Part shown: in pieces, positions 1-37,584 of the stretch | How positions within the stretch are numbered: the stretch's first letter is position 1 | Layout of the letters: the number at the start of each line of letters is the position of its first letter | DNA from: a virus | Taxonomy: Duplodnaviria; Caudoviricetes | IMG/VR virus record: IMGVR_UViG_3300022181_000052 | Span: 1 to 37,584 of that record | DNA: 37,584 nucleotides | Strand: one strand, 5' to 3' | Translations under genes and position numbers: made by a program | The notes under the pieces: model-generated | What the model saw: only the letters and a program-made list of their open reading frames with translations | Databases searched by the model: none | Told to the model about the DNA's origin: nothing

Positions 1-19
1 TAAGGCGCTGTCCCTCTTT

Positions 20-62
20 TGATGCCGTGCGCGAAAAATGCGGCCTCCGTGCGCGATAATTC
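20..62 (+). repeat. Phage right end (attR-like) with two transposase-binding repeats
   Basis: CCGTGCGCGA occurs at 25-34 and 47-56, 22 bp apart. The first 23 nt match the Mu R end as I recall it (TGAAGCGGCGCACGAAAAACGCG) at 18/23. Confidence 0.85.
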
Positions 63-98
63 GGCCGCGTCGCCCGTTACACTATGTGTAATTGAGTT

Positions 99-1475
99 TC
101 AAAAACCAAGGGTCGCCCGTCGGTCGGATGGCCCTTGCCGCGTCTCCGGGGCCGGGGCATCGGTCAAGTTCTCAAACGCGGTGTACTTCTTCAGGAAGGC
201 CAGCTCCACCTCACCCACCGGGCCGTTGCGCTGCTTGCCGATGATGACCTCGGCGATCCCGGCCTTCGGGTTGTCGTCCTTCTTATTGTAGAACTCATCC
301 CGGTACAGGAACACGATCACGTCGGCGTCCTGCTCGATGGCCCCGGACTCGCGCAGGTCCGAGAGCATGGGGCGCTTGTTCGTGCGCTCCTCCACCTTGC
401 GGTTGAGCTGCGACAGGGCGATGACCGGGATGTTCAGTTCCTTGGCCAGGGCCTTCAGGTTCCGCGAGATGTCCGAGATTTCCTGTTCGCGCGAATCGAT
501 GTTGCGGCTGGAGCGCATGAGCTGGAGGTAGTCCACGACCACCAGCCCCAGCTTGTGCTCGGCCTTGAGGCGGCGGCAGCGGGCGCGCAGCTCCAGGGTG
601 GACAGCGCCGGGGTGTCGTCGATGAAGATGGGGGCCTTGCCCAGCGTGTCGGCGGCCTCCGAGAGCTTGGCCCAGTCCGCGTCGTCCAGGAAACCCGAGC
701 GCATCCGGCCCAATTCGACGCGGCCTTGGATGGCCAGCAGACGGGTCATGAGCTGCTCCATGCTCATTTCCAGGGAGAAGACCGCCGTGGCCACCTCGGA
801 CTTGACCGCCGCGCGCAGGGCCAGGTTCAGGGCGAAGGCCGTCTTGCCCATGCTCGGCCGACCGGCCACGATGACCAGGTCGCTCGGCTGGAGCCCGGCC
901 GTCATGTGGTCCAGCGCGTGGTAGCCGCTTGGGATGCCGGTGACGGCGCTTTTGGAAGCAAACCGCGCCTCCAGCTGATCAAAGACCCGGTCCACCAGGG
1001 GCTTTGCCGCCCAATAAGTCTTTTGGACCTTCGCCTCGGCGATCTCGAAGATCTGCTTCTCCGAGGCGTCCAGCAGGGCGTCCACGTCCCGGGCCTCGTA
1101 GCACTCGGAGATGATCCCGCTGGAGACGTCGATGAGGCGGCGCAGCACGGACTTGTCGCGCACGATGCGGGCGTGGTGCAGGGCGTTGGCCGCGCTCACC
1201 GGGGAATCGGCAAGCTCCGCCAGGTACACCGGGCCGCCCACCTTATCCAGGTCGCCGGACTGCTTGAGGGCCTCCGTGACCGTGACCAGGTCCACGGGCT
1301 GGGATCGCTCGGCCAGGTGCAGGAAGCTCTTAAAGATGGCCGCGTGGGCCGGAGAATAGAAATCCTCCGGGCCCACGTGGTCGATCAAAGAATTGAGCGC
1401 GTCCGGGCGGAGGAAGACCCCGCCCAGGACCGCCTGCTCGGCCTCCAGGGCCTGGGGGGTGAGGCGCGCGGTCAC
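99..1475 (-). CDS. dnaB: Replicative DNA helicase DnaB, full length, located inside the prophage
   Basis: N-terminal LEAEQAVLG, Walker A GRPSMGKT, FSLEMS, VVVDYLQLM, LSQLNR, LSDLRESGAIEQDAD and KQRNGP motifs. GTG start overlaps the upstream stop (GTGA). Confidence 0.97.
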   Translation of the reverse strand: MTARLTPQALEAEQAVLGGVFLRPDALNSLIDHVGPEDFYSPAHAAIFKSFLHLAERSQPVDLVTVTEALKQSGDLDKVGGPVYLAELADSPVSAANALHHARIVRDKSVLRRLIDVSSGIISECYEARDVDALLDASEKQIFEIAEAKVQKTYWAAKPLVDRVFDQLEARFASKSAVTGIPSGYHALDHMTAGLQPSDLVIVAGRPSMGKTAFALNLALRAAVKSEVATAVFSLEMSMEQLMTRLLAIQGRVELGRMRSGFLDDADWAKLSEAADTLGKAPIFIDDTPALSTLELRARCRRLKAEHKLGLVVVDYLQLMRSSRNIDSREQEISDISRNLKALAKELNIPVIALSQLNRKVEERTNKRPMLSDLRESGAIEQDADVIVFLYRDEFYNKKDDNPKAGIAEVIIGKQRNGPVGEVELAFLKKYTAFENLTDAPAPETRQGPSDRRATLGF

Positions 1476-1840
1476 GACGCGCCCTCGGGGTCGAGTTGAG
1501 CCTCCCGGATCGCCTTCTTCTCCAGGTACGCCTTGCAGTCCTTACACGTCCTCGGATTTTTCCCCGCCTGGCAGTCCATCGGGTAGTGAGAACTCCACTC
1601 CTTACAATGGCCCCTGGGGCATCTGTTGTGCCCATCGAGCAGACTGATGCAAATATGGATAGCCTCGCGCAGGCGCGCCTTGTCACCACGAGTCCTACAG
1701 CGATCGCCGAGATGCACAAAAAACGCCTTGACGTGCGAGTCATCCTCCACACCGAAATCTCCCCAACGCAGGCGCTTCCGGCTTGCCGTGTGGGACCGAA
1801 CCAGACGCGGAATGTCGATCCAATAGTAAGGGTCAGCCAT
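1472..1840 (-). CDS. Hypothetical Cys-rich (probable Zn-binding) protein
   Basis: 122-aa ORF overlapping both neighbours. C-terminal CPRGHC...C...CKDC. Lower GC than the flanks. Confidence 0.7.
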   Translation of the reverse strand: MADPYYWIDIPRLVRSHTASRKRLRWGDFGVEDDSHVKAFFVHLGDRCRTRGDKARLREAIHICISLLDGHNRCPRGHCKEWSSHYPMDCQAGKNPRTCKDCKAYLEKKAIREAQLDPEGAS

Positions 1841-2219
1841 TATACACCCCCATCACCTTGCCAATAACGCACCACGGCTCGTGGCCTGAGTACGGGTTCT
1901 GGCGGCAGCGCGGGCATTTGCCGTCACTGCACCATTGCACCTCGGCCAAAGCCTCGCGCAGGGCGGCAATCTCGGACCGGAGGCCGCCGAGGCTGCCGGG
2001 CCGGTCGTCGGCATCCTCCAGGGTGATGCCGTGCGCCGACTGGAACTCGGCATAGGCGCTCTTGATCGCGGCCATCCCCTCCTGGAGCTTGTCGCGCTCG
2101 TCCACGACCTCGCGCACCAGGTCCACCAGCTCACGCAGCTTGGCGCTGGAGATGCCTGGGAACTGGGCAGGAGAGAGAATGCGTATCAGAAGCTCCTCAA
2201 GACGCGGATCAACGGGCAT
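1833..2219 (-). CDS. Hypothetical protein with coiled coil and CxxC...H...C motif
   Basis: Start taken as MPVDPR (ATG 2219, downstream of GGAGGTG). Overlaps the adjacent genes. Contains CPRCRQNPYSGHEPWC. Confidence 0.7.
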   Translation of the reverse strand: MPVDPRLEELLIRILSPAQFPGISSAKLRELVDLVREVVDERDKLQEGMAAIKSAYAEFQSAHGITLEDADDRPGSLGGLRSEIAALREALAEVQWCSDGKCPRCRQNPYSGHEPWCVIGKVMGVYNG

Positions 2220-2442
2220 TATGCACCTCCATCTCAAAATCAGCCTGGCATTCAGCGCAGCGCTCGGCGTCCGGCAGCACGGCCAGGCGCGCGGACGGGA
2301 TGGGCTCCCCGCACTCGCGGCAGCAGGGAACGCCGTCGATCCAATCCGGCCCTTGGCCCGAGGCGCGGTTGGTGACCCGGGCCAGGGCTTCGGCGTTGTC
2401 CAGGGCGATGGCCAGCTGGCTCATGTCGACCTCGTCAGCCAC
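2209..2442 (-). CDS. TraR/DksA C4-type zinc finger protein
   Basis: N-terminal MADEVD acidic tip, then CRECGEPIPSARL...CAECQ, typical of phage TraR-like proteins. Confidence 0.9.
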   Translation of the reverse strand: MADEVDMSQLAIALDNAEALARVTNRASGQGPDWIDGVPCCRECGEPIPSARLAVLPDAERCAECQADFEMEVHNAR

Positions 2443-2445
2443 GGC

Positions 2446-3165
2446 CTACGCCCCCTGCGGCGGCAGCGTGTAGGCCACGGCGATGGACTGCACGGCCGCC
2501 ACATCCTGGGCGGCTTGAATCCGGTCCATGTAGCCGTTGCGCTGCCCCTCGACGTAGAGGCCGATGGAGCGCCACGCGGCGCGGTTGGCGCGGATGCGCT
2601 CGGCCTGTTCGGTGATGGTCAGGTCGGCTCCGCCGGAGGCCACGCGGCCAGCCACGAGCTGGGCCAATCCCGGGCACTGGGCCTCGGTGATGGTTCCGGC
2701 CAGGAGCGCCTCGGCCTCGGCGGCCTGCACGTCCCAGGTGGCCATGCTGTACTGGCCGTATTCGGGCTGAATGGCCGCGATATAGGAATCCATCGCCGCC
2801 TTGGCTTCGTCGCGCTTGAGCGCCTTGGCTTCGTCCAGTGTCAGGCCGTAGTAAGGATCGTGCAGGTCGGCCAGCTCCTCCAGGCTGGAGGGGCAGCGAA
2901 CTAGATCCCAATGGGCCGGGACCACGTGGGCGGGGATGACCTCGCCGGTGACCTCGTGCGTGGACTCGGGGACTTCGACGTCCGGCCGCCGGATGACGAC
3001 GCTCGGGAATGCGCTCGGGTACATGCCCGGATGGTCGGCGAGGTATTGCGCCACGGCCTGGGAATCGGTGTACCACTCGATGATCGTATGCCCCTGGCCG
3101 GAGGCCGAGGCCACGAAGGCGCGCGACTCGGCCGACTGGCGGTTGTGCAGAATGATGAAGCCCAT
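2446..3165 (-). CDS. Tail-fibre-associated or assembly-like protein
   Basis: ATG at 3165 after GGAGG. Follows the fibre genes. The C-terminal 'TWDVQAAEAEA...AERIRANRAAW...IQAAQDVAAVQSI' resembles proteins found downstream of tail fibres. Confidence 0.6.
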   Translation of the reverse strand: MGFIILHNRQSAESRAFVASASGQGHTIIEWYTDSQAVAQYLADHPGMYPSAFPSVVIRRPDVEVPESTHEVTGEVIPAHVVPAHWDLVRCPSSLEELADLHDPYYGLTLDEAKALKRDEAKAAMDSYIAAIQPEYGQYSMATWDVQAAEAEALLAGTITEAQCPGLAQLVAGRVASGGADLTITEQAERIRANRAAWRSIGLYVEGQRNGYMDRIQAAQDVAAVQSIAVAYTLPPQGA

Positions 3166-3185
3166 GTATGCCTCCATATCCGGCT

Positions 3186-4307
3186 CTAAGCCGGGTCGAT
3201 CTTGTGAGGTCCGATGACCGCGCCCGCGCCGCCCGCGCCGCCGGTGACGGGATAGGACGCGCTGCATGCGCCTCCGACGCCTCCGGCCGCCGAAATGCCG
3301 CCCGCGAAGCTGTTGCCACGCGCGTAGAGCACGACCACGACGCCACCCCCGGAGCCGCCGCCGGTGGCGGCCTGATAGGCGGACACGTCGCCGCCGTCAG
3401 TGCCCTTGGATTCAATGACTCCCGACCCGGACAAGGTGCCGCCCACGATCAGGATCAAAAGGCCGCCGGTTCCGGCGTCGCCCGCCGCGCCGCCCTGGTC
3501 CCCGGCCCCGCCGGGATTGCCCGCGCCGCCGGTGCAGGGCGTGGTGGAGTCGTAGCCGTCGGCCGCGCCGCCCGCTCCGCCGTAAGCGGCGGCCGGGCCT
3601 CCCGTCTGGAGGTCGTGGTTCGAACTGCCACGGGTCGCGCCGCCGCCTCCGCCGCCGCCGGAAAAACACGTCCCGGCCGCGCCCGCGCCACCGTTGCACC
3701 CGACGGACCCGCCGCCGCCTCCGCCTCCACCGGAGCCGTTGGCCGCAGTCCCGCCGGTCGGGCCGGTGCCGTTGTATTCCACGGCGGTTGCCGGGGCTCC
3801 GGCCCCTCCGATGCGTGGGATGCGGATGACCCGGCCGTTGCCGGTCACGCGGGGTTGCTTCGTTTCGGCGGCGGCCGCCGCCGCGCCGCATCCCCAGAGG
3901 AGATCCTCGTCCGTGTCCGTGTCCGTGACCCCGGCGGCGAGGCGGCGGATGGTGATGCCGTCCGCCGGGACCGCATGTCCGCAGCCCGGGGCCACGGGGG
4001 TGTTGGCCGTGACTGCCGCGTCCGCCGGATTGGCCTTGCAGCCTCGCCCGGTCATGGACAGCTTGCCGTTGATGACGCAGTCGCCCGTCACGTAGACGAG
4101 CAGGCCCCTGCACCGCGCGGCCGTGGTCAGGGTTTTCCCGGCGTTGATGGTCAGGCTCTTGTAGTGTTTGACCACCATGTCGCCGTCTTGGGTCGCGGCC
4201 AGGGAGGTGTCGGCCGAGATGACCACGTCGCCGTCGGTCCCCTCGCCGAAGTAGTTCCGCGCCGCGTTCCGGCGGCGCAGGTCGGGATAGCTGCGGTGCT
4301 GGCTCAT
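3186..4307 (-). CDS. Glycine-rich tail/receptor-binding protein
   Basis: Start MSQHRSY (4307). N-terminal 'YFGEGTDGDVVIS' followed by extensive GGxG repeats. Located in the tail-fibre region. Confidence 0.7.
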   Translation of the reverse strand: MSQHRSYPDLRRRNAARNYFGEGTDGDVVISADTSLAATQDGDMVVKHYKSLTINAGKTLTTAARCRGLLVYVTGDCVINGKLSMTGRGCKANPADAAVTANTPVAPGCGHAVPADGITIRRLAAGVTDTDTDEDLLWGCGAAAAAAETKQPRVTGNGRVIRIPRIGGAGAPATAVEYNGTGPTGGTAANGSGGGGGGGGSVGCNGGAGAAGTCFSGGGGGGGATRGSSNHDLQTGGPAAAYGGAGGAADGYDSTTPCTGGAGNPGGAGDQGGAAGDAGTGGLLILIVGGTLSGSGVIESKGTDGGDVSAYQAATGGGSGGGVVVVLYARGNSFAGGISAAGGVGGACSASYPVTGGAGGAGAVIGPHKIDPA

Positions 4308-4309
4308 GG

Positions 4310-5605
4310 TCAGCTCCAGGCCTCGGCGCGGCCGACGACGCGGTACTGGATCTCCAGCCCGATGAGCCAGGCCGGAACCGGCATGGCCGCGCCCGCGCCC
4401 GCGTAGTCCGCGTCGCGGGTCACGCGCAGGGTGATGCGGTCCCCGGTTTGCGGCGTCGCGCCGCAACTGATGGGCGCGGACGCCGCGCTGACGTGCTCGC
4501 GCAGGTTGGTCGACGCCGGGCCCACCTGATCCTCCACGGTCACGGCACCCCCAAACGGCAGGTTCCAAAGGTTCCGGTTGGCGATGGTGCTTTCGCCGGT
4601 GGCCCCGGCGGCCAGCTTCCAGCCCACATATTGCCCCTCGACCGCGGTGCCCAGGGCGGGCACCCAATGCAGCTTCGCCCGCATGGCCCCCTTGTCCCAA
4701 TTCTGGGGCAGCACGAAGGCGGCCTCGGCCGCCGTGTCGGCGACAGTCCCGAACTCCATGTAATCCACGTTCAGCAGCGACGAGGCGTATTCGTTGGTCC
4801 CGGCCGTGGCTCCATTGGTCTTGCAGGGGACCATCGCGCCTGCGCCGATCCACATGGTCTCGTAGCGGGCCACGTAGGGGAGCTGCGCCGATCCGCCGTG
4901 GTTGTACCAGTACAGGCTGCCCGCGCTCTTGATCGCGAGCGTTTCGGCGGGTTGGATGTCGAAGGACGATACGCCCTGGGCGGCCCGGGACAGCACGATC
5001 TTGTCGGTCCCGGCGCATTGCAGCGTGACCGGGTATTGGCCGCTGTGGACGAATTCAAACCCGGCACCGGACACCGGGGCGCATACCGTGGCGGGCGGCA
5101 GATTGATCGTGATCGGCCCCGCTCCGCCGACCACCAGAAGCATCCCGATGTCCGCCGCCGTCAACGTGCAGGACTCCGAGATCCCGCGCAGGCCCCGGAA
5201 GTTGCCGAGGGCGCGCTGCACGAACGCGGTGGTGGCGGGGGATTCGTCGGCGTCGAACTGCGGGGGGGTGGTGAACGCCCGGTGGGCCTCGGGGTTGGTG
5301 TTGTGGGCGGCGATGTCCGCCCCGAAAACTTCACCGATCGCGGCCCACAGTCCGTCCACGATCTTCTGCGGGTCTCCATCATCCACCACGCCCGGGGCGT
5401 ACCCCTCGGCGATAAACTGCGCCACGCCGTTACAGAAGCGGGTGACCTGACGCATGGCCGTGTTCGCCAAGGCGCGGCGGGCGATCCCGACCTGGTGCCC
5501 GAGCGGAGTCTGTACATCCGCGGCGTAATCCGCAGGGGACATGACGTCCCCGGACGCCGTGGTTCCATTTTTCGCAAACACCTGAATTTCGTTGATGATC
5601 GACAT
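4310..5605 (-). CDS. Tail fibre protein
   Basis: N-terminal anchor 'ANTAMRQ...VAQFIA...VVDDGD' and the fibre motif 'TPPQFDADESPATTAFVQRALGN'. Directly follows the baseplate genes. Confidence 0.8.
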   Translation of the reverse strand: MSIINEIQVFAKNGTTASGDVMSPADYAADVQTPLGHQVGIARRALANTAMRQVTRFCNGVAQFIAEGYAPGVVDDGDPQKIVDGLWAAIGEVFGADIAAHNTNPEAHRAFTTPPQFDADESPATTAFVQRALGNFRGLRGISESCTLTAADIGMLLVVGGAGPITINLPPATVCAPVSGAGFEFVHSGQYPVTLQCAGTDKIVLSRAAQGVSSFDIQPAETLAIKSAGSLYWYNHGGSAQLPYVARYETMWIGAGAMVPCKTNGATAGTNEYASSLLNVDYMEFGTVADTAAEAAFVLPQNWDKGAMRAKLHWVPALGTAVEGQYVGWKLAAGATGESTIANRNLWNLPFGGAVTVEDQVGPASTNLREHVSAASAPISCGATPQTGDRITLRVTRDADYAGAGAAMPVPAWLIGLEIQYRVVGRAEAWS

Positions 5606-5617
5606 GTATCCTCCTCG

Positions 5618-6292
5618 TTACGGGACGATCAGTTCCGGCCAGCCGGATATGTCCCATCCGTTGAGCCCGTCGGACGCGCAGTCCCAGGCGAAGATCGCCC
5701 CTCCCTGCGGGGGGACAGCGTAGTACCTGACCCGCACCCCCTCAGGTTTGAGCGGGATATAGCCCTTGGTCAGCAGCGCCTTCGTCACCGCATCCGGGTG
5801 CAGCCCGGCCACGCCGACGGCGATGCTCATGTCCTGATTGTCCTGGATTATGACCGACGAGCCGACGGCGGCGAACGCCGTCTCCCAGACCTTATAGGCA
5901 CCGGGGATCGTGCCGTCCCAGGCGTTGGCCGCGATCTTGGCCCTCAACAGGACGCGGTACGCATCGTCGGGCAGGCTCACCATGCTGGTCTCGGGATCAT
6001 ACAGCCCCATCCACGACCCCTGCCCCCAACCGACCCCTGCCTCATCCCAGGAGAAGTAGACGCCCTCCAATGGCGTTTCCAACCCACGGGCCCTGCCGAC
6101 CCAATCCCCAATCTGGTCCAGCTGCACCCCCACGGCCGTGTCCAGATCGAACCCCCGGCGGATAGCGTCCAGCAGTCCCTGCGTGCTCACCACGGACCCC
6201 GTCAGGCAGGAGCACCAAGCGATGAACCTTGGCGCGCCGCGATACAGCGAGGTGATCAGGCTCAGGTACGTATCGAGGGTCGGCAGGGCCAT
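5618..6292 (-). CDS. Baseplate wedge protein (DUF2612-like)
   Basis: 'FDLDTAVGVQLDQIGDWVG...LPDDAYRVLLRAKIAANAWDGT'; follows baseplate J. Confidence 0.85.
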   Translation of the reverse strand: MALPTLDTYLSLITSLYRGAPRFIAWCSCLTGSVVSTQGLLDAIRRGFDLDTAVGVQLDQIGDWVGRARGLETPLEGVYFSWDEAGVGWGQGSWMGLYDPETSMVSLPDDAYRVLLRAKIAANAWDGTIPGAYKVWETAFAAVGSSVIIQDNQDMSIAVGVAGLHPDAVTKALLTKGYIPLKPEGVRVRYYAVPPQGGAIFAWDCASDGLNGWDISGWPELIVP

Positions 6293-6302
6293 GTCCGCGC
6301 TC

Positions 6303-7475
6303 CTAGTTCACCGTCAGGGCGATGTCGCCCGCGTCGCCGCCGGCCACCTCGTTGAATGCGATGGCGATGTTGGACGCGGCCGGAGTGCCGCCGTGCTTTG
6401 CGATGGTCAGGCCGGTCACATCGAAGGTCCGCCGGGTGGAGTCCGGCTCGGCGGCGTTGATTGGGGTGTAGAGTTTGGACAGCAGCACGTCCTCGCCGAT
6501 GTCCAAGGTGTTCAAGTAGGCGGCCAGGTTCGTTTTGATGGCCTCTCCCGTGGTTGAGATGTAGCCCGCCCGGGCCGTGATCTCGACGATCACGGTCACG
6601 GGCACGGCGCCGGGACGGAAGAACCGGATGAGATTCGGCATGCCGTATCGGTCCGTCACCGTGGCCGAGGTTGTGCCGTAGGTGGGGCTGCCGGGCGTCT
6701 TCTTGGTGGCGATGGCCCGCGTTATTTCCTCCGTGTTTCCCCCCTCGACCACGATGGCCAAAGCATGCGCCGGGATGCCGTTCTCGTCCGCGACGTCGTC
6801 ATCATTCTCGTAGCCCTTGAACCGCGTCACCCCGGGCAGGCTGGCCACCGCGCCCACAATGCCGTCCAGGACCGTCCACGACGGCAGCGCGGTGGAAACC
6901 CGCTGTCTGGAGCGCAAGGCGGCGTCGGACTCAACGGCGGTTCCCGGGGTGGCCGCCGTAGCATTGGTCACGGACTGCCAGCCGCGCGTGGGAGTCGAAA
7001 TAGAGCGTACCTCTCCGGCCGCCGCCTGCACGCTTCCGGCCTCCTGGGCCGTTGCCGTCACGGTGATCTCGCCGGAGACGGGGATGACCACGGCTGCGGG
7101 GAGGGTCCACTTCTGACCGGCCACGTCCTCCACCACACCTGAGGTGATCACGGTCCCGGCGGTCCCCGCCAGGGTCACGTCCACCGTGGAATAGCTGGCC
7201 GTTTGGCGGGCGATACCATTGATCTGCACCCGGCTGGAGAGCCCGACCCCCTGGGCAGTGCTCGGCCCGAAGGAGTTGTACACGCTCACTGCGAGTTGGT
7301 TGGCGTCGTGCAAGGCCAACGCGAACATGGCCAGCATCTGGCCCTCTTGGCTGTCGGCCTCCAGATAGAGGTCCGCCCCGTAGATGGATCGGTACCGGGC
7401 CTGCAGATCCTCCAGGATCTCCGGGTATGTCGGGGTGTGGATGCCGGTGGCGTCGATGGTGCCCACGAGGGTCAT
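6303..7475 (-). CDS. Baseplate J/gp47-family protein
   Basis: 'TAQGVGLS', 'ESDAALRSR' and 'GIPAHALAIVVEGG' motifs. Confidence 0.9.
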   Translation of the reverse strand: MTLVGTIDATGIHTPTYPEILEDLQARYRSIYGADLYLEADSQEGQMLAMFALALHDANQLAVSVYNSFGPSTAQGVGLSSRVQINGIARQTASYSTVDVTLAGTAGTVITSGVVEDVAGQKWTLPAAVVIPVSGEITVTATAQEAGSVQAAAGEVRSISTPTRGWQSVTNATAATPGTAVESDAALRSRQRVSTALPSWTVLDGIVGAVASLPGVTRFKGYENDDDVADENGIPAHALAIVVEGGNTEEITRAIATKKTPGSPTYGTTSATVTDRYGMPNLIRFFRPGAVPVTVIVEITARAGYISTTGEAIKTNLAAYLNTLDIGEDVLLSKLYTPINAAEPDSTRRTFDVTGLTIAKHGGTPAASNIAIAFNEVAGGDAGDIALTVN

Positions 7476-7829
7476 TTACAGCACCTCCTGGACCGTGGCC
7501 GGTCCGTACTCGGTGTTGATGGCCACGCTGATGGTCAGGCGCCGTGAGTCACCGTCGAAGGCTGACTCATAGCTTTCGATGCTGGCCACGCCCTCGGTCT
7601 CCAGGATGCGGGCCCGGATGATCGGGTCGTAGCTTTCCTTGGTGTGCTTGCCGAACACGCCGCCCACGTAGGGAGTGCCCTCGGCCAGGTCCAGGAACCA
7701 TTCCCCGGCCAGCAGCCGCAGGCGCTGCACCACGGCCTGGGCCACGCCGCGCGGGTCATCAGTCCAGTAGTCGGCCTGTCCATGCCCGGCCTGCATGTCG
7801 GTGCCGTCGGTCCACTTCCGCAGTCGCAT
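7476..7829 (-). CDS. Baseplate wedge/sheath-initiator protein
   Basis: Start MRLRK (7829). 'VAQAVVQRLRLLAGEWFLDLAEGTPY...ILETEGV...INTEYG'. Confidence 0.8.
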   Translation of the reverse strand: MRLRKWTDGTDMQAGHGQADYWTDDPRGVAQAVVQRLRLLAGEWFLDLAEGTPYVGGVFGKHTKESYDPIIRARILETEGVASIESYESAFDGDSRRLTISVAINTEYGPATVQEVL

Positions 7830-7831
7830 GG

Positions 7832-8509
7832 CTATTCCCCCGGGCCTTCGGGCGGGTTGATGGGCAGCGTGACGTTGGTGATGGTCGCGCCCTGTTGCCA
7901 AGTCTTGATTTCATAGGAGCCACCGCCCAGACTGGTGATGCGCTGGCCGTAGCCGTCCACGTCCCAAGAGTAGGATTTGCGGGCGTGCAGCTCGATGTCC
8001 TCGCTGTCGATGCGCACCCGGCCCGAGGGCTGGATCTCGATGTAGGTGGTCCCGTCATTCGTTCGGAGCTGCACATTTTCGGCGCTCACGTTGTCCAGTC
8101 GCTCGGCCTGGCTGAACGGTCCGACCAGGGCGAACCCGTCCGAAAGGTCGTGCAGCCTGGGCTCCAGGGGCTCCTGCACCCCGCCGGACTGCCACCAGGC
8201 ATCCATGCACCGGCTGGAGAAGACCACCAGACACTCATCCCCTGACTTGACCGGGAAGGTGAGCGTGAATCCCCCGCCGCGCGGGAATACCACGGGAACG
8301 TCCACGAGCAGGGGCAGGGCCACGGAGCGCGTGGAGCCGTCCGGTCCAGTGACGCGGCCCTTGATGGCCGCCTGCACGCTCACGGTCATGGCCACGGGGT
8401 CGAAGCCCGCCACCACGCCGGGGAGGGCTGTCCAGACCTCGGCCAGGCGGCCGTCCAGGGCGGCGCGGACAGCCTCCACCGGATCATTGAAGCGCTCACG
8501 CCGGTCCAT
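7832..8509 (-). CDS. Baseplate spike protein (Gp138 N-terminal / gpV-like)
   Basis: 'TALPGVV', 'LLVDVPVVFPRGGGFTLTFPVKSGDECLVVFSSRCMDAWWQSG', 'HDLSDGF'. Confidence 0.85.
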   Translation of the reverse strand: MDRRERFNDPVEAVRAALDGRLAEVWTALPGVVAGFDPVAMTVSVQAAIKGRVTGPDGSTRSVALPLLVDVPVVFPRGGGFTLTFPVKSGDECLVVFSSRCMDAWWQSGGVQEPLEPRLHDLSDGFALVGPFSQAERLDNVSAENVQLRTNDGTTYIEIQPSGRVRIDSEDIELHARKSYSWDVDGYGQRITSLGGGSYEIKTWQQGATITNVTLPINPPEGPGE

Positions 8510-9440
8510 CACCTCGCCCCCTGTCGATGAGTTTGGACCCGATGGGCGCGGAGTCGTCGATACCCACGCAAATCAGATCAGAGTACCAATCCTTGCCCCG
8601 TGTGTCGCCCTTGAACTCCACGGCCAGGATCCTGTAGAAGCCGTCCTCGTCCAGCCTCGGGGCCTTGTTGAAGGCCCCGACCTTGAGGTCGGTCCTGAAC
8701 CGGAGGATGGATCGGTTGTCGAGCTTGATCCTTCCCCCCACCCGCAAGCGCGGGTTGAGCAGGGACCGGACCTTGATGCCCTCGTTGGTCTGTTCAGGCT
8801 GGCCGATCAACCCGGACTCGGCTGTGAGCGCCACGGCTTCGCCGGGTAGGTAGCCGCCCAGGGGCACCATCTGGGCCACGCCATCCTGGATGCTCCAGGA
8901 ACTGCCCGTGGCGTCCGCCGCGTCGCGCATGTATTTGCGGGCCATGCCGTACATGGTCTTGCCCCGGGGAAGGGCCTGCGCCGCGACATCCGGCACGTAC
9001 CCTGCCGCGACGCCGAGTTCCGCCAGCGCGCCCTGGGCCACGCCCACCTGGTCCGCGACCGTGGCCCCGGCCGCCAGGGTCCGGTTGACCACGGCGAAGT
9101 TGTAGGCCCGGTCCCCGTCGCTCACGAGCAGGTCCAGATAGGTGTCCACGCCGTTTTCCCGGCCACTGCGGGCCTGGCGCAGGGCACCGCTGAAGATCGT
9201 TCCGAACATGCTCTCGTACCCGGCCTGGAGGACCACGCGGGTGAACTCCCTCTGGACGCGCAGGGCCGTCTCCTCGGCCAGGTTGTAGACGCGGATGTCG
9301 GCCGAGTTGGGCGTTTCATAGTCGGCCTTGTGGGTCTGGAACGTGATGCGCAGATCCCCCAGCTCCAGGCCGGAGCCGGAGCCGGAGCCGACGATCAGGC
9401 TGCACTTGCGCAGATACAGGCGGTCCTGGGAGGTGGTCAT
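8496..9440 (-). CDS. Baseplate hub protein
   Basis: 'TPNSADIRVYNL', 'VVLQAGYE', 'WSIQDG', 'GDTRGKDWYS'; lies just upstream of the spike gene. Confidence 0.75.
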   Translation of the reverse strand: MTTSQDRLYLRKCSLIVGSGSGSGLELGDLRITFQTHKADYETPNSADIRVYNLAEETALRVQREFTRVVLQAGYESMFGTIFSGALRQARSGRENGVDTYLDLLVSDGDRAYNFAVVNRTLAAGATVADQVGVAQGALAELGVAAGYVPDVAAQALPRGKTMYGMARKYMRDAADATGSSWSIQDGVAQMVPLGGYLPGEAVALTAESGLIGQPEQTNEGIKVRSLLNPRLRVGGRIKLDNRSILRFRTDLKVGAFNKAPRLDEDGFYRILAVEFKGDTRGKDWYSDLICVGIDDSAPIGSKLIDRGRGDGPA

Positions 9441-9751
9441 TCGTCCTCCGTCACGAACCAGAGATCTACGCCGTCGCCCAAGTTGCTTTCCGTGGGGGTG
9501 GCGTCCGAATCATCGGACCAGACCACCAGGGAGCCGCCAACCCCGAGGTAGGCATAGGGGGCCAGAAGGTCGCATCCGGTCACCAGCGGGATGCCGTGGA
9601 CCACATCTCCTCCGCCGTCCGGGAGGTCGATGTCCAAAATCCAGCCCGCCTCGTCCGCGTCGAGCCAGCGCAGGGTGAGCTGGTACTCCACTCCGGCCAG
9701 CCCCACGGTGAAGGTCTGCGGCGTGGCGCTCAAAGGAATTCGATACTCCAT
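9437..9751 (-). CDS. Small baseplate/tail protein
   Basis: 'IPLSATPQTF...GIPLVTGCDLLAPYAYLG', typical of this myophage tail module. Confidence 0.7.
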   Translation of the reverse strand: MEYRIPLSATPQTFTVGLAGVEYQLTLRWLDADEAGWILDIDLPDGGGDVVHGIPLVTGCDLLAPYAYLGVGGSLVVWSDDSDATPTESNLGDGVDLWFVTEDE

Positions 9752-9755
9752 GACG

Positions 9756-10346
9756 TCACCCGAACAGGTTGTTCAACACGGACTTCTTCTTGGGCTCGGG
9801 CTGGACCCGGCCCTTCTGGTCCACGCCGCCGGTCTTCTTGCCCCACTTCTGCCGTCCGCGCGGCACGGCCGCGCTCTGCACGTTCACCAGTATCAACTCA
9901 CGCAGCTCGGCGGTGAACGACAGCACATTCTCGTTCTCATGATCCGTGACCACGGTGAGGCTCTTGATGAGCATATTCGTGTAGGACCGCTTGCCGGTGA
10001 CCACATCGAACGGCTCCCGTTTGCCCTGCAACTCCCGGAGCTTCTGATAGTATTCGACACACCGCCGGTCGCCGGTCCCGGCGCCGCCGGAATCCGAGAC
10101 CCCGGCCCGGATGGTCAGGGCCGCGGGCTTGAGGTAGGCGTGGTCCGTCACGGACGCACCTTGCTCCACGGGGTGTTCCGTGATCTCCAGATCGTCGGTG
10201 TGGGTCTCCTCCACGACCACATCCATGACCATGCCCCCAATGGACCGCTGCGGGCGGACGTAAACCGTGGACGGGGACTGCGAGAGGTAGTTCCGCCGCG
10301 TGGCGTAGGTGGTACCGGCGGACGCCAGCTGGGCGATGGCGGTCAT
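9756..10346 (-). CDS. Tail tube initiator / Dit-like baseplate protein
   Basis: 'EETHTDDLEITEHPVEQGASVTDHAY', 'PFDVVTGKRSYTNMLI'; follows the tape measure gene. Confidence 0.75.
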   Translation of the reverse strand: MTAIAQLASAGTTYATRRNYLSQSPSTVYVRPQRSIGGMVMDVVVEETHTDDLEITEHPVEQGASVTDHAYLKPAALTIRAGVSDSGGAGTGDRRCVEYYQKLRELQGKREPFDVVTGKRSYTNMLIKSLTVVTDHENENVLSFTAELRELILVNVQSAAVPRGRQKWGKKTGGVDQKGRVQPEPKKKSVLNNLFG

Positions 10347-11974
10347 CGCGCGGCCCCTCGGGCGTGGCGCACCAGATCGGCGTTCACGCGGTTCTGCTCA
10401 CCGCCCACGGCCCGGCCCACGGCCGCCGGGTCACCCGCGCCCTCCACATTGATGACCGTGCTGGCATTGATGTTGGCGGTCGACGTGTGTCCGGCGGCCG
10501 CCGCAGCCAGGGCCGGTGTCGGGCCCAACAGAGGGGCAGACGGACGTTCGGGGGCCCCGATGTCGGGGATCTTGGCGGGCTGATCCTCATCCCCGGAAAA
10601 CCATCCAGCGACCGTTTGCGCGGATTCGGCGATCCACTTGAACTTCCCCATGAGCCAGTCCACAAAGGAGCCGAACCACGCCTTGACCTTTTCCCAGTTG
10701 GCGATGATGAGCGAGGCCACGAAGGCCAGGGCCAGGAAGGCGGCCATGTAGGGGTTCGCCGCAGCCGTGGCGGTCATGACGCGCAGGGCAGTGGTCACGG
10801 CGGTGGTCGCGGTCTGCAGAATCCCCCAGGCAGTGGTCACGGCGGAGACGATGCCCGGCAGCACGATCAGCCCCGCCCCCAACGCGGCGGCGCCGCCGGT
10901 GAGGAAGCCGAGCATTCGCCCCATGTCGGAGCCCCAGTCGATAAGACTCTCACCACCCTCCCGCCAGGTCAGGAAGTCGTCGACCAACCCGACTATCACT
11001 GCTCCGAGAGACAACAGCAGCCCAAGCGGCGTGGCCAGGAACTGAAGATTCAACAGCCGCCAGGCCGCCGCCATGCCCACGGCGGCCAGGATGAGGCGCT
11101 GGGAGCCGTCGTCCAACTGGCCGAACCAGTCCACGATGTTTCCGACCCAGCCCATCAGGCGCATGGTCAAGGCCCCGAAGGCCCCGGCCAGACGCATCAA
11201 CACGGCCAGGAGCGTCTGGATCACACGCGAGATCTTCCCGAAGTTCTCCACCACCGCCTTGCGCAACCGGACGATGTCCGCCTCCATGCGGCCGATGACG
11301 GCCAACCCCACCGACTTGGCCATCATCCAGAACACGGTTTTGATGTTGTGGATCTCCTTGATGAATGATCTGCTGGCCTCGGCCGCCGCCTGGGCGTCTG
11401 TCCCGGCGGCGGCGTACATTTCCCGGTAGGCGTCGCGCAGACCGGTGACGTCCTGGGTGAGCATCTTGACCAGGCTGCGGTCGACGCCGAGCTGGCCCAG
11501 GAACATCTCCTGGCGGCCACGGTCCATGTTCTTGATGCGGTCGCCGATCTCGAAGAGCACGTCGTCGGTGGCGCGCAGCCTGCCGTTGACGTCCTTGATC
11601 CGGATGCCCAGGCGGTGGAACGCGGCCAACCCACCCTGTCCGATGGTGGCCCCGGCCATCGCCTGCTGCAGCCCCTTGAGCGAGGAGGAAAGAGCCTCCT
11701 GGGACGCCCCGGTCTGGGCCGCGATGTAGTTCAGCTCTTCGAGCTTCTTCACGGCCACGCCCGTGGCCTCGGACAGGGAGAGCATCTGGGACTGGCTCTG
11801 GGCGATCTTGTAGAGGAAGGCATAGGCTCCGGCGGCCACGGTCTGGATACCGGCCCCAAAGGCGGCCACGCGCAACGATGCCGACGCCAGGGAGCGGTTG
11901 AACCGCTGGTATCCGGCCTCGTCGATCTCGAACCCGAGCGCGGCCAGGAACTCCTTGATCCGACTAGCGGGCAC
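10343..11974 (-). CDS. Tail tape measure protein
   Basis: 543 aa, helical and Ala-rich. 'IKEFLAALGF' start, hydrophobic segments, 'IIANWEKVKAWF' repeat motif. Located after the chaperones. Confidence 0.85.
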   Translation of the reverse strand: MPASRIKEFLAALGFEIDEAGYQRFNRSLASASLRVAAFGAGIQTVAAGAYAFLYKIAQSQSQMLSLSEATGVAVKKLEELNYIAAQTGASQEALSSSLKGLQQAMAGATIGQGGLAAFHRLGIRIKDVNGRLRATDDVLFEIGDRIKNMDRGRQEMFLGQLGVDRSLVKMLTQDVTGLRDAYREMYAAAGTDAQAAAEASRSFIKEIHNIKTVFWMMAKSVGLAVIGRMEADIVRLRKAVVENFGKISRVIQTLLAVLMRLAGAFGALTMRLMGWVGNIVDWFGQLDDGSQRLILAAVGMAAAWRLLNLQFLATPLGLLLSLGAVIVGLVDDFLTWREGGESLIDWGSDMGRMLGFLTGGAAALGAGLIVLPGIVSAVTTAWGILQTATTAVTTALRVMTATAAANPYMAAFLALAFVASLIIANWEKVKAWFGSFVDWLMGKFKWIAESAQTVAGWFSGDEDQPAKIPDIGAPERPSAPLLGPTPALAAAAAGHTSTANINASTVINVEGAGDPAAVGRAVGGEQNRVNADLVRHARGAAR

Positions 11975-12215
11975 AGCGTGTCTCCTTTGCCTTGGCGTCC
12001 ATGTATCGCCGTTCGTTCTCGTCCTTCACGTCCAGCGCGTCGTTCATCAGGGCCAAGTCCTCCAACCCCAGGGAGCCGTCCAACAGGCTCTCATACCGGC
12101 AGCACCCGGCGATCACCGGGCGCAGCAGCCAGTCCTCGCCCCCGGGCAGGCCGACCCATTCACAGGCTACGTCCGGGGCGCGCCTGCGAAATCCCGGGGG
12201 AGTCCGGCGAAAAAA
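11964..12215 (-). CDS. Tail assembly chaperone extension (GT-like, DUF6889-like), probably expressed by -1 frameshift
   Basis: 'LPGGEDWLLRPV...YESLLDGSLGLEDLALMNDALDVKDEN'. The -1 frame is open from the slippery T TTT TTC at 12215-12209. Confidence 0.7.
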   Translation of the reverse strand, partial: FFRRTPPGFRRRAPDVACEWVGLPGGEDWLLRPVIAGCCRYESLLDGSLGLEDLALMNDALDVKDENERRYMDAKAKETRCAR

Positions 12216-12580
12216 CCGGACAGATTGTGCTGGAGCACCTGCCAAGCGATGTGCAGCATCCCGGCCATGTCGATGTCCTCGAACATGAGCCGGTCGCCCA
12301 CGACGACGCGGGCCCATCCCCCGGCTGACTGCTTGCGCTCCACCGCCTCCATGCAGGTCATGAGTACGTATTCCGCGTCCGCGTCGCTCATGGTCGCCAG
12401 GCCGGTGGCCAGCGGGGTCAGGATCGCGGCCATGTCCTCGGCCGATGCGTCGGGCTTGATCCCCGAGGCGGCCACGCCCGGCAGAAGCGGGGCCAGGCGG
12501 CGCACGATATGGAACTGCTTCATGGCCGGGAGTTTCCCGGCCCTGTATGCGTGCCCGCCGTGGTTGAATTCCAGGCTCAT
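12167..12580 (-). CDS. Tail assembly chaperone (G-like)
   Basis: Start MSLEF (12580). 'YRAGKLPAMKQFHIVRRLAP...NLSGFF'. Lies between the tube and tape measure genes. Confidence 0.85.
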   Translation of the reverse strand: MSLEFNHGGHAYRAGKLPAMKQFHIVRRLAPLLPGVAASGIKPDASAEDMAAILTPLATGLATMSDADAEYVLMTCMEAVERKQSAGGWARVVVGDRLMFEDIDMAGMLHIAWQVLQHNLSGFFAGLPRDFAGAPRT

Positions 12581-12590
12581 GTTCCCCCCC

Positions 12591-13040
12591 CTAGAGGATC
12601 TCGGCCGAGCCGTTACCCAGCACATAGGTGGTTTCGCCGCAGTCGAAGGTCCATTCGTTCATCCCGCCTTCCTTGGCGTAGGTCAGGGACGGCACCTTCT
12701 TGAACGCGACCTTGGTGGCGGTGATGAGGTCGCCGCGCGCGGCGTCGCGCACGGTGATGGTGTTGGAACCATGCCGGGCGCTGCTGGACCGCTGGTAGGT
12801 GCACATGGACATGAGCTGTTGATTGACCGGGGAGGTCTTGAGCAGCCGCACCGTCACGGTGCTGGCCGTGCAGGCCAGCAGGGAGTGCATCACCGAGCCG
12901 TCCGCGCCGGTGGTCATGGTGTTCAGATCGCCGACAGGCTCGATGCTGATACCCTCATCGGCGTTGCCTCCCTTGAGGCTGAAGTTGCCGCCCTCGCCGT
13001 CGATGGTCGCGGTCACATCCAGAAAACTGTACGCGGGCAT
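12591..13040 (-). CDS. Tail tube protein (DUF3277-like)
   Basis: 'YSFLDV', 'MTTGADGSVMHSL', 'VRLLKTSPVN', 'EWTFDC'; follows the sheath gene. Confidence 0.85.
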   Translation of the reverse strand: MPAYSFLDVTATIDGEGGNFSLKGGNADEGISIEPVGDLNTMTTGADGSVMHSLLACTASTVTVRLLKTSPVNQQLMSMCTYQRSSSARHGSNTITVRDAARGDLITATKVAFKKVPSLTYAKEGGMNEWTFDCGETTYVLGNGSAEIL

Positions 13041-13049
13041 GGAGTCCTC

Positions 13050-14522
13050 CTAGCGGTTCACGTCGATGGTCACGTCCACGAAGTGCACGGCTCCGGCCAT
13101 TTTGACCGCGCACTGGATCGGTGGGGCCTTGCGCTGCTCGCGCTCGCTCTGGGCCTGGTCCGCGATGGGCGTGTGGTAGATGTAGTAGCCCTGGGGCAGG
13201 TAATCGCCGGGCTGCAACTGGCCGAATCCATCCCCGTTCCAGATGCCGGGGGCGATCAGGCCGTTGGCGCGGGCCTGCTCGAACACGCTGGACAGACGGG
13301 CCTCGATCCGGCTCACGCCCTCCTCGGTCTGGGCGATCTTAGTCTTGGACTGGTAGAGCAAGTTGAAGCACTCGTTCTGGCAAGCGTCCTGCAGCCAATC
13401 CAGGCCGTGGACCTCATCGAAAAAGTAGCCGTTGGCCATCACTCCCTCTTGAAGGATGGCCGTGTCGTTGTCATAGGCCACGAAGACGTTGCCGTTCTTC
13501 CCTTTGATCACCGTGGCCTGGGTTTCGGTCAGGTTTTCGGCCACGATGCCCGGCTCCTGCTTGAACTTGAGGGTTATGGTGGTCCGGTTGGCCTCGAAGT
13601 TGACCGAGAAGGCCCGACCGAACAGGGATGCGATAGCGGCGGGGTTGGCGCTGTACTGCCAGACCGTGCGCTTGCGGGAGAGGGCTTTGAGCCGGGAGCC
13701 CAGGTCATCGGTGTAGACGGACGAGAGACAACGGGCGTCGGTGACGGTCACGCCGTAGACGCGGCTCCGGCCCGCGCCCTCGATGAAGGCGGCCACGGCC
13801 AGGCGCTGCTCGTCGGTGACGGCGGCCGTGGCGGCGAACAGGAGCCCGTACCACTCCGCCGACATGTCGGCCAGGGCCGCGGCGCACTCGGCCGGAGTCT
13901 CGGCGGCGTAACCCGGGACGGGCGTGTAGGCCAGGGCCTGGGTCAGTCCGGTCATGGTGCTGATGTCGGTCCCCGCAACGGGCGAGGAGGCGAAGCCCAA
14001 GGACGCTGCGGCCCCGGTAGCCGTGGAGGTCACCACGAACGCGGAACCGTCCCAGGAACAGGAGGCGTCGACGGCGGCCAGGGCCGTGTCGAGCACTGCG
14101 GCCACGCCGTTCATGTTGGTTTCAGCGTGGAAATCGAGGCCGGTCAGCGAGGCCTCGGCCCCGTCGATCTCGATCTTCATGGCGCCGTCGGTGATGGAGG
14201 CCCAGTGGGCCGGATCGGAGTCCGCCACGCCGCCACGCAGGATCGCGGCCGTGGCCGCCGCGATCCAACGCCCGATCATGAGAGTCTTGGGCCGGGGCGA
14301 CTGGCTGAAATACAGCTCGGCCGCCCGGTACTCAGGGGCGCTCATGCCGAAGTCCTCGGCCACGGAATCCAGCGTGGTGTAGGAGCGCAGGCGCTCCAGG
14401 CCGTCGATCACGTCCGAATCCCCGGCGATGCACAGGACGCCGAACGTCCGGCGCGGGGTGGCCGTGGGGCTCAGGTTGACCGTCACGTTGACGATGCGGT
14501 TCACGGAAAGTCCTTGAGCCAT
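13050..14522 (-). CDS. Tail sheath protein (DUF3383-like)
   Basis: 'PEYRAAELYFSQSPRP', 'TITLKFKQEPG', 'FFDEVHGLDWL', 'AGAVHFVDV'. Confidence 0.9.
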   Translation of the reverse strand: MAQGLSVNRIVNVTVNLSPTATPRRTFGVLCIAGDSDVIDGLERLRSYTTLDSVAEDFGMSAPEYRAAELYFSQSPRPKTLMIGRWIAAATAAILRGGVADSDPAHWASITDGAMKIEIDGAEASLTGLDFHAETNMNGVAAVLDTALAAVDASCSWDGSAFVVTSTATGAAASLGFASSPVAGTDISTMTGLTQALAYTPVPGYAAETPAECAAALADMSAEWYGLLFAATAAVTDEQRLAVAAFIEGAGRSRVYGVTVTDARCLSSVYTDDLGSRLKALSRKRTVWQYSANPAAIASLFGRAFSVNFEANRTTITLKFKQEPGIVAENLTETQATVIKGKNGNVFVAYDNDTAILQEGVMANGYFFDEVHGLDWLQDACQNECFNLLYQSKTKIAQTEEGVSRIEARLSSVFEQARANGLIAPGIWNGDGFGQLQPGDYLPQGYYIYHTPIADQAQSEREQRKAPPIQCAVKMAGAVHFVDVTIDVNR

Positions 14523-14523
14523 T

Positions 14524-15114
14524 TCAGATGTCCTCCATCATGGGAGTGGTTTGCACGATCAGCCCGTTCCCGCTCTCGATCGTGACCGGGCCGCACAGAA
14601 TATTGCGTACGCCGTACACGCGCTTGGTCTCCGTCCCGATGCTCAACGGCAGATCCACACGCCGCACCCAGCGTTGGTTCACCAATTCATGGGCGTCCTG
14701 GGGTTCGCCGACGGACGCCAGGGTCAGCCCGGCGGCGCGCAGATCGTCCCGGTTCTGGTCCAGGAAGAGGCCGTCCATGAGACGGTCGGCCATATCCTCG
14801 GCCCCGGGGCCATAGAATGACGCCATGACGGCCCAAGTCTTCCAGGAGATGACGGTGTCCATCCCACCGTCGTCACCGGCATGCACCGCGACGGGGAAGC
14901 CGTCCCGGCGCCAGGAGAGGAGGCCGATGGAACACCATGTCGACGCGTAATGCGGCTGCTTGGGCGGCTCGGACTGGACGCGTGGGCGGACCAGGGCCGG
15001 AGCCAGGCCGGTGATCCCGACCACGGTGGATTGCAGGGCGTCCTCGATCGCCTCGCGGGTGGGCGGCTCGGACTGCGGCCTGAGGTATCCCGGCGTGGTG
15101 CTGTCGTTGCTCAC
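14524..15114 (-). CDS. Neck/tail terminator protein
   Basis: GTG start overlapping the upstream stop. 'SNDSTTPGYL', 'VVGITGL...LVRPR', 'SFYGP', 'WVRRVDL'. Confidence 0.7.
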   Translation of the reverse strand: MSNDSTTPGYLRPQSEPPTREAIEDALQSTVVGITGLAPALVRPRVQSEPPKQPHYASTWCSIGLLSWRRDGFPVAVHAGDDGGMDTVISWKTWAVMASFYGPGAEDMADRLMDGLFLDQNRDDLRAAGLTLASVGEPQDAHELVNQRWVRRVDLPLSIGTETKRVYGVRNILCGPVTIESGNGLIVQTTPMMEDI

Positions 15115-15479
15115 GGCTCCCTCCCCTGCATGTCCTCGGCGGCGGCCAGCGCAGCGCACCAGCCGCCGTAATCCGCGTAGTCGTCCAGGGACACGACCCG
15201 GTAATTTCGGCCGCGCCACGCCACCAGGTCGGGCTTGAACATGTCGGACCCGGGAGTCAGGGGCTCCCGGGAATAGACCGCGATGATCTCCGAGCTGCGG
15301 TCCGCCTCGGGCAGACGTTCGAGCTGACGCGGCGTGGCCGGGACGATGACGCCGCTTATGGTCAGATTCGTCGAGGACAGCTCGGCCCGGCCTTTCGAGG
15401 TCACCGTTTCCGTGATCCGGGCCACGGTGAAGTTCTGGCGAAAGTCGGGATCGTCGAGCAGGTCGGACACGTCGAGCAT
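15111..15479 (-). CDS. Head-tail adaptor/closure protein
   Basis: Start MLDVSDLLDDPDF. 'LERLPEADR', 'DLVAWRGRNYRV'. Confidence 0.7.
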   Translation of the reverse strand: MLDVSDLLDDPDFRQNFTVARITETVTSKGRAELSSTNLTISGVIVPATPRQLERLPEADRSSEIIAVYSREPLTPGSDMFKPDLVAWRGRNYRVVSLDDYADYGGWCAALAAAEDMQGREP

Positions 15480-16015
15480 CACGATCCCCTCTTGCGCAGC
15501 ACGTAGGTCACGGACTTGCGCAGCTGACTGGTGTCGATGAGCGGGTTCAGGGCGCCGCGTTCCCGGCGGGACTTTCCGCGCTTGAGCACCCGGCCGGACT
15601 CGTCCCGTTGCGCCGGAGGCCGTTTGTTCAGGGACGCCTCGGACAACGGCGGCCAATCGTTGTCCACGAACCGTGCGCGCACGCTGTTCTGGGCCACGAT
15701 CCCGGCACGGTTGAGCGCGGCCGTCACGCCGCCCGCGTCGCCGTCCAGGGCCCGGGTCGCGGCGTCCTTCAACTGCTCGACGATCTTGTCCTGGGCGGCC
15801 CTGATGCCGGGCTCCAGGAACGGACGGGCGGGAATGTTGCGCAGGGGGCTGCCGGTCTCGTGGATGTACCCCAGCTGGGCGTTGGTCACGCCGTCGTCAT
15901 CCCGGGCCGACTTGTCGGCGGGGATGCCCACCAGCACGTCCTGGGACGTGAGCGTGGCCAGGGCGCGGCGCAGTTCCGCCGTCCTGTCCAGCACGGTCCG
16001 CACGCCGGTCTTCAT
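15479..16015 (-). CDS. Neck/tail completion protein
   Basis: Start MKTGV (16015). 'VLVGIP', 'IHETGSP..NIPARPFL', 'PLIDTSQLRKSVTY'. Confidence 0.75.
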   Translation of the reverse strand: MKTGVRTVLDRTAELRRALATLTSQDVLVGIPADKSARDDDGVTNAQLGYIHETGSPLRNIPARPFLEPGIRAAQDKIVEQLKDAATRALDGDAGGVTAALNRAGIVAQNSVRARFVDNDWPPLSEASLNKRPPAQRDESGRVLKRGKSRRERGALNPLIDTSQLRKSVTYVLRKRGS

Positions 16016-16407
16016 AGGTGCAACCCTCCGACTCCGACGAGCTGCATCAACTCGTAGAACTGCTGGCCATAGATGGTGGAGTTCCAGGCTCCGGCCGCGG
16101 CCCAGGCGGTGGTCGCCGAGTTGTAGCTCTTGGATTTGGACAGCGGCCCGACGGCCTTGGACTCCGAGACCACGGGACCGGCCGCCGCGCTCATGCCGCC
16201 GGTCCCGGCGGTGTCCTGCGCGGCGGCCGTCTCCAGCGTCATGTTGTGCGCCGCGAACAGGCACAGCCCCTGGTCCAGCAAGTCGCCCCAGCGTTCGGCT
16301 GACAGCCGCTTGCCGCCCACCGAGAGCCAGAACGCCACGCGGGCGTCCGGGAATTTCGCCGAATCGGCGAAGGCGGGGAAAGCCGTGCGGAAGGTCGCGG
16401 CGTCCAT
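16012..16407 (-). CDS. Head-tail connector (DUF4054-like)
   Basis: 'FRTAFPAF', 'LFAAH', 'WNSTIYGQQF'. Confidence 0.85.
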   Translation of the reverse strand: MDAATFRTAFPAFADSAKFPDARVAFWLSVGGKRLSAERWGDLLDQGLCLFAAHNMTLETAAAQDTAGTGGMSAAAGPVVSESKAVGPLSKSKSYNSATTAWAAAGAWNSTIYGQQFYELMQLVGVGGLHL

Positions 16408-16637
16408 TACTTCTTGGCCTTCTTGGCCTTGGTTGCGGTCTTGGAAACGTCCGGTCCCGAGGGCGAGGAGGCGGGGGTCTCCTCGGGCAACACCGTGGCG
16501 CGGCCCTCGGCGATGCAGCCCGCCACGAACCAATGTCCCAGCTCCGCCTTGGTCAGCTCGTGCTCCCCCTTGCCGAATTCCCGTCGGGTCTCCTTGTCGA
16601 AACGGACCGTGAACGGTTTGGTCACTCTGATTCGCAT
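16407..16637 (-). CDS. Small phage structural-region protein
   Basis: 76-aa ORF with AAAGGAG RBS, between the capsid and connector genes. 'VTKPF...HWFV'. Confidence 0.7.
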   Translation of the reverse strand: MRIRVTKPFTVRFDKETRREFGKGEHELTKAELGHWFVAGCIAEGRATVLPEETPASSPSGPDVSKTATKAKKAKK

Positions 16638-16653
16638 GATGCGCTCCTTTGAA

Positions 16654-16682
16654 GCCGGTCCCCGGTGACGCCGGGGACCGGC
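16654..16682 (-). terminator. Hairpin after the major capsid gene (terminator, attenuator or mRNA stabiliser)
   Basis: GCCGGTCCCCGG-TGACG-CCGGGGACCGGC, a 12-bp perfect stem with only a weak U tract. Confidence 0.55.
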
Positions 16683-16701
16683 GGGTTGCTCCGTACTCGG
16701 C

Positions 16702-17640
16702 CTACAGACCGTCGGCGTAGCCGATGGTCTCGGGGTAGACGAATTCCACCTCGCCCAGCTTGCCGAAGTAGGTGGTCAACTGATTGATGCCCCGGAACTC
16801 CACCGGGGTCCGCTGAAGCGGCACCAGCGGGAAACGCACGTAGATGTTCTCCTGGGTGTAGGCGACCATGCGGTCGGCCCCCGCCACGCCGCGCCCGGCG
16901 GCCCACTTCATCGGCACGATCTCCAGGGGCCTGCCGTTCTGATTGGTCGAGATGGCGTTCTCGATCACGTAGGTCAGGATGGATTTGCTGGCCGCGTCGC
17001 TCACGGGCTGGACCAGATGGGTGAACGCCGACGGCGGAAGCCCGAGCTTGCGGGGGCAGACGGCGTAGCCGCTCTGCTGCCAGACATCGTTGAGCAGTTC
17101 GTTGATGTCCTCCAGGATGGCCTTGGGCGTGGCGGTGGACCACCCTCCGGCGATGGACGTCGGAGCGACGTTCGGGTTGTTGAGCAGGCCGCTGCATCCG
17201 ATTTCCGCGTCGCCGACGTAGACCTGTTCGTCGACGTCCATGTTGTGCTTGACGCGCATGGCATCATAGAGCGTGGAATCGATGGGGCGTCCCAGCTGCT
17301 GGGCGGCGGCCAGCTCGATGATGGAGTAGCCCAACACCATGCCCCACAGGTGCATGGGGCTGGTCTTCTTGCCGGTGTCGGCCGAGATCCCGGGCACGGC
17401 GCTTCCGACTTGGCCGATCCAGTTCTTGCCCCGGGGGTTCACGCCGCCGGGCGCGGCGAAATTGGTCGTGAGGAACGCGCTGGACTCGTCGGAGATGGTC
17501 ACGTCCTCGCGCAGTCCGATGTCCCGATGCCACGTCACGGAGACGAGCGGGGCGTGCAGTTCCTGATCCAGGCGTTCCAGCTCACCGACCAGGAACGCTC
17601 CTGCGGAGTCCACGGTGGCGGCGTCGTAGGTGCGAAGCAT
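16702..17640 (-). CDS. Major capsid protein (DUF2184/Linocin-like)
   Basis: Start MLRTYD after AGGAG. 'AFLVGELERLD', 'ELAAAQQLGRPID', 'VYVGD....GLLN', 'VEFVYPETIGYADGL'. Confidence 0.9.
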   Translation of the reverse strand: MLRTYDAATVDSAGAFLVGELERLDQELHAPLVSVTWHRDIGLREDVTISDESSAFLTTNFAAPGGVNPRGKNWIGQVGSAVPGISADTGKKTSPMHLWGMVLGYSIIELAAAQQLGRPIDSTLYDAMRVKHNMDVDEQVYVGDAEIGCSGLLNNPNVAPTSIAGGWSTATPKAILEDINELLNDVWQQSGYAVCPRKLGLPPSAFTHLVQPVSDAASKSILTYVIENAISTNQNGRPLEIVPMKWAAGRGVAGADRMVAYTQENIYVRFPLVPLQRTPVEFRGINQLTTYFGKLGEVEFVYPETIGYADGL

Positions 17641-17650
17641 GATGTCACTC

Positions 17651-18424
17651 CTAGATGTTGTAAGCGATCTCGACGTTGCCGTCGGCGTCGGCCGGGCCCA
17701 TGAACTGGGCGTTGACGGCGACGTTCCCGGCCGGAGCCGTTTCGGTCGAAGAGGTGACGGTGATCGTGAAGGAGTCACCGGCCACGCAAGGGGTCGCCCC
17801 GGCGGTGATGGTGAAGGCGACGCCGCCCGCCGAGAACGCGGAGCCGAACGCCCCGTCGGCGCGCATGAGCAGGCCGTCGGGATCATAGACGCTGTAGACC
17901 GTGGCGGCGGTGCAGACCGCCTTGTAGGCGCCGACCTTGGCCCCATCCTCCACGGACAGTGTCCCGATGGTGGCGTTGCCGGTGTTGGCGTCCGGAGCGC
18001 CCTCGATGGCCAGCGTGGTCTCGGCGGTGCCGGGATCGGCGGCGGCCTCGATGGCCCCCACGACCTTGCCCGCGGAGGCGGCGACGCGCACATACACCGT
18101 GCCGTCCTTGGCGGCGGTGCCGGTGGCCAGCTTGACCGACAGGTAGCCGCTCCGTAGCGCGTCGCGCACGGCTCCGGCGGGAGCCGTGCCCGGTCCGGAC
18201 GAGACGTCCGCGCTCTGGGTGGGGAAGGGGCGGGCCAGGAACCCGTACAGATCAGAGGCGTCGTCGCCCGCTTCCAGGGCCACCAGCTTGCCGCCGGAGA
18301 TCTTCACGGGCGCGCCGTAGGTCAGGGGATTCGCGCCGACGATGCCGGGCTCCAGGACGGAGTCGGCCTTGCGGGTCACCATGCCGGGAATGCCGGAGGG
18401 CATCCGTTCCAGGTAGGCGGTCAT
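17651..18424 (-). CDS. Capsid cement/decoration protein with an inserted beta-rich domain
   Basis: Start MTAYLERMPSGIPG. 'YGFLARPFP', 'LRSGYLSV', 'VYVR', C-terminal 'GPADADGNVEIAYNI'. Confidence 0.75.
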   Translation of the reverse strand: MTAYLERMPSGIPGMVTRKADSVLEPGIVGANPLTYGAPVKISGGKLVALEAGDDASDLYGFLARPFPTQSADVSSGPGTAPAGAVRDALRSGYLSVKLATGTAAKDGTVYVRVAASAGKVVGAIEAAADPGTAETTLAIEGAPDANTGNATIGTLSVEDGAKVGAYKAVCTAATVYSVYDPDGLLMRADGAFGSAFSAGGVAFTITAGATPCVAGDSFTITVTSSTETAPAGNVAVNAQFMGPADADGNVEIAYNI

Positions 18425-18426
18425 GG

Positions 18427-19680
18427 TCAGGCTCCTTTCTTCGCGTGGAAGTCGCGGTTCAACTTGTTGATCTGGGCCGGGGAGACGGGTTTCCCAAAGT
18501 CCCGGACGGTCGTCTTGGTCAGACCGTCTCCGGTCTTGAGGTTGTTCTTGGCCTTGGCGAATTCGCTGGCCGCGACGAACGCCGCGTCGAGGGTCAGGCA
18601 GTCGCAGGAGTCCAGCGCGCTTCCGCGCAGGGCGGCGCGCACGACATCTCCCACGGCCTTGTCCTTGGAAGCGGCGCGCAGGGCCACGCGCATGACGGCG
18701 CAACGGTTGTCGCTGTCGGCGACGCGGATGCCGGGGTAGAGCACGGAGGCGCGGGCCGCGGTGTCCGCGTCCACGGTGCGGGAGTCCCGGACCTTGCGGG
18801 CAGAATCGCCGGTCTTGGCGGGCTGGTCCTTCTTTTCCTCGCCTTCGCCGGAGGTCTCCTCGTCTTCGACCCCGGCCTCCTCATCCTGGGCCTCGGCCTC
18901 TTCGTCCTGGGACCGGGCCGCCATCTGACGGATCTGCACGGCCAGCTCCTGGACCTGGGCCTCCAACCTGGACAGACGATCCGGATCCTCGTCCGTGGCT
19001 GCGGGAGGATCCTTGCGCTCCTCCTCGGGGTCTTCCATGCTGTCCAAAACCTTGCGGGCTTCGGGGCTGCGAAACAGCCTCGCCAGCTTGTCCGCGAACT
19101 TCTCCTTCTTCTTCGGGGTGCTCATGGGGTTGTCCTTATGGTTATCGTTGATGCGGCATCTCGGGCCACAGCGGCCCCGGGTCACCAGGGCCACGTGGTT
19201 GCCCCGGATGTTGGTCTGCCGCCCGCGGCCCGGAGCCTCCTGCTCATAGTCCGCGTCATACCCACAGGAGATTTCCCGCAGGCCCCCGCGCACCAGGTCG
19301 ATGGCCTTCTGGTCGGTGATGAGCAGGTCGGCCAGCAGCAGGTCGGATTGGACTCCCTCCCCGCGACGCACGTTCTGGGCGTGGCCCACGGCCACACCCC
19401 GCCACGTCAAGGGGGTCACGTCCCCATCCGGGTGATCCACGGCCACCGGCTTACCTTCGAAGGAGGCCACGGCCTCGGGTGCGAACACCTCGCTCTCGTC
19501 GCGCCGGATCAGGACGCGGTCGGCCCCCGCCACGCCTTCAACGGGAGTTTCGCCCGGGGCGTATTCCAGCACTCCGGCGCGGGCGATGGGCACATCCCGG
19601 CAGAGCAGGAAGCCCTCCGGGGTCTCGGCCATGTGCTCCGAAAGCCATTCAGTGGTGTGGTAGCGGATCGGTGTCGGCAT
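18427..19680 (-). CDS. Prohead protease/scaffold (DUF2213-like)
   Basis: 'TPEGFLLCRDVPIAR', 'SFEGKPV..DHP', 'REISCGYDADY', 'GNHVALV..GRCG'; acidic scaffold-like C-terminal half. Confidence 0.9.
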   Translation of the reverse strand: MPTPIRYHTTEWLSEHMAETPEGFLLCRDVPIARAGVLEYAPGETPVEGVAGADRVLIRRDESEVFAPEAVASFEGKPVAVDHPDGDVTPLTWRGVAVGHAQNVRRGEGVQSDLLLADLLITDQKAIDLVRGGLREISCGYDADYEQEAPGRGRQTNIRGNHVALVTRGRCGPRCRINDNHKDNPMSTPKKKEKFADKLARLFRSPEARKVLDSMEDPEEERKDPPAATDEDPDRLSRLEAQVQELAVQIRQMAARSQDEEAEAQDEEAGVEDEETSGEGEEKKDQPAKTGDSARKVRDSRTVDADTAARASVLYPGIRVADSDNRCAVMRVALRAASKDKAVGDVVRAALRGSALDSCDCLTLDAAFVAASEFAKAKNNLKTGDGLTKTTVRDFGKPVSPAQINKLNRDFHAKKGA

Positions 19681-19686
19681 GAGTCC

Positions 19687-19730
19687 TGGATACAGGACTG
19701 ATGCGGAGCAGGCTTTTAACGGCGGTTAAT
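19687..19730 (-). promoter_or_regulatory. Putative Mor/C-activated late promoter upstream of the head operon
   Basis: Minus strand TAAC-CGCC-GTTAAA-N22-TATCCA. Same architecture as the site at 27093-27134. Confidence 0.6.
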
Positions 19731-19735
19731 AAGTG

Positions 19736-19757
19736 GCCCGCCCCTTTCGAGGCGGGC
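19736..19757. terminator. Hairpin, possible terminator after the MuF/DUF4926 genes
   Basis: GCCCGCC-CCTTTCGA-GGCGGGC inverted repeat in an intergenic region. Confidence 0.45.
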
Positions 19758-19884
19758 TGGGAGCTTGTGGGGATGTCGGGCGGAGATGCGTTCCGAAACG
19801 TTTCTAAAGGGGCTCAGGCGCGTCGGGCGGGGTGCTCGGCTGGAACGGGACGCGTCCACATCCCCCGCCGCATCCTGGGCGAGA

Positions 19885-20130
19885 TCAGGCCGGAGCGACC
19901 TGGTCCCGCGTCAGGGTGGCGATGCAGGTCGAGCCGTAGTCCAGGATCTCGCCGTCGGAGCTGACGCGCGGCGGGCGGATCACGAACTCCACCTCGAAGG
20001 CGTCCGAAAGCAGGGCGGTGATGGTCCCGACCGCGCCGGACGGCAGGGCGTGTCGGCCCCCTCCGTAGTTGTCCGTGACCGACCGTGACGCCCGAAGAGT
20101 CACCTGATCTAATTCGCGATACCCGATCAT
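19885..20130 (-). CDS. DUF4926-like protein (candidate immunity/antitoxin)
   Basis: 'ELDQVTL...LPSGAVGTI...AFEVEF' motif. Starts 1 nt after the MuF stop. Confidence 0.7.
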   Translation of the reverse strand: MIGYRELDQVTLRASRSVTDNYGGGRHALPSGAVGTITALLSDAFEVEFVIRPPRVSSDGEILDYGSTCIATLTRDQVAPA

Positions 20131-20131
20131 G

Positions 20132-21355
20132 TCATCTCCTGATGAAGCAGGTGGTCAGACGGGGGGAGGTCGACAACACCCTCCAGGTCGTATCCTTCTC
20201 GTATATCCAGCCGCAGGTCACGTCAACGGTCCGGCCGTTCGGGCCGGTCACCGGAACCCTGACCGTGAACCTCTCGCCGTGTCGATCCACGGAACCGCGC
20301 GCGGCGGGTGAATCCGCCAGGTGTTCCATGATCTGCCGCTCGATCATCGCTGCGTGGCGACGATCCGCGCCCAACGCCGCCTTCCAAACGCGGGCCTTGT
20401 CCCCGCCTACCGGGTGGTCCGGATTCAAGGCGTACCGGGTGAGCTTGTCCCGATCAAACGCGGCCCGCTCCGCATTGGGCAGGGGCTCTCCGTCCACGTG
20501 CGGGACCACCTGGCTGGTCTCCTGGCGCTCCCACCGGCTGCGCAGGACGTGCTCACCTGTGGCGCGTTCCTCCTCGGCCGTGGGCAGGGGCGGGGCGGAT
20601 GCCTTGCCCGCCGATTCATGCACCACCGGCTCGGGGTAGCAGCGGCAGTTCGGGAACTCTCCGGCGTGGCCGGTCATGCCGTCCAAAGTCGGCGGGGAGT
20701 CCCAGCGCACGAATCGACCTTCCATCGCCCGGTGACTGGGCCGGGTCTGGCCGTCGCGGGCCGTGCGCCAGATATATCCCTCGCTGCCCACGGCCTCGGC
20801 CCGGGAGCGGGTCAGCGCGGTCCCGGCCTTGCTCACCTCGGTCAAGGCGATGACCTTGGCGCGGGAGCGGGCCACATCCCCCACGGCCATGACCTTGTCC
20901 ATGAGCTGGTCCACACGCTGACCGTACAACAGCGTCTCGTGCGCCAGCTCGGCCACCCGTTCGGCGGCCTGGGAGGGGATGGATTGGATGAGTTTGACGT
21001 TCTCATCGATCCTGGCCTGCACGGCCCGGGAAACGTCGGCGGCCAGCAGGCCGCGCAGGTCGATGCCCCAGCGCGCGGCCGCCTCGCGCCAGGCCCCCTC
21101 GTTCCTGGCCGTCACTTTGCGGACCATGTTGGCGGCGGCCTGGCGGGCCCAGGGCTCCACGGCCTCCGCATACTCCTTGAGGCGGCGCTGGGCCGTGGCG
21201 GAATCCGGGCTTTTGGCCAGCACCTCCGCGACCCGTCCGGCGACGCCGCGCAGCTGCTTGGCGTATGTCCTCTCGGCGGCCTTGGAGGGGGAGAACCCCT
21301 TCCCCGGCTTGGCTTGGCTCACGTCCTTCCAGGACCAGGGCCGGGCCCAGGTCAT
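20132..21355 (-). CDS. MuF-family minor head protein with a C-terminal DUF6883-like extension
   Basis: MuF motifs 'RAKVIALTE', 'YIWRTARDGQTRPSH', 'GEFPNCRC'. C-terminal 'LPNAERA...KLTRYALNPDHPVGGDKARV...GPNGR...WI...PRLTT'. Confidence 0.85.
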   Translation of the reverse strand: MTWARPWSWKDVSQAKPGKGFSPSKAAERTYAKQLRGVAGRVAEVLAKSPDSATAQRRLKEYAEAVEPWARQAAANMVRKVTARNEGAWREAAARWGIDLRGLLAADVSRAVQARIDENVKLIQSIPSQAAERVAELAHETLLYGQRVDQLMDKVMAVGDVARSRAKVIALTEVSKAGTALTRSRAEAVGSEGYIWRTARDGQTRPSHRAMEGRFVRWDSPPTLDGMTGHAGEFPNCRCYPEPVVHESAGKASAPPLPTAEEERATGEHVLRSRWERQETSQVVPHVDGEPLPNAERAAFDRDKLTRYALNPDHPVGGDKARVWKAALGADRRHAAMIERQIMEHLADSPAARGSVDRHGERFTVRVPVTGPNGRTVDVTCGWIYEKDTTWRVLSTSPRLTTCFIRR

Positions 21356-22734
21356 TGGGGATCTCCAGTCCGTGTCATGTCGGGCGGCAGCTCGGGCGCG
21401 GCCGTGCGCGCCTCTGCCTCCTCGATGTCCTCGTCCGTTATGCCCGTGAACCGTCCAGTCACCCGTCCGGCGTCCCGCAGCTCGGCCAGGGACTGGGACT
21501 CGGTGATGATACCCGCGCTGTAGAGCCCGGCGACGCTCTGGGCGTCGGCCGTGGCGATCTGGCTCCGCTCCAGTTCGCTGGGCTGCCAGAGCGACCGGAA
21601 CTCGAACGTCGTGCCTTCGGGCAGCGCCTTGCCCCAGAGACTCCTGGCCATCACGGGCAGGAGCCTCTCGTAGGCTGGGCGCAGATCATCCTCCTGCTGG
21701 GTGGAGATGGTGTCGTAGTAAGTGCGAAGATCGCTTTCGCCGGTGCTGAACCCCTTGGGGCTCTGCCCCAGGAGGCGCACCAACGGCACGCCCGTGGCCC
21801 CGGCGATCTGCTCGGCGAACGCCTGGAGCGCGTCGTATATCCCGGAGAATGTCCAGTTGATGGCCCCGAAATCGTCATTCTTGTCCAGCAGGGTGATGCC
21901 CTCGTTGGACTGCATGCGCCGGATCATCTCGAACATCCGGGTCAGGGCCTGTTCCGCCGGACCACCGGCCGCGAGGATCTGCCGCAGCCCTTCCACCTTG
22001 ATGAAACGCAGGAAGCTTTTGAAGATCAGGTTCGCGCTGCCGTGGGTCGCGCTGTCCAGCGCCAGGATGCGGTCGTAGGCCCGCTCCACCACGGACGCCC
22101 CCCAATGGTTTTCGGTCAGGCGCACCTCGTAGGGCAGCTCCACGCCGACGAACCGGATCACGCGGCTGTGGTGCAGGCGCAACCCGGCGCGCTGCTGCTC
22201 GGTATGCACGGAATAGTATTCGGGGTACCCCATCATCGGGCCCAGGTCCGTGATGCGCTCATGGGACGGGTCGACCTGGTGGCGATCCAGGACGTGCAGG
22301 CCCCGGAAGCTGTCCTTGCTCACCCGGCCGACGTCCAGGGGCTCGGCGGGGTTCTCGCCGTCCAGGAGGATGAGAGCCAGCGATCCGCCGTACAGGCGGG
22401 ACCACTTGACCGCGTCGGTCAAGCGGCTCTGCACCCCCATGCGGCGCATGTAACGCAGGAACTGGTCGACTTCCCCGGGATCTAGCTGCGCCTGGATGTC
22501 GATCCCGCCTCGCAGCATGTCCTCGGCCACCACGTCCACCATACGGCCCACAACCCAGGACGTGCGGTACATCTCCTCCAGCGCCTGGCGTTGGCGGGTG
22601 ATGCCGCCCGATGGCTGGTATCTCCCGGCGGCCAAGGTGTTGTCCCCGCCCAGCCCCAACCGAGCCGTGAAGTTCATGAAGCCATCGGTGGTGGCCCGCT
22701 TGCCGCCGTGCCGGTGATCCCTGCGTCTACCCAT
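21352..22734 (-). CDS. Portal protein (DUF1073-like)
   Basis: Start MGRRR (22734). 'MYRTSW...VDVVAEDM', 'WSRLYGG', 'IAGATGVPLVRLLGQSPKGFSTGESDLRTYYD'. Confidence 0.88.
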   Translation of the reverse strand: MGRRRDHRHGGKRATTDGFMNFTARLGLGGDNTLAAGRYQPSGGITRQRQALEEMYRTSWVVGRMVDVVAEDMLRGGIDIQAQLDPGEVDQFLRYMRRMGVQSRLTDAVKWSRLYGGSLALILLDGENPAEPLDVGRVSKDSFRGLHVLDRHQVDPSHERITDLGPMMGYPEYYSVHTEQQRAGLRLHHSRVIRFVGVELPYEVRLTENHWGASVVERAYDRILALDSATHGSANLIFKSFLRFIKVEGLRQILAAGGPAEQALTRMFEMIRRMQSNEGITLLDKNDDFGAINWTFSGIYDALQAFAEQIAGATGVPLVRLLGQSPKGFSTGESDLRTYYDTISTQQEDDLRPAYERLLPVMARSLWGKALPEGTTFEFRSLWQPSELERSQIATADAQSVAGLYSAGIITESQSLAELRDAGRVTGRFTGITDEDIEEAEARTAAPELPPDMTRTGDPQ

Positions 22735-24088
22735 TGGCCAGAGCCTCCCAGGTTCGTAAATCGTTGCCGCTGCCGGCCGCGTGAATCGCCAGGGCCAGAG
22801 CCCAAAACCGGTCCGCGTGGCCGTCCTGGGTTCGCTCGGCCGTAAACCGGATGTTGCCTGCCGCAGTGGTCTGCTTGGTGACCGAGCGCAGATCGGCGCG
22901 GATCTCTGGATCATAGGGAATGCGCACCTTGCGATCCTCCATCGCCCCGCGCACGGGGTAGGCCAGGGCCTCCTTGACGCGCGACGTGAAGGTCACCAGC
23001 TCGATCCGGTACGTGCCGAAACGCTCCACGGCGTCGTCTCCCCATCCGATGCCCAGACCGGTGTAGTCCAGGCAGACCCGCTCGGCCCTCTCGAACCAGG
23101 GCCACAGCACCTTCTCCTGTTGCCCTTTGGACATATCCCGCAAAGGCTCGACATGCCGCGTGTAGAGCACATCCCCCAAACGTTCCACGATCCAGAGCAC
23201 GGTCAGGTCGTTTTTGCGCCCGATGTCCACGCCCATATACAGCGGGCCGTTCTCACGCTTGGACCAATCGGCATCGCGGGCGTATTCGCAGGAGGCGATC
23301 AGATCATATTCCAGGAAGGCGGCGTCATCGTCCGCCGGGCGGCACATGTACTCCTGAAGGAACGACTCCTCATCCGCGCATCCGGCTTTTACGAAGTCGA
23401 AGTACTGCGCCTCATCCATACCCTGCCGGGGGTCGGTGGCGGGCAGCGATTGCTGGAGTTTGTACAAAAACCCCTGGTCCAGGGCATCCTGAAGCGTGGT
23501 GCGGTGCAGGCTGATTTTTTTGGGGTTGCCGCCTTCCTCGATTTCCCGGATCAGTTGGTTGAAGAAATTATGGCTGCCCCGGTGCGTGGAGATGATCTCC
23601 ATGCTGCCCCCCCAAGTCAGGCCGGGATAGGCGATGGACCAGAGCTTGCGCGGATCAGGATGGAGCGCGAATTCGTCGAGCAGGCGCGGTCCACGCTTGC
23701 CTGCCTGGGCATCGGGGTTTGAACTCATGGAATAGATGCGCCGCCCGTTGGCGAACTGGAGGACATAGGACTTGATGTCCTTGTCCGGCTCCAGCAGCAT
23801 CTCGCCCATGTCTTGAGCGGCCACATTCAACACGCGCGCCCACCTGGCGCAATCTTCCAGGAACAGTCTCGACTGAATGGCGTCACGTGAGCTGACCCAT
23901 TGGTCCAGCCGCGCATCCTGTGCGCCGGTCCGTTCGTCAGCGGCGTAGCTGGCTGTCCAGCTGGCTCCGATCTGGCGGCTTTTTACCCAAAGCTTCAGCA
24001 GGCTGTCGTCCCCCACCCACAACGACTGAAACAACATAAAGAGAGCATCGGGGTTGGCCGGAAGTATTTTTGCGTTCCCGCGGATCAT
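22727..24088 (-). CDS. terL: Terminase large subunit (Mu gp28-like)
   Basis: Walker A-like 'KSRQIGASW', Walker B 'LLDEFA', 'ISTHRG', 'QEYMC', nuclease 'GVDIGR', 'DYTGLG', 'GHADRFWALALA'. Confidence 0.92.
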   Translation of the reverse strand: MIRGNAKILPANPDALFMLFQSLWVGDDSLLKLWVKSRQIGASWTASYAADERTGAQDARLDQWVSSRDAIQSRLFLEDCARWARVLNVAAQDMGEMLLEPDKDIKSYVLQFANGRRIYSMSSNPDAQAGKRGPRLLDEFALHPDPRKLWSIAYPGLTWGGSMEIISTHRGSHNFFNQLIREIEEGGNPKKISLHRTTLQDALDQGFLYKLQQSLPATDPRQGMDEAQYFDFVKAGCADEESFLQEYMCRPADDDAAFLEYDLIASCEYARDADWSKRENGPLYMGVDIGRKNDLTVLWIVERLGDVLYTRHVEPLRDMSKGQQEKVLWPWFERAERVCLDYTGLGIGWGDDAVERFGTYRIELVTFTSRVKEALAYPVRGAMEDRKVRIPYDPEIRADLRSVTKQTTAAGNIRFTAERTQDGHADRFWALALAIHAAGSGNDLRTWEALANG

Positions 24089-24645
24089 GCCGGAACCCCG
24101 AGTTCGGCGCGGATGGCGGCCCTGGCCTGGGCTGACAGACCCTGCTTTTTCGCCACAGAGTCAACGGCCTGGGCGGCCTCCTTGCGGGCCTGGGCGCGGA
24201 ATTTCTCCAGCACGTCCGCGTCGGCCTTGCGCGCCCGGGACAGGTGGTCCAGGGCCTTGCCCAGCCACATGGCCTGCTGGGCGTCGAGAACCATGCCATG
24301 CCCGGGGTCCGCCTCGTCCCCCTCCTTCTCGGTATCACTGATACGCATGAGCATGTCCGAGACTATGCCGTGCATCATCTCGATGTTGGCGCGCATGGCC
24401 TTGCCCTCGGGCTCCTGGCCATACTCGCGCACGAGCATCTCCGCGATTTCGCGGCTGCGGCGCACGCGCTCCATGACCTTGTCGAAGCTCTTGCTGTAGC
24501 GGCCCAGGGCCGAGCGTGAGATGTCCGCGCCCAACTCCCCCAGCTTGGCCAGGATCTCGTCCAGGGTCCGGCCGTCGGTGAGCAGGCGGTGGATCTCCTC
24601 TCGGATCTCCGGGGGCAGGCGTTTGACCGTGGACTTGCGGGGCAT
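24085..24645 (-). CDS. Terminase small subunit (Mu gp27 / DUF3486-like)
   Basis: Start 'MPRKSTVKRLPPEIR'; 'ISRSALGRY'; directly upstream of terL. Confidence 0.85.
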   Translation of the reverse strand: MPRKSTVKRLPPEIREEIHRLLTDGRTLDEILAKLGELGADISRSALGRYSKSFDKVMERVRRSREIAEMLVREYGQEPEGKAMRANIEMMHGIVSDMLMRISDTEKEGDEADPGHGMVLDAQQAMWLGKALDHLSRARKADADVLEKFRAQARKEAAQAVDSVAKKQGLSAQARAAIRAELGVPA

Positions 24646-24647
24646 GG

Positions 24648-24944
24648 CTACACCCCCGGAATCGGGCGTTTGACGCCCGGGACCAGGGCCCGCCCGGCGG
24701 CCACGTCGTCCCCGCGCGGGGTGAGGTGGACCACGCGGACTTTGCCCAGATCCTCCACCGTGACCAGACCCTGCTCGGCCAGCCAAGCCGCGTCGGTCTC
24801 CACCTGGGCACCGGAGCAGGCGTGCCCTACGGCCTGGAGCGCGGTGTGCAACACATAGGTGTTGGCGGACGCGGCCGGGGCCTCGGCCAGCAGCCGCAGG
24901 AGGCAAAGGCGGCGGTCCTCGGCCAAGAGAGTCGCGAAGCTCAT
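24648..24944 (-). CDS. Mu gp26-like winged-helix protein
   Basis: 'EDRRLCLLRLL', 'WLAEQGLV', 'LTPRGDDVAAGRALVPGVKRP'. Confidence 0.85.
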   Translation of the reverse strand: MSFATLLAEDRRLCLLRLLAEAPAASANTYVLHTALQAVGHACSGAQVETDAAWLAEQGLVTVEDLGKVRVVHLTPRGDDVAAGRALVPGVKRPIPGV

Positions 24945-25306
24945 TTGCGTTCCCTCACGTGGTGTTCCATCAGCAAGTCGAGCGGTCGCTCGATGCGCGT
25001 CAGAATCTTGGACAGGCCGTCCATCGTCGCTGCCAGGGCCTTCAGCTCGCCCTCGATGGCGGCCGTGCGGTCCTTGATGTAGCCGACGTCCGAGGCCGTG
25101 GGCATGGCGGCCTGCTTGGCCTCCATCTGGGCCATGCGGGCGTCGGCCTTGCCCGCGCGATCATCGGACTCCCTGCAGCGGCCTTCGCAATCCTTGTGGC
25201 TGACGAACTGCTTACGCAGGCTCCACAGCCCCCAGGTCAGAACACCCTGGAAGATGAGCACGAGCAGGGACGCGACGTTGAGAATTTTGTCCCAGGCGAA
25301 ATCCAC
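24941..25306 (-). CDS. Mu gp25 / DUF2730-like membrane-anchored coiled-coil protein
   Basis: N-terminal TM helix, coiled coil, 'MPT..DV', 'LDLLMEH'. Lies between the spanins and gp26. Confidence 0.75.
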   Translation of the reverse strand: MDFAWDKILNVASLLVLIFQGVLTWGLWSLRKQFVSHKDCEGRCRESDDRAGKADARMAQMEAKQAAMPTASDVGYIKDRTAAIEGELKALAATMDGLSKILTRIERPLDLLMEHHVRERK

Positions 25307-25308
25307 GA

Positions 25309-25953
25309 CTACCTCTCGGTGGTTTGGGTGCGCGGCAGGCCGTCGGCCCAGGCGATGAGCGCCAGGTAGCGGGTCCGCAGCTCGGCCATGTAGCGGCCCA
25401 CGTCGCGGGCGTGGGCCAGGATGTCGGCCGGGGTCACTCCCCGGCCTGCTCGAAGTACCCCGGGCTCAACGGCTCCGGCGTGGGCGGCACCGCCGTCAGG
25501 GCCGGAGGCGGCCCGGGGCAGACAGTGACCGTCGCCGATACCGAGGGCCGCGTTGTAGAGGCACAGCCAATCAGGGCCCAGGAACACAACGCCATCAGCA
25601 AAAGCAACGTCACGAGCCGCATCGGCGATCCTCCGTTTGGTGATCTCGCGGCGCTGGGCCGCGACGGTTTGCAGGGCCCGGCCCAGGTCCGCCTCCGCCT
25701 GGTCCCGGCGCACGATCTCCGCGTCCAGGACGCGGCGCGCGGCATCTGCTGCCAGGGCTTCAGCGTCGGCGACCTGGGCCCGGTACTCGGCCAGCTCCGC
25801 CCGGCCTCGGGTCTCGGCCACGTCGTAGCCCCAGGCGTACCCGCGCCAGGTGGCGGCCCCCAGGGCCAGGAGCGCCGCCAGGGCGATGGCCAGCCAGGTG
25901 GCCGGAGAGGCCGAGGAAAAGACGGTCTTGATGCCGGTGCCCAGCAGGCTCAT
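25309..25953 (-). CDS. Inner-membrane spanin (Rz-like)
   Basis: Start MSLLG (25953) overlapping the endolysin stop. N-terminal TM followed by Ala/Arg-rich helices. Confidence 0.7.
   Translation of the reverse strand: MSLLGTGIKTVFSSASPATWLAIALAALLALGAATWRGYAWGYDVAETRGRAELAEYRAQVADAEALAADAARRVLDAEIVRRDQAEADLGRALQTVAAQRREITKRRIADAARDVAFADGVVFLGPDWLCLYNAALGIGDGHCLPRAASGPDGGAAHAGAVEPGVLRAGRGVTPADILAHARDVGRYMAELRTRYLALIAWADGLPRTQTTER
25434..25622 (-). CDS. Outer-membrane spanin lipoprotein (Rz1-like), fully embedded in Rz
   Basis: 62 aa, MRLVTLLLLMALCSWALIGC (signal plus lipobox LIG-C) followed by Pro-rich CPGPPPAL..PPTPEP, in an alternative frame of the Rz-like gene. Confidence 0.8.
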   Translation of the reverse strand: MRLVTLLLLMALCSWALIGCASTTRPSVSATVTVCPGPPPALTAVPPTPEPLSPGYFEQAGE

Positions 25954-26615
25954 GGCCGCACCTCGCAGGCCACGCCCGGGCCCCAGGCGCGGTACAGGGG
26001 CTGGTGCTTGAGCAAGATGAGGCGCGGATAGCCGCGATTCTCGCGCTCGTTGGCCGGGGCCCGGCCCACCTCCACGGACTCCACCTGGTCCCACCAGGCC
26101 CCGGGCTCCAGGCCCAGGCGCGCGACTGCGGCGCGTTTTTTCAGAACCCACCCCAGGCCGCCGTTGTACGCCGAGAGAATCATGGCCCAGCGGTCGCAGT
26201 CGGACGCCGAACCCCGGACGCGCTCCCAAATCCAGCGGTCATAGGCGCACATCGCGCGCACGGCCCAGGCCGGATTCCAGGCGTCGGGCCTCCCCAACTC
26301 GGGGTGCGTCTCGGCCAGCCAGGTGGCCGTGGAAGGCATGATCTGGGCCAGGCCCATCGCTCCCACCGGCGACACGGCGCGCTCGTCGCCCCGGGATTCC
26401 TGGTGGATCTGCGCGGCGAATACGGCCACAGGGGCCGTCATGCCCCAGGCCGAGGACCGGGCCGCGCGGACGATGAGCGAACGGTGGACCTGCATGGCGC
26501 GCGGGATGCCGCCCGCTTCAGCGGGTCGGGCCGCCAGGAGCACCAGCACCAGGAAGAGCAGGCACACGATCAGGATCAGCAGCATCATCGCAAAGAGGCG
26601 GAAGTCGCGGGACAT
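25950..26615 (-). CDS. Endolysin: SLT lytic transglycosylase with N-terminal membrane/signal anchor
   Basis: Catalytic 'QIHQES', 'SPVGAMGLAQIMPST', 'SAYNGG', 'ENRGY'. Hydrophobic N-terminus. Confidence 0.92.
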   Translation of the reverse strand: MSRDFRLFAMMLLILIVCLLFLVLVLLAARPAEAGGIPRAMQVHRSLIVRAARSSAWGMTAPVAVFAAQIHQESRGDERAVSPVGAMGLAQIMPSTATWLAETHPELGRPDAWNPAWAVRAMCAYDRWIWERVRGSASDCDRWAMILSAYNGGLGWVLKKRAAVARLGLEPGAWWDQVESVEVGRAPANERENRGYPRLILLKHQPLYRAWGPGVACEVRP

Positions 26616-26617
26616 GG

Positions 26618-26983
26618 TCACAGCCCCAGGCTCACGGCCAAAGCGCCCACGGCGACCATCCCGGACTGGCGCAGGCAGGCCGCGCAAAACAGCGTGTCGC
26701 AGCCCATCGACACGGGATAGTCGGGATCGCCGTCCGCGCCGTGTCCGCCCGCCCTGCGCCAGTCCGTCCAGAGGTATCCGGCGGGCTGGGCGTAGGGGAA
26801 CAGCGCCCAATCGAGCCAGAAGAAGTCCAGGGCCCCGAGCATGGGCAAGGCCAGCTTGTAGGGCAGCAGGGGCATCTGCTGCGGGGCCAGGGCCCCCAGG
26901 GTCACGATCAGAATTGCGGTCACGGCGAACAACAACCAGAAGCGGGCGCGCTCCAAAAACGTGCGCGGGGAATTCGCGTGCAT
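26618..26983 (-). CDS. Putative holin (2/3 TM family of Mu-like phages)
   Basis: Start MHANS after AGGAG. TM segments, 'APQQ...YKLAL...WLDWALFPYAQP', C-terminal 'AVSLGL'. First gene of the lysis cassette. Confidence 0.8.
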   Translation of the reverse strand: MHANSPRTFLERARFWLLFAVTAILIVTLGALAPQQMPLLPYKLALPMLGALDFFWLDWALFPYAQPAGYLWTDWRRAGGHGADGDPDYPVSMGCDTLFCAACLRQSGMVAVGALAVSLGL

Positions 26984-27092
26984 GGTCTCCTCCTGCGGTT
27001 GGGACGGCGGCCCGCCTGGGTGGGCCGGGAGCGCATGCGCCATCGCTCCCGGCCCGGGATCAGGAGGGCGTCAACCATCCAGGCCAGGCCCG

Positions 27093-27134
27093 ACCATAGG
27101 CCGGACCGCCGGAGGGATCATTTAACCGGCGTTA
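27093..27134 (-). promoter_or_regulatory. Putative Mor/C-activated late promoter upstream of the lysis genes
   Basis: Minus strand TAAC-GCCG-GTTAAA-N22-TATGGT; twin of the site at 19687-19730. Confidence 0.6.
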
Positions 27135-27165
27135 CTAGAATGGGATGGGTGGCGAGGCTAGAACG

Positions 27166-27198
27166 GCCCCCGGGCCGCACGACGTGCGGCCCGGGGCG
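27166..27198 (-). terminator. Hairpin terminating the repressor operon
   Basis: CCCCGGGCCGCAC-GAC-GTGCGGCCCGGGG, just downstream of the 27206 stop. Confidence 0.6.
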
Positions 27199-27205
27199 AG
27201 AGGAA

Positions 27206-27838
27206 TTACTTCGCGTCGACGATGAGGCACTGCTCCAGACGCGGGATGCCGAGCGTCGCGCCACGCGCGAGGCCCTCCACGATGACGGATTGTCCCTTCT
27301 TCAGCGCGGCGGCCTTGTCCAGGGCGGAGCAGGCGGTCGGCCCCTTCGTTGATTTGATTTGCACGTCGTAGAGCGCGGCATGCACCTGAGCCGTTCCGTA
27401 CTCATCAGCCGCGAGAGCCACGTAGGGATCTCCGGTGATGTCCTTGGAGACGGAATCCACGCGGCCTTTGACCTGGACCCACTTGCCTTTGTACTTCGCG
27501 TCGGCCGAGACTTCGTTGGCGCTGTACTCGTTGTACATCCGGGCCGCGCTCGTGGGCACGACGTCACCGGCGGAGAGCTGCTTGTCGACCCGCTGCTTGA
27601 GTTTGGCCAGGATCTTATCCTCTTGCTGGGCGGAGGGAGGCTGCTGCGCCGGGCTGCCCAGCGTCTTTGGGTGTCTGGCCTGCAAGAAGGCCACGGCGAG
27701 CAGCACCGCGACGGCCAGGATGACGTAGTGTTTGAAGGTGAGCTTCTGCTTGGGCTTGAGCTTCATCCCGCAATGAGGACAGGACGAGGCCTGATCCGAT
27801 ACCTGGGCCCGGCACTCCGGGCACTCGCGCAAAGCCAT
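27206..27838 (-). CDS. Zinc-ribbon + TM + OB-fold (tRNA_anti-like) membrane protein
   Basis: 'CPEC...CPHCG', one TM, 'YNEYSANEVSADAKYKGKWVQVKGRV'. Directly downstream of the repressor. Confidence 0.8.
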   Translation of the reverse strand: MALRECPECRAQVSDQASSCPHCGMKLKPKQKLTFKHYVILAVAVLLAVAFLQARHPKTLGSPAQQPPSAQQEDKILAKLKQRVDKQLSAGDVVPTSAARMYNEYSANEVSADAKYKGKWVQVKGRVDSVSKDITGDPYVALAADEYGTAQVHAALYDVQIKSTKGPTACSALDKAAALKKGQSVIVEGLARGATLGIPRLEQCLIVDAK

Positions 27839-27858
27839 GCGAACCTCCCTATCTCGAT

Positions 27859-28599
27859 CTACAGCGCCTCGTGGCACCACCAAATGACGCGGCCGATAAT
27901 GCGCACCACGTCGGCCATGTCGCCCGACATGTCGATCTCGACCGGGGCATACGCCGGGTTGGCGCTGCGCAGCACGAGCTTGCCGGGCAGACGCTCCACC
28001 AGCTTGACCACGACGGTATCCTCAATCCCCACACCGTAAACTTTTCCGGCCAATATCTCGGCCTGCCCCTTGTCGATGAGCACCGTGTCGCCGTTGCGGA
28101 GCATGGGCTCCATTGAATCGCCCGACACCTCCATCAAGACCATCTTGTCCGGGGTGCCCTTGGCGCGCAGCCAGTCCGAGCGGAAGGCATAGAGCCCACG
28201 GACCTCGGCGCCGGTTTCGAAAGAGCCTCCGCCTGCCGACAGGCGCGCGGTCACCTTGGGCACCATGAGCAGACCATCCACCGCCACCGGCTCCGGCGAT
28301 GTCGGGCTCGCGGCGGCAGGCCGTGAGGGTTCGGTTTGTGCGCTAGTCGGCGCATAGACCGGCCCGGAACCCAACAGAATCCATTCCGGGGACGCCCCCG
28401 TCTTTTGACACAGGTCTGAAATCGTATCGGCGCCCGGGGTCCGAAACCCTTTTTCGTACCCGCGCAGGGTGTTGATGTTCAGTCCGAGGAGATCCGCGAA
28501 ACGCTCCTGGGTCATGGAGCCGCGCACGATTTTCAAGCGTCCGGCAAGGGTTGAGGCGTCTTGTTCTGGCTTCACTGTAATCCGTTCTTTTTTCAGCAA
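27859..28599 (-). CDS. CI-like repressor (XRE HTH + S24 peptidase); exact start uncertain (TTG 28599 or GTG 28575)
   Basis: HTH 'TQERFADLLGLNINTLRGYEKG..P', cleavage site 'LSAGGG', catalytic 'GDSMEP' and 'VKLV'. Confidence 0.92.
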   Translation of the reverse strand: MLKKERITVKPEQDASTLAGRLKIVRGSMTQERFADLLGLNINTLRGYEKGFRTPGADTISDLCQKTGASPEWILLGSGPVYAPTSAQTEPSRPAAASPTSPEPVAVDGLLMVPKVTARLSAGGGSFETGAEVRGLYAFRSDWLRAKGTPDKMVLMEVSGDSMEPMLRNGDTVLIDKGQAEILAGKVYGVGIEDTVVVKLVERLPGKLVLRSANPAYAPVEIDMSGDMADVVRIIGRVIWWCHEAL

Positions 28600-28753
28600 A
28601 AAACCTATTTATGGCCCTATGTATGGTTCGAAATCTAAACTTTTTCTGCACAATCGTATTGACTGGTGGTTCGTTTTTCGGCAAGAGGAAGCTGTGTGGT
28701 TCGAAAAACTAACCTCGTTACCCCGTTTTTAGCAGCAAGCACCCGGGGGCGCA
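28600..28753. promoter_or_regulatory. Divergent immunity control region with putative operators
   Basis: AT-rich. TGGTTCG repeats at 28624, 28667 and 28697. GGTTCGAAAAACTAACC is quasi-palindromic. TTGACT at 28659. Confidence 0.6.
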
Positions 28754-29203
28754 ATGTCAAAGCCGCTACCAAAAATTGACCGGGGAATGGTCCAGCTCAC
28801 GCTCCCTCTGTCTGAACTCCCCTCCCAGAAGCGGAGAACCGGCTCCCTCCGTACCAAAGAGGGCGTCAAGGACGCGATCCGCACGGCGCTGCGCGCCTGC
28901 GGCCTGTCCCGCGAAACCGTGGCCGACGAGCTGTCCCGGCTCACCGGCGACAAAATCTCCGTGCATACGATCAACAACTGGTGCGCCCCCGAGAAGACCG
29001 ACCGGCCCATGCCCCTGGAATATGCCGCGGCCCTGACCGTGATCACCGGCGACACGGGCGTGGTCCAGGCCGCCGTGGAGGCCGCCGGGCTCGTGGTCCT
29101 CTCGCCCGAGGACGCGCCCTACTTCGAGCTGGGCAAACTCACGGCCGAGGACAGGGCGCGGGCGGCACGTAAAAAGACCCTCTTTGAAAGGATCGGCAAA
29201 TGA
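28754..29203 (+). CDS. Phage regulatory protein (HTH, CII-like)
   Basis: First early gene. 'GLSRETVADELSRLTG..ISVHTINNWCA'. Confidence 0.7.
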   Translation: MSKPLPKIDRGMVQLTLPLSELPSQKRRTGSLRTKEGVKDAIRTALRACGLSRETVADELSRLTGDKISVHTINNWCAPEKTDRPMPLEYAAALTVITGDTGVVQAAVEAAGLVVLSPEDAPYFELGKLTAEDRARAARKKTLFERIGK

Positions 29204-29403
29204 ACGAGCGGCAGATCCGCGCGTGGATGATCCTCAACAAGCTGACCCCAAAGAAGGTCGCCCAGAGCCTCGGGATCAGCGACACGGCCGTCTACCGGTT
29301 TCTCAACGGCACGATGTCGTCCGCGCGCATCAACGGCTGGTTCCGGCGGAAGGGCTGCCCGGCCGCCTATCTCAAGAGCACCAACACCAGGAGGGCTGCG
29401 TGA
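29200..29403 (+). CDS. Cro/Ner-like HTH protein
   Basis: 67 aa, 'KVAQSLGISDTAVYRFLNG', 'GCPAAYL'. ATGA coupling with the previous gene. Confidence 0.75.
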   Translation: MNERQIRAWMILNKLTPKKVAQSLGISDTAVYRFLNGTMSSARINGWFRRKGCPAAYLKSTNTRRAA

Positions 29404-29645
29404 TGAAGCGGTTCAAGGTGGATGTGACCAAGACCATCGGGTTCACGGCGACTGTTGAGGCGCACGACGCCGAAGATGCCTGGGAAATCGTGGCCGAACT
29501 GGAATCCTACAACTTCGACGTCAACTCCCGCGAAGAGACGGAAGAGGAAGTCGAAGGCCCCCAGGGAGTGTCCCTGGTGAGCATTTCCCCGGCCGAGGAA
29601 GACGACTTCGAAGTGCACTACCCCGCCGAGGAGGTGTCTGAATGA
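29403..29645 (+). CDS. Acidic hypothetical protein (DpnD/PcfM-like N-terminus)
   Basis: ATG 29403 overlaps the previous stop. MKRFKVDVTKTIGFTATVEAHDAEDA; 23 D/E in 80 aa. Confidence 0.7.
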   Translation: MKRFKVDVTKTIGFTATVEAHDAEDAWEIVAELESYNFDVNSREETEEEVEGPQGVSLVSISPAEEDDFEVHYPAEEVSE

Positions 29646-29812
29646 TCCCCCTGCGCGTGACCGCAAAGGCCGGGCCGGACGGCGCACGGGTCGTGCAGGT
29701 CTGGGCCGACGGGCGGATGGTCGGGGCGGCCACGCTGCGGCGCGGTGAGAGTATGGCCGACCTGCTGCGCTCCGCCGCCGCCAGGGCCAAGGCCCGGGAG
29801 GTGCGGTCGTGA
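29642..29812 (+). CDS. Small hypothetical protein (56 aa, not in the ORF track)
   Basis: MIPLRVTAK...AREVRS. Coupled on both sides (ATGA, GTGA) with GGAGGT RBS. Confidence 0.65.
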   Translation: MIPLRVTAKAGPDGARVVQVWADGRMVGAATLRRGESMADLLRSAAARAKAREVRS

Positions 29813-30120
29813 CCAGACACAAGGGAGCCGGGTCGTCGGCCATCCGCGCACTGCGCGTGCTCAAGGCCCTCAAGGGCCAGACCATGCACGGCCTGTCCAA
29901 CAAGGAGCTGGCCCAGGGGCTGGGCGAGAGCGCGGTCAACATCAGCCGCGCCCTGGCCGTGCTGGAGGCGGAGGGGTTCGTGAGCCAGCTGCCCACCGGG
30001 CGCTGGACCCATTCCGTGGCCCTGCTCCAGATTGCCCAGGCCCACGCCGAACACATGGCCGCAACCCAGGGCCGCATGCTCGAACTCAACCGCCGCATCG
30101 CCGCCGGGGCGATGGGCTGA
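29809..30120 (+). CDS. IclR-type HTH DNA-binding protein
   Basis: 'RALRVLKALKG...GLSNKELAQGLGES..NISRALAVLEAEGFV', common in Mu-like early regions. Confidence 0.85.
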   Translation: MTRHKGAGSSAIRALRVLKALKGQTMHGLSNKELAQGLGESAVNISRALAVLEAEGFVSQLPTGRWTHSVALLQIAQAHAEHMAATQGRMLELNRRIAAGAMG

Positions 30121-30135
30121 AAACAGGAGGAGTCC

Positions 30136-30360
30136 ATGCCAGACGTAACCAGCCACTTTCTCCCGGAAAACGTCTTCAATGCGAGCTTCCACGACCTTTT
30201 CAAGGAGATGGACGAGATGGACGCGGCCTACGCCAGCCTGCTCCCGAGAAAATCCGATGGGGCCCCGGCGGGGCTCATGTTCGTCACAAACGATCCTGTA
30301 CTGGCTGCGCTGATCGAGGAGCTGCTGATCAACTACGACGATGAGGGAGACGAGGAATGA
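30136..30360 (+). CDS. Acidic hypothetical protein
   Basis: Strong AGGAGG RBS. Coupled to the next gene by ATGA. Confidence 0.65.
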   Translation: MPDVTSHFLPENVFNASFHDLFKEMDEMDAAYASLLPRKSDGAPAGLMFVTNDPVLAALIEELLINYDDEGDEE

Positions 30361-31637
30361 GCGCTGAAGCCATCTTGAACAACGACATTCTGGTGTCGGC
30401 CATGCAGCGCACAGCCGACAACGACCACGACCTCTACGGCGAACTCCAATCCCGCGCCGAGGCGGCGGTTCAGGTCGCCGTGCAGCTGGCCGAGAAAGCG
30501 GACCGGCAGCTCTCGGACAAGGCCTTGATCGACATCGCCTGCGCCGCCGTGACCGACGCCGACCCTGCCCAGGCCGCCCTGTCCACCCGGCACAGCCTGG
30601 TGGGCTGGCTCGGCGGACCGGCGGCCATCCCCAGCGACTTCCGCCTGCCCTGGGAAAACAGACGCGGCAAGGCCAAGACCGCCACCGCCCCCGAGGCCCC
30701 GACCCCGCACATCCCGGAGATCACGGAGGAGCGAGGCGCGGAGCTGACCCGCATGCAGGGCGAGGCCGCGCTCATGGATCAGGCGGTCATGGACTCGGCC
30801 GACGTGTTCAAGGCCCTGGGGCAGATTGAGGGCCTGGATTTTCTGCGACACGTCGCAGATGTCGCCGCCGCGCAGGCGTTCGAAAAATTAAAGGTACAGA
30901 AGAAATACAAGGGGTTGCCGTACAAAGACCCCGAAGGAAATCTGCGACATGTCGCAGATTTGGCCGAGTTCTGCGAGGCGTTCCTCGGCAGGTCGTACCG
31001 CCGCGTGAAGGAACTAGCCGACAACCTCCACACCCTCGGCTCCGATCTCTACGAATCCGCTGAACGCATCGGCTTCCGCGCCCGCGATTACGCGGCCCTC
31101 AAGGCCCTGCCCGCCGAGGAGCAGGCCGTGGTCAAGCAGGCCCTGGCCAGCGAGAGCCGGGAGCAGGTGCTGGACATCCTCCAGGACATGGCCGCCAGGC
31201 ATGCCTCGGAGCGGGCGGCCGCGAAAAAGGCGGCCGAGGAGTTGAGCGCCGACCTGGACGCCCGGGACAAGGTGCTCAAGGACAAAACCAGCAAGCTCGA
31301 CGAGCTGACCGTGAAGCTCGAGAAGATGCGGTCCCTGCCCGAGAACCGCCGCGCCAAATTGCGCCTGGAACAGGAGGAGCAGGCCGCCGACAAGCTGGGC
31401 GCGGCGGTCATGGGCGCCGTCGGCGCGCTTAATGAATTCTGCCGCCAGTTGGCGGACATCAAGGGGGCCGAGGTCAGCGTCTACACCCAGCAGCACGCGG
31501 ACGCCACGGCGTCCTGGCTTTGCCAGCAGATTCAGCTGGCCCTCCAGGAAAACGGCATCCAGGCGGACATGGCCGAGATCGTGCTGCCCACCTGGATGCG
31601 CGACGAGGCCAAGTCCTCCCCGGTGGCGGAGGCGTAG
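30357..31637 (+). CDS. DUF3102-like coiled-coil protein upstream of the transposase
   Basis: 'EFCEAFLGRSYRRV...NLHTLG..LYE.AERIG...Y..LKALP' followed by a coiled coil. Position conserved in B3-like phages. Confidence 0.7.
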   Translation: MSAEAILNNDILVSAMQRTADNDHDLYGELQSRAEAAVQVAVQLAEKADRQLSDKALIDIACAAVTDADPAQAALSTRHSLVGWLGGPAAIPSDFRLPWENRRGKAKTATAPEAPTPHIPEITEERGAELTRMQGEAALMDQAVMDSADVFKALGQIEGLDFLRHVADVAAAQAFEKLKVQKKYKGLPYKDPEGNLRHVADLAEFCEAFLGRSYRRVKELADNLHTLGSDLYESAERIGFRARDYAALKALPAEEQAVVKQALASESREQVLDILQDMAARHASERAAAKKAAEELSADLDARDKVLKDKTSKLDELTVKLEKMRSLPENRRAKLRLEQEEQAADKLGAAVMGAVGALNEFCRQLADIKGAEVSVYTQQHADATASWLCQQIQLALQENGIQADMAEIVLPTWMRDEAKSSPVAEA

Positions 31638-33386
31638 ATGAACGCGAACCTCGGCGAACTGGACCTCCTGCGTGATCTGGCCGCGCGCCTGGCCGCCGCC
31701 CCCCACGGCGGCCGGACCGCGATGGTGGACGCCGCCGCGCAGACCCTGCGCGTGAGCCGCCAGGAGGTCTACCGCCGACTCGCGGCCGTGGGCTTCAGTT
31801 CCGGCCGCAAACCCCGCGCGGACCGGGGCCGCTGCATGGTCGACGAGGACGTGGCCAAGCGCGCGGCGGCCCTGGTCCAGGGGGCGCGGAGGAAGAGCGG
31901 CAAGAAGACCATGCCGCTCTCCGAGGCCCTGGAAATCCTGCGCGAAAACGGTGTGGGACAGGTGGACCAGGAAACCGGCGAAGTGGTCCTGCCGCAGTCG
32001 TCCACAACGCTCTCCAGGGCCATGCGCAAGTACGGCTGCCATCCGGCCATGCTCGTGCAGGGCAAGCCCCATTCCCACATGCAGAGCCCCCACCCCAACT
32101 GGTGCTGGCAGATCGACGCCTCGCTCTGTGTCCTGTTCTATCTGCCCAAGGGTGGACTCCAGGTCATGGAGGAAGGGGTCTTCTACAAGAACAAGATCAA
32201 AAACCTCGAACGCGTGGCGCGGGAGCGCGTCTGGCGCTACGTGGTCACGGATCACTATTCCGGGGCGCTCTACGTCCGCTACGTCCAGGCCGCCGGTGAG
32301 AACGCGGAGAACCTCGTGGAGACGCTCATCCTGGCCATGCAGCCGCGCGGCATGGAAGACCCCATGCACGGGGTGACGCGGAACCTGCTCATGGACATCG
32401 GGTCCGCCAACACGTCCTATCTCTGCCTGAATTTCCTGAAGAACATGAAGGTCAACGTCCTGGTCCACAAGCCCGGGAACTCCCGGGCGAAAGGGCAGGT
32501 CGAGCAGGCCCAGAACCTGGTGGAGACCCAGTTCGAAGGTCGGCTGGCCTACATGCGCATCCAGAGCATCGAGGAGTTGCAGGCGGCGGCGGACAAGTGG
32601 CGTCGCCATTTCAACGCCTGGGCCGTGCATTCGCGGCACGGCCGGAGCCGTAACTCCATGTGGCTGACCATCACCGAGGAGCAGCTGCGCCTGGCCCCGA
32701 GCGTCGAGTTGTGCCGCGAACTCGTGGTGACCAAGCCCGCGCAGGCCACGGTGCGAGACGACATGACCATCACCTACAGCCTCAAGGGATTCGGCCGCCA
32801 CACCTACGATCTGCGCTACATCCCGGGCCTGGTGCCCAAGATGAAGGTCGTGGTGATGGTCAACCCCTACCGCGCCCCGGCCGTGGACGTGACCACGCTC
32901 AACGAGCGTGGCGAGGAGACGGTCTGGACCGTGGAGCCCGTGGAGATCACCGAGGCCGGGTTCCGCGCGGACGCGGCGGTCATCGGCCAGGCACACAAGA
33001 CCCTGCCGGACACCGTGGCGGACCGCACTCTCAAGGAGATCGAGGCCGCCGGGGTCGTGGCCGGACGGCAGAGCGGCGAGGCCCCCTACGGCCTGGACGT
33101 GCTGGCCGACCTGCGCGAGGCCCCGGCCTACATCCCGCGCCGTGGCCGCGACCTGGGCCTGGACGCCGCGCGGCGCGAAATCCCGCCCATGAGCCACGTG
33201 GAGGCGGCCCGGCTGCTCAAGGCGCGCGTGGGCGCGGCCTGGACGTCCGAGACTTACGCCTGGCTCACCCAGCGCTACCCGGACGGCGTGCCGCCCGAGG
33301 ACATCGACACCATAGCGGCCCAGCTCACCGGACCGGCCCCGCACAAGGCCGTGCCGCTGCGCCTGGCCACACAAGGAGGGCTCTAG
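31638..33386 (+). CDS. Mu-type DDE transposase A
   Basis: N-terminal HTH with 'RKPRADRG'. Catalytic 'HPNWCWQIDAS', 'LMDIGS', 'RAKGQVE'. Confidence 0.93.
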   Translation: MNANLGELDLLRDLAARLAAAPHGGRTAMVDAAAQTLRVSRQEVYRRLAAVGFSSGRKPRADRGRCMVDEDVAKRAAALVQGARRKSGKKTMPLSEALEILRENGVGQVDQETGEVVLPQSSTTLSRAMRKYGCHPAMLVQGKPHSHMQSPHPNWCWQIDASLCVLFYLPKGGLQVMEEGVFYKNKIKNLERVARERVWRYVVTDHYSGALYVRYVQAAGENAENLVETLILAMQPRGMEDPMHGVTRNLLMDIGSANTSYLCLNFLKNMKVNVLVHKPGNSRAKGQVEQAQNLVETQFEGRLAYMRIQSIEELQAAADKWRRHFNAWAVHSRHGRSRNSMWLTITEEQLRLAPSVELCRELVVTKPAQATVRDDMTITYSLKGFGRHTYDLRYIPGLVPKMKVVVMVNPYRAPAVDVTTLNERGEETVWTVEPVEITEAGFRADAAVIGQAHKTLPDTVADRTLKEIEAAGVVAGRQSGEAPYGLDVLADLREAPAYIPRRGRDLGLDAARREIPPMSHVEAARLLKARVGAAWTSETYAWLTQRYPDGVPPEDIDTIAAQLTGPAPHKAVPLRLATQGGL

Positions 33387-34547
33387 ATGCTGCAACGGCT
33401 CAAGAAGTGTCTGGATGAATATGGAATCAGCCAGGCCGAACTGGCGCGGGCCGTGGGGATCAGCGGCCCCAGCATGTGCAGGATCATGCTGCGCGGCGAG
33501 TGGCCCCGGCGCACCCGGACCGAGGCGCTCCAGGAAAACATCCGCGCTGTCCTGGCCGAGCGGGACGTGCCCCGGGCGGACATGAAGGATCTGTTCGAGA
33601 ACCCCGACGCCGAACGCGCCGGAGAACCGCAGGAGGATGAGATCATGTTGTTGAGCAGGCAGACCCTGTTCCGCGAGACCAAGCAGCATTTCAAGCTGTT
33701 CTGCAATCCGTTCAGCGAGGACATGCGGTCCTCCGAGGACGTGTTCTTGAGTGCGGACATCCGCTACGTGCGCGAGTCGATGTTCAACGTGGCCAAAAAC
33801 GGCGGGTTCCTGGCGCTCGTCGGGGAGTCCGGCAGCGGCAAGAGCACCCTGCGCCGCGACCTCATTGCCCGGCTGGCCGAGGAAGCCCCCCAGGTCGTGG
33901 TGATCGAGCCCTACGTGCTGGGGATGGAGGACAGCGACAAGAAGGGCAAGACGCTCAAGTCCTCGCACATCGCCGAGGCCATCATGGACAGGATCGCGCC
34001 CACGGAAGTGCTGGCGTCCAGCTCGGAAGCGCGGTTCCGCCAGGTCCATCGGTCGCTCCTCAATTCGGCGCGCGGCGGCCAGAGCCACGTCCTCATCATG
34101 GAGGAGGCCCACGGCCTGGCCATCCCGGTGCTCAAGCACCTCAAGCGGTTCTGGGAGTTGGAGGACGGGTTCCGCCGCCTGCTCTCCATCATCCTCATCG
34201 GCCAACCCGAACTCCAGGCCAAGCTGGCCCGGGGCAACTACCAGGTCCGCGAAGTGGTCCAGCGCTGCGAGGTCGTGGAGCTGCGGCCCCTGGGCAAGGA
34301 TCTCCAGGCGTACATCCAATTCAAGCTCACGCGCGCGGGGATCAAGGACACGACCGCCGTCATCAGCGACGAGGGCGTGGAGGCCCTGCGGGAGCGGCTC
34401 ACCGGCCCGGTGGCTCGCCGAGGCGGCCGGGAGGTCGTGAGCCTCTGCTACCCGCTGGTGGTGGGTAACATGATGATCGCCGCCATGAACGTGGCCGCCG
34501 AGATCGGCGTGCCCCAGGTGAACCCGGACGTGATCCGGCAGGTGTGA
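33387..34547 (+). CDS. MuB-like / ExeA-family AAA ATPase with N-terminal HTH
   Basis: HTH 'ISQAELARAVGIS', Walker A GESGSGKS, Walker B 'LIMEEAH', 'LIGQPEL', 'EVVQRC'. Confidence 0.92.
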   Translation: MLQRLKKCLDEYGISQAELARAVGISGPSMCRIMLRGEWPRRTRTEALQENIRAVLAERDVPRADMKDLFENPDAERAGEPQEDEIMLLSRQTLFRETKQHFKLFCNPFSEDMRSSEDVFLSADIRYVRESMFNVAKNGGFLALVGESGSGKSTLRRDLIARLAEEAPQVVVIEPYVLGMEDSDKKGKTLKSSHIAEAIMDRIAPTEVLASSSEARFRQVHRSLLNSARGGQSHVLIMEEAHGLAIPVLKHLKRFWELEDGFRRLLSIILIGQPELQAKLARGNYQVREVVQRCEVVELRPLGKDLQAYIQFKLTRAGIKDTTAVISDEGVEALRERLTGPVARRGGREVVSLCYPLVVGNMMIAAMNVAAEIGVPQVNPDVIRQV

Positions 34548-34561
34548 TTGGAGGAAACGAC

Positions 34562-34945
34562 ATGACCGAGAACCAGAAATGGCTGCGCGAAATCCTGCTC
34601 AAGGAAATGACCATGCACGTTGGGCGGTCCCGGGCCATCGGCATGGGTGAGCTGTATGAGCGTGTATACGGGCGGCCGTACCGGAGCAAGATCAACGGAA
34701 CCAGGGGCCTGCGCAAGCTGGTCACGGACTTGCGCGATGAGGGAGTGGCCATCTGCTCCATCCCGGACAGTGGTGGTGGCGGCTACTATCTGGCCTCGGC
34801 CGGGAGCGAGTTGGACGACTACTGCAAAAAAATACGCTCCCGCGCCCTCAAGATGTTGGCCTTGGAATCCAAGCTGCGCAAGACCACCTTGCCCCTGCTC
34901 TTGGACCAGGTGCAGCTCAACCTGCGCTACTCCTCGGAGGTTTAG
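34562..34945 (+). CDS. Winged-helix hypothetical protein
   Basis: ATG after GGAGG. 'HVGRSRAI', 'RGLRKLVTDLRDEGVAICS....GGYYLA'. Confidence 0.75.
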   Translation: MTENQKWLREILLKEMTMHVGRSRAIGMGELYERVYGRPYRSKINGTRGLRKLVTDLRDEGVAICSIPDSGGGGYYLASAGSELDDYCKKIRSRALKMLALESKLRKTTLPLLLDQVQLNLRYSSEV

Positions 34946-35413
34946 ATGGACGTGATCAAGGGAGCCGAGCTGCTGCTCTCCGATGTAGCCGGGGCCGCGC
35001 GGACCCTGGCCGACCGGACGGCCGAGGCCAACGCCGCGCTGGAGGAACTCCGGGCCCTGCACGCCCCGGGCGTGCAGGAGGCCAAGGCGGCCCTGGACGA
35101 CGCCGAGAAGGCCCTGGAAAAGCACTGCAAGAAGCACCAGACCACAATCTTCGGGGACCGCGACCGCGTGGACCTCAAGCACGGCGCGCTGCTGCACGGG
35201 GTCCGCAAGGTCGTGCGCAAGGCGAAAAAAACCACGGTGGATCTGCTGGAAAGGCTGGGCTTCACGGACGGCGTCCTGGTCACCAAAAGCGTGAACTGGG
35301 ACGTGATTGAGAAGTGGACCGACGAGCGTCTGGCCGCCATCTATACGGAGCGCAAAAGCAAGGAGACCTGGGGCTACGAACTGAAGAAGGCGAAGGAGGA
35401 CCGTCATGGGTGA
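34946..35413 (+). CDS. gam: Gam-like host-nuclease inhibitor
   Basis: Helical N-terminus, 'VDLKHG', 'SVNWDVI', 'KETWGYE'. Position downstream of the B gene. Confidence 0.65.
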   Translation: MDVIKGAELLLSDVAGAARTLADRTAEANAALEELRALHAPGVQEAKAALDDAEKALEKHCKKHQTTIFGDRDRVDLKHGALLHGVRKVVRKAKKTTVDLLERLGFTDGVLVTKSVNWDVIEKWTDERLAAIYTERKSKETWGYELKKAKEDRHG

Positions 35414-35603
35414 GGAGGACCGCGGCGCCCTGCGCGCCGTGAAGCAGCTGGAGGCCCGGGTGCTGCAACAGCAGCGCCTCATCAAGGACATGGCGAAGTT
35501 CATCAGGAGCGTCCGCGAAGGCAAGCTGTTAACCGTTCTCTACATGAAGAACCAGGCCAAAACTCTGGAAGAGCGGGCGCAGTCCGCCGAACTGCAGAGC
35601 TGA
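35406..35603 (+). CDS. Hypothetical coiled-coil protein
   Basis: 65 aa, GGAGGA RBS, overlaps the gam stop. Confidence 0.6.
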   Translation: MGEEDRGALRAVKQLEARVLQQQRLIKDMAKFIRSVREGKLLTVLYMKNQAKTLEERAQSAELQS

Positions 35604-35613
35604 GGGAGGGGGT

Positions 35614-35775
35614 ATGCGCATTCTCGTGAATCTGATGCTGACCATCCTGCTGACCGTGGCCGCGCCGCTCATCTACGCGGGCGAGCTGGTCCGGCTGGTC
35701 GTGAGCGCCACGTTCAATGTGGAGCTGCTGCGGGACTTCGTAAACGGCTACCGCGACATCTGGCGGACCAACTAA
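35614..35775 (+). CDS. Small membrane protein (53 aa, not in the ORF track)
   Basis: GGAGG RBS. MRILVNLMLTILLTVAAPLIYAG hydrophobic N-terminus. Fills the operon gap. Confidence 0.55.
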   Translation: MRILVNLMLTILLTVAAPLIYAGELVRLVVSATFNVELLRDFVNGYRDIWRTN

Positions 35776-35807
35776 CCGGCGATTGCCGAACACAAAGGAA
35801 CGGAACC

Positions 35808-35978
35808 ATGAGCGTGATCGTGCGGCCCCAGGAAGAAATCGACGATCTCATCAACCGCTGCTTCGACGCTGAAAACAACGGCGACTCCAAGTACCCCGGC
35901 ATGACCTACGAGCAGGGAATCAAGGACGGCATGCTGTGGCTCACGGATGAGGACGAGCCCAACCCCCTGGAAGACTGA
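35808..35978 (+). CDS. Small acidic phage protein (56 aa, not in the ORF track)
   Basis: MSVIVRPQEEIDDLINR...SKYPGMTYEQGIKDGMLWL; AAAGGA RBS. Confidence 0.65.
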   Translation: MSVIVRPQEEIDDLINRCFDAENNGDSKYPGMTYEQGIKDGMLWLTDEDEPNPLED

Positions 35979-36040
35979 TGCGAAACCGCCCCGTATGGGG
36001 CGGTCGCTGGCCGGTGGCGCGGTCAGCCTGAAGAGCAGCC
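35979..36040 (+). ncRNA. Type II hammerhead ribozyme
   Basis: TGC-GAAA-CCGCCCC[GTAT]GGGGCGG-TC^-GCTGGCCG[GTGGCG]CGGTCAGC-CTGAAGA-GCA. All core nucleotides and three stems are present. Predicted cleavage after C36005. Confidence 0.88.
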
Positions 36041-36055
36041 GAGAGGAGAGTAGTT

Positions 36056-36265
36056 ATGCAAGAAATCCGTCGCGATGGGTCACTCGGTCCGATTGAGCCC
36101 TATGACCCGGAACGGCTCAAGACCCTGCTGGGAAATCCTGATGTCGCTGAAGTCCGTGTTTTCCGCGCATCCGGTCCTGACCAGATCAAGAAGATGAATC
36201 AGAAGATGAAGCGGCGCGCCAAGAGAAAAAGGGCAAAAGCCTCGCAGCGTAAGAACAGAGGATGA
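36056..36265 (+). CDS. Hypothetical protein with a highly basic C-terminus
   Basis: GAGGAG RBS; C-terminal KKMNQKMKRRAKRKRAKASQRKNR. Confidence 0.7.
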   Translation: MQEIRRDGSLGPIEPYDPERLKTLLGNPDVAEVRVFRASGPDQIKKMNQKMKRRAKRKRAKASQRKNRG

Positions 36266-36266
36266 C

Positions 36267-36572
36267 GTGACCATACTGCCCCTGACCGCACACGCCGCCC
36301 GCCGTATGGCGGAACGCAACATCACGGCCCCGATGGTGGCTGCGGTCTTGCGGTGCGGCGATGTGGTCCCGGGCACCGAGGACGGCACGATCTCCCATCG
36401 CCTCTGCGGTCTGCGCGTGGTGACGAGCGTCGAGCACGGCGTCATCATCACCGTCTGCGCCGAGCGGAGTTGTCCGGCCGAGCCTGGCCCCAAGCGCCGG
36501 GCCCGGCTGGCCGGACAACTCCGCCGCAAGTACAGCCGCGAAGCTCGCCTCTATAATGGAATGAACTGGTAG
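36267..36572 (+). CDS. DUF4258-like protein
   Basis: 'LTAHAARRMAERNIT...V..VL..G...LRVV....VIITV'. Confidence 0.7.
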   Translation: MTILPLTAHAARRMAERNITAPMVAAVLRCGDVVPGTEDGTISHRLCGLRVVTSVEHGVIITVCAERSCPAEPGPKRRARLAGQLRRKYSREARLYNGMNW

Positions 36573-36581
36573 GAGGACGCC

Positions 36582-37022
36582 ATGCCCACGCCCACGCGCA
36601 ACCTGGAACCCTACAAGCGCAAACTAGTCCAGCTCATCCACGTGGCCAAGTCGAATCTCGGCCTGGACGATGAGGTCTACCGCGCGTTGCTGCGGTCCAA
36701 GTCTGGCCGGGAGTCCTCCAAGGACATGAGCATCAGCCAGCTGGAGGCCGTGCTGGACCATCTGCGCACGTCCGGGTTCGCCCAGACCAAGAAGCACAAG
36801 GGCAAGGAGCTAGAGCGCGATCCGCAGAGCCGCAAGATTCGGTCCCTCTGGCTGGAGCTGCACGAGCGGGGCGCGATCAAGGACAAGAGCGAGGATGCGC
36901 TGGCCGCCTTCGTCAAACGCCAGACCGGCGTGGAGAGCCTGCGCTGGCTGAATGGCTACCAGGCCGCGACCGTGATTGAGTCGCTCAAGCGCTGGATTGA
37001 CCGCATCCCCGCGAGGTCATGA
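36582..37022 (+). CDS. gemA: GemA / Mu gp16 (DUF1018) protein
   Basis: 'LIHVAK..LGLDDEVYRALL', 'KIRSLW', 'ALAAFVKRQTG', 'VIESLKRW'. Confidence 0.9.
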   Translation: MPTPTRNLEPYKRKLVQLIHVAKSNLGLDDEVYRALLRSKSGRESSKDMSISQLEAVLDHLRTSGFAQTKKHKGKELERDPQSRKIRSLWLELHERGAIKDKSEDALAAFVKRQTGVESLRWLNGYQAATVIESLKRWIDRIPARS

Positions 37023-37369
37023 TGGATGAGACGCCCCGCCATATCGCCGCCGAGCTGCTCCAGGATCTGGCTGACCAGGCCGCCGACGCCGCCCGGAAGA
37101 TGCTGGGGGCGTCGTCGCGAGCTGCCGCCGATTTCGGCAAAGAGCTGGCGTTCCATATGGCTGAAAACTGGGGCGGGCAGAGCGTCTACATCCCAATGGA
37201 TCTGGCGGGGCGTCGCAGCGAGCGGAACGAACAGATCTACAAAAAATTCAACGGCGCGAACGCTGCCGGACTCGCGCGGGAGTATAAGATCAGCGTCCAG
37301 ATGATCTACCGCATCATCAAGGCCGAACGCGCCGCGCGGGCGCAAAAGCAGTACAGCCTGCTCGGCTGA
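37019..37369 (+). CDS. mor: Mor/C-family transcription activator
   Basis: 'WGGQSVYIP', 'RNEQIYKKFNG.N...LAREYKIS...IYRII'. Confidence 0.92.
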   Translation: MMDETPRHIAAELLQDLADQAADAARKMLGASSRAAADFGKELAFHMAENWGGQSVYIPMDLAGRRSERNEQIYKKFNGANAAGLAREYKISVQMIYRIIKAERAARAQKQYSLLG

Positions 37370-37445
37370 TTTTTTGTTTCATTATATGAAAGTCCGTTTC
37401 ATTCGTCGCCGTCCCGACTCATCCCGGATCGTCCCATTTCATCCC

Positions 37446-37487
37446 GGTTATCCTGCACACCCCCTCCAATTATCCTGCCCGTGATCA
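37446..37487 (-). repeat. Phage left end (attL-like) with two transposase-binding repeats
   Basis: TTATCCTGC at 37448-37456 and 37470-37478 (22-bp spacing). CA at 37486-37487 aligns in register with the other end. Confidence 0.75.
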
Positions 37488-37584
37488 CAAGAGACTCCCA
37501 TCCCCCCGCCTTTCTGAAACGGGCCGAAGGCCCCCCCGGCTTCGCCACCCCCTTCGGGGGTCTCCAGAACAGCCAAGAGACTCC

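Follow-up and report, generated by a model that had tools for sequence, protein, structure and literature searches.

A second, host-type dnaB gene inside the end of a B3/BcepMu-type transposable phage of a Desulfovibrio aminophilus-like host

Does the replicative helicase gene found just inside one end of a transposable phage belong to the phage or to the chromosome, and what may it do there? The window analysed here is a whole virus contig of 37,584 nt, in which the complete transposable phage spans 20-37487. Its features are as follows.

1..19, no strand: host flank outside the phage; it differs from the L162 and L144 flanks, and bases 2-19 equal the host site in G009:C10 (18/18)
20..60, plus strand: left phage end (TG) with two 11-nt motif copies at 27 and 49, putative transposase-binding sites; placed by three flanks and by the motif in register with the right end
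77..91, no strand: palindrome of 15 nt with 6-bp arms between the end and the dnaB stop, read from the sequence; identical in G009:C10
99..1475, minus strand: dnaB, a full-length replicative helicase of host origin (458 aa) with a short N-terminus and its own C-tail; assigned by TIGR00665, motifs, identity and pN/pS
1472..1840, minus strand: ORF122, Cys-rich, without a PHROG, NCBIfam or Pfam match
1833..2219, minus strand: ORF128, a helical region and a C-terminal Cys/His cluster, of no family; 83% counterpart in a Mu-type prophage of genome G009
2209..2442, minus strand: TraR/DksA-type C4 zinc-finger protein, 77 aa (PF01258, 42.2 bits; phrog_54)
2446..27043, minus strand: late arm with holin, endolysin, terminase, portal, head, contractile tail, baseplate and tail fibre (PHROG)
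27859..28599, minus strand: CI-type repressor between the arms (phrog_4)
31638..33386, plus strand: transposase TnpA of B3/BcepMu (Tn552-related) type (phrog_310; 41.5% identity to BcepMu gp9)
33387..34547, plus strand: transposition ATPase TnpB (phrog_296; AAA_22)
34946..37369, plus strand: gam, gemA and mor, distal in the early arm (Pfam Gam, GemA, Mor)
37447..37487, minus strand: right phage end (CA) with two end-motif copies, in register with the left end
37488..37584, no strand: host flank, belonging to a short repeat family scattered through the host, with dozens of matches in G009 and G010

The phage is a complete B3/BcepMu-type transposable phage of a Desulfovibrio aminophilus-like sulfate-reducing host. 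PHROG and Pfam scans of the ORFs gave the layout of a two-armed transposable myophage, with the late arm on the minus strand and the early arm on the plus strand. The gene order was the same as that of BcepMu, with gemA near one end and divergent arms. TG...CA ends with variable host flanks were present in a phage of ~37.5 kb, and the features fit the B3-type organisation as described in PMC8705779. A reading made from the sequence alone had called the layout Mu-like; the phage is indeed transposable, but of the B3/BcepMu type and not Mu proper. Scanning of 47 phage ORFs yielded no second helicase, loader, primase or initiator.

The sequence from base 20 onward (TGATGCC...) occurred behind three different flanks: those of the window, of L162 and of L144 (the same as G009:C10). 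Three distinct flanks joined at one base make the left end exact, just where the sequence-only reading had placed it. L162, a metagenome contig that may or may not be independent of the window's sample, showed 0 differences from the window over 11,438 nt from base 20. The right end at 37487 matched the left end at 26 of 46 ungapped positions, the top value among 4,527 TG-starting positions, and the 11-nt motif occurred twice at each end, at two identical offsets 22 nt apart. A search of viral contigs for the left-end pattern found none. The window's two flanks were compared for a 6-bp target duplication and no direct repeat was seen between them; since they do not form a target duplication, each probably stems from a separate insertion, which is what transposition of the phage would lead one to expect.

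The dnaB stop codon was separated from base 20 by 79 nt, close to the first estimate of about 80. The protein scored 574.9 bits with TIGR00665 (cut-off 385.25) and exceeded the Pfam cut-offs for PF00772 (DnaB) and PF03796 (DnaB_C). All six helicase motif patterns were intact, as first described; we take them to be Walker A, the catalytic Glu, Walker B, H3/H4 and the Lys/Arg finger. The short N-terminus and divergent C-tail seen at first were confirmed by comparison with the 479-aa host protein, which is 30 residues longer at the N-terminus and has a different tail. The start of dnaB overlapped the ORF122 stop by 4 nt (GTGA), and the overlaps of ORF122 with ORF128 and of ORF128 with traR were 8 nt and 11 nt. 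The proposed chain of overlapping genes thus holds from dnaB to traR; its link to the tail region is tight, without overlap, with traR starting 3 nt past the stop of the last gene there.

The small neighbouring ORFs had been suggested as possible loaders of the helicase, a suggestion that did not survive comparison. The gene directly upstream of dnaB differed from carrier to carrier, and because the neighbours of dnaB vary in this way ORF122 and ORF128 are unlikely to be loaders. Linkage of ORF122 to dnaB was seen in the window only among the carriers compared. ORF122 had 2 matches in a search of 5.8 billion proteins, and as a query against viral contigs it gave a single 9-residue chance match. 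ORF128 was present in G009:C15 but was not found in L163, L147, L169, L172 or L185. The best Atlas values were 0.77 for ORF122 and 0.89 for ORF128, all leads being below 0.9. Prediction of a complex of two DnaB(148-440) chains with ORF128 scored 0.00 (mark 0.32), which gives no answer either way.

The window dnaB is a second copy and not the chromosomal gene. The phage DnaB was 85.0-85.7% identical to the D. aminophilus-type chromosomal DnaB, with different termini. The closest proteins, all with the source name Desulfovibrio aminophilus, were short-start forms of 458 and 443 aa and a 479-aa form with the 30-residue extension. Genome G009 carries all three, as a chromosomal 479-aa gene and two phage-end copies. 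The 479-aa gene stands in the order rpsF-rpsR-rplI-dnaB and is followed by a paaK-like ligase gene (gene names were read from translations). One short form (on G009:C10) lies inside a phage end of the window's type, with the dnaB-to-end segment of the window. The claim that the phage end contains a captured dnaB of host type, to be checked by finding a second dnaB near rplI in the host, was therefore upheld in G009, where the host keeps its rplI-linked copy.

One alternative is that a chromosomal dnaB was misassembled onto a phage ORF, or that the phage end lies upstream of 1475. The contigs of runs X1 and X2 do break within dnaB below 828, and no cover is listed for 1-150; the breaks, however, fall where both runs also contain another dnaB of similar sequence. 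The junction of ORF122 and dnaB at 1472-1475 was spanned in both runs at 0 differences, by an X1 contig over 828-4500 and an X2 contig over 1194-4500 (either run may be the window's source). The X2 contig (36,296 nt, starting at 1194) would reach ~37489, near the right end. Runs X3 and X5 (0.48 of words) gave scattered short contigs, and RNA runs held 0.06-0.15 of words; all of these were left out of the argument. Furthermore, L162 is identical from base 20 behind another flank, G009:C10 has the same dnaB-to-end segment, and the host genes are flanked by rplI and the paaK-like ligase gene, neither of which is in the window. The spanning contigs, the second flank contexts and the rplI-paaK context of the host genes lead us to reject both forms of this alternative as almost certainly wrong. 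Of the faults that could have undone the capture claim none was found: this is not the host's only dnaB, the end is not upstream of 1475, and there is no misassembly between a phage ORF and the chromosomal dnaB. Integration of the phage into the 5' end of the host dnaB with a replacement start was also considered and ruled out, as the 3' side is a phage end and not the host's downstream ligase gene. That idea had been prompted by the short start common to two phages.

The same arrangement was found in other phages of the host group. The second short form of G009 (on C13) has another end type and pairs with a Mu-type prophage on C15 through a 5-bp duplication. In L081, L163 and G007, a podovirus-like virion module is accompanied by its own short-start dnaB in terminal position, followed by the end type of G009:C13, which was found with three different flanks. 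The fact that different phages of one host group end in dnaB indicates that the gene moves among unrelated phages. L115 and L145 had been taken as tRNA-integrating elements; this was dropped, since each of them terminates in an end of Mu type and a 5-bp duplication links L145 with G009:C15.

To see how widely the gene recurs, 401 Desulfovibrionaceae genomes were surveyed for DnaB, with at most 4 candidates scored per genome. At least 44 genomes had two or more DnaB matches at E 1e-60, giving at least 48 extra matches. The context was read for 46 of 48 extra matches, the other two being adjacent pieces of one gene. The commonest extra dnaB was a second copy 35-48% identical, of lambdoid/ICE type. 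Six copies in 5 of the 401 genomes were located in transposable prophages (two in G009 and one each in G023, G064, G081 and G113); for several other host-like second copies the contig was too short for classification, and further cases are hidden by collapsed assemblies such as G007. In G023, G064 and G081 the gene is part of the early operon, in the order transposase, ATPase, small genes, dnaB and gemA. In G113 the contig begins inside dnaB and continues into gemA, without a transposase on the contig. In the wider phylum, two DnaB matches at E 1e-115 were present in 1 of 251 genomes, where none of the transposable-phage markers used accompanied the second copy.

The phage copies follow their hosts. 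They were 91.5% (G023), 84.3% (G064), 62.1% (G081) and 84.7% (G113) identical to the rplI-linked gene of their own host, and no other host row exceeded 68% identity to them. Each of the four was sister to its own host's rplI-linked gene in a quick tree with 81 rows (SH-aLRT 99-100), in which the window DnaB nested among Desulfovibrionaceae chromosomal genes. The G081 copy forms a long branch. A single clade of all 10 phage copies was rejected (p-AU 0.0006) in an AU test that left out 34 distant, unclassified or redundant rows and in which the group was defined by context and tested after the first tree had been seen. The trees suggest either repeated capture or one old capture with continual replacement by the host gene, and both would mean host-tracking.

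The gene is an accessory, dispensable trait. The window's transposase retrieved 22 IMG/VR records, several of them fragments, and none of the 22 had a DnaB. In the closest relative (70% transposase) the slot of dnaB at the end of the late arm holds a D12-class methyltransferase. Among 30 Mu-type records one had dnaB, and its DnaB was identical to that of G081. A search of 151 genomes from the order detected TnpB-like genes in 51 at E 1e-30 (some may be other ATPases), so that carriers of dnaB are a small minority.

Comparison between phage copies gave a dN/dS of 0.13-0.15 over the whole gene and, in segments unlike the host gene, a pN/pS of 0.16-0.24 (Fisher p <=4e-4). These ratios indicate that the phage dnaB copies are under purifying selection, and its presence in phage-specific segments means that the signal is not merely inherited through conversion. 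Exchange with the host gene was also seen. Over codons 86-148 the window dnaB and the chromosomal gene of G010 differed at 5 of 189 nt and shared an identical run of 137 nt, although the host genes of G009 and G010 are 92.3% identical overall; we read this as recent recombination. A conversion-like tract of 141 nt was found between L163 and the G007 host gene. Such tracts, and the lack of dnaB in most relatives, would suit a neutral passenger, a host fragment acquired by illegitimate recombination and kept healthy-looking by repeated gene conversion. This explanation is very improbable. It conflicts with the selection detected in unconverted segments, with the new coupled start codon and with the open frames of all phage-type copies in the tree (10/10). 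It conflicts also with the G023 copy, which is conserved without recent conversion: at 91.5% protein identity its synonymous sites are near saturation (pS 0.73) and its longest run identical to the host gene is 28 nt, so conversion alone is no explanation for its conservation.

We consider it on balance probable, though with modest confidence, that the phage dnaB acts as an extra helicase supply for replicative transposition in the manner of P1 Ban. In Mu, according to PMC3325207, the strand-transfer fork is remodelled by PriA, and assembly of the replisome involves DnaT, DnaB, DnaC and Pol III; each replication round requires PriA-directed loading of DnaB and Pol III on that fork. The many rounds of fork assembly in a lytic cycle could make loadable DnaB limiting. 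The phage DnaB, alone or in mixed hexamers, would then be loaded by host PriA and DciA, and would still have to fit the host primase and polymerase. It is possible that because of this need to fit host partners it is the own-host gene that was taken and its core refreshed by recombination, and not a foreign helicase. In the window phage, reading of dnaB at the end of the late transcript would help later rounds. PriA and DciA were encoded in all five host genomes tested, and an IstB/DnaC-type ATPase was found in none of these five at E 1e-10.

The position of dnaB in the early transposition operon of four prophages favours a role in replication, and with it the comparison with Ban that had been drawn at the outset. 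The annotation of BcepMu includes an SSB and an HU protein of the phage itself, so that carriage of host-type helpers has a precedent among these phages. Three points count against supply: dnaB in the window phage is last in the late arm, without a separate promoter, which is late for aiding replication; the 23 differences in the 80 residues of the NTD head are more than plain supply needs; and the trait is dispensable and absent from most relatives. The further idea that a captured dnaB makes replication less host-dependent was not borne out. The copy is close to the host's own and no loader, primase or initiator was found in the phage, so that the copy looks built to work with host parts.

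The distribution of amino acid differences suggests another explanation, in which the host motor is kept and the NTD head and LH-DH are retuned. Mixed hexamers would then be poor at loading at oriC and would favour transposition forks, which would draw the replisome from the host to the phage. With region limits that we set, guided by solved-structure alignments, the window and G010 host proteins differed at 23/80 positions in the NTD head, 0/63 in the hairpin, 10/28 in LH, 13/79 in the first part of the CTD, 8/26 in DH and 3/155 in the motor core. The differences are thus concentrated outside the motor core, and LH-DH is the common binding site of DciA, DnaC and lambda P according to PMC9912922. 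The phage-specific segments are conserved across phage copies, and the 30-residue N-extension of the host is missing from the phage copy. However, LH and DH together held a share of 0.30-0.32 of the differences; this is above the host-host median of 0.19 but within the host-host range of 0.08-0.41 (40 pairs), and the pattern is suggestive only. Moreover, the G023, G064 and G113 copies have just 1-2 DH changes, and no substitution at a host-conserved column was common to all 9 pairs examined. We regard re-routing of this kind as unlikely. A broader version is possible though doubtful: dnaB would be captured repeatedly, its core and primase-side hairpin refreshed from the chromosome and its head and loader-binding helices tuned by the phage, which would direct hexamers away from oriC and towards transposition forks. 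If true, it would be a new form of replisome takeover and would offer natural separation-of-function DnaB alleles for PriA loading in DciA-type bacteria.

The altered loader-binding helices could also be understood as protection of the lysogen. The prophage DnaB would be a terminal moron that titrates or resists either the lambda P-like proteins with which rival phages hijack the helicase or, as the sequence-only reading had considered, defences aimed at the helicase. The terminal slot is variable, with a methyltransferase there in G001 and an O-acetyltransferase in BcepMu, and the movement of dnaB between unrelated phages of one host group would agree with this. On the other hand, no sigma-70-type promoter was found in 1-3400 (0.7 expected), and dnaB is coupled to late-arm genes. 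The four other cases are in lytic early operons, which a repressor should silence in lysogens, and a decoy has no need of the catalytic motifs, yet all are kept. A protective or decoy function is distinctly unlikely.

No prior report of dnaB in transposable phages was found in the literature listings searched, and in a survey of Leptospira transposable prophages the words helicase and DnaB are absent. Phage-borne, host-like DnaB as such is already known from P1 Ban. Phages that replicate by transposition are the classic example of borrowing the whole replisome and bringing only a transposase and an ATPase. Several unrelated transposable phages here bring the central enzyme of the replisome, each from its own host lineage and kept under selection. 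This points to helicase supply or loading as a possible bottleneck in hosts that use DciA and not DnaC. With identities of 62-92%, the pairs of host and phage alleles lend themselves to finding out which DnaB surfaces matter for restart as opposed to origin loading.

Ban is dispensable, suppresses dnaB(ts) and forms mixed hexamers with host DnaB. Like P1/P7 Ban, the window DnaB is a full-length phage-borne protein close to the host's, with the chromosomal gene intact alongside. The best matches in the phage collection were P1-type ban genes at 49.6% identity; the window DnaB is nevertheless not a Ban orthologue, being 85-86% identical to its own host's protein and nesting among host genes. P1 persists as a plasmid prophage and has origins of its own, whereas the carrier in the window replicates by transposition, and the Desulfovibrionaceae phages appear to have taken the gene separately in several host lineages.

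The window phage resembles B3/BcepMu and Mu in its two arms, its TnpA (41.5% to BcepMu), TnpB, Gam, GemA and Mor, and its TG-CA ends with variable flanks. In contrast, BcepMu has no helicase among its 53 annotated genes, and Mu depends on host PriA, DnaT, DnaC and DnaB (PMC3325207). The lambdoid/ICE helicases (TIGR03600, SPI-7-type DnaB, SPP1 G40P) likewise place a DnaB fold on a mobile element. The window DnaB, however, scored below the cut-offs of TIGR03600 phage DnaB (447.7 against 498.65) and of SPI-7-type DnaB (472.8 against 655). It is also without an adjacent initiator or origin, and its identity to the host gene is 85%, compared with ~40% for those helicases.

Four flanks are known for the end type carried by the window phage, and three of them lie in or beside a dispersed family of short host repeats. 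These are the flanks at window positions 1-19 and 37488-37584 and that of L144 (contig C10 of genome G009). The remaining flank, in metagenome contig L162, resembles coding sequence. This distribution may reflect a target preference. Three further features of the window were noted.

77-91, perfect palindrome with 6-bp arms that closely follows the dnaB stop codon and recurs unchanged in G009:C10
27206-27883, minus strand, gene immediately following that for the repressor, its superinfection-exclusion-like product bearing a zinc ribbon and a tRNA_anti-like domain
36267-36572, plus strand, early-arm DUF4258 gene that has a relative in G009:C15

A complete Mu-type prophage is split between contigs C13 (L145) and C15 (L154, L155) of G009. 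It has a target duplication of 5 bp, and one of its ends begins with TA and not TG. As read by eye, this prophage sits between a tRNA gene and an apparent CRISPR repeat. Positions 1-30000 of contig C3 (L156, L157) in the same genome hold the remains of nested prophages. The myovirus tail genes there, as labelled by eye, run up to the start of dnaB; a serine recombinase gene and podovirus-like structural genes were labelled in the same way.

Sequences from genome G007 (C74 [L267], C54 and C49 [L115/L153]) and from the loci L081 and L163 may represent a transposable podovirus, provided that the separate contigs C74 and C54 belong together. In this group, genes for a Mu-type transposase and ATPase, together with gemA, precede what seems to be the beginning of a T7-type tail fibre gene. 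Podovirus-like virion genes terminate in dnaB and a Mu-type end, and this end was found with three different flanks.

Other second dnaB copies were found beyond these phages. L173 (G205), L175 (G251) and L171 (G242) each group with the gene of their own host. Identity to that gene is 75% for L173 and L175, whose contigs are too short for classification, and 86% for L171. The L171 copy adjoins a second rplI and possibly reflects contamination of the bin. A separate clade, L176-L184, is common to nine genomes (G136, G191, G226, G241, G256, G308, G318, G328 and G337). Mu markers are absent from the dnaB contexts in this clade. Its DnaB proteins share 54-61% identity with those of their own hosts, and they have a shortened linker helix and have lost the conserved tryptophan of the DH, both parts being involved in loader binding. 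ParA and glycosyltransferase genes occur near some of these dnaB copies.
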